The notes under the pieces were generated by a model. The model searched no databases. It was not told the DNA's origin and saw only the letters and a list, made by a program, of their open reading frames with translations. Source: an uncultured Burkholderiales bacterium (GTDB lineage Bacteria; Pseudomonadota; Gammaproteobacteria; Burkholderiales; Eutrophovitaceae). From it: a stretch of DNA of 50,920 nt. How positions within the stretch are numbered: the stretch's first letter is position 1; the number at the start of each line of letters is the position of its first letter. The stretch covers positions 1 to 50,920 of the forward strand of contig CBFIFN010000002.1 of NCBI GenBank assembly GCA_965661885.1, given 5' to 3'. The translations under genes and the position numbers were made by a program. Below, piece by piece: positions 1 to 50,920 of this stretch.

Positions 1-45
1 AAACTAGGTGTAGACTTTTCGCAGTGTGGGGGCCCAGTATTTCCA

Positions 46-70
46 AAACCAATAGAGAATTTATTGGTTT
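46..70. terminator. AT-rich hairpin AAACCAATA-N7-TATTGGTTT with a flanking T-run; possible weak or bidirectional intrinsic terminator just past the tolC stop
   Basis: Perfect 9-bp inverted repeat at 46-54 and 62-70 with a 7-nt loop, followed on the + strand by TTTT. It sits directly next to the tolC stop codon (72-74, minus strand). The stem has only 2 G:C pairs, so it is weak. Confidence 0.3.
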
Positions 71-71
71 T

Positions 72-1382
72 TTAATTTACGAAAAGAGCATTAAAGTCCG
101 CCATATCTTGTTCCACCATCCTACCCGTGATCCACTGTAGTCTGAACTTCGCTAGGATCGCGTCGCGAATTGCGCCGTACATGTCTCTTCGTGCCTCGGC
201 GAGAAGGGTCTCCGCGTCAAGAACATCTACCGCGGTCCGAACGCCAACTTCCAAACCCAACTTAGTCGACTCAACTTGTAGCTTGGTCGATGCTAGGGCT
301 TGTTCAAATGCGGTTACCCGCGCTAAGCCGGTAGTGGTGTCCAGATAAGCCTCTCGGGTCTCTTGAGCGACTTTACGTTTTATATATTCTAGCTCTTGAA
401 GCGCCCCGTCATACTGTGACACAGCCTCACGAGTTTCAGAATTAACCTTACCTCCCTCAAAGAGAGGCACCTTTAACCGCAGACCGACAATACCAGCGGT
501 CGTATCAGTACCAGCACCGAAGGTACTATTTCCCGCGTAACTATCCGTAACCGCACCGACCAAATCAACCGTGGGTGCTGCACCCAGTCTGCTATATTCC
601 ACTCGGGTCTTTGCGATCTCTAGCTCGTGTTGCGCAAGCACCATTTCAAGAGATTGTTCACTCGCTCGGCGAACCCAAACATCTATATCATTAGGCATCG
701 GGGCATCCATCTCAAATGGCATTTTTACGGGGGCCAAACTTTCTAAAACTGGCTTCCCTACAAGCTTTTGTAATGCCTCTTGGGACACTCGAAGCAAATT
801 TTGAGCCGCTAACTCCTCAGCTGACACCAGGTCGAACCTAGCTTGAGCCTCTCGCTGGTCTGTAATTGTCGCAGTACCTACAGAGAAATTTCGTTTCGCC
901 AACTCAAGTTGCTCTGAAATCGCTGACTTTTGCGCCCGCACCGTACCCAATTGAGTTCTCGCGATGAGTACGTCAGCATAAGCGTACATGGTTCGCTTCA
1001 TGAGGTTTTGATTCGCCAACTCAAGCCTAGTGCTAGCCTTGATTATTTCTAACTGCGCTATATCGATTGCGACATCGTTTTGCTTTCTATATAGCGATTG
1101 TGTTGCAGTTACACCATACTCATACGAACCAAAATCGCTATGACCTGAACTAAATGGCGACTCGGAATCGATACTGTTGTAATCGTAACCCGCCTCCAAA
1201 TTAATTTGTGGTAATCGGCTCGCCTGAGCTTGCGGTAAACGCTCCTGCACAGCGAGATACTCAGCCTTCGCGGCGGCATACTGAGCATCATTCCTCACAG
1301 CTTCACGATAAATCTCCATCAGATCAACGGCCTGAGCGAAGCTAGAAAACATCAAAAATAACAAAGTAACTACGCGAATCAT
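72..1382 (-). CDS. tolC: TolC-family outer membrane channel protein
   Basis: 436 aa. Signal peptide MIRVVTLLFLMFSSFAQA|VDL, TolC-like N-terminus (LMEIYREAVRNDAQYAAAKAEY) and two tandem OEP-like halves. ATG at 1382. Confidence 0.85.
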   Translation of the reverse strand: MIRVVTLLFLMFSSFAQAVDLMEIYREAVRNDAQYAAAKAEYLAVQERLPQAQASRLPQINLEAGYDYNSIDSESPFSSGHSDFGSYEYGVTATQSLYRKQNDVAIDIAQLEIIKASTRLELANQNLMKRTMYAYADVLIARTQLGTVRAQKSAISEQLELAKRNFSVGTATITDQREAQARFDLVSAEELAAQNLLRVSQEALQKLVGKPVLESLAPVKMPFEMDAPMPNDIDVWVRRASEQSLEMVLAQHELEIAKTRVEYSRLGAAPTVDLVGAVTDSYAGNSTFGAGTDTTAGIVGLRLKVPLFEGGKVNSETREAVSQYDGALQELEYIKRKVAQETREAYLDTTTGLARVTAFEQALASTKLQVESTKLGLEVGVRTAVDVLDAETLLAEARRDMYGAIRDAILAKFRLQWITGRMVEQDMADFNALFVN

Positions 1383-1470
1383 TTCAAAACTGTCCCTATT
1401 TTTTTGGATATACGAAAAAAGGTTACGGTTGACAATATACCTTTAAACCTCACGATTTGCTCCCAACCTA

Positions 1471-2322
1471 TCAGTAATTGGACATTTCAGAGGATCTTAT
1501 TGTGTTCTCCAGCAGCATTGTGATGGTCATAGGACCCACCCCACCCGGCACTGGCGTTAAAAACCCGGCAACAGTTAAGGCGGACTGATAGTCGACATCA
1601 CCCACTAGAGACCCGTTTTCAAGACGATTGATTCCGACGTCGATAACAGCGGCACCCTTCTTAATCATCGATGCCTCTAACATGTTGGGTTTTCCCACAG
1701 CCACCACGACGATATCTGCCTGCCTAGTAAACATGCTCAAATCTGCTGTTTTTGAAGTACAAATCGAGACAGTCGCACCCTTTTCCAACAACATTAAGGC
1801 CATAGGTTTTCCGACAATGTTACTTCGCCCAATCACAACTGCATGTTGACCTTCGATTGGGATGCCATAGTAGTCCAGGAGCATCATGATTCCGTGGGGG
1901 GTGCAAGGGTAAAACCTAGCATTACCGGTGACCATAGCCCCCACATTCACTTTATGAAACCCATCAACATCCTTTTCAGGAGATATTGTTTCTAATATTT
2001 TGTTTTCATTTATGTGAGCGGGAAGTGGCAGTTGCACCAAAATACCGTTAACAGTTGGGTCATTATTTAATCGGACTAAGTTCTCCAAAACCACGTGCTC
2101 CGGCACATCCACTGGCAATCGGATTTCAGTAGATTGAATCCCAATCGAATCACAAGCTGCGACTTTGTTGCGAACATAAACCTGCGAGGCTGCATTTTCT
2201 CCTACTAAAATAACCGCCAGTCCAGGTTTAACTCCGCGACCTAACATAGCTTCAACCCTGCATTTCATTTTATCTCTCAGGACCTGAGATACCAACTTAC
2301 CATCTACCAGTACCGCGCTCAT
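1471..2322 (-). CDS. folD: Bifunctional methylenetetrahydrofolate dehydrogenase/methenyl-THF cyclohydrolase FolD
   Basis: Motifs GRSNIVGKPMA and PGGVGPMT. I start at the ATG at 2322 (MSAVLVDGK...), preceded by GGTGGA, rather than the 5-codon-longer track start at 2337. Confidence 0.95.
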   Translation of the reverse strand: MSAVLVDGKLVSQVLRDKMKCRVEAMLGRGVKPGLAVILVGENAASQVYVRNKVAACDSIGIQSTEIRLPVDVPEHVVLENLVRLNNDPTVNGILVQLPLPAHINENKILETISPEKDVDGFHKVNVGAMVTGNARFYPCTPHGIMMLLDYYGIPIEGQHAVVIGRSNIVGKPMALMLLEKGATVSICTSKTADLSMFTRQADIVVVAVGKPNMLEASMIKKGAAVIDVGINRLENGSLVGDVDYQSALTVAGFLTPVPGGVGPMTITMLLENTIRSSEMSNY

Positions 2323-2384
2323 TTTCCACCTACCCAACTCGATGATGTTAAATACTTAAATCAAACCACAAACCCCTATAACTC

Positions 2385-4499
2385 TCAGCCGCCAAGACGC
2401 GTGTTCACTGTCTCAATATCCGCAAGCGTCGAGTAGTATACAGGGCCTCGCCCCATATCTGCCTCTTTTTGACTGGTAAGCGCATTTAAATTAAATCCAT
2501 TTTTCATTTTGGAACCTTGTAACTGCTTTGGCGCCCCAACGACCCCCTCTCTCAGCCCACTCACAATGCGTGCATGGCCAAACACCTCTCCTCGGTCGTT
2601 AAATAATCGACATAGATCTCCGTCCGTTATAGCTCGTTTTGCGGCGTCTGATGGGTTCAACTCAAAGGTTGGACGTGACAACATATTTTGCAGATGTTCA
2701 ACATGCTGAAAAGTAGATCCTATGAAGTAATGAGTTGCCCCGCTAACGACCTGCAAGGGATACGGGCTTGATGAATTGACACTCGATAGCCCCTCCTTCT
2801 CTGGAATATGTCCGGGCATAGGGTCGAGCCCGAGATCGGCCATTTTTTGCGAATAAATCTCAATTTTGCCAGAGGGAGTTGGCCAGGTCCCCGAATTTAT
2901 CCCCTTCCGTCTAGGGGAATCAACGGCGCTTCTTAACCATCCATGTTTTTTAAGTAAATCTAACGTGACTCCTTCGAAAAGAGGGTTAAATTCCGGATCT
3001 ATGATCTCCTCAATCATTTCTTCATCAGTCTGCGCAAAGCACGCCTCGGTATATCCCATTTTTTTTGCAAGTCGACGAAACAATTCACTATTGTCCAAGC
3101 TCTCGCCGATTTTTTCGATGGCAGGTAAAGATAAGCCGTAGTAATAGGCTCCATATCCAGCCAGCAAGTCCATTCGCTCAAGAGCCGTGTCGGCTGGCAA
3201 CAATATATCTGCGTAGGAGGCAGAGTCCGTGTAAAACGTGTCATGCACAACGGTGAACAGATCAGGTCTCGATAGTCCTTGCCGCACGGCCTTTGTATCC
3301 GGTACGCAGTTAGCTGGGTCAGCGTTCCAAACGAACAACGCCTTAACTTCCGGTGCAGTATTAGTGAGAGCATCGCCCAACTGAATCATATTAAAGTTTC
3401 TAGGGCTCCGGCCCTTAAGTAATTCAGATCGGTAGACCTTACTTTCGTCAAAAACACGCAATTCTCCGCCAGTTGAAACGCAAACCCCGCCATCGCCTCC
3501 AGCAGCTCCAGTGACCGTTGGGAGCAATTTAATTGCTCTCATCATAGATCCACCGTTCTCGTGCCTTTGAATGCCCCAGTTACAACGTATAAAAGACTGT
3601 TTGGTAGATGCGTATAGCTCAGTCAGCTTCAATATATCCGACTCCTTCAAGCCGGTAATTTTAGCAACGCGTGATAAACTATAGTCAGGCAATCGCTCTC
3701 GGCGAAAACGGCTCCACCCTTTCGTATTTTGATCAAGAAACTCTTGATCATGCAACTGCCTTTCGACAATGATTTTCATCATACCTAACGCCAGCGCGGC
3801 ATCTGTGCCGGGTTTCGGGGTTATATGCCAATCAGCAAACTCTGTCGTACGTGTAACTCTGGGGTCAATCGCTATAATTTGAGCTCCGTTTTTTCGCGCT
3901 TGCTCCAAAAAAGGAACTGCATGAACGCCTGTGCTGATGATATTGGTACCCCAAAGAAGAATGACCTTCATTTGAGGAAGATTTTCAATATTTGCATCTC
4001 CCACGCGACCGAAAGTATATTGCTCAGCTGCAGCACCGGCCGCAGTGCAAATTGTCCGTTCTAACTGGCATGCCCCCATACGATTAAAAAAACGTTGTCC
4101 CATGCCGAGGAACCCAGCCATCCCCAGCGTGCCCGAGTAAGAAAAGGGCAGCACTGATTCAGGACCATTCGTTTTGATGATACGTTTTAGTCGTGTGGAC
4201 ACTTCGTCCAAAGCCTCGTCCCATGAGATCCGCTTCCACTTTGCACCAGCCCCTTTGGGGCCGATTCTTCTCTGTGGATAAAGAACTCTGCGATCGCTGT
4301 AAACATAGTCAAGATAACTATTAACCTTCCCACACAAGAAGCCTCTCGTCACAGGATGTGTCTTGTCTCCCTCAACCTTCACAGCACGACCAGTACTCTT
4401 ATCGACGGATACAGTCATCGAGCATCCATCCGGGCAGTCATGCGGACAAGAAACATGCACTTTTTTAATGTCGCCGGTCTCCAAAGTCCGCTTCTCCAT
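2385..4499 (-). CDS. Molybdopterin (bis-MGD) oxidoreductase, single subunit, substrate unknown
   Basis: N-terminal 4Fe-4S motif CPHDCPDGCSM, with a fourth Cys further on (FLCGK). Length and layout are typical of the COG0243 family. No twin-arginine signal. The track ORF starts at a TTG at 4592; the ATG at 4499 has an AGGAGAAG SD 7 nt upstream and is preferred. Confidence 0.85.
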   Translation of the reverse strand: MEKRTLETGDIKKVHVSCPHDCPDGCSMTVSVDKSTGRAVKVEGDKTHPVTRGFLCGKVNSYLDYVYSDRRVLYPQRRIGPKGAGAKWKRISWDEALDEVSTRLKRIIKTNGPESVLPFSYSGTLGMAGFLGMGQRFFNRMGACQLERTICTAAGAAAEQYTFGRVGDANIENLPQMKVILLWGTNIISTGVHAVPFLEQARKNGAQIIAIDPRVTRTTEFADWHITPKPGTDAALALGMMKIIVERQLHDQEFLDQNTKGWSRFRRERLPDYSLSRVAKITGLKESDILKLTELYASTKQSFIRCNWGIQRHENGGSMMRAIKLLPTVTGAAGGDGGVCVSTGGELRVFDESKVYRSELLKGRSPRNFNMIQLGDALTNTAPEVKALFVWNADPANCVPDTKAVRQGLSRPDLFTVVHDTFYTDSASYADILLPADTALERMDLLAGYGAYYYGLSLPAIEKIGESLDNSELFRRLAKKMGYTEACFAQTDEEMIEEIIDPEFNPLFEGVTLDLLKKHGWLRSAVDSPRRKGINSGTWPTPSGKIEIYSQKMADLGLDPMPGHIPEKEGLSSVNSSSPYPLQVVSGATHYFIGSTFQHVEHLQNMLSRPTFELNPSDAAKRAITDGDLCRLFNDRGEVFGHARIVSGLREGVVGAPKQLQGSKMKNGFNLNALTSQKEADMGRGPVYYSTLADIETVNTRLGG

Positions 4500-4678
4500 A
4501 ACCACTTCTCCTGGCAAGATTGGATCCGCTGCTTTTTGAACGAACCCTTGGTCGTATTTGTCAATACAATGTAGTGGAGTAAATTCTACCAAATACGGTT
4601 GTACTGCGGTAAGCCATTTTTGCTTAAAATAAACTTTTCTGAACCATTAAAATAGCATTCAAAATAGGGTTAAATATA

Positions 4679-5182
4679 GTGCTAGAACATAAGCGGACAT
4701 CAATCAAAAAGCTACATCACCTAGCCATGCGTTGCCTAGACACAGAGCAAACACGGCGTTTTTACGAGGATTTTTTAGGCTTACCACTGGTTCATGCCAT
4801 CAACATTACCGAAACCAAAACGGGACGAGCCACGAACGCCTTGCATACGTTCTTCCAGCTAAATGACCAATCTCACATAGCTTTTTTTGAGAGTCCAGAA
4901 AAACCGTTCATTTTTAAAAAGCAACACGATTTTGACCTTCATGTTGCCCTAGAGGTCGAGGAGCAAGTCATGCTTAGCCTTTTCGAAAAAGCAAAAATGC
5001 AAAAAATAGAAGCTCGCGGAGTCAGTGATCATGATTTCATACACTCCGTTTACTTCAGGGATCCAAATGGCTATGTCGTTGAGCTTTCTACGAAGCAACC
5101 TCGACATGACGAAACCCTAGACCCGCGTAAAAATGATGCTCGTGAAATACTAGACTTTTGGCAAAAAAATAAAAATAAGTAG
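4679..5182 (+). CDS. VOC (glyoxalase/bleomycin-resistance/extradiol dioxygenase) family protein
   Basis: 167 aa. The N-terminal strand-helix LHHLAMRCLDTEQTRRFYEDFLGLPLV is typical of VOC folds. GTG start at 4679. Confidence 0.7.
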   Translation: MLEHKRTSIKKLHHLAMRCLDTEQTRRFYEDFLGLPLVHAINITETKTGRATNALHTFFQLNDQSHIAFFESPEKPFIFKKQHDFDLHVALEVEEQVMLSLFEKAKMQKIEARGVSDHDFIHSVYFRDPNGYVVELSTKQPRHDETLDPRKNDAREILDFWQKNKNK

Positions 5183-5208
5183 TTTTTACATTTGGAGGAA
5201 TAGCAAAG

Positions 5209-6000
5209 ATGACATTCGATCAAATTTTGTATCAAGTGAAAGATGGTGTAGCGACGATAACGTTAAACCAACCAGAGTCACTCAACAGCTTCACGACCAG
5301 CATGCTCAACGAACTCAGCGAAGCGCTTAAAAACGCAAATACAGATAGTTTAGTTCGCGTAATAGTTTTAACGGGCGCTGGTCGAGGTTTCTGTGCCGGA
5401 CAAAACTTAAAAGAACGACAACGATCAGCGGATCAGCCAAAAACTGATATTGGCGATTCGTTAAAGAAACGTTATGTGCCAATTGTCAGCGCCATCCGTA
5501 ATGCGTGCAAACCAGTCATAGGTGCCGTTAATGGGATCGCTGCCGGAGCGGGTGCAAACGTTGCTTTATCTTGCGATTTAGTCGTAGCCAAGGAGTCAGC
5601 AAAATTCCTTCAAGCATTCACGCGCATTGGGTTAATGCCGGACGCAGGAGGAACATTCTTTCTAACGAGAACTGCCGGTCGCCAAAGAGCCATGGGTATG
5701 TCCTTACTGGCTCAACCCATTACCTCTCGCCAAGCCGAATCCTGGGGATTAATTTGGAAAGCGGTCCCGGATGACGAATTTGAAAACGAAATCACCCAGG
5801 TTGCCAAGCATCTTGCAAATGGTCCTACCTTAGCCTTCGCGAAGACAAAACAAGCCATCATTGCCGCAGAAAAAAATGACTTCGATTCTGCAATTGAATT
5901 GGAGTGTGAACTGCAAAGTGGGTTGGGATTCAGTAAGGATTATGAAGAAGGTGTCAATGCGTTTTGGGAAAAAAGACCACCAGCTTTCAGCGGCACTTAG
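5209..6000 (+). CDS. Enoyl-CoA hydratase/isomerase (crotonase), PaaG-like
   Basis: 263 aa. Crotonase oxyanion motif LTGAGRGFCAGQNL and GAVNGIAAGAGAN. The N-terminal pattern resembles PaaG-type isomerases. Confidence 0.85.
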   Translation: MTFDQILYQVKDGVATITLNQPESLNSFTTSMLNELSEALKNANTDSLVRVIVLTGAGRGFCAGQNLKERQRSADQPKTDIGDSLKKRYVPIVSAIRNACKPVIGAVNGIAAGAGANVALSCDLVVAKESAKFLQAFTRIGLMPDAGGTFFLTRTAGRQRAMGMSLLAQPITSRQAESWGLIWKAVPDDEFENEITQVAKHLANGPTLAFAKTKQAIIAAEKNDFDSAIELECELQSGLGFSKDYEEGVNAFWEKRPPAFSGT

Positions 6001-6038
6001 CGAAATCAAAAGCAGACATCCCCTGAGAGACGTAATTA

Positions 6039-7469
6039 ATGACATCCAAAAACAAAAGCCTCATTTTCGTTTTGGTCTCTAGCATAACTTTCCTGATGTC
6101 AGGTTGTAATTCTTTGCAACCGTCGTTCGAAGAGTCAACGCTCGATTTGCCCGAGAGTTGGGCGAACTTGGAAAATGGCAACCTGTACATAGTCAACACA
6201 ACGGACATAGCACGTCTTCAATGGTGGGAAATGTTCAATGATCCCAATCTCTCATCACTCATAAAAGCTGGACTGGAGGCCAACCCGGATTTTACGATCG
6301 CAAAAATCAGAATCATCCAAGCTAAAGAACAATCCGTATCCGTAGGTGCCGACAAAAACCCAAGCGTGGACGCCAATTTAAGATCAAGCAAGTCAACCAG
6401 TAGTTCCGAGAGTAGTTTAGGCCGCACGAGTACCGTTATGAATACTCAATTCCAGACCAGTTGGGAATTCGACATCTTCGGAAAATTCGATAGAACCATA
6501 GAAGCTTCAAAGGCCAATCTTCAAAAGAAGATAGCGGCTAGTCACGGAGTAAAGGTGAGGCTCATTGCGGACATTGTTGAGTCTTACATCACATTTAGAT
6601 CGGTGCAGGAAGATTTGAAGCTAAACATCGAAGCAGCTCAATATCTAACAGACTTTCTGACGCTTTCATCGCTAGAATCACGAGTTGGAATCAGTTCCCA
6701 AGAAGAGGTATTCTTGGCGCGTTCTCGTCTTCTGAACACAAAGACCACAATCACTGGAAAAAGGAGTGACCTAAAAGAGTTGGGGATGGCGATTGATTTA
6801 TTGATAGGGAACAGTGCGGGAGATACATTCGAGAGGCTGATGGATTCAAAAAATTCATTGAATTCCCCTTCAAAAATCGCGATATCAATTCCCGCAGAAA
6901 CCATCCTACAAAGACCGGACATTCAGGAAGCGCTTTTTACCCTGCAAGAAGAGACGGCAAAAGTTGGGGTTGCCGAAGCACAGCGCTACCCAAGCTTTTC
7001 ACTTACTGGATCATTAGGGTTAGAGGCTCTTACAATTAACGCTCTAGGAAGTTCGAGCGCTAACTTCTCATCGATTCAAGCTAATCTCCTAGCACCTATA
7101 TTCAATTCCGGGGGGCTTACTGCAAACGTAAACGCACAAGTTGCAACCCGAGATGCAGCGCTAGAATCATATAAAAATGTGATATCCAATGGATTGATGG
7201 AAACAGAACAAGCGTTAGTCAATTTGTTATCGATTAAAGATCAACTAAGCGATATCAATAGATCCGTTGAGGCAGGGGAAAAGCATTTAGAATTAACACA
7301 GTATAGGCATCAAAGTGGCTTAGTCAGCCAAAGAGAGGTTCTTGACTCACTGAACGAATTGAATTCTTTAAAGACGAAACAGTCTCAGATAAAGTTCAGT
7401 GAGTTAAGCAGCATCACTCAGCTCTACAAAACACTCGGCGGTGGCTGGTCAGAAACTGTGAAAAATTAA
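6039..7469 (+). CDS. Efflux outer membrane factor lipoprotein (NodT/OprM family)
   Basis: 476 aa. Lipobox FLMSG|C after an N-terminal hydrophobic segment. Two OEP repeats and a C-terminal LYKTLGGGW motif typical of the OMF family. Confidence 0.85.
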   Translation: MTSKNKSLIFVLVSSITFLMSGCNSLQPSFEESTLDLPESWANLENGNLYIVNTTDIARLQWWEMFNDPNLSSLIKAGLEANPDFTIAKIRIIQAKEQSVSVGADKNPSVDANLRSSKSTSSSESSLGRTSTVMNTQFQTSWEFDIFGKFDRTIEASKANLQKKIAASHGVKVRLIADIVESYITFRSVQEDLKLNIEAAQYLTDFLTLSSLESRVGISSQEEVFLARSRLLNTKTTITGKRSDLKELGMAIDLLIGNSAGDTFERLMDSKNSLNSPSKIAISIPAETILQRPDIQEALFTLQEETAKVGVAEAQRYPSFSLTGSLGLEALTINALGSSSANFSSIQANLLAPIFNSGGLTANVNAQVATRDAALESYKNVISNGLMETEQALVNLLSIKDQLSDINRSVEAGEKHLELTQYRHQSGLVSQREVLDSLNELNSLKTKQSQIKFSELSSITQLYKTLGGGWSETVKN

Positions 7470-7504
7470 CTATAAGTTGGCATGAAAAAATTAAATAATA
7501 ACCA

Positions 7505-8779
7505 ATGATGACATCCTCTGGAAAATCACTACAAGACGTACTCAATAACGATAAAGAGGGAAAATCAGTATCAAAAAGAATCGTCAAGTATTTCATAATT
7601 GTTGTTATTGCATTAGGCATCGTCAGTTACTTTTGGCACTCGGAGGAAGTGAACAGCTTTGTCTACAAAACTGAGGAAGCAAAGATAGGTTCATTGGTGG
7701 TCACTGTCTCCGCGACGGGAAAATTAACTCCTACAAATCAAATTGAGGTCGGCAGTGAGTTATCAGGCATCATCGAGTCAGTTTTTGTGGAGGAGAACGA
7801 CGTGGTCGAATCCGGGCAAATTCTTGCTCAGCTAGACACCGCGAAACTAAACGATGCAGTGGAAAAATCCCAAGCAGCCTTGATAGGTCAGCAGGCCTCA
7901 GTGGCTCAAGCGCTCGCGACTTTGGCTGAGGCACGCACGAATCTTTATCGATTACGCCAACTCTACGAGCTATCCGACGGTGAGATTCCTTCTCAATCTC
8001 AAATTGATACCGCTGTTGCAAATTTGCGTCGAGCTCAAGCTGATGAGAAAAGCTCGAAAGCGGCAGTTCAGCAAGCTGAAGCCAATCTGAGATCGGATAA
8101 AACCAACTTATCAAAGGCAACGCTAATCTCACCTATAGATGGAGTCGTACTGAAACGCTCAATTGCACCCGGACAGACGGTGGCTGCATCCTTTCAAGCA
8201 CCCGTTTTGTTTACGATTGCTGAAGATCTAAGAAAAATGGAATTACATGTTGACGTTGATGAAGCTGACGTCGGCAGCATCAATAAAGGACAGACTTCTT
8301 ACTTCACAGTAGACGCTTGGCCAGACCGACAATACTCAGCAACCATTCACAGGGTTAGCTTCGCTGCTGACAATACCGACGATGTGGTCACGTATCCGAC
8401 CATTTTAGATGTCGTTAATACAGATTTGTCACTCAGACCTGGAATGACGGGCACAGCCGTCATAACTACGTTAAATTTGGAAAATCAAATTTTGGTTCCA
8501 AACGCTGTATTTCGCCTAAATCTACGTGCAAATATCGATACGGAAGAGCCGAAAAAAAGTGTATTTGGCTTCTTATTTCCTCGGTCCAAAAAACCTAAAC
8601 GCGAAGTCCATACCGAACAAAAAGCAGGACTATCGAAGTTATGGATACTATCCGAAGACGGACCCACGGAGATTGCGGTTGAAATTATCGCAACGAATGA
8701 AAAATACAGTGCTGTTTTATCCGATCAGCTAAAAATCGGATCAAAGGTGATAACCAGTGCGATAAAAGAAGATCTCTAG
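7505..8779 (+). CDS. HlyD/MacA-type periplasmic adaptor (membrane fusion protein)
   Basis: 424 aa. One N-terminal TM segment, a lipoyl-like segment, a long Ala/Gln-rich coiled coil and a beta-barrel domain. Sits directly upstream of the ABC ATPase and permease. Confidence 0.85.
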   Translation: MMTSSGKSLQDVLNNDKEGKSVSKRIVKYFIIVVIALGIVSYFWHSEEVNSFVYKTEEAKIGSLVVTVSATGKLTPTNQIEVGSELSGIIESVFVEENDVVESGQILAQLDTAKLNDAVEKSQAALIGQQASVAQALATLAEARTNLYRLRQLYELSDGEIPSQSQIDTAVANLRRAQADEKSSKAAVQQAEANLRSDKTNLSKATLISPIDGVVLKRSIAPGQTVAASFQAPVLFTIAEDLRKMELHVDVDEADVGSINKGQTSYFTVDAWPDRQYSATIHRVSFAADNTDDVVTYPTILDVVNTDLSLRPGMTGTAVITTLNLENQILVPNAVFRLNLRANIDTEEPKKSVFGFLFPRSKKPKREVHTEQKAGLSKLWILSEDGPTEIAVEIIATNEKYSAVLSDQLKIGSKVITSAIKEDL

Positions 8780-8800
8780 GTCTGTTAGGAAAAAATCGTA

Positions 8801-9472
8801 ATGGCACTCATTGAACTCAAAAATGTAACAAAAACCTATGGAACAGAAGGCGCCACATTTGAAGCACTCAAGGGCCTAGATCTAAAAATAGAAGACGGGG
8901 AGTTTTTAGCGCTGATGGGGCCAAGCGGGTCTGGTAAATCAACCACCATGAATATTGCTGCCTGTTTGGATACGCTGACTAGTGGAAGCTATCTTTTCCA
9001 AGATATTGCTGTCGAGTCCCTAGACGGACAGCAACGAACACTACTCAGAAGGCATTTTTTAGGATTTATTTTCCAGGGGTTCAATTTACTTGCCAGGAGT
9101 TCAGCGCTGGAGAATGTGGAGCTTCCTCTTATTTATCGAGGTGATACGCGGCGCGAGCGACGACTCGCCGCTGCCGAGGCGCTTGACAAAGTTGGCCTAT
9201 TGAATTGGAGGCGCCATACCCCCAGCGAACTTTCCGGAGGACAGCAACAACGAGTAGCGATTGCCAGGGCAATTGTTACAAAACCAAAAATCCTGCTAGC
9301 TGATGAGCCCACTGGAAATTTAGATTCGGTGACAAGTTCAGAAATCATGTCACTGCTCAAGGCACTAAATAGGGATTTAGGTATCACCGTCATTATGGTC
9401 ACCCATGAACAGGATATGGCCGAGAATGCCTCAAGAGTGGTGCATTTTTTAGATGGCCAGATTATTAACTAA
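8801..9472 (+). CDS. ABC transporter ATP-binding protein (MacB/LolD-like)
   Basis: Walker A GPSGSGKST, signature LSGGQQQRVAIARA, Walker B LLADEPTGNLD. Confidence 0.9.
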   Translation: MALIELKNVTKTYGTEGATFEALKGLDLKIEDGEFLALMGPSGSGKSTTMNIAACLDTLTSGSYLFQDIAVESLDGQQRTLLRRHFLGFIFQGFNLLARSSALENVELPLIYRGDTRRERRLAAAEALDKVGLLNWRRHTPSELSGGQQQRVAIARAIVTKPKILLADEPTGNLDSVTSSEIMSLLKALNRDLGITVIMVTHEQDMAENASRVVHFLDGQIIN

Positions 9473-9485
9473 GCGGTACTAAATT

Positions 9486-10685
9486 ATGGTCTGGAATTCA
9501 CTCATTTTGGCGTTAAACGCCATAAGTAAAAACCTACTTCGAAGCTTCCTGACTGTTTTAGGAATTATCATCGGCGTTGCCGCTGTGATTACTATGGTGA
9601 CTATCGGCCGCGGCGCGACAAAATCGGTTAGTGATCAAATTTCTGATATGGGAACCAACCAATTAATAGTCCGACCCGGCCAACGGAGAGGTTCGGGCTC
9701 AAATGTCGCAAAATTTAAACAAAAAGAAGTCGATTTAATAAAGACGCAAGTCCCCGGCCTAGCTGGGGTAGCACCCTATTCGACGAGTTCTGCAACAGTA
9801 ATTTTTCAAGCAAGAAACTATGCCACTTTAATCACCGGAACGACAAACGACTTTTTTAACGTCGGCAACTGGGAATTACAAGCGGGAAGGGAATTTCGCG
9901 ACAGTGAACTGAAATCAGGAAAGGCATCTTGCATCTTGGGTAGCACTGTAAGGAGCAATCTATTTGGCGAGAAAGACCCCTTAGGCGAAAGAATTCGAAT
10001 CAAACAATTCACATGCGAAGTTATAGGAGTTTTAACTTCAAAAGGACAATCAACCTGGGGAACTGATCAAGACGATAAAGTCGTCATGCCCCTGAAAACT
10101 CTACACAGACGCCTATTGGGAAATGTTGACATTGAACGACTTGCAGTTGAAGTTGAGGACAGCGCGAACATCACCAACGCGCAAAACCAAATAACAGAGC
10201 TATTAAGGGCTGCTCGGCGATTACCGGATAACGTAGAAAATGATTTCAGAGTTCTAGACATGCGCCAAGTCATTAAAACCTTAACGGGCACGACACGAGT
10301 ATTGACCATGCTTTTAAGTGCGGTTGCCGCAGTGAGCTTACTTGTGGGGGGTATAGGTATCATGAACATAATGTTAGTGTCTGTAACAGAACGTACTAAG
10401 GAAATTGGCATTCGATTAGCAGTTGGAGCTTTGGAAAAGCACGTATTGTTACAGTTTCTAATTGAATCCGTAGTGCTCTCTAGTATTGGGGGGGTTCTCG
10501 GATTAATTCTTGCCACCGCTTTGTCGATTTTAGGTTCAAGCTTGATGGGTGTTCCATTTATTTTCGACCTGAAAATAAATGTCATTGCATTTTTGTTCGC
10601 AGCTTCGATTGGGATTTTATTTGGATTCGTACCCGCAAAGCGTGCAGCAAAGCTAAATCCGATTGACGCTCTTCGCCATGAATAA
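9486..10685 (+). CDS. ABC transporter permease, MacB periplasmic core domain plus FtsX domain
   Basis: 399 aa. N-terminal TM segment, then a roughly 230-aa extracytoplasmic domain, then a C-terminal 3-TM FtsX-type bundle (ERTKEIGIRLAVGA). Confidence 0.9.
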   Translation: MVWNSLILALNAISKNLLRSFLTVLGIIIGVAAVITMVTIGRGATKSVSDQISDMGTNQLIVRPGQRRGSGSNVAKFKQKEVDLIKTQVPGLAGVAPYSTSSATVIFQARNYATLITGTTNDFFNVGNWELQAGREFRDSELKSGKASCILGSTVRSNLFGEKDPLGERIRIKQFTCEVIGVLTSKGQSTWGTDQDDKVVMPLKTLHRRLLGNVDIERLAVEVEDSANITNAQNQITELLRAARRLPDNVENDFRVLDMRQVIKTLTGTTRVLTMLLSAVAAVSLLVGGIGIMNIMLVSVTERTKEIGIRLAVGALEKHVLLQFLIESVVLSSIGGVLGLILATALSILGSSLMGVPFIFDLKINVIAFLFAASIGILFGFVPAKRAAKLNPIDALRHE

Positions 10686-10732
10686 TCGTATAGTTATAGT
10701 GGATATAAAAACTAAATCTCAGGGACATCGTC

Positions 10733-12235
10733 ATGTTAACAGTTGGAGTCGTTGGTGCAGGAACTATGGGGAGCGGTATAGCGCAGGTCGCAATTGCCGC
10801 AGGTGAGAACGTAAAACTCTTCGACCCTTTTTCAGAGACTATTGAACGCGGTCGAGGCATGATCGATAAAAATCTAAATTTTTTAGTCAAAAAAGGTAAG
10901 TTGACAGCGGAGGAGTCAACACAGATTCTTGCTCGGTTAGAGGTGGTAGATTCAATCGAGGACTTAGTGGGTTGTGATTTAGTGATCGAAGCCATTATCG
11001 AAAATGAATCGATAAAAAAGGAGCTATTTCGCAACCTAGAAACCATTATCTCGTCGGAGGCCATTCTAGCGACAAACACCTCTTCGATTTCCATAACAGC
11101 GCTGTCCAACGAGCTAAATCACCCTGAGAGATTAGTGGGTATGCATTTTTTTAACCCGGCACCCCGGATGAAGCTTGTTGAGGTTATTCGAGGGCTTAGA
11201 ACATCCGAAAAATCAATTGACGATATCGTCGAATTATCGAAACGTTGGGGCAAGGCGCCTGTGACAGCTAATTCAACGCCAGGTTTTATTGTCAACCGAG
11301 TGGCACGGCCATTCTACGGGGAAGCGCTAAGAGTCCTAATGGAAAAAGGAATTGATCATTCAAACTTGGACCGCGTAGTAAGGGAATGCGGCGGATTTCC
11401 GCTTGGTCCTTGTCAACTGATGGATTTAATCGGATTAGATGTCAATTTATCTGTCACGCAAACAGTATATGAAGCCACCGCGTATGACCCTCGATACGCA
11501 CCATCACTGCTTCAGCAAGAATTAGTGAGGGCTGGAAAGCTAGGACGAAAAACAGGCGAAGGGTTCTACACCTATCCTGTTGAAACTACGAAAGATCAGA
11601 TCTGCAACAAGAACGGGCACCAAGCGACAAGTAATAACAGCCCTGTGGGTATCGTTCTCAATCGACTCACTGAATCGCTAAGGAGCCGTTTATTCGACTC
11701 CGGGTTTCAGGTCATTGAATCCACTTCATCTACGGACATACCCACTATTGCAATGAGCGATGGTCGAACTGCAACGCAACGGTCTCACGATGAGTCCATT
11801 AAAAACCTCATCCTTATAGACTTATGCGTCGACTTTGAAACAACTAAAAGGCTTGCTTTAACTCATTCAGCGCAATGCACGCAGGAGGCTCTTGGGCACA
11901 TACTTAGCGTATTACGAAAAACAGGTTTCCTTGTGACAGTCATGCGAGACATAGCGGGGATGATCCTAACTCGAACGGTTGCCATGCTCGCTAACGAAGC
12001 AGCAGACCTGGTCCATCAAGAAGTCACTTCTCCAAAAGACGTCGACATGGCTATGACACTAGGAACCGGTTACCCTTTAGGGCCACTTTTATGGGCCGAT
12101 AAGATAGGTCTAAAGACCATTTCCGAAATCCTTACTAACTTATGCGCTCACTATGGATCTGCACGATACCGGATCTCACCAATACTTCAGAAAAAATCGA
12201 CGTCCAATGAACTTTTCCACGGTAAAGATAAATGA
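10733..12235 (+). CDS. 3-hydroxyacyl-CoA dehydrogenase, long PaaH-like form
   Basis: 500 aa. Rossmann motif VGVVGAGTMGSGIA, a 3HCDH N- and C-domain pattern, and a duplicated C-terminal domain. Confidence 0.85.
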   Translation: MLTVGVVGAGTMGSGIAQVAIAAGENVKLFDPFSETIERGRGMIDKNLNFLVKKGKLTAEESTQILARLEVVDSIEDLVGCDLVIEAIIENESIKKELFRNLETIISSEAILATNTSSISITALSNELNHPERLVGMHFFNPAPRMKLVEVIRGLRTSEKSIDDIVELSKRWGKAPVTANSTPGFIVNRVARPFYGEALRVLMEKGIDHSNLDRVVRECGGFPLGPCQLMDLIGLDVNLSVTQTVYEATAYDPRYAPSLLQQELVRAGKLGRKTGEGFYTYPVETTKDQICNKNGHQATSNNSPVGIVLNRLTESLRSRLFDSGFQVIESTSSTDIPTIAMSDGRTATQRSHDESIKNLILIDLCVDFETTKRLALTHSAQCTQEALGHILSVLRKTGFLVTVMRDIAGMILTRTVAMLANEAADLVHQEVTSPKDVDMAMTLGTGYPLGPLLWADKIGLKTISEILTNLCAHYGSARYRISPILQKKSTSNELFHGKDK

Positions 12236-14316
12236 TAAGAAGACAATACTTTCTTGGACTAGCATTAGCTTTTTTCTCCATTGGGTCGACCAATGCTGCA
12301 GTCACTCACCTTGAGATTAATAAAACTATTTCAATAGGACAAGGAAAAGACTTTGGTGACGCGGGCTCATATGAAAAAATTTCTGGGGTTGCATACTTTG
12401 AGATCTCGCCAAGCCACAAACGTAACAAGACAATCGCTGACATTACGAGGACGACCGTTAACGAAGCTGGAAATGTGACGTTTAGTGCCGACTTCGAAAT
12501 TCTTCGCCCAGTGGATCCTCAAAAAGCAAGTGGCACTTTGTTTCTTGAGGCGCCTTCGCAAGGAGAGAAACTGAGCCTCGGGCTAATGCACGATGTTGTA
12601 CAAAACGTTGATTTAAATTCAATACATGAAACTACCGACTTAGGTAACGCATTTCTCATGGAACGGGGCCACACAATCGCGTGGGTAGCTTGGCAAGGAA
12701 ACGTCGAAAAAATAAACAATCGAATGACTGCTGAGTTTCCAATAGTTTTAGACGCAGGTCAGCCAATGAATGGTTTTGTTATTACCGAATTTAACGGGCG
12801 CAGTTTCAGGGAGAAAAACCCTTTCACCCTTCCGCTCTCAGGTAGGGAATTTATTAAGCCCTTCCCGGCGAAATCCACAAACAAACAAACCGCAAATGCA
12901 TCACTGTTCGTTATGGAAAGCGGCTCACTAGGAGCGAGTAGCACTGAGGTAGGAAAGGGCGAAGAGGTCCCCGCCGACCAATGGAAATTCGCGCACTGTC
13001 CAGATGGTTGGCCTGGCCAACCCTCTACTGAATATATATGTGTAAGAAATAGTTTCCTCAAAAATAGAAACTATCACTTAATCTATGAAGCGGTAGAGTC
13101 GCCGGTCATGGGATTAGGCCTCGCAACGACGCGAGATTTTATTTCATATTTAAAATATGGAAGCAGAGACTCATCCAAAAATCAGCACCCCACAGCTAAG
13201 CTCGAGCAAGCCATATGCCAAGGAATTGGACACGGAGCAAGATACCTCAGAGACTTTCTGTATCAGGGTTTCAATGTCGATGAAAATAATAAGAAAGTTT
13301 GTGACGGCATGAGCATTCACGGCGCTGGGGTCGAAAAAACGTACCTTAACTACAGATTTTCCCAGCCATATAGAATATCGACCCAGCATTCTGAACGATT
13401 CATTCCAGACGTTAATTTTCCAAGACAATATTCTGTCAGAGTCAACCCATTTTTAAAGTTTCCAGACGGTATATTAAAACGGCCTGCCTTCGACCCTTAC
13501 ATTTTTCACTCAGATACCTCTACAGAGTATTGGCAATCACGAGCCTCACTTGTAGGCGCAAGTGAGGGAGCCACCATGGATTTCACAGAGTCTTCCAAGG
13601 TGAGAAGGTTTCTTATTTCGAGTACTGAGAGTTATAACCGTTCCGGTAGTTTTGGGCACAATGGGTTTGCAGATCGTCAATGCTTTTTCCCGTCGAACAC
13701 TATTCACATTGGACCTATCATGCGAGCGCTCATTGTGAATCTAGAGCAATGGATAACGAGGAAAGGTGAGCCCCTAGATTCGATGTACCCGAGAATTTCT
13801 GACGGCACTCTAGTAGAAGCTGAGTCCATGTTTCTTCCAAGTGTGGTCAAGCAAAATTTTCGAGGCGCGCTAAATGGGTCCGGTGATATGGAATTTGGTC
13901 CGCGAGTGAAATTTAATCGTGGTATGGTCGACTCACTCATACCGCAAGTCATTGCTAAGCATAAAGTTTTAGTCCCTGCCGTTGACGAATTTGGTCATGA
14001 TATTGCGGGTATCAGGCATCCAAATATCGAGGTTCCAATGGGTACATACCTAGGTTGGAACATCAGAACAACAGAATTCGGTGGAGGTGATCTGTGCGAT
14101 GAATACGGCTCTTTCCTCCCCCTCTCAATGAGTGAAGAAGACGCCATCGCGATCGACGACAGCAGGCCGGCCCTACTGGCTATATATCCAGACTATACGG
14201 CTTATGTCATAAGATTACGTAGCGCGATTGAAAATCTGGTCTTGCAGCGCCTATTACTAAAAGAGGACGCGGACATTCTGTTAGACAAAGTCGAGCAAAG
14301 TATTAACATGCACTAA
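12232..14316 (+). CDS. Secreted protein of unknown function (uncharacterised large alpha/beta-hydrolase-like family, tentative)
   Basis: 694 aa. Signal peptide ...FFSIGSTNA|AVTH. The start overlaps the upstream stop (ATGA at 12232-12235). Long uninterrupted ORF. The family assignment is from memory of similar uncharacterised proteins only. Confidence 0.75.
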   Translation: MIRRQYFLGLALAFFSIGSTNAAVTHLEINKTISIGQGKDFGDAGSYEKISGVAYFEISPSHKRNKTIADITRTTVNEAGNVTFSADFEILRPVDPQKASGTLFLEAPSQGEKLSLGLMHDVVQNVDLNSIHETTDLGNAFLMERGHTIAWVAWQGNVEKINNRMTAEFPIVLDAGQPMNGFVITEFNGRSFREKNPFTLPLSGREFIKPFPAKSTNKQTANASLFVMESGSLGASSTEVGKGEEVPADQWKFAHCPDGWPGQPSTEYICVRNSFLKNRNYHLIYEAVESPVMGLGLATTRDFISYLKYGSRDSSKNQHPTAKLEQAICQGIGHGARYLRDFLYQGFNVDENNKKVCDGMSIHGAGVEKTYLNYRFSQPYRISTQHSERFIPDVNFPRQYSVRVNPFLKFPDGILKRPAFDPYIFHSDTSTEYWQSRASLVGASEGATMDFTESSKVRRFLISSTESYNRSGSFGHNGFADRQCFFPSNTIHIGPIMRALIVNLEQWITRKGEPLDSMYPRISDGTLVEAESMFLPSVVKQNFRGALNGSGDMEFGPRVKFNRGMVDSLIPQVIAKHKVLVPAVDEFGHDIAGIRHPNIEVPMGTYLGWNIRTTEFGGGDLCDEYGSFLPLSMSEEDAIAIDDSRPALLAIYPDYTAYVIRLRSAIENLVLQRLLLKEDADILLDKVEQSINMH

Positions 14317-14345
14317 TCATAAAAGTTACTGAGAAACAATTAGAA

Positions 14346-14984
14346 ATGATAAATATTCTTGTGTATGGAGACTCATTAGCTTGGGGGATTATCCCAGGAA
14401 CTCGTAAGCGCCTCGAATTTAAGAATCGCTGGCCTGGATTCATGGAAAACGAACTTCAAAGTAATAATAAGAAAATACGAGTCATAGAGAACTGTCTCAA
14501 CGGCAGACGTGCAGCTTGCGATGACCCTTTTCTCGAGGGCCGTAAAGGTATAGATGGAATTCAGCAAATTATAGAGATGCACTCGCCGCTGGATCTTATT
14601 ATGCTTGCACTTGGAACGAACGATTTCCAATCAATGCACAATTTCAATGCTTGGCATTCTGCCCAAGGACTTCGATCAATGGTTCATAAGGTGATAAGTA
14701 GTCCTGTCGAGCCTGGTATAAAAATCCCGCCCATCCTTATAGTAGCGCCACCAATGATTGACACGCCGACGGGGCCCATTGCACCCAAATTCAAAGGGGG
14801 TGCGTCTAAAATGTCAGGATTATCAGAGGAATACAAGCGAGTTTCTGAGGACCTTAACTGCCACTATTTTGATTGTGGACTTGTCACTAAATCCAGCGAA
14901 GTGGATGGTGTCCATTTGGACAAGTATCAACATCACCTAGTAGGTGAAGCGCTAGCAGAGGCCGTTAGCAAGATAATCGACTAG
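14346..14984 (+). CDS. SGNH/GDSL hydrolase, MsAcT-like arylesterase/acyltransferase
   Basis: 212 aa. Block I VYGDSLAWG (Ser nucleophile), block III LGTNDF, block V DGVHLD (Asp-His). No signal peptide. Overall it is collinear with the Mycobacterium smegmatis acyltransferase type as I remember it. Confidence 0.85.
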   Translation: MINILVYGDSLAWGIIPGTRKRLEFKNRWPGFMENELQSNNKKIRVIENCLNGRRAACDDPFLEGRKGIDGIQQIIEMHSPLDLIMLALGTNDFQSMHNFNAWHSAQGLRSMVHKVISSPVEPGIKIPPILIVAPPMIDTPTGPIAPKFKGGASKMSGLSEEYKRVSEDLNCHYFDCGLVTKSSEVDGVHLDKYQHHLVGEALAEAVSKIID

Positions 14985-14993
14985 TTCTTTTAA

Positions 14994-15473
14994 TTAAATG
15001 TTAGTAGAAGTCAGTAATACCGTTACAGTCGCAATAATGCACTCCTCGCGACCAACGGCACCCAATTGCTCAGATGTCTTAGCCTTCACGTTGACACAAT
15101 CAACACCGACCTCAAGTAGATCGGCTAAAGTCTGGCGCATTGTTGAAATATAAGGCGACAACTTAGGACGCTCAGCTATGATCGTGGAATCCATATTGAC
15201 TAATTTGTATTTTTTCTCCCCGACCATTTTGCATACTTCTTTAAGCATCATTTTACTGTCAGCATCAAGCCATTTTGGATCCGTATCGGGGAAATGCTGA
15301 CCAATATCACCCATTCCACAAGCGCCTAAAAGAGCATCTATTAATGCGTGGATCAAGACATCCGCATCAGAGTGTCCCAAAAGACCCTTCTCGTGAGGAA
15401 TAAGAACACCCGCAAGAATAAGAGGCCTATCCGGGACAAGCGCGTGAAGATCAAACCCCTCTCCGACTCTCAT
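14994..15473 (-). CDS. ispF: 2-C-methyl-D-erythritol 2,4-cyclodiphosphate synthase
   Basis: 159 aa. Motifs GEGFDLH and GHSDADVLIHALIDALLGA. Confidence 0.95.
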   Translation of the reverse strand: MRVGEGFDLHALVPDRPLILAGVLIPHEKGLLGHSDADVLIHALIDALLGACGMGDIGQHFPDTDPKWLDADSKMMLKEVCKMVGEKKYKLVNMDSTIIAERPKLSPYISTMRQTLADLLEVGVDCVNVKAKTSEQLGAVGREECIIATVTVLLTSTNI

Positions 15474-16201
15474 TTCTTTGCTGCCTTTCTCGAGTTACGC
15501 TCTTGAAAAACCATCTTCGCTCGAACTAAGTCGTGAGCGAAAGTAACTTTAAAATTTTCTAACTCTGACTCAACTAACAACGGCTTAATGCCCAACGTCT
15601 CAATAGCTGAGGATTCATCTGTAATTTGCATACTACCCCGTGACGAACTAAGCGCCTCCTCTAGATCTTTTTTCCGAAAAATTTGCGGCGTCTGAGCGGA
15701 CCATAATTCTTTGCGATCCAGAGTTGAATTCACTCGATTTTTAGCATCAGATCGTTTAACGGTATCTGTTAAACGACAGGCAAGAAGCCCCCCTTCTGCG
15801 TTGTTTTTCACTGCCTTAATCAACCGGTCAATTAAGTCTACAGAAATCATAGGTCGAACGGCATCATGGACTAATATCCAATCGTTAGGTTTCGCATCTA
15901 AACCGAGCAAGCGAATGCCATTTAGGACAGTTTCAGCTCTGGTTTCACCCCCCGATGGAATAATTCTTAATTTCCCGTTCAGATTGTTTTTTTTCAACCT
16001 GTGAATTTGAGGGTCCTCAGGCGAGAGTACAACCAAAACGCCTCGTATGTTCTTATGGTTAACAAATGGTTCGATTGCCCATTCAAGAATTGATTTACCG
16101 TTAAGGTCAACATGCTGCTTCACAACGTTTTTCCCTGAGGAATAACGCTCACCCTTTCCTGCTGCAGGTATCACTGCGTAATAAGATGGGCAAGATTTCA
16201 T
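15470..16201 (-). CDS. ispD: 2-C-methyl-D-erythritol 4-phosphate cytidylyltransferase
   Basis: Motif AVIPAAGKGERY. 4-nt overlap with ispF. I prefer the ATG at 16201 over the TTG at 16210 used in the track. Confidence 0.9.
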   Translation of the reverse strand: MKSCPSYYAVIPAAGKGERYSSGKNVVKQHVDLNGKSILEWAIEPFVNHKNIRGVLVVLSPEDPQIHRLKKNNLNGKLRIIPSGGETRAETVLNGIRLLGLDAKPNDWILVHDAVRPMISVDLIDRLIKAVKNNAEGGLLACRLTDTVKRSDAKNRVNSTLDRKELWSAQTPQIFRKKDLEEALSSSRGSMQITDESSAIETLGIKPLLVESELENFKVTFAHDLVRAKMVFQERNSRKAAKK

Positions 16202-16307
16202 TTGCACCAAACGATATTGTGTTTAACTTTAATCATTTATTTACTTTCTTCCAGCTATTCAGGACACTCCACCATTGATGTGCATTATAATCGATGCTTT
16301 TTGATGC

Positions 16308-19300
16308 ATGGACATTTCCCTGAAACTTCCCAAAAACGGGCAGAGACATTCACAAACGATTAACTCTCGTAGCGGCCTCAGCTTGTTGGTTGCTAATACC
16401 TTCGAGTCAAGAAAAAGCCCTCTCGCGATCATCTGCCAAAAAGCATCGGAGGCTAACCGGCTAGTCGAGGAAATTAAATTTTTCAATAAAGACTTGCGTG
16501 TTCATCTATTCCCTGACTGGGAAACATTGCCATATGACACGTTTTCTCCTCATCAGGATTTAATATCACAAAGACTGGAGACACTTTATCAAGTTGACAA
16601 CAAAAATATCGACATTCTGATTGTGCCGGTCGTCACGACGCTTTGTTACCTACCACCCAGAGATTTTCTTAATAGTTACGTATTTTTCCTTAAAACAAAA
16701 GAAAAGTTAGACTTAAATACATTTAGGGAAAAACTCCTCAGAGCAAGTTACTCGCCCGTATCGCAAGTGGTGGCGCCGGGGGAGTACGCGATAAAGGGCG
16801 GGATTATTGATATTTTTCCAATGGGAAGCGTTCTACCCTATCGAATTGACCTTTTTGATACCGAGATCGACAGCATTAGAACCTTCGACGTAGACACGCA
16901 ACGAAGTATTTACAAAGTAAACGAGATACGACTACTGCCCGCGAAAGAATTTCCAACTGATGAGACCGCGCGAACGAGATTTAGAAGTCAGTATCGGGAA
17001 ATTATCGAAGGGGACCCATCCAAAAGCCTCATTTACCGGGAAGTCTCAAAAGGCTCGAATCCGCCTGGTATCGAATATTATCTACCTCTTTTTTTTGAGA
17101 GTGTGTCTCCTCTACTCAGTTATTTAGATGAGGACTGGACTCTAATTCTAGAGGGTGATCTAAGCTCAGGTATTCGTGAATTTTGGAATGATTCGACCTC
17201 TCGATACAAGTTGTTGAGAGGCGATGCCGAAAGACCTCTCCTTGACCCATCGAAGTTATTTTTAAGCGAAGAAAAATTCTTTGATGAAATAAGTAATTTA
17301 AGCCGGATTTCAATAAAAACGACCGAAGAACCAGATGCCTATTTTTCGGTACTACCTGACCTATCGATTAATCGTCGTCTGCAAGATCCTCTTATTAATT
17401 TGAGAACATTTTTATTTGAGCACACCGGTAACGCCATATTGATTGCAGATAGTCCCGGCAGGAGGGAAACAATTAAAAGTCTATGTCACGATCACTCGAT
17501 CGCCACCATCGACATTGATAGCTGGAGTGAAATTCCAAATACAGCGGGAAAATTGGCTATAGCCACTGGCTTGATAGATCATGGGTTTATCTTACTTGAT
17601 GGTTCGCTAGCCGTCATTACCGAGTCAGAGCTGTATCCACAACAAACAAGGACGCGAAATAAGAGAGAACAAAAAGTATCGACGGAAAACCTAGTACGAG
17701 ATCTCTCTGAAATCCGTAAAGGTGACCCAATTGTGCATATTCAGCATGGAATTGGTCGTTACAAGGAGCTTGTTATTCTTGATTTAGGTGAAGGAAGTAC
17801 CGAATTCCTTGCTATCGAGTATGCTGACCAAGATATCCTCTATGTACCAGTCTCCCAATTAGAAATCATAAGTCGTTATTCTGGCGGACCACCTGAAACG
17901 GCTCCAGTACATCGTTTAGGTAGCGAAAAATGGGATAAGGCCAAAAAGAAAGCCGCAAAAAAAATTAGAGACACCGCGGCAGAGTTATTAAATATATACG
18001 CGCAACGTGCTTCAAAAAAGGGATTATCTCGCCGACTAGACGAAAATGGGTACGCTGCATTTTGTGAAGACTTTCCGTTCACAGTCACTAGAGATCAGAA
18101 TCGCGCCATTGAAGAAACACTTTTAGATCTCAAATCTGATAAACCAATGGATCGCCTTATCTGTGGGGATGTGGGGTTTGGAAAAACAGAGGTAGCGCTT
18201 CGAGCTGCTTATGTAGCGGTAGCTGATAGCGCCCAGGTGGCCGTCTTGGTTCCGACCACACTACTTGCGGAACAACATTTTCAAACGTTCACAGATCGAT
18301 TTTCTAATCTTCCAGTTGAGGTAAGAGAACTATCTAGATTCAGAACAAAAAAAGAGGTTACAGAAACTATTGAGGGACTCAAGACTGGAAAAATTGATAT
18401 AGTCATCGGGACCCACAAGTTGCTATCAAAAGAACTTAAATTTAGTGACCTTGGATTGATTATCGTTGATGAGGAACACAGATTTGGAGTCAGACATAAA
18501 GAGGCATTAAAAGCCTTGAGAGCCGAAACTGACATCTTGACCTTAACTGCAACGCCTATTCCAAGGACTCTTGCCATGAGTATGGAGGGCTTGCGTGACT
18601 TTTCAGTCATCACAACTCCACCCGAGAAAAGATTATCAATCAAAACGTTTGTGATGTCTTTCAGTCGAGGAATTATAAGGGAAGCCGTCCTGAGAGAGTT
18701 GAAACGCGGCGGTCAGATATATTATTTACATAACGAAGTAAGCACGATTGAAAGGGAACGTGAAAAGCTAAACGAATTACTTCCGGAGGCATCTATAAGA
18801 GTTGCACACGGACAAATGCACGAACGTGAACTCGAATTCGTTATGCGCGATTTCTACCAAGGTCGCTTTAATATTCTACTGTGTACGACAATTATTGAGA
18901 CGGGTATCGACATTCCAACGGCGAATACCATAATCATTAATCGCGCAGAAAAATTTGGTCTCGCTCAGCTCCATCAGCTTCGGGGAAGAGTCGGGAGATC
19001 ACACCACCAAGCGTACGCGTACCTCATGACGACAGATGGCGTAAAACTAAAAGGTCCAGCCTCTAAAAGACTTGAAGCGATTCAGCTCATGGAAGATCTA
19101 GGTTCCGGTTTCTTTCTTGCTATGCATGACCTTGAAATACGCGGCGCAGGCGAGGTTCTCGGCGACTCTCAAAGTGGTGACTTACAAGAAATAGGTTTTC
19201 AACTATACGTCGAAATGTTAGATCGAGCTGTCCAATCGCTGAAGGCAGGTGAAGAACCGAATATAGACATCCAGATACCACAAGGTACAGAGATACTCTT

Positions 19301-19742
19301 ACACGCACCTGCATTGCTGCCAAATGATTATTGTCCAGACATTCACGAACGTCTCATAATTTACAAGAGACTGGCGAGTGCCTCCACTACTTCGGAATTG
19401 GAAAAGATTGAAGAAGAGCTAATTGACCGTTTCGGATTACCAACGGATGAGACGAGAACGTTATTAGCCTCACACCAATTGAGAATCACAGGTAAGGCAC
19501 TAGGTATTTTTAAAATTGACTCGTCATCTCATAAAACGACGATCGTTTTTCATGATGACCCTTTAGTCGACCCCATGGATATTATTGCATTAGTGCAAAG
19601 CAGGCCCGATGTAAGGTTCTCAGGGCCGACCAAACTCGTCTGCGAACATGACGATTACGATTTGATTGAAGAACGAGCAAAGTTCATTCATCTTCTAGTA
19701 GCGAAACTTACACCACGGACAACTAAATCCAAGCTAGTTTGA
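16308..19742 (+). CDS. mfd: Transcription-repair coupling factor
   Basis: 1144 aa. Helicase motifs GDVGFGKTEVA and DEEHRFG, and a CarD-like segment (GDPIVHIQHGIGRY). Confidence 0.95.
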   Translation: MDISLKLPKNGQRHSQTINSRSGLSLLVANTFESRKSPLAIICQKASEANRLVEEIKFFNKDLRVHLFPDWETLPYDTFSPHQDLISQRLETLYQVDNKNIDILIVPVVTTLCYLPPRDFLNSYVFFLKTKEKLDLNTFREKLLRASYSPVSQVVAPGEYAIKGGIIDIFPMGSVLPYRIDLFDTEIDSIRTFDVDTQRSIYKVNEIRLLPAKEFPTDETARTRFRSQYREIIEGDPSKSLIYREVSKGSNPPGIEYYLPLFFESVSPLLSYLDEDWTLILEGDLSSGIREFWNDSTSRYKLLRGDAERPLLDPSKLFLSEEKFFDEISNLSRISIKTTEEPDAYFSVLPDLSINRRLQDPLINLRTFLFEHTGNAILIADSPGRRETIKSLCHDHSIATIDIDSWSEIPNTAGKLAIATGLIDHGFILLDGSLAVITESELYPQQTRTRNKREQKVSTENLVRDLSEIRKGDPIVHIQHGIGRYKELVILDLGEGSTEFLAIEYADQDILYVPVSQLEIISRYSGGPPETAPVHRLGSEKWDKAKKKAAKKIRDTAAELLNIYAQRASKKGLSRRLDENGYAAFCEDFPFTVTRDQNRAIEETLLDLKSDKPMDRLICGDVGFGKTEVALRAAYVAVADSAQVAVLVPTTLLAEQHFQTFTDRFSNLPVEVRELSRFRTKKEVTETIEGLKTGKIDIVIGTHKLLSKELKFSDLGLIIVDEEHRFGVRHKEALKALRAETDILTLTATPIPRTLAMSMEGLRDFSVITTPPEKRLSIKTFVMSFSRGIIREAVLRELKRGGQIYYLHNEVSTIEREREKLNELLPEASIRVAHGQMHERELEFVMRDFYQGRFNILLCTTIIETGIDIPTANTIIINRAEKFGLAQLHQLRGRVGRSHHQAYAYLMTTDGVKLKGPASKRLEAIQLMEDLGSGFFLAMHDLEIRGAGEVLGDSQSGDLQEIGFQLYVEMLDRAVQSLKAGEEPNIDIQIPQGTEILLHAPALLPNDYCPDIHERLIIYKRLASASTTSELEKIEEELIDRFGLPTDETRTLLASHQLRITGKALGIFKIDSSSHKTTIVFHDDPLVDPMDIIALVQSRPDVRFSGPTKLVCEHDDYDLIEERAKFIHLLVAKLTPRTTKSKLV

Positions 19743-19745
19743 TGA

Positions 19746-20066
19746 CTAGTCCCACCTACTATCGCGTAGAAATAAATCGCCATTTTCTATTTTTAAAGGA
19801 AAGGTGGCTGTTGCTTCCCAAGCTGGAGCACTAAGAGCCTCTCCAGTCTTGACTGAGAACCTAGCGCCGTGCCTGGGGCAAATAACCTCGTCGCCCTCCA
19901 AGGGACAGCCACTCAAAACCGCTCCGTCGTGGGTACAAATGTCCTCAATCGCGAAGAACTCTCCGTCAACATTGTATATAACGACAATCGTGCCATCTAA
20001 ATCAATCTGCTTCCAACTTCCACAGTCAATTTCCTCTACCGAGAAAGCTCTTTGCCAATCACTCAT
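19746..20066 (-). CDS. Rieske-type [2Fe-2S] ferredoxin (small, stand-alone)
   Basis: 106 aa. Rieske ligand motifs C-T-H and C-P-R-H (ICTHDGAVL...VICPRHGARF). Last gene of the suf array. Confidence 0.8.
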   Translation of the reverse strand: MSDWQRAFSVEEIDCGSWKQIDLDGTIVVIYNVDGEFFAIEDICTHDGAVLSGCPLEGDEVICPRHGARFSVKTGEALSAPAWEATATFPLKIENGDLFLRDSRWD

Positions 20067-20110
20067 GGGCTGCTCTCTTGTTTCCTCAATATTAATTCAA
20101 AAGGTTAAAT

Positions 20111-20680
20111 TTAAACCGCGATAACGTCTATATTAGGATCTATCTCACGCACTAAACTTGTAATACCGGCCAGGGTTCCAGAAAGTGAACTCGGGCAACT
20201 TCCACAAGCTCCTTGATAATGCACACTCAATACGTTGTCCTCTAAACCCACCACGTAAAGATCTCCCCCGTCGCTTTGGAGATAAGGTCTGACGCGATCG
20301 TCTAAGAGTTCATTAATTTGCAATAGTGTGGACCGCTCGGTCTCTGTGAGATTAGATTCATCAGTTTGCAACCAAGACGCCGTTTCGGACGCTTCCTGTG
20401 ACACCTCCGCGGCAGGAGGTGCTGATCGGATAGGGTCGGCTAGAGTGCGCATCAGGTCTTTCCAGTCCGCACTTCCATCTTGTGTGACCGTTATCCAATT
20501 ATCCACATAAAAAACCGACACCACACTCTCAACTTGAAACAACTTGGTCGCTAGATCATCCCCAACCGCCTCATCAATTGACTCAAATGACTTCGCGACG
20601 CCATAACTGATAGGTTCTTTAAGCACAAATTTTCTGGCATTCGGATTGGGTGTGACTTCTAAATCAGCAATTTTTGGCAT
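20111..20680 (-). CDS. Nfu/NifU-type Fe-S cluster carrier (Nfu_N domain plus NifU C-terminal domain)
   Basis: 189 aa. N-terminal Nfu_N-like segment (PNPNARKFVL) and C-terminal CXXC (GACGSCPSS). Confidence 0.8.
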   Translation of the reverse strand: MPKIADLEVTPNPNARKFVLKEPISYGVAKSFESIDEAVGDDLATKLFQVESVVSVFYVDNWITVTQDGSADWKDLMRTLADPIRSAPPAAEVSQEASETASWLQTDESNLTETERSTLLQINELLDDRVRPYLQSDGGDLYVVGLEDNVLSVHYQGACGSCPSSLSGTLAGITSLVREIDPNIDVIAV

Positions 20681-20691
20681 ATGTTTTTAAT

Positions 20692-21177
20692 TTAACCTTT
20701 CGTAGTTCCTGAGCCTGGAACTGGGTCTTTATCTCCCTCTGTAGAAATTTCAGTTTGAGAGTTAATAGCAGCAATTAACGTATGCCAAGGTAACAACGCG
20801 CACTTCACTCGCGAAGGCAGATCGCGGATACCAGAGAAAACAGCGAGGCTACCAAGAGCCTTTCCGCGGTCCGCCCCGTCCGGCTCGGTTGTTAGAACTC
20901 TAAATTGCTCAGTCATGTCAAGAGCCTCTGCACAAACCTTACCTTTCACTTTAGCTGTCATCATTGACCCTGAGGCCATGCATATGGCACAGCTTTCGCC
21001 TTCGTACTGAATATCTTCTATTTTCTCATTGACAACATTCATGCTGACCAAAATATGATCACCACATAAAGGATTGATTCCCTCGGCCTTGTGTGTAGGC
21101 TCAGGTAGCGTTCCCCAGTTGCGAGGTTTTTTACAATGATCGAGGATAACCTCTTGGTACATTTGTTTCGAACTCAT
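20692..21177 (-). CDS. sufU: SUF-system NifU-family sulfur transfer/scaffold protein SufU
   Basis: 161 aa. Cys ligands in PLCGD, ESCAIC and PSRVKCALLPW. This matches the SufU pattern (like B. subtilis FPARIKCATL) rather than the IscU LPPVK pattern. Confidence 0.85.
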   Translation of the reverse strand: MSSKQMYQEVILDHCKKPRNWGTLPEPTHKAEGINPLCGDHILVSMNVVNEKIEDIQYEGESCAICMASGSMMTAKVKGKVCAEALDMTEQFRVLTTEPDGADRGKALGSLAVFSGIRDLPSRVKCALLPWHTLIAAINSQTEISTEGDKDPVPGSGTTKG

Positions 21178-21189
21178 CTAATTACTTTC

Positions 21190-22440
21190 CTAATTAAATA
21201 ATTTTTGCGCGCTTCGGACCGACGTTACAAGCCTATCAATATCTTCCAACGTGTTGTATAAATAAAACGACGCACGAGTGGTTGCTGGCACCTTGTAACG
21301 GATCATGACTGGCTGTGCACAATGATGACCCGCTCGAACTGCGACCCCGTCGTCGCTCAACAGAGTTCCCATGTCGTGCGGATGCACGCCCTTCACATTA
21401 AAGGAAATCACACCTGCTTTATTCGGTGCCGTCCCATAAACCGTTAAATTATCAATTTGCATTAGCGCCTCTGTTGCCTTAACAGTTAACATGTCCTCAT
21501 GCCTTGCAATATTATCAAGGCCAACCGACTCCAAATATTTAATAGCCTCTCCCAAACCGATTGCGGCAACAATCGGCGGAGTCCCCGCTTCAAACTTAGC
21601 GGGAATATCCGCGTATGTAGTTTTTTCAAAGGTCACTGAAAGAATCATATCCCCACCACCTTCATAAGGGTTCATTCTCTCAAGTAATTCACGCTTCCCA
21701 TACAGGATTCCAATCCCAGTTGGCCCACAGACCTTATGTCCGGAAAATATATAAAAATCGCAATCAAGCTCTTGAACGTCAACCTTCATATGAGGTGCTC
21801 CCTGAGCGCCATCAACCAAAACGGGGACATTTTTTTTGTGTGCAACCGACACCATTTTTTTAATGGGATTGATTGTTCCGAGTACGTTGGAAACATGAGT
21901 GACTGCTACGATTTTTGTTCTATCGCTCAGCAATCGCTCATACTGATCAAAGTCGAGCTCACCTTCGTCCGTGATCGGTATGACTTTTAAAATCGCGCCT
22001 GTTTCCTCGCAAAGTTGCTGCCAAGGCACGATATTTGAATGATGTTCCATGTGTGAAATTAGTATCTCATCACCCTCGCCTATGAACGCACGACCGAATG
22101 CATGCGCCACTAAATTAATCGCGTGCGTTGTTCCCTTCGTGAAAATTACTTGTGAGGAATCTGCAACATTTAAAAACTTAGCGACAATTGATCGTGAATT
22201 CTCATAAGAAGCGGTTGCTTGCTCCGACAACGTATAAACTCCTCGATGAATATTGGCATGCTCATTTTGGTGATAGTGATTTATCCGATCAATCACAGAT
22301 TGGGGCATCTGCGAACTCGCTCCGCTGTCTAGATATACCAAAGGCATTTTATTGCTTTCGCTATGAAGCACTGGAAAATCCCTCTTTATTCTCTCTACAT
22401 CTAATTCCGAACCACTCTCTTTACTCATTATTTTTTCCAT
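21190..22440 (-). CDS. sufS: Class II cysteine desulfurase SufS
   Basis: 416 aa. PLP-Lys motif SGHKVCGPTGIG and active-site motif RAGHHCAQP. Confidence 0.95.
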   Translation of the reverse strand: MEKIMSKESGSELDVERIKRDFPVLHSESNKMPLVYLDSGASSQMPQSVIDRINHYHQNEHANIHRGVYTLSEQATASYENSRSIVAKFLNVADSSQVIFTKGTTHAINLVAHAFGRAFIGEGDEILISHMEHHSNIVPWQQLCEETGAILKVIPITDEGELDFDQYERLLSDRTKIVAVTHVSNVLGTINPIKKMVSVAHKKNVPVLVDGAQGAPHMKVDVQELDCDFYIFSGHKVCGPTGIGILYGKRELLERMNPYEGGGDMILSVTFEKTTYADIPAKFEAGTPPIVAAIGLGEAIKYLESVGLDNIARHEDMLTVKATEALMQIDNLTVYGTAPNKAGVISFNVKGVHPHDMGTLLSDDGVAVRAGHHCAQPVMIRYKVPATTRASFYLYNTLEDIDRLVTSVRSAQKLFN

Positions 22441-22457
22441 ATCTGACTAGCCTTTCT

Positions 22458-23765
22458 TCATGCTCGAGTTTGTTGCTTTATATAACTTTCGATAACACCT
22501 GCTAGGGACTTGATCGGCAGGTCATCTATAACCTCCTTAGCAAACGCATAATTTAATAAATTACGTGCCACAGCATCATCAAGCCCTCTTGTTTTCAAAT
22601 AAAACAATTCATCATCACTCACCTGGCCCACTGTCGCGCCGTGGGCACACTTGACATCATCAGCGAATATCTCCAGTTCCGGCTTGGCATCCACAGACGC
22701 TCGAGCACTCAGCAACAGATTTCGATTTTGTTGACTGGAATTAGTTTGTTGCGCATCTTGATGGACTTTGACCTTTCCGTTAAAAACAACTTTAGATCGC
22801 CCTCCAGCTATTGTCTTGTGAACCTGATTCGACTGACCATGCGGCTTTGTGTGCTCAATGCACGAATGGGTGTCCACAATTCTTTTGTCGTGCCCGAGAG
22901 CCAAACCTTTTATTTCAATGTGTCCACCCTCCTCACGCTGACGAGTTACTAAGTTATGTCTTGAAACTGCGCCTCCGACACTGACTGACCAATTGCGGTA
23001 AACAGCACCGTTGTCCACACCAACATGAGTGTGTGAAATATGAAATGCGCTATCGTCATCGCGTTGAAGCTTGACGTGTATCACTTCGGCTCCTGCAGAT
23101 ATTGACAGCTCCGAAACGGCATTTGTCATGTAAGCAAATCCCCCCAAGCCCATATAATCTTCAAGAATACAAATTCTTGCTTGCTTCTCCGCTAGAAGCA
23201 GTAACCTCGGATGATTAAACGTATGCTTACCCGTACTGATATTCACAACGTGAATAGTCTCCATCTCAATGCCATCGTTGTCTGCATGAACGACCACGAG
23301 ATCTTTGAATAAAGCTGTGTTCATCTCACAAAAAGCACTGATGCCATCCCCACCAACATTATTGAGTTGCTGCTCTAGTCTCTCCCGAAGAAGCTCGTCG
23401 CCGAGAGCAGACTTCAGATCGGTAACCCGGATTTTTGTTTTCGCTGCATTCGTACGACTTAACTCTGGGGAATAGATACCATCAACTAGAACAATAGCGC
23501 TTGAAGCCTCAGCTATTAAGAACGTTTTTACGACAGAAGCATCAATTGCCGCCCCGTCATCAGGAGAGCTCAATGTATTTTTATAAAGCGAGGTTAGGTC
23601 AGTGAAACGCCACTCCTCCTCCTCACTGGTTGGTAATGCATGTTCTTTAAGGACCACTCTGGCTTCTAATTGACGCTGCCTTAGCCACTTTCCCTTCGGC
23701 GAATCGACAGTTACACCCTCACCTTCCAGCAAACTTGCCGTGAACTCAACAGAACGATCGCTCAT
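22458..23765 (-). CDS. sufD: Fe-S cluster assembly protein SufD
   Basis: 435 aa. SufB/D beta-helix C-terminal pattern. 4-nt overlap with sufC. Confidence 0.9.
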   Translation of the reverse strand: MSDRSVEFTASLLEGEGVTVDSPKGKWLRQRQLEARVVLKEHALPTSEEEEWRFTDLTSLYKNTLSSPDDGAAIDASVVKTFLIAEASSAIVLVDGIYSPELSRTNAAKTKIRVTDLKSALGDELLRERLEQQLNNVGGDGISAFCEMNTALFKDLVVVHADNDGIEMETIHVVNISTGKHTFNHPRLLLLAEKQARICILEDYMGLGGFAYMTNAVSELSISAGAEVIHVKLQRDDDSAFHISHTHVGVDNGAVYRNWSVSVGGAVSRHNLVTRQREEGGHIEIKGLALGHDKRIVDTHSCIEHTKPHGQSNQVHKTIAGGRSKVVFNGKVKVHQDAQQTNSSQQNRNLLLSARASVDAKPELEIFADDVKCAHGATVGQVSDDELFYLKTRGLDDAVARNLLNYAFAKEVIDDLPIKSLAGVIESYIKQQTRA

Positions 23766-24547
23766 GACACGCTCGACTTATTCTCTTCAAGAATCCACTC
23801 GTACCCTCTTGACTCTAGCTCGTGTGCAAGGGACTTATCACCAGTTTTTATGATGCGACCACCGTCCACCACGTGAATAAAATCCGGCTCAATATAGTTT
23901 AACAAACGTTGATAATGCGTAACTAATACAACCGCGTCATTGTCTCCATGCAACGTATTAACACCATTGGCTACTACCCTCAAAGCGTCAATATCTAAAC
24001 CCGAGTCAGTCTCATCTAGAATCGCTAGCTTGGGCTCTAGAATCGCCATCTGGAGAATTTCATTTCGTTTCTTTTCGCCACCAGAAAACCCCTCATTCAA
24101 ACTTCTTTCTAAGAACTCTGCGTCCATGTCCAGTAACTTGAGTTTGCTCTGTATATAATCGTCAAATTCCAACGGGTCCAATTCCTCTCCACCACGCGCC
24201 ATTTGAACAGTGTTGTAGGCCAATCGCAGAAAAGCACCATTAGTTACACCGGGAACCTCAACAGGGTATTGAAACCCCAAGAAGATGCCCAACTTCGCTC
24301 TCTCGTCTGGTTCCAGATCCATCAGATTTTTACCTTGAAATTCTAAAGTGCCACCACTGACAGTGTAAGACGGGTGACCGGCAACGACTTTAGAAAACGT
24401 ACTTTTACCTGACCCATTAGGGCCCATGATCGCATGTATCTCCCCTGCTTTAACGGTAATGTCGAAGCCATTTAAGATTTGCGTATCGTCGATACTTGCG
24501 GTTAGTTCCCGAGCACTCAATATTGTTTCCGCATTATTAATAATCAT
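23762..24547 (-). CDS. sufC: Fe-S cluster assembly ATPase SufC
   Basis: Walker [10 protein letters not shown], signature [11 protein letters not shown], Walker [11 protein letters not shown]. Confidence 0.95.
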
Positions 24548-25980
24548 CCCACGCTTCCTTCTAGTTTTAGACCGAGTAGTTTTGTTGCCTCGACCGCAAA
24601 CTCCATGGGCAAGTGCATAAATACATCTCTAACGAATCCATTAATAATCATTGACACTGCTTCCTCAGAGTCGATACCTCGACTCAGAAAGTAAAAGAGC
24701 TGCTCCTCACCAATCTTGGATGTACTGGCCTCATGCTCTACTGTTGCACTTTTATTACCAACCTCGATGTAAGGAAAAGTATTGGCGCCGCACAAATCAC
24801 CGATCAACATCGAATCACATTGTGAGTAATTCCTAGCTCCATCAGCTTTTGGAGACACTTTTACCAAACCTCGATAACTATTGTTTGATTTTCCTGCAGA
24901 AATTCCTTTGCTGATAATCCGGCTACGTGTGTTTTTACCGATATGAAACATTTTTGTCCCAGTATCGGCTTGTTGCATATTATTGGTCAGAGCCACTGAA
25001 TAAAATTCGCCAATCGAATTGTCCCCGAGCAAAACGCATGAGGGATATTTCCAAGTCACTGCTGACCCTGTTTCCACCTGAGTCCAGGAGATTTTTGAGT
25101 TTTTACCTTTACATAGACCTCTTTTCGTTACGAAATTAAAGATCCCGCCAACTCCGTTCTCATCTCCGGCATACCAATTTTGAACCGTCGAGTACTTAAT
25201 GTCTGCATCATCAAGCGCCACAAGCTCAACCACAGCAGCATGCAACTGATTGGTATCAAATTGTGGTGCGGTACACCCCTCTAAATAAGAAACTTGGCTG
25301 CCTTCCTCAGCCACGATCAAGGTTCTTTCGAACTGCCCTGAATCTTGGGTATTGATACGAAAATAAGTTGACAAATCCATAGGGCATTTCACCCCTTTCG
25401 GGATAAAACAAAAAGAGCCGTCAGTGAACACCGCGGAATTTAGCGCGGAATAAAAGTTGTCGGTGTATGGCACCACGCTCCCCAGATACTTTTTGATCAG
25501 TTCCGGATAATCTTTAACTGCTTCTGAAAAGGAACAAAAAATGATGCCTTCTTCAGCTAACTTTTCTTTAAAGGTAGTCGTGACTGAAACACTATCGAAC
25601 ACTACATCCACCGCAACCCCGGCTAGTGCTGCCCTCTCATTCATTGGTATTCCGAGTTTCTCGAACGTTTCTAATAATTCAGGATCGACTTCGTCCATTG
25701 ATTTCTTGGTCGCTTTCGCCTTTGGTGCCGAATAGTAAATGATGTCTTGAAAATCGATTTTTGGATACGTCACGTTCGGCCACTTTGGCTCTGTCATCGT
25801 CAACCAATGGCGGTAGGCCTTCAATCGGAATTCCAATAACCATTCAGGCTCATTTTTTTTACTAGATATTGTTCGAATAACATCTTCGTTCAACCCGCGC
25901 TCAACCGAGTCTGTTTCAATGTCCGTGTGAAACCCTGCTTTGTAGGGCTGACTTACAATATTATCTATCGCTGTGCTCAT
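24544..25980 (-). CDS. sufB: Fe-S cluster assembly scaffold SufB
   Basis: Highly conserved SufB sequence. I use the ATG at 25980 (MSTAIDNIV...). The track start at 26025 would overlap sufA by 32 nt. Confidence 0.95.
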
Positions 25981-25993
25981 ATTCTTTCTACTC

Positions 25994-26326
25994 TCAGTTA
26001 TTATCTTCAATCGTAAAACTCTCACCGCAACCGCAGGTGGCTGCAGCTTTAGGGTTCTCCACTTTGAACAGTTCGTTCAGCCCTTTTCGCTCGAAATCGA
26101 GCGTCGATCCGTCTAAAAACAACAAATCAGACTTCTTCACGAACACTTTCACATCCATGGACTCAAATATCTCGTCATCTGGCGAGGCCTCAAGCGCCCT
26201 CTCAAACGTGTAACTAAGTCCCGAACATCCAACTGTCTTGACGCCAAAACGCATACCGACGCCTCCGTCCTTCTTCAAGGCTCGTTGGATGTGTTGCGCC
26301 GCCTTTGGTGTAACTTGTATTGTCAT
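25994..26326 (-). CDS. sufA: A-type Fe-S carrier (SufA/IscA/HesB family)
   Basis: 110 aa. Conserved Cys in GCSG and the C-terminal CGCGESF motif. Confidence 0.9.
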
Positions 26327-26354
26327 AATTAATATTTTTAAACCGTAAGTATTT

Positions 26355-27497
26355 TTAAATCGTAAGTGATACTAAATTGTTTAAACGCGAAACAATCTTT
26401 TCTAGACTCGTGATGAACGCATCGCATTCTTCCATGGTGTTGGTCGGCCCTAAACTAAGACGCACAGCACCGTAAGCAAGTTCCTCTGAAATCCCCATTG
26501 CTTTGAGTGTAGGGCTAATTTCACTGCTATGGCTGGAGCATGCTGAACCGCTTGCTAGAGCAAATCCGGCTTTATTCAACTCCATAACTAACGTTTCCCC
26601 TTGGATTCCCGGCAGAGAAAAATAACTGGTGTTACTCAATCTCGAAGATTGTTGCCCATGAATTACAGCCCCCATCATCGCTAATCGGCGCTCTACTGTT
26701 TCTCGCATCTTACCTACGCGACTTTGGAAAGTTTCTAACTTACCGGGCACTAACGTTGCCGCAACACCAAACCCCACAATGGATGCCACATTCTCGGTCC
26801 CAGAGCGCAAACCAAACTCATGCCCACCGCCTTTGATAAAGGCGCCGATAGGGAGTTTCTTGTCGACGATAAGCGCACCTACACCTTTTGGTCCATTGAG
26901 CTTATGTGCCGAAACGCTCATAGCATGCACTCCTAGATCGGGGAAAGAAACGGGAATCTTCCCTATTGCTTGAATCGCATCTGTGTGCAACCAACCGCCA
27001 GCTCTTCTCACGTTGTCGGCAAGCTTTTTCACGGCTTGCAATACACCCGTTTCATTATTTGCCAACATCACAGACACCAAACAATTCCGTTCAAATGCGC
27101 TGGCTCTTATCTCCTCTACGATAACCTCACCATCTTCCGTCACTGGAAAAACCTCCAATGACCACCCTGACTTGCGAAGTGCTCCGGCCGGACTCATCAC
27201 ACATGGATGCTCAATCGCGCTGATGAAGATTTTTCGGGGCGGGCCATTGGAAGCGAGTCCATTGATGAACATATTGTTCGATTCGGTTCCCCCAGACGTG
27301 AAGATCACTTGGGACGCCTGGACGTCCAAGAGTGATGCCACCTGCTCTCTGGCCACATTGACGGCCTCGCGTGATCTCGTACCAAAATCATGACGGCTCG
27401 ACGCATTACCAAACTCACCTTTTAAAAAAGGCATCATTGCGTCGAGCACAGGTTCTGCTATTCGCGTCGTTGAATTGTGGTCAAAATAAACAGTCAC
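26355..27497 (-). CDS. Class I (NifS/IscS-like) cysteine desulfurase, short form
   Basis: 380 aa. PLP-Lys motif SAHKLNGPKGVG and active-site loop SGSACSS. GTG start preceded by GAGGT. Confidence 0.9.
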   Translation of the reverse strand: MTVYFDHNSTTRIAEPVLDAMMPFLKGEFGNASSRHDFGTRSREAVNVAREQVASLLDVQASQVIFTSGGTESNNMFINGLASNGPPRKIFISAIEHPCVMSPAGALRKSGWSLEVFPVTEDGEVIVEEIRASAFERNCLVSVMLANNETGVLQAVKKLADNVRRAGGWLHTDAIQAIGKIPVSFPDLGVHAMSVSAHKLNGPKGVGALIVDKKLPIGAFIKGGGHEFGLRSGTENVASIVGFGVAATLVPGKLETFQSRVGKMRETVERRLAMMGAVIHGQQSSRLSNTSYFSLPGIQGETLVMELNKAGFALASGSACSSHSSEISPTLKAMGISEELAYGAVRLSLGPTNTMEECDAFITSLEKIVSRLNNLVSLTI

Positions 27498-27542
27498 CCT
27501 ATTACCTCAAAGGCCGATAACAAGGTCAACGCTTGCACAAGA

Positions 27543-27998
27543 TTAAACATTAGCTCTTTTTTCAAACTTGATTTCTTGCATCCCGCTCATTTTAAACGCC
27601 CGCTTTTCTACCAAATCGGCGAGTTTAACGGTATCCATATATTCAAAAATACGTTCATTCAAGCCTGTCCAAAGCTCGTGAGTTATGCACTCTTTATCAT
27701 CTTTACAATTCTTAAGTCCACCGCATTGGGTGGCATCCACTGTTTCATCAACGGCCCTTATAATTTCACCAACAGTGATTGCCTTAACTGATTTACCAAT
27801 GAGGTAACCACCACCTGGACCTCTAACGCTGGTAACAAGTGCACTACGTCTCAACTTTCCGAACAACTGCTCTAAATAAGAAAGCGATATGTGTTGTCTA
27901 TCGCTGATATCACTCAGCGCCACGGGACTCGAACCCGGTTGAAGGGCTATATCCATCATCGCCGTCACGGCAAAACGGCCTTTTGTCGTCAACCTCAT
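27543..27998 (-). CDS. iscR: Rrf2-family Fe-S-sensing transcriptional regulator IscR
   Basis: 151 aa. [11 protein letters not shown] winged-helix N-terminus. Cluster ligands C-x5-C-x5-C-x2-H ([17 protein letters not shown]). Strong SD GGGGAGGGG. Confidence 0.9.
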
Positions 27999-28049
27999 TT
28001 ACACCCCTCCCCAGGGCTATTAAAACGTCCATACTACGACTGGTGGAGA

Positions 28050-28078
28050 AGTTTAAAGTTCCCGACTAAATTAGTCAA
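28050..28078 (-). promoter_or_regulatory. Candidate sigma70 promoter of iscR (-35 TTGACT, 17-bp spacer, -10 TAAACT)
   Basis: The -35 hexamer lies inside the IscR box, as expected for autorepression. The -10 matches TATAAT at 4 of 6 positions. Identified by eye only. Confidence 0.35.
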
Positions 28079-28082
28079 CTAT
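28058..28082 (-). promoter_or_regulatory. IscR type-1 binding site
   Basis: The minus-strand sequence ATAGTTGACTAATTTAGTCGGGAAC matches the type-1 consensus ATASYYGACTRWWWYAGTCRRSTAT at 23 of 25 positions by hand count. It is centred about 72 nt upstream of the iscR ATG. Confidence 0.6.
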
Positions 28083-28113
28083 TTGGCTGCTTAAAAAATA
28101 AAGTCGGTAGCAC

Positions 28114-28824
28114 TCAACGATCTTTCTGAGGAGGCACATCAAGGCCATTTTCCCTCAGCACTTTGAGGATAACTTTGATGGTTTCGCTATCTTGTTCAGA
28201 GCGCTCTCGCACTGAATTAAGAGCTTTGACGAGGGGGTCGTTAGAGTCTGAACTCATCGCATAAGCCGAGAAACCAGGTCTAGACTCGTTCATCTGATTC
28301 GTCTTTTCAGCAGGATCTGCAATTCTCGCTGGTATTCCTACGGCTGTAGCACCGATGGGAACATCTTTTACGACTACAGCATTCGACCCAACTCTGGCGT
28401 TCGAACCAATAAAAATAGGACCTAAAACCTTCGCGCCAGCTCCTATCACCACTCCGTCACCCAAAGTGGGATGACGTTTGCCTTTATCCCAACTTGTACC
28501 GCCAAGAGTGACCCCGTGGTAGAGCGTACAGTCATCACCAATAATTGATGTTTCCCCGATCACAACACCCATACCGTGATCAATAAAAAAACGTCGTCCT
28601 ATCGTGGCTCCAGGGTGTATTTCAATTCCAGTTAACCAACGCGATACAGAAGAAAGCCAACGTGCGAGCCAGCGTAATCCGCAATGCCATAGGTAGTATC
28701 CAATGCGGTGAAACAACATTGCATGGAATCCGGGGTAGCAGGTAACGACCTCCCAAGTATTTCGGGCAGCTGGGTCGCGGTCAAACACAATTCTGACTTC
28801 TTCACGTAATCGGTCAAGCATCAT
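28114..28824 (-). CDS. cysE: Serine O-acetyltransferase
   Basis: 236 aa. SATase N-terminal domain plus hexapeptide repeats ([25 protein letters not shown]). Confidence 0.9.
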
Positions 28825-28853
28825 CGTTCCTATGATTTTATTTGCACTCGATT

Positions 28854-29573
28854 TTACAGCGCTTTTTTCTCAATCGCGCTAAGAAACCCTCTCAAAATAT
28901 TCAATTCTTCTTTTTCCAACTCACTCCTGGCTATTAGACGACGTAGACGCTGTACTACTCGGCCTGGATTATTGATATTCAGAAACTCCAGATCAATCAA
29001 TACCTTTTCAAAATGCTCGATAAGGCGTTCAATTTCGTCATGAGTTGCGTGTACTACAACCTTTTCATTTTGAATAGGGCCTGAGTGGTCACCAACAACT
29101 ACCTTTAGTTCGTAAGCAAAAACCTGGACTGCTTGAGCTAAGTTCAATGACGAATAGTCTGGATTACACGGAATGGTGGAAACAATATTGCATTTCGTAG
29201 CATCCTCAATGGAAAGGCCTGTTCGTTCTGGACCAAAAACGATCGCTACGTCCCCCTCGAGTGTTTTCTCAATGAAGGATGCAGCAACCTCTCTGGGGGA
29301 CCATATTTGATGACTTAAATCCCGGTGTCGAGCCGTCGCTGCTACTGAAAATACAGTCCCATTTAGGGCTTCCTCCAAAGAGTCGCAGACTCTGGCATTT
29401 TCCAGCACATCACTCGCACCAACAGAAAGCGCCTTGGCGTCACTGTGGGGAAAAGCTTTAGGTTCGACTAAATATAAATGTTGTAATCCCATCGTTTTCA
29501 TTGCTCTAGCAGCCGAGCCAATATTTCCCGGATGGCTCGGGGCAACAAGAATTATTCTTACTCTATTAAACAT
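28854..29573 (-). CDS. trmJ: tRNA (cytidine/uridine-2'-O-)-methyltransferase TrmJ (SpoU family)
   Basis: 239 aa. Contains [25 protein letters not shown]. Sits in the conserved trmJ-cysE-iscR context, divergent from suhB. Confidence 0.85.
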
Positions 29574-29700
29574 ATCACACAGTTTACTATTACTAGAAAA
29601 TCAAATTAATCGCGCCATTTTATATTTTTCCGTGTAACGTACAACGCGACTTTAATTTAGAATAACGTCTTCGTTCTTTAAACATACTTGAGAGATCACT

Positions 29701-30492
29701 ATGAATCCAATGTTAGGCTTCGCGGTTAAAGCTGCACGGCGCGCTGGAGATATTATCAATCGTGCTGCCGAGAACATCGAGCAGTTAACGGTTCAGCACA
29801 AAACCAAAAATGACCTAGTTAGCGAAGTAGATCGCGCTGCAGAGGCCGAGATCATAAATTCCCTTAAAAATGTTTATCCAGAACATGCGTTTTTAGCCGA
29901 AGAGTCAGGCCGCACTGGGAGCTCAGACTTTGAATGGATAATCGACCCACTCGATGGTACGACCAATTTTTTGCATGGATTTCCCGTGTACGGAGTCTCT
30001 ATTGCCTTGGCGTACAAAAAACAGTTACAGGTGGCTGTCGTATTCGATCCTTGTCGAAATGATCTGTATACAGCATCGAGAGGGGCTGGTGCATACCTGA
30101 ACGAGAAACGAATACGTGTTTCTAAGAGAGACAAATTGATCGATTGTTTAATAGGAACCGGATTCCCATTTAAGGCAAATTCGGACATCGAAACATATGG
30201 AGAAATGTTCAAAACGGTCGCATTAAGTACTGCAGGTATTCGGCGTCCAGGAGCAGCAGCATTAGATTTAGCAAACGTTGCCGCCGGAAGATTGGATGGT
30301 TTCTGGGAAATAGGTTTATCGCCTTGGGACATGGCAGCAGGCGCATTATTAATTAAAGAGGCTGGGGGATTAGTGGGCGACCTTGAAGGTGAAGACCAAT
30401 ATCTAGAGACCGGAAAAATTATTGCAGGGAACCCAAAAATTTTTGCGCAAATGTTATCTGCACTGAAGCCGCATTCGAAAAAATTAACATAA
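29701..30492 (+). CDS. suhB: Inositol monophosphatase family protein SuhB
   Basis: 263 aa. Motifs WIIDPLDGTTNF and AAGALLIKEAGG. Confidence 0.9.
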   Translation: MNPMLGFAVKAARRAGDIINRAAENIEQLTVQHKTKNDLVSEVDRAAEAEIINSLKNVYPEHAFLAEESGRTGSSDFEWIIDPLDGTTNFLHGFPVYGVSIALAYKKQLQVAVVFDPCRNDLYTASRGAGAYLNEKRIRVSKRDKLIDCLIGTGFPFKANSDIETYGEMFKTVALSTAGIRRPGAAALDLANVAAGRLDGFWEIGLSPWDMAAGALLIKEAGGLVGDLEGEDQYLETGKIIAGNPKIFAQMLSALKPHSKKLT

Positions 30493-30593
30493 CCCAGAGG
30501 TACAAAAAATTTACGTTTATGGCAGGATAGACGTCATAGTCCGTTAATTGATTTAAGATTTCTGAACAAAACGAGACAGAGACCCCCTGACCA

Positions 30594-33224
30594 ATGACGA
30601 ATATCCCCGTACAAGCTAAGTCTCAAAGTAACTCCGCAAAAAACCTTAAAGTCTCACCACACACCCCCATGATGCGTCAATATCTTCGCATCAAGGCTGA
30701 TCATCCGGACAAGTTTTTGTTCTACCGAATGGGGGATTTCTATGAGCTATTTTTCGACGACGCAGAGCGTGCTGCCAGAATACTCGGGATCACGCTGACC
30801 TCTCGAGGCACTTCGGCCGGCCAACCAATAAAAATGGCCGGCGTCCCTCATCACGCTGCAGAACAATATTTGGCAAAGTTGGTTAAATCAGGCGAATCCA
30901 TTGCCATTTGCGAACAAACGGGAGACCCTGCGGCCGCCAAAGGACCTGTCGAAAGAAAAGTTGTTAGGGTAGTGACTCCGGGTACGCTATCAGACGCAGC
31001 TTTAATGTCTGAAAAGCACGAAAATTATGTATTAAGCTTCTATGAAAGAGAGAAGACCTGGGGGTTGGCTTGGCTTTCGATCTCAGCTGGAACATTACGC
31101 GTTAAAGAAAGTGCCTCGCTCTCAATAATTGATGAGATTGCACGACTGCAACCATCTGAAATTATTGCTCCGGATGGGGCAGTCTTTGTTGGTATCGATC
31201 AAATAAAAACCAAAATCCAACGATTACCAATTTGGCAGTTTGACGAAGACATCACCCGAAAGGTATTGTGCGAACACCTTAACGTTAGAGATTTACGCGG
31301 TTTCGGTTGTGACGATTCGGTCTGTGCAGTGTCGGCAGCAGGCGCACTTCTAGCTTACGCCCAAAGCACCCAGGCGGAACCCTTATCTCACATTACGACC
31401 ATTGGCATTGAACGAGATGACGATTTCATTCAACTCGACATGGCGACTCGAAAGAATCTTGAAATCAACACAACGCTTCAAGGAGAAAACAGTCCGACAC
31501 TTCTCTCATCTTTGGACCAAACAATCACCAGCATGGGCTCTCGATGGATACAACATGCGATCAACCACCCGCTGTTTAATCACAACGATATCAAAGAACG
31601 TCATGCTGTAGTGGGATGGCTAGTTGCGCAGGAGAATCAAGAAACACTGACGAGAATGAGACAAATATTTGCGTCAATATCCGATATAGAGCGAATCAAT
31701 ACGCGCATCACGCTTAGAAGTGCTCGGCCCCGGGATCTCTCGGGTTTAAGAGATTCCCTTCAGCAAACTCCGAAACTGCGAGAACTAATTAACGAACCCC
31801 ACTTACCTTTATTGCACTCGTTGACGAATGATTTGCGATGCGATAACAGGATTACAGATAAACTAAACCAGGCCATTCAAAGTGAACCGGCCAGCGTTTT
31901 AACGGAAGGTGGCGTCATCAACGATGGTTACGACGCTGAACTCGATTCGCTTAGGTCGATACAAAACGATTGTGGTGCTTTTTTAATAGCGCTCGAACAA
32001 AGAGAAAAAGAAAAGTCAGGAATCTCCAATCTCAAGGTCGAATTTAATCGAGTGCATGGGTTTTATATCGAAGTCTCTAAGTCCAACGCAAGCTCGGTTC
32101 CCGATACTTACAAAAGAAGACAAACTCTCAAAAATGCTGAGCGATTTATTACTCCAGAGCTAAAGGAATTCGAAGACAAAGCACTGTCAGCGAAAGATCA
32201 GGCTTTGAAACGTGAAAAATATTTGTATGAAGAGCTCATCGAAATACTTCAAAGCTTTCAAGATGAGATTCAGCAAGTCGCGCAATCCATCGCTCAACTT
32301 GATGGGTTAGGTAGCTTTGCTCAAATTGCAATGGACCAGGACTATGTGGCACCAACATTGGTTACGGGTAATGAAATAAGTATTGTTAACGGCCGGCATC
32401 CTGTTGTCGAAACTCAAATTGATAATTTCATTTCGAATAACTTGGAAATGAGCGTCACGAGAAGGATGCTGGTTATAACCGGTCCAAATATGGGGGGTAA
32501 ATCAACTTACATGCGCCAATGTGCGCTCATTGTACTGCTCGCCCACGCGGGCAGCTTCGTTCCAGCGCAGTCAGCTGTCATTGGTCGATTCGATCAGATT
32601 TTTACGAGAATTGGTGCGTCTGATAATTTATCTGGCGGCCAATCAACCTTCATGGTGGAAATGTCAGAAGCGGCTAATATCCTTAACAATGCGACTGAAA
32701 ATAGTCTGGTACTGATGGATGAGATAGGCCGGGGAACCTCGACTTATGATGGCCTTGCCTTGGCCTTTTCAATCGCTCGATATTTAGCTAAGCACAATGC
32801 TAGCCTCACGTTATTTGCGACCCACTACTTTGAGCTCACTGGTTTAGCAACTGAGATACAAGAGATAGAGAATATTCATGTATCAGCCGTAGAACACAAA
32901 GACGACATTATCTTTCTACATAGCGTCTCTGACGGAGCGGCGTCTCAAAGCTATGGGATTCAAGTTGCTCAATTGGCAGGGGTTCCAAAAGAAGTGGTTG
33001 CCGCGGCAAAGCGAGAAATAAAGTTACTCGAGACTAAAAGCCAGCGTAGCTCAGTCCAATCTGATTTATTTGACAAAAATAATGCGTGTCAGACTAATCG
33101 CGCGAACCCTAAAAATCCACTTTGGGAACGTCTTTCGGAAATCGAACCTAACGAGCTCACACCGAAAAAAGCACTCGATCTCGTCTATGAGCTTTTTGAA
33201 ATGCAGGAGCGAAAAAATCCTTAA
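30594..33224 (+). CDS. mutS: DNA mismatch repair protein MutS
   Basis: 876 aa. [17 protein letters not shown]...[15 protein letters not shown], and Walker [10 protein letters not shown]. Confidence 0.97.
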
Positions 33225-33253
33225 CGGCCTATACTGAATCGCGAGTGCCGTAG

Positions 33254-34720
33254 CTAAGTACCACAAAAAGTAACATGAGGCTTCGCGTCAATGGGCGCAG
33301 GGATCGCGTAATCATCATATCCCGCCTGCTCGTCGTAAGGCTCGGTAACCAAATCCAGCATCTTGGTGAACAGCCCTAAATCACTTTGGTTCACAGCAGC
33401 ATCTATAGCTTCTTCCATCTTGTGATTACGGGGAATATAAATGGGATTTACAGAATTCATTGCCAGTACACACTGCTCTCGGCTAGTACCATTGGCTTGC
33501 ACTCGTTTTTCCCAAACCATCAGCCAGTCCTCTAGGGCTTTTAAATCACTGAATTGCCCTAATAGCTGTTTTTTATCTCCCTCGAGCGCTAACGCTAGGT
33601 GGCGAAACACCGTTGTAAAATCAGCCTTACTTCCCTTCATCAAGACAAGTAATTGTTCAATGAGATCCGCGTCACCGTCGACGACTGATGTAAGCCCGAT
33701 TTTCTTGGTCATATTTTCAAGCCAATAATTCCTGTAGCGGTTGTTGAACTCGTCGAGCACATTAACAAACCTCTGGATAACGGTGTCTTGATCTTCTTTG
33801 TGTAAGGGGATCAACGCCTTCGCAAGTTGGGCTAAATTCCACTGACCGATTTTAGGCTGATTTTGGTACGCATAGCGACCATGCTGGTCGATGGAACTAA
33901 AAACAATTGATGGAACATATTGATCTATAAATGCACAAGGCCCATAGTCGATCGTTTCGCCAGATATCGCCATGTTATCTGTATTCATGACCCCATGGAC
34001 AAAACCCATAGTCATCCAGTCTGCAATCAATTTCGCTTGACTTGAGAGCACTTCTTTAAAAAAATTTAAGTATTGATCACTGGAATGTTTTACATCCGGG
34101 AAATGTCTCTCGATAGCGTAATCGGACAGCTTCTTCACCTGATCCCACTCTCCTCTCGCAGCGAAAAACTCAAAAGTCCCCACTCTCATATGGCTGGACG
34201 AGACTCGTGTCAAAATGGCCCTAGGCTTTAATTCCTCCCTGGCGACCCAATCATCGGTGCCGATAACAGCTAACGCGCGAGTAGTCTTAACTCCTAAAGC
34301 GAACATCGCCTCACTCATCAAGTACTCACGTAGCACAGGTCCTAGAGCAGCCTTACCATCGCCTCCGCGGGAATATGGAGTTCTTCCCGAACCTTTTAAC
34401 TGTATATCCCTACGTTTTCCAAACCGGTCGATAAGTTCGCCTAGAAGGAGCGCCCGTCCGTCACCCAACTGTGAACTAAACATACCGAATTGGTGACCTG
34501 CATATACCTGGGCAATGGGCGTGCAATTGTCCGGCAACGCGTTTCCTGAAAACATTGAAACTCCGGCATCCCCAGTGAGTAACTCGTAATCTATTCCGAG
34601 ATCGTGGACGAGAGACTGGTTCAACTGAAGCAACTGGGGAGAAGAACACACTTCGGGCTCGCAGTGTTGGTAACAGCCACTTAGCTCGTTTACAAAGCTG
34701 TGGGTAAAGTTAAGAGTCAC
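33254..34720 (-). CDS. selO: Protein adenylyltransferase SelO (YdiU/UPF0061)
   Basis: 488 aa. Contains YAGHQFGMFSSQLGDGRALLLGE and a pseudokinase-like core. Confidence 0.9.
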   Translation of the reverse strand: MTLNFTHSFVNELSGCYQHCEPEVCSSPQLLQLNQSLVHDLGIDYELLTGDAGVSMFSGNALPDNCTPIAQVYAGHQFGMFSSQLGDGRALLLGELIDRFGKRRDIQLKGSGRTPYSRGGDGKAALGPVLREYLMSEAMFALGVKTTRALAVIGTDDWVAREELKPRAILTRVSSSHMRVGTFEFFAARGEWDQVKKLSDYAIERHFPDVKHSSDQYLNFFKEVLSSQAKLIADWMTMGFVHGVMNTDNMAISGETIDYGPCAFIDQYVPSIVFSSIDQHGRYAYQNQPKIGQWNLAQLAKALIPLHKEDQDTVIQRFVNVLDEFNNRYRNYWLENMTKKIGLTSVVDGDADLIEQLLVLMKGSKADFTTVFRHLALALEGDKKQLLGQFSDLKALEDWLMVWEKRVQANGTSREQCVLAMNSVNPIYIPRNHKMEEAIDAAVNQSDLGLFTKMLDLVTEPYDEQAGYDDYAIPAPIDAKPHVTFCGT

Positions 34721-34816
34721 GCGAGCTCAAAAACAAGTAGTTGTTAAATGTTTCATATTCTTTTTCGATACCGCAAACCACAAGATTCTTAAACGCAGCA
34801 ATGTGAAAATTTTTAA

Positions 34817-35842
34817 TTATTGAGTATCTCTCAAGATTTTTATTTTTTGTGCAAGTTGAACCATCGCTAGAGCATAATTGTTGCTCGGGTTGTATCGCGT
34901 AATGACATAGAAATTCTTTAATGACATCCAATACTCTAGACCGTCTTCCCCTTCTAATTCAAAAAGCCCGACAGAGACATCATCTTCCAAATCGTAACTC
35001 TCTTTCACCCCAAACGCTTTCAACTGCCGATAGGTACGATTTGGCTTTGATTTCCCAGCAGCTGGGGCTAATTGATCAGGTTCGCTGGAATTGACCCGAA
35101 ACACAATAGGCTCTCCCTTTTTCCAGCCGTGCCTCTTCAAGTAGTTACTCGCACTACCAATAGCATCAGCTACGCTATTCTCTAAATCCGCTTTTCCGTC
35201 ACCATCAAAGTCGATTGCATATTCACGATAGCTTGAAGGCATAAACTGAGCGATACCAATAGCTCCGGCAAAAGAACCTTTAATTTCCTCGGGACTGATA
35301 TTGTTTTCCCTCGCCAGCACCAGAAATTCTCCAAACTCTTTTAAGAAGTAACTGTTCCGTCTCTCACCAAAAAAACCTAATGTATAGAAAGCATCAAGAA
35401 TCCTAAATTCTCCTGTATACGTTCCGTAATTTGTTTCGATACCAATGAGCGCAGTGATGATATCTTGAGGGATACCGAATACTTCCTCAGCCCTAGCTAA
35501 AGTTTCGGAGTGCTTATTCCAAAATTTCACTCCCTCTTTTTCTCGCCACTCAGTAACATAAAGTTTTCTAAAGAAACTCCACGGCTTCGACGTAGCCGGC
35601 TTGGCAAAAGCATTTAGGATGGAGTCCTTCTTCTGAGCATCACCAATAAGCGCTCTAAGATATTCCTCCGAGAACTGGTGCTCGGTCACCATGTCGTCTA
35701 TGAATTGTGACACCTTACGCTCGATATCGTGATTATGATTTTCGTGCGCGAAAGCAGATATAGGGATCGTGAAGGCTATTGCCCCCAAAAAAATCCATAG
35801 GTTTCGTTTGAATTGCAAAGAAGAAAAATTTATCAAAAACAC
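34817..35842 (-). CDS. mltB: Lytic murein transglycosylase B
   Basis: 341 aa. Signal peptide. Contains GSFAGAIGIAQFMPSSY and the C-terminal RYNPSNNYALAV-like motif. Confidence 0.85.
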   Translation of the reverse strand: MFLINFSSLQFKRNLWIFLGAIAFTIPISAFAHENHNHDIERKVSQFIDDMVTEHQFSEEYLRALIGDAQKKDSILNAFAKPATSKPWSFFRKLYVTEWREKEGVKFWNKHSETLARAEEVFGIPQDIITALIGIETNYGTYTGEFRILDAFYTLGFFGERRNSYFLKEFGEFLVLARENNISPEEIKGSFAGAIGIAQFMPSSYREYAIDFDGDGKADLENSVADAIGSASNYLKRHGWKKGEPIVFRVNSSEPDQLAPAAGKSKPNRTYRQLKAFGVKESYDLEDDVSVGLFELEGEDGLEYWMSLKNFYVITRYNPSNNYALAMVQLAQKIKILRDTQ

Positions 35843-35874
35843 CTCGAGGTTAAAGTGGATATGAGAGTTAACTT

Positions 35875-37116
35875 CTAAGGTACCGTACTATCGATTGTAA
35901 TTTCAATATTTTCTCCCGACTTTACAAGGGTAGTGATCGACTCCAGGTCTCCGCTCGCTCTTATCGCATTGCCAGACCGCGAAATACGCGCACCAACTAA
36001 AAACTGCGAAAAGTCAGATAACTTACGACTGGGCATTAGGGATAACGAGTCATCAAATACAAAAGAAAAAGGTAATTGGTTCGCAGGCACCCTTATCGCA
36101 GCTATTGGCATAGGTGGACCCTCGGACGCTTTTGCAAATATGAAGACCACGTCTTGAGAAGACAAGCTTCCCAGAAGATCGTCAGAAATTTGGACTAAAC
36201 CAGTCAATATTTGAGTAGATTGGTCCGCTGGTGGTTGCTTTGCGGCGAGGGGTTCGGCAGGTGACCGTCCGCCCTCTTGCACAAGTCTTATCTTTGCCTC
36301 TGCGATACCGGACTGTAATGTTTCAATCAGCTGAGCATCACCGAGATTCGCCTTCATTAAAAGTGTCCATCGGTCTATCGCAATTTGATAAGAACCAGCG
36401 GCAAATGCTGCCGTTCCCCCGAGAGCAAGTCCTTTCCCGTGATTCGGATCCAATTCCAATGCTCGATCTATCAATTTCGAAGGCTCGCCAGCAAGGTCTC
36501 CGCCCGCAGCCAAACCCCGGGCTTCCGCATAGTCCACAAGGATACCTGGATCATTTTGATCCAATGAATAAGCTCTTTCCCAGGCATTAGCGGCTTCATC
36601 GAATCGTTGCATCGCTTGATACGTTTTCGCCAACATACCCCAAGCCTGTGTGTCACCCGGATTCTCCTCAATGTGCTTGATCACTTTCGCCTCGAGCGCT
36701 TCAAACTCTAAATGATCCACTGGCTTATTTTGAGCTTCGAGGTAGGCATCGATATCTTGTCCGTCATGACTACCGATGAGACTGTAAAGATATAACGCGC
36801 TTATGGGAATCAGAACCACTACCGCTATGGATACGATTTTCGCTAATTGCCCTGAGAGCACCAAAGATTGTGGCTCCCTCGAGACCTCCTCTACCACTCG
36901 ACCCTCAATTTCAGTTTTTGACACTTCATACTGCTCGTTTGAGAGATTACCGATTCGATGATCCTCTTTTAACTCTTTAAGTTGATCCCGCAACAAACGA
37001 AGATTAGTTTCTGATTGTGTGCTCGACAAGACCGATCGGGATTTGAAAATCGTTCTCAAGAATATGAGCACAACACCCAAAATAAGTAAGGCCGAGAAGA
37101 TATGAAATGTTGTCAT
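35875..37116 (-). CDS. ccmI: c-type cytochrome biogenesis protein CcmI/CycH (TM plus TPR)
   Basis: 413 aa. Two N-terminal TM segments and a TPR-rich periplasmic domain. Positioned after ccmH. Confidence 0.8.
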   Translation of the reverse strand: MTTFHIFSALLILGVVLIFLRTIFKSRSVLSSTQSETNLRLLRDQLKELKEDHRIGNLSNEQYEVSKTEIEGRVVEEVSREPQSLVLSGQLAKIVSIAVVVLIPISALYLYSLIGSHDGQDIDAYLEAQNKPVDHLEFEALEAKVIKHIEENPGDTQAWGMLAKTYQAMQRFDEAANAWERAYSLDQNDPGILVDYAEARGLAAGGDLAGEPSKLIDRALELDPNHGKGLALGGTAAFAAGSYQIAIDRWTLLMKANLGDAQLIETLQSGIAEAKIRLVQEGGRSPAEPLAAKQPPADQSTQILTGLVQISDDLLGSLSSQDVVFIFAKASEGPPMPIAAIRVPANQLPFSFVFDDSLSLMPSRKLSDFSQFLVGARISRSGNAIRASGDLESITTLVKSGENIEITIDSTVP

Positions 37117-37134
37117 CAGCTATTTGATCCTAAT

Positions 37135-37587
37135 TTAGTCTTTCAGCAGCTCGCGCGCGCGATCAGTTTCCGCTGAGCTTCGCTTTGTCTCATCGTCAAA
37201 TGAACGTCGACGAACGATTCTCACCGCCACCGCCAGCGCAATCATCAACATTATCAGAGGACCAATCCACAATACCATCGTGGTCCCTTTCATTGGCGGG
37301 TTGTACAAAACAAAGTCTCCATAACGCTCGACCATAAAGTCTTTTATCTCGTCCTCCCCCATGCCTTTTCGTAACATCTCTCTAACTTGGTTTTTCAGAT
37401 CGACAGCCAGCCCGGCGTTTGAGTCCGCGATGGTTTGGTTCTGGCACACGAGGCACCTGAGTTCGAGACTAATCGCTTTGACGCGTTTTTCTAGGGCTGG
37501 ATCTTTGGCCAACGTTGGCGCCTCCTCACCCAACACAGAGGTCACGCAGGTAATAAGTAACATCGACAAGCAAAGTTTCTTTATCAT
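37135..37587 (-). CDS. ccmH: Cytochrome c-type biogenesis protein CcmH
   Basis: 150 aa. Signal peptide, LRCLVCQNQ CXXC motif and a C-terminal TM segment. Confidence 0.9.
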   Translation of the reverse strand: MIKKLCLSMLLITCVTSVLGEEAPTLAKDPALEKRVKAISLELRCLVCQNQTIADSNAGLAVDLKNQVREMLRKGMGEDEIKDFMVERYGDFVLYNPPMKGTTMVLWIGPLIMLMIALAVAVRIVRRRSFDDETKRSSAETDRARELLKD

Positions 37588-38114
37588 TGAAGCATATCCT
37601 TTATCAAAGGAAGTATATCCTCTGACACATCAGTCTGGCTTAGCGGACCAATTTTCTTGTACCGAATAATTCCATCTCTATCAATTAAAAATGTCTCTGG
37701 CACGCCGTAAACGCCGTAGTCGAGACCAACCCGCCCGTTTGTGTCGACTACAACCCTTTGATATGGATCACCATGACGCGTAAGCCATTGGGATGCCGCC
37801 TGGGGCCTATCCTTGTAATTGAAACCCAAAACAGGCACCTTCGACGATCGTGCAAAATCGACTATAACCGGGTGCTCATCCAAACAAGGCCCACACCAGG
37901 AAGCGAAAACGTTTAGCAGCCATACTTCTCCAAGCATATCCGTTCTATCAAAGGTAGTGTTAGCCTCATTCAGAAGAGGTAAATTGAATTCCGGTGCAGG
38001 TTTTCCAATTAACGGCGATGGCACCTCTTTTGGATTGAGCGACAAACCCTTCCATAGAAAAGCGCACACAGCGAAAAAAACAATCAGCGGAATTAGGAAT
38101 CTCGTCGCCGGCAT
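37584..38114 (-). CDS. ccmG: Thiol:disulfide interchange protein DsbE/CcmG
   Basis: WCGPC thioredoxin motif. I use the ATG at 38114 (MPATRFLIPLIVFF...). The track start at 38222 would overlap ccmF by 86 nt. Confidence 0.9.
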   Translation of the reverse strand: MPATRFLIPLIVFFAVCAFLWKGLSLNPKEVPSPLIGKPAPEFNLPLLNEANTTFDRTDMLGEVWLLNVFASWCGPCLDEHPVIVDFARSSKVPVLGFNYKDRPQAASQWLTRHGDPYQRVVVDTNGRVGLDYGVYGVPETFLIDRDGIIRYKKIGPLSQTDVSEDILPLIKDMLQ

Positions 38115-38136
38115 CTCGTATATCCGAGGACCTACC

Positions 38137-40116
38137 TCAAGATGAGGTAGCTTCTCCAGTCGAATTTGATACTTGACTTGCTTTTCGATAACGTCGATCA
38201 GACACTGCCAATATCCCCCCAAGTGCCATTAAAAATGCTCCGCCCCATATCCAATCTACAAATGGTTTTAAATATACTCTCACCACCCATGATCCATCAT
38301 TTAGCGGTTCGCCTAATGAAATGTATAAGTCTCGAGTAAATCCAGTATTAATTGCGGCTTCGGTCATAGCCATTTGCTGCACAGTGTAAAGACGCTTCTG
38401 CGGGAACATCCTATCGACTTCCTCGCCATCAACCAAAATTGCCATGGAACCCTCAACTCCAGTGTAATTTGGCCCTTTGAGCTCCGTTAGGGCATCAAGG
38501 CGAATCGTATAATCTCCGATCGTCACAGTATTACCGATCGACATTTTGACGTCTTTTTCCACTTGATACCCACCAACAAGCGTCACTCCTACGACAAAGA
38601 CCGCCACTCCCCAGTGCGCAAACAACATTCCGAAGTAAGAATTAGGCAACGAGATCAAAGAAGAAAAAATAGTCTTATGGCCACCAGAAGTCATTTGCTT
38701 GATCCTAGTCCATAAATTAACGGCACCCGCTAGCGCAATCCATATCGCCATCACTAAACCAAAGCTAACCAATAAGCTCCAGTCACCCATGACGAAGGGT
38801 ATCAAAAGAGCAGAAACAATCGCCGTAAAAAACGCCCATTTAAGCCTCGCCGCTAAATCTGGCACCGAGGATTTTTTCCATCGAGCGATCGGACCTATCC
38901 CCATTAGAAACATGGCTGGTGCCATGATGGGTATAAATACCGCATCAAAATAAGGAGGACCAACGGAAATTTTTCCAAAACCTAGAGCATCCAAAAATAA
39001 AGGATATAGAGTCCCCAAAAGTACGGAAGCCGCCGCGACCACCAGCAGTACATTGTTGGCCAACAGCGCTGACTCGCGAGATATTAGGTCGAACTTACCA
39101 CCCAATCCAACCTTCGGCGCTCTCCAGGCGAATAGTACAAGCGACGCACCTACGACAAACACTAGAAAACCGAGAATAAAAATACCACGCTCAGGGTCTG
39201 TCGCGAACGCATGTACGGACGTTAGAACGCCGGATCGGACCAAAAAAGTACCAAGTAACGACAACGAGAAAGTGATAATCGCGAGTAGCACTGTCCAAAT
39301 TTTGAAGCTGCCTCGCTTTTCTGTCACGAGAAGAGAGTGCATCAATGCTGTGCCACATAACCATGGCATGAAAGAAGCATTCTCGACTGGATCCCAAAAC
39401 CACCAACCGCCCCAACCAAGCTCATAGTAGGCCCACCAACTACCAAGCGCGATCCCCACTGTCAAAAAGGCCCATGCGATGGTCGTCCAAGGTCTTGACC
39501 ACCTCGCCCATGTTGTGTCGAGTCGACCGCTGATGAGCGCGGCAATAGCAAATGCAAACACCACTGAAAACCCAACATAGCCCATGTATAACATTGGTGG
39601 ATGAATCACCATTCCGGGGTCTTGCAGCAATGGATTCAAGTCACGACCGTCCAGAGCAGGAGGAAGCAAGCGATCGAACGGGTTGGAAGTAAGCAAAAGA
39701 AAAGAGTAAAAACCAATGGCGACTAGAGCCATCACTCCCAGGATCAACGAAAGCATGTCAGCGGGAACCCCCTTGCTGAATCGCGCCACTGCCGCCATCC
39801 ATCCCGACAACATCAAAACCCAGAGAAGAAGCGATCCCTCGTGACTGCCCCAGCTTGCGGCGAGTCGATAAGCCCACGGCAACTGCGAATTAGAATTTGA
39901 GGCGACATTTAAAACAGAAAAATCATTTGTTAAAAATGAGATAACTAGACAGCAGAATCCAAAGGCCGTCAGAAAAAATAAAACGTATGCAGATGGTCGA
40001 GAGACCGCCATCCAGTTGACGTGTCCTCTCACTGCTCCGGCGAGGGAGAAAAACGCCTGAGCAGAAGCCACACACAGAGCTAGAATGATTGCAAAATGTC
40101 CGACCTCAGGAACCAA
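38137..40116 (-). CDS. ccmF: Cytochrome c heme lyase subunit CcmF
   Basis: WWD motif WGGWWFWDPVENASFMPWL. The likely start is the TTG at 40116, giving (M)VPEVGHFAI, with AGGTGG 6-7 nt upstream. The track start, the TTG at 40143, is the alternative. Confidence 0.93.
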   Translation of the reverse strand: MVPEVGHFAIILALCVASAQAFFSLAGAVRGHVNWMAVSRPSAYVLFFLTAFGFCCLVISFLTNDFSVLNVASNSNSQLPWAYRLAASWGSHEGSLLLWVLMLSGWMAAVARFSKGVPADMLSLILGVMALVAIGFYSFLLLTSNPFDRLLPPALDGRDLNPLLQDPGMVIHPPMLYMGYVGFSVVFAFAIAALISGRLDTTWARWSRPWTTIAWAFLTVGIALGSWWAYYELGWGGWWFWDPVENASFMPWLCGTALMHSLLVTEKRGSFKIWTVLLAIITFSLSLLGTFLVRSGVLTSVHAFATDPERGIFILGFLVFVVGASLVLFAWRAPKVGLGGKFDLISRESALLANNVLLVVAAASVLLGTLYPLFLDALGFGKISVGPPYFDAVFIPIMAPAMFLMGIGPIARWKKSSVPDLAARLKWAFFTAIVSALLIPFVMGDWSLLVSFGLVMAIWIALAGAVNLWTRIKQMTSGGHKTIFSSLISLPNSYFGMLFAHWGVAVFVVGVTLVGGYQVEKDVKMSIGNTVTIGDYTIRLDALTELKGPNYTGVEGSMAILVDGEEVDRMFPQKRLYTVQQMAMTEAAINTGFTRDLYISLGEPLNDGSWVVRVYLKPFVDWIWGGAFLMALGGILAVSDRRYRKASQVSNSTGEATSS

Positions 40117-40164
40117 TGTCCACCACCTTTCCAAATTCAACAACTATAATAATTGCAGCTAAAC

Positions 40165-40608
40165 TCACTGGCTTTCCATCTTAATTTTTCGAGCTCTCTC
40201 CATGGCTTCCGCAGCCTCTGGTGGCATGTAGTTTTCATCATGTTTAGCTAATACCTGATCGGCCACAAAAACTCCGCCTGCATTCAAGCGGCCCTGAGCA
40301 ACCACACCTTTACCCTCTTGAAATAAATCTGGCAATATCCCCGTATATTGCACGGGCACGTTTTCGATTGAGTCGGTTACTTCGAACTGGACGGTTATAC
40401 CGTCGTTCCGTCTCTGGAGACTGTCTTCTAAAACCATGCCCCCTATACGAAAGGCCTGTCCGTCGGGAACTTTTCCAGCGAAGACCTCTGTTGGCGTATA
40501 AAAAAAGACTAGGTTGCTGCGAAACGCTTTCAATACAAATGAAGCTCCCACTCCGATCAGTGCGAGGGCCAGCAACACTAAAATTAAGCGTTTATGACGT
40601 GGTTTCAT
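40165..40608 (-). CDS. ccmE: Heme chaperone CcmE
   Basis: 147 aa. N-terminal anchor and heme-binding His in [12 protein letters not shown]. Confidence 0.95.
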
Positions 40609-40664
40609 TGTGCTTTCCCGACGATTTAACCATCATATTGACACGCATTCAGACCATGAGTTCA

Positions 40665-40787
40665 TCAATTTTTTCGAAGACTAAGAAGTTCGATCAAGAT
40701 GCACAACCCAGTTACGAGATAAGAACCCCAAACGTACAACCCATAGCCGCCCATGGCCAAAAATTCCGAAAAACTACCCCACTGCAT
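40665..40787 (-). CDS. ccmD: Heme exporter protein CcmD (40 aa; not in the supplied ORF track)
   Basis: Hand translation gives MQWGSFSEFLAMGGYGLYVWGSYLVTGLCILIELLSLRKN*. The ATG directly follows the ccmC TAA stop (40788-40790). It has the GGYxxYVW plus single TM plus basic tail pattern of CcmD and sits in the canonical position between ccmC and ccmE. Confidence 0.75.
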   Translation of the reverse strand: MQWGSFSEFLAMGGYGLYVWGSYLVTGLCILIELLSLRKN

Positions 40788-41519
40788 TTACCTCGCCCCT
40801 TTAGATTCATTCAACCAACCGGTATTACTCTCTCTATCTCTGATTATTTTTCTTACCCTAATAAGGGATACCGCTATCGAGTACATCCAGAACGCGAGCG
40901 CCATGACCAACATGCCGATTAACATACTCGACGCCATACTCGGAGATTTTGTAAAACTCACCGAGGCGCCTTGATGGAGAGTGTTCCACCATTGGACTGA
41001 AAAATAAATAATAGGAACATTCACGACTCCGACAAGCGCCAAAATAGCTGAAGCCTTGTCGCCTCGTCTCGGATCCTCAATGGATGAGCGGAGTGCCATG
41101 TAGCCTATGTACAAGAAAAGCAAAATGAGCTCTGACGTGAGCCGAGCATCCCATACCCACCAAGCCCCCCAAGTAGGCCGGCCCCAGAGTGCACCGGTCC
41201 ATAACGCGATGAAAGTCATCATCGCACCTGTTGGCGCGAGTGCGTGCGCCATCATCGACGAGAGTCGCGTATTCATAACTAAACCAATCGCCGCCCAAAA
41301 GGACATCATCAAGTAGATAAACATTGACATCCACGCAGCAGGCACATGAATGAAGATGATTCGATACGATTCCCCTTGCTGAAAATCTGTTGGCGCGACC
41401 AGGAAACCGATATACAGCCCCCAAATAGTTAGGCAAATCGCTAAAACAAAAAAAATTGAGGCCAGTTTTTTTGCTAGCGGGTAAAAATATTGCGGTGAAG
41501 AATACTTCCAGAAACTCAT
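40788..41519 (-). CDS. ccmC: Heme exporter protein CcmC
   Basis: 243 aa. WWD-type motif WGRPTWGAWWVWDARLTS. Polytopic membrane protein. Confidence 0.95.
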   Translation of the reverse strand: MSFWKYSSPQYFYPLAKKLASIFFVLAICLTIWGLYIGFLVAPTDFQQGESYRIIFIHVPAAWMSMFIYLMMSFWAAIGLVMNTRLSSMMAHALAPTGAMMTFIALWTGALWGRPTWGAWWVWDARLTSELILLFLYIGYMALRSSIEDPRRGDKASAILALVGVVNVPIIYFSVQWWNTLHQGASVSFTKSPSMASSMLIGMLVMALAFWMYSIAVSLIRVRKIIRDRESNTGWLNESKGAR

Positions 41520-41592
41520 AGGATTTTAAGTGTACCAAGCAACTCTTTGTCGACTGCGTAAATTAAATACCTTAACCATGTGGGTTAACCCA

Positions 41593-42267
41593 TTATTCTA
41601 AAGCAATTTTGATGGCACCAGCTATTGCCAGGGGTGCCAATGCCACCGATAAGCAGAGCATTGCAACCAAAATTGATATATGACCATCAATCGTGAGGCC
41701 TTGAAGGTCTGCTACGACTGCCCCAGCACCAAAAATTAAGATTGGCACGTAAAACGGAAGAATGAGTATGGATGTCAAGGCAGACCCACCCCGGACGCCA
41801 AGAGTCAATCCGGCGCCAATTGATCCGATCAACGACAGGACCGGAGTTCCTAACAACAGGGTTCCCAACAGAAGCAGTAAGCTTTGTGGCGGCAACCCAA
41901 ACTGGATTCCAATTAACGGTGCGACAATCACGACTGGCAATCCCGTTATCAACCAATGCGAGATGATTTTTGCGAGCACCAAAATAGTCAATGGCTCACC
42001 ACTTAATACCAAATGTTCAAGTGAACCATCATTATAGTCAGCCTCGAATACCCGGTGCAGTGCGAGTAGCGAACACAAAAGGGCCCCTACCCAAATAACT
42101 CCTGGGCCAATCAGCTTTAAGGTGCCGCTTTCAGGTCCAACAGCGAAGGGGAACAAGCTAGACACTATTAAAAAAAAGAATAAAACGGTGACTACATCTG
42201 TTTTTTGCCTTACGGCTAAAAGCAGCTCTTTACGAAGTAGTGACCAAAACGCGTTATTCACAATCAA
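41593..42267 (-). CDS. ccmB: Heme exporter permease CcmB
   Basis: 224 aa. Six hydrophobic segments. 4-nt overlap with ccmA. Confidence 0.9.
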   Translation of the reverse strand: MIVNNAFWSLLRKELLLAVRQKTDVVTVLFFFLIVSSLFPFAVGPESGTLKLIGPGVIWVGALLCSLLALHRVFEADYNDGSLEHLVLSGEPLTILVLAKIISHWLITGLPVVIVAPLIGIQFGLPPQSLLLLLGTLLLGTPVLSLIGSIGAGLTLGVRGGSALTSILILPFYVPILIFGAGAVVADLQGLTIDGHISILVAMLCLSVALAPLAIAGAIKIALE

Positions 42268-42878
42268 TCCAAACTCAGGCTATTTACATCGGGGATTACA
42301 TCTAGGTCTTGATGGGTAGTGAAAACGAGCAAGCCACCGAATTGAATATGCCGTTTGAGCTTTACCACTAGAGCCGAAACCGCTGTAACATCCAACGACG
42401 TAAATGGCTCATCAAGAATCCAAAGCGCCCTGTGTTTCATAAAGTCCGTTCGAGTTAGAGCGACTCGTCTTTTTTGTCCCGCGGACATATGCATCACGGC
42501 CCGATCTTTCACCGAATCGAGTCCAGCCTCTTCTAAAGCCGCCACCACTTCATTCGCACTAGGGCTAGTTCCGAGCAATGGCAACATGAGCCTTAAATTC
42601 TCGGTTGCAGTGAGCTGGTTTTTTAATCCGTCGTCATGCCCTAAGAAATTCACTGACCTCACGAAGTCACCGTAATTTGTTCTTATTGGCTCTCCACACC
42701 AAAGAATTTCACCCTCATCAGGTCTGGACAACCCCGCTAACAACCTGAGTAAGGTGGTCTTTCCTGAGCCGTTAGAGCCGGTCACACGCAGAGCGCTGCC
42801 TGGCTTTAACGAAAAGCTCAAAGACTTGAACAAGGTATTTTTGCCTCTAGCAAAACTCAATCCCTCTACCTCTAGCAT
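42264..42878 (-). CDS. ccmA: Heme exporter ATP-binding protein CcmA
   Basis: 204 aa. Walker A GSNGSGKTTLLR, signature MSAGQKRRVAL, Walker B WILDEPFTSLD. Confidence 0.9.
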   Translation of the reverse strand: MLEVEGLSFARGKNTLFKSLSFSLKPGSALRVTGSNGSGKTTLLRLLAGLSRPDEGEILWCGEPIRTNYGDFVRSVNFLGHDDGLKNQLTATENLRLMLPLLGTSPSANEVVAALEEAGLDSVKDRAVMHMSAGQKRRVALTRTDFMKHRALWILDEPFTSLDVTAVSALVVKLKRHIQFGGLLVFTTHQDLDVIPDVNSLSLD

Positions 42879-43194
42879 GGGCTGTCGACGTCGCCTCTGT
42901 AGAAAATCCCCAAGGACCTTTTTGAGTTTTCTTGAAATAGAACAAATTCAGCCAGTATGGGAAAAGCATCATGCGTTACAAGTCGGTACGAATTACTTGT
43001 GATTTCTACTCCACTGAGGAATTTGAGATTTTTTGACATCACGATTTTAAGTTTGAAACCCTCTTCTGACTGAGTTGGATGGCCTATTAACGTTGAATTC
43101 ATTTTAGAGACAAGGTTATCATTCTTTCTTATTATCGTGTTGTCTCAGTGACGTTTGATATTGTTAAGGGGACATTTTATTGGGAGCTGAATAC

Positions 43195-43830
43195 ATGCCG
43201 AATGTCACAATGTACTTTGATTTCATTTCACCCTACGCCTACCTGGCTTTTAAGAGAATCAATCGCAACATGAATCAAAAAATTGATTTCTCTTATCAAC
43301 CCGTTCTTTTTTCTGGTTTACTCAACCACTACGGCCAACTAGGCCCTGCCGAAATCCAGTACAAAAGGGAGTGGACCTTTTTACAAGCATTATGGGAAGG
43401 TAAAGAGGCCGGTATACCTATTCAATTGCCAGTTAGCCATCCTTTCAACCCCTTGAGCCTTCTGCGTCTCGCCATCGCCGAAACAGGTACAGGAAAAGCA
43501 ACTAAAGAGACTTGTGATCAAATTTTTGAATTCGTTTGGAATCGAGGTATCGATGTGTCGGACGTCAACGAATTCAACAACCTGAAAAGCTCAATCCCAA
43601 CAAAGCTCGACATAAATGATCCAATCGTTAAAGGCAAGCTAAGAAGTAACACGGAAGAGGCAATTGCCAATCATGTTTATGGCGTGCCATCCTTCCAGTA
43701 CAACGATAAAATATTCTGGGGTAATGATTCCCTTAAAATGCTTGAAGCTTACGTTGACGGCGACCCGTGGATTGACCAGAATTGGTCAAAACCAGATAAA
43801 GTAACCGTTGGGATCCGAAGAAAAAAATAA
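43195..43830 (+). CDS. 2-hydroxychromene-2-carboxylate isomerase-like DsbA-family protein
   Basis: N-terminal YFDFISPYAYLA motif typical of the HCCA-isomerase/DsbA-like family. The ATG at 43195 is preceded by GGGAG; the track uses the TTG at 43180. Confidence 0.8.
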   Translation: MPNVTMYFDFISPYAYLAFKRINRNMNQKIDFSYQPVLFSGLLNHYGQLGPAEIQYKREWTFLQALWEGKEAGIPIQLPVSHPFNPLSLLRLAIAETGTGKATKETCDQIFEFVWNRGIDVSDVNEFNNLKSSIPTKLDINDPIVKGKLRSNTEEAIANHVYGVPSFQYNDKIFWGNDSLKMLEAYVDGDPWIDQNWSKPDKVTVGIRRKK

Positions 43831-43861
43831 CCATATGTCAGTAAAAAAAGGATGCGAGGGT

Positions 43862-44641
43862 ATGTCAAAAGTTTGCTTAATTTTTGGTGCGGGCGCAGGA
43901 ATTGGCGTCGCTGTCGCAAAACGGTTCTCGGCAGAGGGTTATCACATCTGCTTAGTGCGGCGTAGTGACCAAACGGGCCTCGATCGTGCAGTTAAGGAAC
44001 TGTCAACAAATGGTCAAAAGGCATCAGGTTATATTCTTGATGTGACACTGCCCGATCAACTAGAGCTTTTAATCAAAAAGATTGAAAATGAAATCGGTGA
44101 AATTCATACGGCCGTTTATAACGTTGGGGCTCAAATTGGTGACCGCAGCCTAGACGACACTTCGCTTAAAGTGTTTGAGTTAGGTTGGAAGTTAGGGACT
44201 TTAGGATTATTCCGTGTCGCGAAGACCTTAATGCCCTACATGGTGAGTCGATCATATGGAAACCTTCTTGTTACGGGCGCAACCGCATCGGTCAGAGGTA
44301 ATGGTGGTCAGCACTCGCACGCCGCGACAATGGCAGCACGTCGAATGCTTTGCCAATCCTTAAATGCTGAGTTCGCATCAAAAGGCGTTCACGTAGCGCA
44401 CATTGTTATCGATGGACTAGTAGACGCGCCAGACACACTTGGTAAGATGCTCGGACCCGATGCTTTTGAGGCACTCAAACAGCGAAAAGGATACGAAAAA
44501 AATGGGTTACTACTTCCCGAAAAAATTGCCGACAGCTACTTCCACCTTGCCCATCAACATCCCTCCGCTTGGACTCACGAGTTAGACTTAAGACCATACT
44601 CAGCTCTAGCCTGGTGGAATCATCAAAAACTCGACCTTTGA
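43862..44641 (+). CDS. Atypical short-chain dehydrogenase/reductase family protein
   Basis: Rossmann motif FGAGAGIGVAVAKRF, then GATASVRG and VHVAHIVIDG. The start is ambiguous (ATG at 43835 or 43862; the track uses the TTG at 43808, which overlaps the upstream gene). Confidence 0.8.
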   Translation: MSKVCLIFGAGAGIGVAVAKRFSAEGYHICLVRRSDQTGLDRAVKELSTNGQKASGYILDVTLPDQLELLIKKIENEIGEIHTAVYNVGAQIGDRSLDDTSLKVFELGWKLGTLGLFRVAKTLMPYMVSRSYGNLLVTGATASVRGNGGQHSHAATMAARRMLCQSLNAEFASKGVHVAHIVIDGLVDAPDTLGKMLGPDAFEALKQRKGYEKNGLLLPEKIADSYFHLAHQHPSAWTHELDLRPYSALAWWNHQKLDL

Positions 44642-44765
44642 AACATGGGCGGAGATGATTGTGATTAAAGTCAGCACTAAAGCACACCTCACAGCCATCA
44701 CGACTGCCGCCAAGTCACTATTGGATAACGATTCGGTTTAATCCAACCGGTCAGGAGACAAACAT

Positions 44766-45953
44766 CTACACATTAAACTCATCCCTACACAATTTCGCTA
44801 GAATTTGAATACCCTCCTTGATTTCTTTAATTGACGGGTTTCCAAAACAAAGTCGTATTTTATGCTGGCCATTGGCATTAATAGACCACTCAGCCCCCGG
44901 ATTAACAGCTACTCCTTTTGTCAGAGCAAGCTCAGCTAAATGCGATGTATCCACATGATCGGGCAGATCAACCCAAATAAAAATTCCACCAGTCGGTCGC
45001 ATGTAGGTCGCGGATAAACCAAAGTGTTCATCGATTGCGTCGCACATTGCATCAGCTTTTTTCCCTAAAACTTGAGTCAATGCCGCGACGTGGTCGTCAA
45101 AGCTCTTCTCACAAAAAACTGCCAAGGACATTTGTTCCAAAGCTCCGGATCCTGCGTCAGTTTTATACGGCATGATTCTCGATAAAACCTCCCACTTTGC
45201 AACGAGATAGCCAACCCGAAGCGCCGGAGCTATCGATTTCGAAAATGACCCGCAGTAAATGACATAGCCTTCGGTATCAAACGATTTTATGGCTGGAGGT
45301 CTGTCACCCTCCCATATTAAATCGGCATAACAATCATCTTCGAAAATGGGAATGCCAAATTTTGAGGATAACGCCAATAGACGCTTCCGCTTCGCGACAG
45401 ACATCACCGTACCAGTCGGATTTTGAATAGTCGGAATCGTGTAAATATATCTCGGTTTTATGTTGTCACTGTCCAGGCGAACTAACGCGTTTTCAAGTTC
45501 GTCCATATTCATCCCATCCGCCTCCAGAGGAATACCCACCATGTTGATACCTAGGTTTTTGAGGCGAGTGATGGTCCCACCATAATTATCTTCTTCAATA
45601 ATGACCGTATCTCCTTTCTTGAGGAGAGTTCGGTTCACCAACTCAAGTGCTTGAAGGGACCCAGACAGCATTAGTATCTCTTTATCGGAGCATTCGATAC
45701 CCGCACGATTTTTTAATTTTTTAGTGATAAATTGCCGTAAGGGAAGATAGCCTTGAGGCCCACTCTCAAGTCCATATTTCGCTAGATCTCGCCCCTCTTT
45801 TAACAACACCTCTCCTACCGCCTCTTTTAGCTCGACGAACGGAATATTATCCGCCTCATTATGCCCGCCTACGAAATTGTATTTTGGGAATTCTGTCCAG
45901 ACACTGACTGGATCGGGCGACGCGGGGTGCAAGAAATTTTTAATATTAAACAA
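44766..45953 (-). CDS. PLP-dependent aminotransferase (class I/II fold, AAT_I-like)
   Basis: 395 aa. PLP-Lys motif SFSKSIAPALRVGY. Apparent TTG start at 45953, with no in-frame ATG nearby. Confidence 0.85.
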   Translation of the reverse strand: MFNIKNFLHPASPDPVSVWTEFPKYNFVGGHNEADNIPFVELKEAVGEVLLKEGRDLAKYGLESGPQGYLPLRQFITKKLKNRAGIECSDKEILMLSGSLQALELVNRTLLKKGDTVIIEEDNYGGTITRLKNLGINMVGIPLEADGMNMDELENALVRLDSDNIKPRYIYTIPTIQNPTGTVMSVAKRKRLLALSSKFGIPIFEDDCYADLIWEGDRPPAIKSFDTEGYVIYCGSFSKSIAPALRVGYLVAKWEVLSRIMPYKTDAGSGALEQMSLAVFCEKSFDDHVAALTQVLGKKADAMCDAIDEHFGLSATYMRPTGGIFIWVDLPDHVDTSHLAELALTKGVAVNPGAEWSINANGQHKIRLCFGNPSIKEIKEGIQILAKLCRDEFNV

Positions 45954-46072
45954 TTGATTTAGCCTTCATTAATGGTTTTTAACCTATTCTTAAAAAACAC
46001 CGTCACGGGACCATTGTGCGGTTGGGCCTTATTTCCAGATATCAAGTTTCAATCGATAACGATATTGTGGTG

Positions 46073-46270
46073 CTATTTTTTTCTAAGGCCCACCAAAATG
46101 AAAAATAAACCACCCGCACCTAAAAAAAGAGCCCCTAATAAGAAAAATATTGAAGTCAGCCCGCCCGTCGTACTGGTGACATAAGTCCCACCCAACATGA
46201 CAGACATACCCAATAAAATACAACCCCAAGACAAATAAAAACTCGAAGTGTTTATCGTTTTCTTTGTCAC
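46073..46270 (-). CDS. Small two-TM membrane protein (65 aa), function unknown
   Basis: GTG start at 46270, preceded by AAGAGGAA 7-8 nt upstream. Two Gly-rich hydrophobic helices and a C-terminal RKK. The overlapping plus-strand ORF 45972-46184 looks non-protein-like. Confidence 0.55.
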   Translation of the reverse strand: MTKKTINTSSFYLSWGCILLGMSVMLGGTYVTSTTGGLTSIFFLLGALFLGAGGLFFILVGLRKK

Positions 46271-46377
46271 AACTTATTCCTCTTAATTAATTTTGAATGC
46301 TTTACAAAACATTGACGTCATTCATGTTTACGTCGAGTTTAATTGAATTTAGCTGAACTGTAATAAACTTCCTGCAA

Positions 46378-48576
46378 TTAACATAAATGAGGTATCGAGA
46401 CTTCAAAGGTCACGCCATCGTCATTAGGTCGGTTACGCACAGCAACACTGCCCTCGTGGAATTGAGCCACTAGTTTCACTACATATAGCCCCTGTCCAAG
46501 ATGACTCTGATCGGAGACGTTCTTGATACGAGCGCGATCTGAAATCATAGAGTCAAAAATTTGTGCTTGGCTCTCAATCGGGATGATCGGACCTTGGTTC
46601 GTGACCTGAAGAAGGACATCATTACCGACAAGCGATAGTGCAATATCAATGGAGCTTTCAGGTATCGAAAATTCATTTGCATTTTCAATTAATTTATCCA
46701 ACATTTGTCGGAAAGCCTCTGCGGACCCGTTCACTCGCAAAGGGGATTCCGCAAATACCACTTTGAATTCCTGACTGTCGTACGCACTTCGGTATTCTTC
46801 GATGCTAACCGTAACAAGCTCACACAGATCAATTGCCTCTTTCTCCTCCGATGAGAATGAGGCTTCTAAGTCCGACGCCTCACTCATGCGCGTAACGAGA
46901 TTATCCAAACGACGAACACCATCAGCGGCTCGTTCTAAATACACCTGACCCTGCTCTATATCATCTGTTTTGCTAAACATTTCTAAAGAGCCCCGTGCTA
47001 TCGCAATTGGGGTTTTCAACTCGTGAGACAGGCGCCGTGAAAGATTCTCAAGATACTGTGTATAGTTTCTTACATCCACACTCACACTGGACAGGCTTCT
47101 CGACAGCATCCCAATCTCATCGCCCGATTCCTGTGGTTTAATCTGGCCCATGAACTTACCGTTCGCATCAAACGCATTTTGAGTCTGTTTGGCAAGATCC
47201 TCGAGGCGGTTCACTGCATTCCTAATAAGCAGATACTGTAAGACAACATAGCCTAAAAGGATCAGCAAAATAAACCCAATTAATAATTCAACAGTTTGGT
47301 AGCGCATCGCGAGCACCTTGTTCGTCGTTTCCTCGACAAACACTGCCCCTACCACTGCGTTTCCGACTTGAACCGGGGCGGCTGCACTGATTCTCCCACC
47401 TCCAGAACCGTTAGCCTCCTTGTAGAGTTGCGCATTCGAATCCCCTTCTAATGCAATATTAATTTCGTTGTTTTTTAGCTGCCAAGTACCGCTAGGTAAC
47501 TCTGCAAATTGATATGTTCCCGGATCAAGAAAAACATTCAATATTGGCCTCACTAACGGCGCCATCACCGATGCAAAGGCTTCGATAACGTTTACTCTTG
47601 AGGATGAGCGCTCAGCTCGGTCTCCGATTTGAGATATCGAACTATCTGACTTATCATTTTCATTATGCGCAATAATACGATGTTGGCTATCCACCACCCA
47701 AATTCGCGAGTCTGCTCGACCCACTTGTGCGATCACTCTGTTCACCTCAGGCGAGGGGAAAAATACTGGGCCGAGCGTCAATGGATCAGCTAAATTCTCA
47801 CAACTTCGAATAACCTCAATTTTTGGTTGCCCCAACATTCCAGCGACATTCATCACTCCTATTCCTAATGCCGGGCCTATGACCGAGCGATACATTTTTA
47901 TTTCAAGATCATACCCACCTGGCCGAGCCCGCACCTCTCCACGAATATCCCACTCTCGAACAATATTTCCCGCCTCATCTCGAAGAAGAAAGCCATCGTC
48001 AGTCAATACGTAAGCAGATAACTGCCCTGAATTATGCGGTTTAATCTGGAATTGACGAAATTGGCCGTCCACATCGACCGTAGATAACAGAATTTGATCA
48101 ACTGCTTCGTCACTAAGAGTTTCTTCAAATTCTCCAATTTCTTGCTCTGGGAAACGCTTGTAGGACGATTGCGCATCGACCGCGATTGCGAGATAGACTG
48201 ATTTATCATAACTGCCTATCCGATATCGAGCGGTGACACTGCGATCTAACGGATTCCCGAAACCATATTGAAGCGGTAAAGACTGACCTCCAAAGTCCTC
48301 CCACTCATCGAGTTTTCCATCGATTTCAGGCTTTAAAGGAAGCTGATTGATTGCAATATGGCTGGCTAAATCTGGTGCAAAAGGCGTCACCACATCACTC
48401 GTGAAAATAACTGGTCGATCACTGATCGCGACACTTAAGGCCTTTGCCGTTAAAAGAAGACCTTCTTTTTGTGCAACAAGCAGGTTTTCCATCAGAGCCT
48501 GCGCATAAAAAAAAGTAACCGTCGGCACCAGAGCCAACACTGACAAAGCAAGATAGAATTTTTTCTTAAGTCGCAC
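46378..48576 (-). CDS. psdS: Sensor histidine kinase with a roughly 400-aa periplasmic domain; probable proteobacterial dedicated sortase system kinase
   Basis: 732 aa. TM1 near residues 8-30 and TM2 LLIGFILLILLGYVVLQYLLI. H-box SHELKTPIAI, N-box LIENANEF and G-box GQGLYVV. GTG start. The psdS assignment rests on context (adjacent regulator and VIT-vWA gene) and on length. Confidence 0.8.
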   Translation of the reverse strand: MRLKKKFYLALSVLALVPTVTFFYAQALMENLLVAQKEGLLLTAKALSVAISDRPVIFTSDVVTPFAPDLASHIAINQLPLKPEIDGKLDEWEDFGGQSLPLQYGFGNPLDRSVTARYRIGSYDKSVYLAIAVDAQSSYKRFPEQEIGEFEETLSDEAVDQILLSTVDVDGQFRQFQIKPHNSGQLSAYVLTDDGFLLRDEAGNIVREWDIRGEVRARPGGYDLEIKMYRSVIGPALGIGVMNVAGMLGQPKIEVIRSCENLADPLTLGPVFFPSPEVNRVIAQVGRADSRIWVVDSQHRIIAHNENDKSDSSISQIGDRAERSSSRVNVIEAFASVMAPLVRPILNVFLDPGTYQFAELPSGTWQLKNNEINIALEGDSNAQLYKEANGSGGGRISAAAPVQVGNAVVGAVFVEETTNKVLAMRYQTVELLIGFILLILLGYVVLQYLLIRNAVNRLEDLAKQTQNAFDANGKFMGQIKPQESGDEIGMLSRSLSSVSVDVRNYTQYLENLSRRLSHELKTPIAIARGSLEMFSKTDDIEQGQVYLERAADGVRRLDNLVTRMSEASDLEASFSSEEKEAIDLCELVTVSIEEYRSAYDSQEFKVVFAESPLRVNGSAEAFRQMLDKLIENANEFSIPESSIDIALSLVGNDVLLQVTNQGPIIPIESQAQIFDSMISDRARIKNVSDQSHLGQGLYVVKLVAQFHEGSVAVRNRPNDDGVTFEVSIPHLC

Positions 48577-48597
48577 AGTTTTATGGCTTATTCTGCG

Positions 48598-49293
48598 TTA
48601 ACGATCTTTTTGCCAACGATAGCCGCGACCAAAATCTGTTTCTATGGCACCAAATGCATCATCTAGATGCTTAAACTTTTTACGGATTCTCTTTATGTTT
48701 GAAGTGACTGTGTTTCGGCTCACTTCAACGTCATGAATCATCAGCTGTCGATGAGCTTTAATTGCGCCGGGCAGTTCTACAAGTCGCTCAATAATCCAAT
48801 ACTCCCCGGGCGTAATATCCACAAACTCACCCTTCCAAGCCGCACGAGCTTCCTCCGGATAAATTTCCAAGGACCCGATACTTTTTTTCTGCCTATCCAC
48901 ACTTGGGGACTGTTGATCCATTTCGATACGACGAATAAGACTATTGATCACAGCGACGAGATAATCCATTGAGTGGTCCTTCGTACAATATTCATCCGCG
49001 CCTAGATTCAGTCCATAAATTTTGTCATCCTGCTCACCTCGAGCCGTCATCAAAATGATGGGCAATCGTTCTGTTTCAGGGTTCGACCTCAACTGTCGGC
49101 ATAACTGAAAACCTCCTTCATCCTCAAGCCCTAAACCAACATCAATAATGGCCAAGTCTGGAGTAGATTCCTCGATACCCATAAATGCCGACGCCCGATC
49201 GAGGTAATGTGACACCTTCCAGTCTGCTTTAGCAAACAGATCACTGTAATTTTGCGCAAGAATCACATCGTCTTCAACTAGAGCAATCCGCAT
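48598..49293 (-). CDS. psdR: OmpR/PhoB-type response regulator; probable proteobacterial dedicated sortase system regulator
   Basis: 231 aa. Receiver domain (EDD...AIIDVGL...MTA...K) and a winged-helix C-terminus ending GRGYRW. Perfect AGGAGG SD 7 nt upstream of the ATG at 49293. Confidence 0.85.
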   Translation of the reverse strand: MRIALVEDDVILAQNYSDLFAKADWKVSHYLDRASAFMGIEESTPDLAIIDVGLGLEDEGGFQLCRQLRSNPETERLPIILMTARGEQDDKIYGLNLGADEYCTKDHSMDYLVAVINSLIRRIEMDQQSPSVDRQKKSIGSLEIYPEEARAAWKGEFVDITPGEYWIIERLVELPGAIKAHRQLMIHDVEVSRNTVTSNIKRIRKKFKHLDDAFGAIETDFGRGYRWQKDR

Positions 49294-49500
49294 TAATATC
49301 CTCCTGAATAAAGTATTTAATACACGCTCAAACTATAACTCTAAGTATGAACTAAAACACTAGTCCGCCACTAAAGTCACAAAATTGCCACGAGTGACAT
49401 TCATTTGCCTCATCTCCTACCCCCTCTCCCACATATTTGCTCGATTTAATAGTGCTGTACGAGGTAAACACCGCACAACTAAACTAATCAGGAGAGAGAT

Positions 49501-50920
49501 ATGCAATCACCCTCGAGCGGCTCTTGGAGATACGCGCAAATACCAATAAAGACAATAATTACGGATGCATTGAAGGGCCTTTTTATTAGTGTTGGTATCG
49601 GTCTTACTGCCGCCACTTTTCTGTTCGCAACCGCTTTAGCGATAACGCTCATTGCTGGAACAGCGAACGCAGAAGAGTTGAACGATATACAGAGGACATC
49701 AAGTGGTAGCTTGCTCGTTAAAAATGCGCAAACCGGAGAGTACACGCCGACTCCAACGTTAGCGACTGAGGTGGAGATCGATGTCTCAGGTATGTTGTCT
49801 AGAACGAAAGTAAGCCAGAAATTCCAAAACAACTCTAAAGAGTGGGTGGAGGGAATTTACGTTTTTCCCTTGCCGGATAATGCCGCCGTTGATCACCTGA
49901 GAATGCGAATTGGAAGTCGCATCATTGAAGGCCAAATAAAAGAAAAAAAAGTGGCGAAAAAAATGTTCCATGAGGCGAGAAAATCTGGCAACAAGGCAAC
50001 ACTCATTGAGCAAGAACGTTCCAACATATTCACGACAAGTCTCACTAACATTGCACCCGGCGAGTCCATTACCGTCGAAATTGAGTATCAAAATACCCTT
50101 GACTACCGGGAAGGAATCGTCCGTCTGAGATTCCCATTAGTAGTTGCCCCAAGATATATTTCTGGTCGAGATTATGAAGACCTTAATGCCCCTCAAAAAG
50201 ACCGTAATAACGCAGAAGACGCAAACAGAATTTCACCACCGGTCATTGATGAGTTCGAAACTAAGCGTAATTTCGTGAACTTGTCGATCAATCTCGACGC
50301 AGGGTTCACCATTGCTAATATCCAGAGCACTAACCACGTTATCAAAAAACATAAAATAACTGATCGAAAATATACAATTCGACTCGCCTCTGGAAGCGTT
50401 CCTGCTGACCGTGACTTTGAAGTAACGTGGCGCTCCGCACCCAATGCGATGCCAAGTAGTGCGGTTTACACCGAAATCAAAGGAGATAAACATTTCTCTT
50501 TGATCACTTTGTTTCCACCGACTGTACAAACTGAGCCCGATGTCAGACTACCCCGTGATGTCGTCTTTGTGGTTGATACGTCTGGCTCCATGCATGGCTC
50601 GTCACTTGATCAAGCTAAAAGCGCATTAACAATGGCGGTAAGGCGTCTCGCCAAAAATGATCGCTTCAACATTATTCAATTTGACGATCAAACTAGAGCA
50701 CTATTTGATCATGAAAGACCTGCTTCCAATAAAAACTTAAAAGTCGCCTGCCAATATATAAAAGCGTTAACGGCGGATGGTGGCACCGAGCTCGCACCCG
50801 CTCTCAGTGTGGCATTGAATGACGAGGCAAAAACAGGGCGTATTCGTCAAATTGTTTTCATCACTGATGGCAGCATTGGCAATGAGGATCAAATTTTTTC
50901 TATGATCAAATCACGATTAG
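49501..50920 (+). CDS. Secreted VIT plus von Willebrand A domain protein, 5' partial (runs off the window); probable sortase target protein
   Basis: Hand translation from the ATG at 49501 (SD GGAGAGAG) is open for 473 codons to the window end. Signal peptide ...LIAGTANA|EE. A VIT-like region (EVEIDVSGMLSRTKVSQKFQN...VFPLPDNAAVDHLRMRIG...). vWA MIDAS residues DTSGSM, ADGGTEL and FITDGS. It is absent from the ORF track because there is no stop codon. Confidence 0.9.
   Translation, partial: MQSPSSGSWRYAQIPIKTIITDALKGLFISVGIGLTAATFLFATALAITLIAGTANAEELNDIQRTSSGSLLVKNAQTGEYTPTPTLATEVEIDVSGMLSRTKVSQKFQNNSKEWVEGIYVFPLPDNAAVDHLRMRIGSRIIEGQIKEKKVAKKMFHEARKSGNKATLIEQERSNIFTTSLTNIAPGESITVEIEYQNTLDYREGIVRLRFPLVVAPRYISGRDYEDLNAPQKDRNNAEDANRISPPVIDEFETKRNFVNLSINLDAGFTIANIQSTNHVIKKHKITDRKYTIRLASGSVPADRDFEVTWRSAPNAMPSSAVYTEIKGDKHFSLITLFPPTVQTEPDVRLPRDVVFVVDTSGSMHGSSLDQAKSALTMAVRRLAKNDRFNIIQFDDQTRALFDHERPASNKNLKVACQYIKALTADGGTELAPALSVALNDEAKTGRIRQIVFITDGSIGNEDQIFSMIKSRL

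Follow-up and report, generated by a model that had tools for sequence, protein, structure and literature searches.

Genes and features at the locus

The end of the window (the whole stretch of 50,920 nt that was analysed) carries genes for a sensor histidine kinase and a response regulator, which form a two-gene unit divergent from an operon that opens with the gene for a VIT-vWA protein (Table 1). The regulator gene lies 21 bp upstream of the kinase gene, and the two are probably co-transcribed. From the ORF coordinates, exactly 207 bp separate the start of the regulator gene from the ATG of the VIT-vWA gene, which is open for 473 codons up to the window end; the window holds 473 of its approximately 716 codons. 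The host is an uncultured marine betaproteobacterium, and the locus is chromosomal.

Two hydrophobic helices flank the kinase sensor, so that the periplasmic part comprises approximately 400 aa. In the regulator, a receiver domain containing D51 is joined to a winged-helix DNA-binding domain (Trans_reg_C in Pfam), and all catalytic residues are kept in both the kinase and the regulator. In the VIT-vWA protein, an N-terminal signal peptide is followed by a VIT domain and a vWA domain with its MIDAS motifs. The ORFs, helices, Pfam matches and located motifs thus bear out what the initial annotation had described here, i.e. a 732-aa kinase with a periplasmic sensor of roughly 400 aa, a 231-aa OmpR/PhoB-type regulator and, 207 bp away and divergent, an ORF for a protein with a signal peptide, VIT and a vWA domain with an intact MIDAS.

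Table 1. Coordinates of the genes, protein domains and intergenic elements at the locus
Feature	Position (nt)	Strand	Residues or detail	Basis
pdsS-like sensor histidine kinase	46378..48576	-	732 aa, GTG start	ORF, TIGR03785
Kinase TM1			aa 7-29	hydropathy
Kinase periplasmic sensor			aa 30-430	hydropathy
CBM9-like beta-sandwich (predicted), distal sensor	47752..48339	-	~aa 80-275	AlphaFold2, Foldseek, profile-to-PDB
alpha/beta PDC/PAS-like domain (tentative), membrane-proximal sensor	47326..47751	-	~aa 276-417	AlphaFold2, Foldseek
Kinase TM2			aa 431-453	hydropathy
Kinase HisKA			aa 511-572, with H518	Pfam
Kinase HATPase_c			aa 619-729	Pfam
pdsR-like OmpR/PhoB-family response regulator	48598..49293	-	231 aa	TIGR03787, Pfam
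Conserved intergenic block CAAACTATAACTCTAAGT	49329..49346	-	36-53 nt upstream of pdsR start	
Candidate PdsR operator GTCACAAAATTGCCACGAGTGACATTCATTTGCCTC	49376..49411	+	phased half-sites: 49376 GTCAC, 49387 GCCAC, 49407 GCCTC	conservation, enrichment
VIT-vWA sortase target gene, 5' two-thirds	49501..50920	+		translation, TIGR03788, Pfam
Target signal peptide	49501-49671	+	aa 1-57	signal-like N-terminus ending ...AGTANA/EE
Target VIT	49765-50088	+	aa 89-196	Pfam, E 4e-35
Target vWA	50557 onward	+	from aa 353	Pfam, E 5e-24
Target MIDAS DTSGS	50575-50589	+	aa 359	
Target MIDAS ADGGTE	50773-50790	+	aa 425	
Target MIDAS FITDGS	50857-50874	+	aa 453	

Assignment to the dedicated sortase system

For each of the three window genes, the best NCBIfam model is one dedicated to the proteobacterial dedicated sortase (Pds) system, with E-values of 1e-139 for the kinase, 1e-67 for the regulator and 2e-142 for the target; thus, the matches are not due to chance. 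In NCBIfam/TIGRFAMs, this system is covered by TIGR03784 (class GN sortase), TIGR03785 (PdsS), TIGR03787 (PdsR), TIGR03788 (sortase target) and TIGR03789 (the OmpA-like PdsO). The initial annotation had named the system correctly and had given its models as roughly TIGR03784-TIGR03788, which holds for the four of these just listed but omits TIGR03789; its gene symbols psdS and psdR are replaced here by pdsS, pdsR and pdsO, as used by NCBIfam and the literature.

The kinase scored 466.6 bits over profile positions 1-703 of 703 of TIGR03785, approximately 330 bits ahead of the next best family, ChvG (134 bits), and the regulator scored 227.6 bits over positions 2-226 of 227 of TIGR03787, approximately 100 bits ahead of PhoB (130.8 bits). 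The target fragment scored 475.7 bits over positions 1-394 of 629 of TIGR03788; because it is truncated by the window end, the full-length cut-off of 551.65 bits is out of its range, and its full-length orthologue P0001 (93% identical) scored 739.4 bits.

Kinase and regulator both score below their curated equivalog cut-offs (612.2 and 335.7 bits, respectively), an observation that speaks against assigning them to the Pds system. For the kinase, the cut-off is an annotation threshold and not a biological property, and it is conservative; in loci that are otherwise complete, the kinases fall short of it as well (603.7 bits in L022, 560.8 in L035, 474.9 in L001 and 468.4 in L002). While the L022 and L035 kinases fail the cut-off, the regulators of these two loci pass theirs (342.8 and 387.5 bits). 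The initial annotation had named, as grounds against itself, scores below the dedicated cut-offs combined with a better match to a generic two-component family; the scores do lie below the cut-offs, but no generic family scores better and, therefore, the second half of that argument fails.

The low scores, together with the identity of the runner-up families (CreC, ChvG, PhoB and CreB), could indicate that kinase and regulator are a two-component pair of a generic envelope-stress type (CreBC, ChvGI or PhoBR) that neighbours the VIT-vWA gene but has no part in a sortase system. The end-to-end alignments and the margins of the dedicated models argue against this, and so does the sensor. A search with the sensor only (aa 25-445) returned 70 proteins, which were kinases of the same length class; wherever a match is specifically named, the name is that of a dedicated sortase system kinase, while a few are labelled generically, e.g. 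as ATP-binding protein or ChvG. These matches, which go down to 23-27% identity at 98% coverage, include kinases of Shewanella, Psychromonas and Pseudoalteromonas (E 1e-18 to 1e-21, 98% coverage), to which the window sensor is only 23-25% identical. Homology to Pds kinases thus runs through the family-specific periplasmic sensor and beyond the generic kinase core.

Gene layout points in the same direction. Among 80 species-level loci from other species, the sortase gene adjoins the target gene in nearly all, and pdsRS is divergent from, and adjacent to or within approximately 1.4 kb of, the target in 26, which belong to distant taxa; the same arrangement is present in Shewanella. Moreover, the recognition-helix stretch of the regulator, T(V/I)TS(N/H)IKRIRKKF, is nearly invariant in the window, Shewanella, Thiotrichaceae and Woeseiaceae; of the loci sharing it, L022 and L035 were scored, and it is their regulators that exceed the TIGR03787 cut-off. 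With the intergenic element described below, which the window likewise has in common with the loci of divergent layout, these observations largely refute the reading as a generic pair, to which we give hardly any credence.

On sequence evidence, the locus is a divergent copy of the Pds system that is truncated by the window edge. The Pds gene cluster is known but little studied, and the window copy is a divergent member of it. New here are a phased GCCAY operator-like element in the intergenic region and the CBM9-like and PDC-like domains predicted in the kinase sensor. We estimate a probability of roughly 85% that the window contains the regulatory half of a Pds system acting by the mechanism proposed below, together with the initial two-thirds of its effector gene.

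Sensor domains and a candidate operator

In an AlphaFold2 model of the sensor (mean pLDDT 75), the distal part matched the CBM9 module of Thermotoga Xyn10A (1i82) in Foldseek (E 1.5e-7, target-normalised TM 0.63), with further matches to 7nwo and 4jpq. A profile-to-PDB search also linked the sensor to 1i82 (E 2.6e-4 and 1.7e-3), and the homologue P0174 has a precomputed PF06452 match. In CBM9, two Trp residues clamp the sugar ligand; this pair is not conserved in the sensor, a point against the reading proposed here. The membrane-proximal part gave weak matches to the extracellular domain of WalK/YycG (7dud and 5is1; probability 1.0, E ~0.01-0.02, target-normalised TM 0.51-0.54) and is tentatively PDC/PAS-like. 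From these models we infer that the sensor combines a CBM9-like beta-sandwich with a PDC-like domain.

The candidate operator, which is read on the strand of the target gene, is separated from the pdsR start codon by 83 nt and is placed approximately 90-125 nt 5' of the target ATG. The block is kept in the relative L002 although the flanks are only 69% identical. Loci from Alpha-, Beta- and Gammaproteobacteria, including Shewanella, share the architecture GCCAY-N6-GCCACRATT-N~11-YGCC upstream of the gene that opens the target operon. The motif, which was defined post hoc from the same data, has a density of 1.49 per kb in the intergenic DNA between regulator and target vs 0.08 per kb over all loci, and has a single match in the 50.9-kb window, where 0.35 are expected. 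These observations suggest that the phased GCCAY direct repeat is an operator to which PdsR binds. A second intergenic block, CAAACTATAACTCTAAGT, is conserved in the window, in L001 and in the 69%-identical L002. It holds TATAGT on the minus strand, which may be the -10 element of a pdsRS promoter; a promoter scan made no call at this block.

The direct repeat might instead be a Pho box bound by PhoB, which would place the operon in the phosphate-starvation regulon. The window sequence GTCACAAAATTGCCAC agrees at 13 of 16 positions (manual count) with the Pho box consensus CTGTCATAWAWCTGTCAY, PhoB is the second-best family of the regulator, and two loci (L054 and L057) have TGTCAT repeats instead. 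By contrast, the half-site across the family is GCCA(C/T) and not GTCA, the element accompanies the target operon across lineages of three classes, and the near-invariance of the PdsR recognition helix extends over the same lineages. Moreover, in Shewanella algae a mutation in pdsS alone goes with induction of the operon (PMC11580497). We consider control by PhoB very improbable.

The window regulator shares the OmpR/PhoB class with the PhoB/PhoR and CreB/CreC systems, the candidate operator and Pho boxes are both direct repeats phased at 10-11 bp, and, PdsS aside, CreC and ChvG are the nearest families to the core of the window kinase. However, the PhoB half-site is GTCAY rather than the GCCAY of the window family, the CBM9-like and PDC-like sensor predicted here is unlike the sensors known for PhoR and CreC, and the window proteins lie far below the cut-offs of the PhoB/PhoR and CreB/CreC families.

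Sorting signal, sortase and proposed mechanism

The initial annotation had placed a sorting signal and a sortase gene just beyond position 50920. The window ends there, exact look-ups with its kinase and regulator returned no contig, and no sortase homologue was found elsewhere within the 50.9-kb window, but the prediction holds in relatives. Two contigs, L001 and L084, run collinear with the window as far as position 50920 (91% nucleotide identity), and a third, L002, is a relative at 67% identity; in all three, the full target closes with LPQTAT plus membrane helix plus basic tail, and the gene directly after it encodes a class GN sortase that passes TIGR03784. The target tail ...GTLPQTAT, followed by a hydrophobic helix and K/R, was found in P0001, P0003, P0004, P0005, L002 and L084. 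The sortases of L001 (189.8 bits) and L002 (204.8 bits) exceed the TIGR03784 cut-off of 158.25 bits, the L002 target likewise passes TIGR03788, and in the sortase of the relatives the catalytic His, Cys and Arg are in place, with HRDTHF, TLITC and the Arg aligned to 2ln7, a class D sortase of Bacillus anthracis and the closest solved structure.

In L084, a frameshift in the hypervariable linker splits the target into ORFs of 249 aa and 457 aa; thus, inactivation does occur in the clade. This break, the recurrence of C-terminal target fragments in the protein database (P0031 and P0058) and the end of the window inside the target gene would all fit a system that has decayed in this host, i.e. 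one in which the target is truncated, frameshifted or signal-less, or the sortase lost, and in which the regulatory pair and a remnant remain. However, the 473-codon window ORF reads through the linker that is broken in L084, all MIDAS and VIT features are intact, the catalytic residues of kinase and regulator are all kept, and the relatives P0001, P0003 and P0004 (90-93% identical to the window target) are full length with LPQTAT. Decay is, therefore, an improbable reading compared with an intact Pds system.

For this system, we propose that the CBM9-like and PDC-like sensor of PdsS responds to a cue from the periplasm or the envelope and that PdsS phosphorylates PdsR on D51. Dimers of PdsR would then occupy the phased GCCAY repeats (49376-49411) and activate the target-sortase operon and probably also pdsRS. 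The target would be exported by Sec and kept in the inner membrane by its C-terminal helix, and an inner-membrane-anchored sortase would cut it at LPQT/AT and transfer it to an amine, for which the meso-diaminopimelate side chain of peptidoglycan is the most plausible nucleophile. In this way, a binding module with a MIDAS would become tethered within the envelope. Because the host is diderm, the sortase must work in the periplasm.

The regulatory steps agree with observations in S. algae, in which the whole operon is reported to be induced in a pdsS G547W mutant (PMC11580497, 2024); the statement in the initial annotation that the regulon has never been shown experimentally is, therefore, outdated. 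In this mutant, whose substitution falls in the HisKA domain of PdsS, expression of pdsO, target and sortase was 100-800-fold higher, pdsRS was induced more weakly, and the mutation was linked to carbapenem resistance (PMC11580497). Most likely, the window kinase/regulator pair switches on the adjoining secreted adhesin-like target. Our literature search returned no work on what induces the Pds system or on what its target is attached to.

The attachment step has one alternative of some weight, i.e. that the sortase serves as a maturation or release protease and not as an anchoring transpeptidase. It would cleave the target off its C-terminal membrane helix by hydrolysis, and a soluble VIT-vWA protein would be set free in the periplasm or secreted. 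Against this, the enzyme shares its catalytic His, Cys and Arg and its class D-like fold with transpeptidases; class D sortases attach LPNTA substrates to meso-diaminopimelate, which is present in proteobacterial peptidoglycan; and many loci encode a co-induced, peptidoglycan-binding, OmpA-like PdsO, which points to the cell wall. For release speaks that the searchable literature identifies an acceptor molecule for no class GN sortase and that VIT-vWA homologues swap C-terminal signals, with cleavage as the common step (PMC3237569). Altogether, we regard release as unlikely, though as a possibility to be reckoned with, and prefer attachment to peptidoglycan.

The swapped signals belong to VIT-vWA homologues processed by GlyGly-CTERM/rhombosortase or PEP-CTERM/exosortase (Haft and Varghese 2011, PMC3237569). 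As compared by literature description, these variants have a homologous VIT and vWA passenger, the same tripartite C-terminal signal and a processing enzyme that is likewise dedicated and often adjacent, while their signals and enzymes are unrelated to those of the Pds system; PMC3237569 makes no mention of a PdsS/PdsR-type pair for them. The Bacillus class D sortases (B. anthracis SrtC/SrtD, 2ln7), which include the nearest solved structure, share HRDT, TLxTC and the Arg with the orthologous sortase as well as a substrate motif that ends in TA(T) and not TG, and the 'LPxTATN-specific' class D family NF058671 is its second-best match. However, this sortase lies under the class D cut-offs (87 < 140 and 80 < 165) and passes TIGR03784, and unlike class D enzymes the Pds sortase would have a single dedicated substrate, encoded next door. 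A dedicated system in this sense has one sortase and one LPXTG-type substrate per genome, of which the window covers 50.9 kb.

The Shewanella Pds locus L082 has the same gene families as the window, with pdsRS divergent from the target operon, the same VIT and vWA/MIDAS target architecture, the same phased GCCAY repeat approximately 100 nt upstream of the operon, and, as in the window orthologues, an LPxTAT-type signal with an adjacent sortase. It differs in its host, a marine gammaproteobacterium where that of the window is a betaproteobacterium, in that the window kinase and regulator are divergent and score below the Pds equivalog cut-offs, and in that no pdsO lies between pdsR and the target in the window. 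A PdsO-like ORF was found neither in the whole window (phmmer, E up to 10) nor in L001, L002 or L084. PdsO is present in L022, L030, L082 and others, and Woeseiaceae loci likewise lack an adjacent pdsO; since it is not universal among loci, we treat PdsO as an accessory component. As an observation against our preferred reading, pdsO is the most strongly induced gene in the S. algae mutant (PMC11580497) and is absent at the window locus. Finally, and also unlike the Shewanella locus, the sortase gene in relatives of the window is followed by an additional, conserved ORF for half a sortase.

Kinase, regulator and truncated target

The three open reading frames (ORFs) of the initial annotation were all found where it had placed them (Table). 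In the kinase, two hydrophobic helices (~aa 7-29 and 431-453) enclose a periplasmic segment of ~400 aa, and are followed by a HisKA domain (aa 511-572, phospho-accepting His at 518) and a HATPase_c domain (aa 619-729). The regulator combines a receiver domain (D51) with a winged helix of the Trans_reg_C type. The target ORF was read by direct translation of the plus strand; the ORF listing omits ORFs running off the sequence. Its N terminus is signal-peptide-like and ends AGTANA/EE, the VIT domain covers aa 89-196, and the vWA domain begins at aa 353, with the MIDAS pieces DTSGS at 359, ADGGTE at 425 and FITDGS at 453. These are the MIDAS pieces given in the initial annotation. The symbol 'psd' used there for the locus has to be replaced by pds. 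Four minus-strand ORFs of 83-114 aa overlap the VIT-vWA gene, whose family support is very strong, and are almost certainly spurious.

Features of the pds locus in the window and in relatives' contigs, with the results of the NCBIfam profile search
Sequence	Feature	Position	Strand	Description	Top model	Score, E value, profile range	Cut-off (bits)	Runner-up (bits)
Window	Molybdopterin oxidoreductase	2385-4592
Window	mfd	16308-19742
Window	sufB-like	24544-26025
Window	mutS	30594-33224
Window	selO	33254-34720
Window	ccmF	38137-40143
Window	Small membrane ORF	46073-46270	-	65 aa
Window	pdsS-like kinase	46378-48576	-	732 aa, GTG start	TIGR03785	466.6 bits, 1e-139, 1-703/703	612.2	ChvG, 134
Window	pdsR-like regulator	48598-49293	-	231 aa, 21 bp upstream of kinase	TIGR03787	227.6 bits, 1e-67, 2-226/227	335.7	PhoB, 130.8
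Window	Candidate PdsR operator	49376-49411		GCCAY direct repeat
Window	Two-half-site pattern	49376-49391		Sole match in window
Window	Target ORF	ATG 49501 to last base	+	473 codons open, preceded by AGGAG, 207 bp from regulator start	TIGR03788	475.7 bits, 2e-142, 1-394/629	551.65	minor
Window	ORFs opposite target	49488-49832; 49786-50091; 50193-50444; 50233-50529	-	83-114 aa
L001	ORF after sortase	12843-13139
L002	ORF after sortase	10833-11162
L084	ORF after sortase	11071-11367
L084	Split target, VIT ORF	8226-8975		249 aa
L084	Split target, vWA ORF	9001-10374		457 aa
L083	pdsR-pdsS pair	7311-10139		Pseudoalteromonas sp., NCBI-named

To assign the three proteins to families, we searched the NCBIfam profiles and applied the curated equivalog cut-offs. 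For each of the kinase, the regulator and the target fragment, the dedicated model was the top match. The initial annotation had held that scores below the dedicated cut-offs together with a better fit to a generic two-component family would refute the assignment; only the first half applies, as kinase and regulator do score below the NCBI thresholds, but every generic family scores far lower. The kinases of two loci that carry pdsR, target and sortase also miss 612.2 bits (L022, 603.7; L035, 560.8), while the regulators of the same loci exceed the TIGR03787 cut-off (342.8 and 387.5, respectively). Thus, the kinase threshold is conservative.

As the generic kinase core could drive the family match, we searched with the sensor region alone (kinase aa 25-445). 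This search returned 70 proteins of graded identity (94%, 70%, 63%, 44% and 33%, then 23-27%), among which all specifically named matches are "dedicated sortase system histidine kinase" and a few others bear generic labels. Matches in Shewanella, Psychromonas and Pseudoalteromonas had 98% coverage and E values of 1e-18 to 1e-21. Based on the top matches to the dedicated models and the sensor-only search, we conclude that the window proteins are, as judged from sequence, divergent members of the dedicated sortase-system family and not generic neighbours. The locus is not of a new kind: it is an instance, rightly recognised in the initial annotation and truncated by the window, of a system already defined by comparative genomics, and it adds a divergent betaproteobacterial lineage to the Pds family.

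The genes around the locus are housekeeping genes (mfd, mutS, sufB, ccm, selO), and the first 46,000 nt also encode two outer-membrane efflux proteins. GC content is ~40-49% over positions 40000-50500. A mobile island was considered and rejected, given the housekeeping surroundings and a window in which no tRNA gene and no mobile-element signature were seen. The 65-aa ORF just downstream of the kinase has two hydrophobic stretches and no family match; L001 and L084, two collinear contigs of relatives, have conserved counterparts annotated as genes, but none was found in the more distant relative L002, and we do not count the ORF as a member of the system.

Target C terminus, sortase and distribution of the system

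An exact look-up of the window kinase and regulator proteins returned no record of either. The full-length protein most closely related to the target, P0001 (93% identity), is encoded on L001, which is collinear with window positions 39657-50920, right to the last base, at 91% nucleotide identity; L084 shares 97% identity with L001 and 91% with the window. Among the matches listed, the marine MAG 'Betaproteobacteria bacterium TMED22' (L002; 67% protein and 69% DNA identity) is the closest genome at species level. In all three contigs, the target has ~716-728 codons and ends in ...GTLPQTAT plus a hydrophobic helix and a tail containing K/R, and a sortase gene (194-196 aa) overlaps the target stop codon. 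P0001 passes TIGR03788 with 739.4 bits, and the relatives' sortases pass TIGR03784, 'class GN sortase', with 189.8 and 204.8 bits versus a cut-off of 158.25. Among solved structures, 2ln7, a class D sortase of B. anthracis, comes closest to these sortases, and HRDTHF, TLITC and the Arg align with it. By extrapolation from the relatives, the target stop codon would lie at ~51651 in window coordinates and the sortase gene would extend to ~52235.

In the same contigs, a small ORF of 98-109 aa directly follows the sortase gene; by synteny, it would lie just past the 3' end of the window. Its match to the class GN sortase model is confined to the C-terminal half (positions 109-174): the half with the His is missing, Lys replaces the catalytic Cys (TLVTKFPFD), and there is no signal peptide. 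Because the core of this ORF is ~80% identical between L001 and L002 (alignment by eye), and thus more conserved than the neighbouring genes (~67-70%), the sequences suggest a half-sortase paralogue maintained by selection and not a remnant in decay. A 71-aa lipoprotein-like ORF after the sortase was rejected as a member of the system, being conserved in the closest relatives only and not in L002.

To survey the system, we took one genome per species, which gave at least 600 matches, and examined the best 80. In nearly all of these 80 loci, the sortase gene adjoins the target gene. The pdsRS pair is adjacent to the target or within ~1.4 kb of it in 26, mostly in Gamma- and Betaproteobacteria. 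Among the best 80, the target-sortase pair is also present in many Alphaproteobacteria and, usually without adjacent pdsRS, in Nitrospira/Nitrospirales, Rokubacteria/Methylomirabilota, Vicinamibacteria and one Trueperaceae MAG (L010, L012, L014, L016, L017, L024, L028, L046, L070, L075); therefore, 'proteobacterial' in the family name is too narrow. The pdsO gene, which separates pdsR from the target in Shewanella (L082), L022, L030 and others, is absent from the window, L001, L002 and L084. In a Pseudoalteromonas contig (L083), no target, sortase or pdsO lies within 8 kb on either side of the pdsR-pdsS pair, and thus the regulatory pair is not always beside its presumed operon.

The sorting motif LPQTAT of the window clade is also the commonest form in the other surveyed loci (target C termini of L002-L081). 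Variants are FPATAT in Woeseiaceae, LP(Q/R)GAT in several Betaproteobacteria, and GAQTAT, MARTAT and WPQTAT elsewhere, and only the (T/G)A(T/S) core, the helix and the basic tail are constant. This pattern hints that sortase specificity may co-evolve with the motif. The L084 target is split by a frameshift into a VIT ORF and a vWA ORF, with the break in a linker (window aa ~220-250) that is highly variable even between orthologues that are 90-93% identical. The protein database contains further C-terminal fragments of this type (P0031 and P0058, the latter comprising 15 sequences); the split could reflect real inactivation, phase variation or a sequencing error.

A candidate PdsR operator

Alignment of the 207-bp intergenic region of the window with those of L001 and the distant L002 revealed a nearly invariant block, CACAAAATTGCCACGA(G/T)TGACA. 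In the other regulator-target intergenic regions, the most widely shared 6-8-mers are TTGCCA, GCCACA and GCCACATT, which typically recur at 10-11 and 21 bp. Aligned on the second half-site, 30 instances, many of them from related genomes, share the architecture GCCA(T/C)-N6-GCCAC(G/A)(A/T)TT-N~11-(T/C)GCC with half-sites phased at ~0, 11 and 31-32 bp. Among these instances, this GCCAY element is always on the strand of the target operon and usually 85-135 nt upstream of its first gene, i.e. upstream of pdsO where pdsO is present. In Shewanella (L082), TTGCCATTTTGTTGCCAC precedes pdsO by ~100 nt, and its geometry is that of the window element. The element occurs in Alphaproteobacteria (Ensifer L065, L033), Betaproteobacteria (the window clade, L007, L008, L011, L020, L023, L026) and Gammaproteobacteria (Woeseiaceae, Chromatiales, Thiotrichaceae).

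With a motif that was defined after inspecting the same data, the density of the two-half-site pattern is 1.49 per kb in regulator-target intergenic DNA versus 0.08 per kb across the 1.18 Mb of fetched loci; in the 50.9-kb window, the pattern has a single match where 0.35 is expected. In 11 of the 52 loci without an adjacent regulator, it is also present in the 500 bp that precede the target, compared with ~2% estimated by chance from the background rate, and these genomes may encode pdsRS elsewhere. Between the window regulator and those of Shewanella, Thiotrichaceae and Woeseiaceae loci, the stretch T(V/I)TS(N/H)IKRIRKKF of the recognition helix hardly varies. Altogether, we infer that the GCCAY element is a candidate PdsR operator, which two PdsR dimers would occupy by analogy with other OmpR/PhoB regulators. 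Common to three proteobacterial classes, it offers a direct handle on the PdsR regulon.

The layout resembles that of the Pho box; however, the family-wide half-site is GCCA and not GTCA. The regulator-target regions of L054 and L057 contain TGTCAT repeats at 10, 21 and 22 bp in place of GCCAY, and may carry a variant operator closer to the Pho box. A promoter and terminator scan of positions 45900-49700 did not exceed the counts obtained with shuffled sequence, and it yielded no usable element in the intergenic region. For that region, a repeat finder reported a single inverted pair of 10 nt, with 174 nt between its arms, that overlaps both ribosome-binding regions; the degenerate, phased half-sites escaped it.

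The PdsS sensor and a possible function of the system

Sortases are textbook enzymes of Gram-positive bacteria, and our searches of the literature for biochemical studies of Gram-negative sortases yielded only mentions in comparative genomics, reviews and one study of Shewanella algae; the reviews describe Gram-negative sortases of the class GN kind as uncharacterised. In serial blood isolates of S. algae, a recurrent G547W substitution in the PdsS HisKA domain went with carbapenem resistance, and fold inductions were 4.8 for pdsS, 18.2 for pdsR, 126 for the sortase gene, 388 for the target gene and 799 for pdsO (PMC11580497). This correlation in one species suggests that the state of PdsS governs operon expression, and the link to carbapenem resistance lends the Pds family some clinical relevance. 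The initial annotation had stated that inducing signal, regulon and acceptor molecule all lacked experiments; for the regulon this has to be revised, whereas for the natural signal and the acceptor it agrees with the literature searched.

We modelled the PdsS sensor (aa 25-445) with AlphaFold2 using 38 homologues (mean pLDDT 75). In this model, the distal part (~aa 80-275) is a beta-sandwich with a CBM9-like fold: structure comparison matched it to the CBM9 structure 1i82 (E 1.5e-7; TM 0.63 normalised to the target) as well as to 7nwo and 4jpq, profile searches of PDB sequences also found 1i82 (E 2.6e-4 and 1.7e-3), and one sensor homologue has a precomputed Pfam CBM9 match. The two tryptophans of CBM9, which we take to be its sugar clamp, align residue by residue to positions that are non-aromatic throughout the family, and we do not claim CBM9-type sugar binding or a carbohydrate ligand for PdsS. 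The membrane-proximal part (~aa 276-417) weakly resembles, by its scores, the PDC/PAS-like extracellular domain of WalK/YycG. This two-domain architecture narrows the search for the inducing signal. The window copy is incomplete and by itself settles none of the questions about the family; the candidate operator and the sensor architecture make them more testable.

For the window, the analysis establishes which genes are present, how they are arranged, their domains and the intactness of their catalytic residues; for close relatives, it establishes a complete target and sortase. In the most likely mechanism, PdsS would pick up an envelope or periplasmic cue, and phosphorylated PdsR at the candidate operator would switch on the target-sortase operon and probably also pdsRS. 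The target would be exported and then retained by its C-terminal helix, and the sortase, anchored in the inner membrane with a periplasmic catalytic domain, would cleave LPQT/AT and hand the protein to an amine. Meso-diaminopimelate of peptidoglycan is the most plausible acceptor because of the analogy to class D sortases and because it fits the peptidoglycan-binding PdsO partner of other lineages. The main mechanistic rival to such attachment is that the sortase merely releases the target protein.

Extending the attachment scheme, Pds may be an envelope-damage response in which CBM9-like sensing of glycans, e.g. exposed cell-wall glycan ends, acts through PdsR and the GCCAY element on a periplasmic sortase that links the VIT-vWA protein to meso-diaminopimelate of peptidoglycan; we give this reading roughly a one-in-five chance. 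If true, it could explain the beta-lactam phenotype in S. algae. Moreover, it would provide the first sortase-made bond between a protein and the cell wall in a diderm; we know of no earlier one. A 708-aa VIT-vWA protein of Limnobacter thiooxidans, which according to a 2026 preprint is strongly induced by gamma radiation and protective when overexpressed, is a lead to a possible Pds relative.
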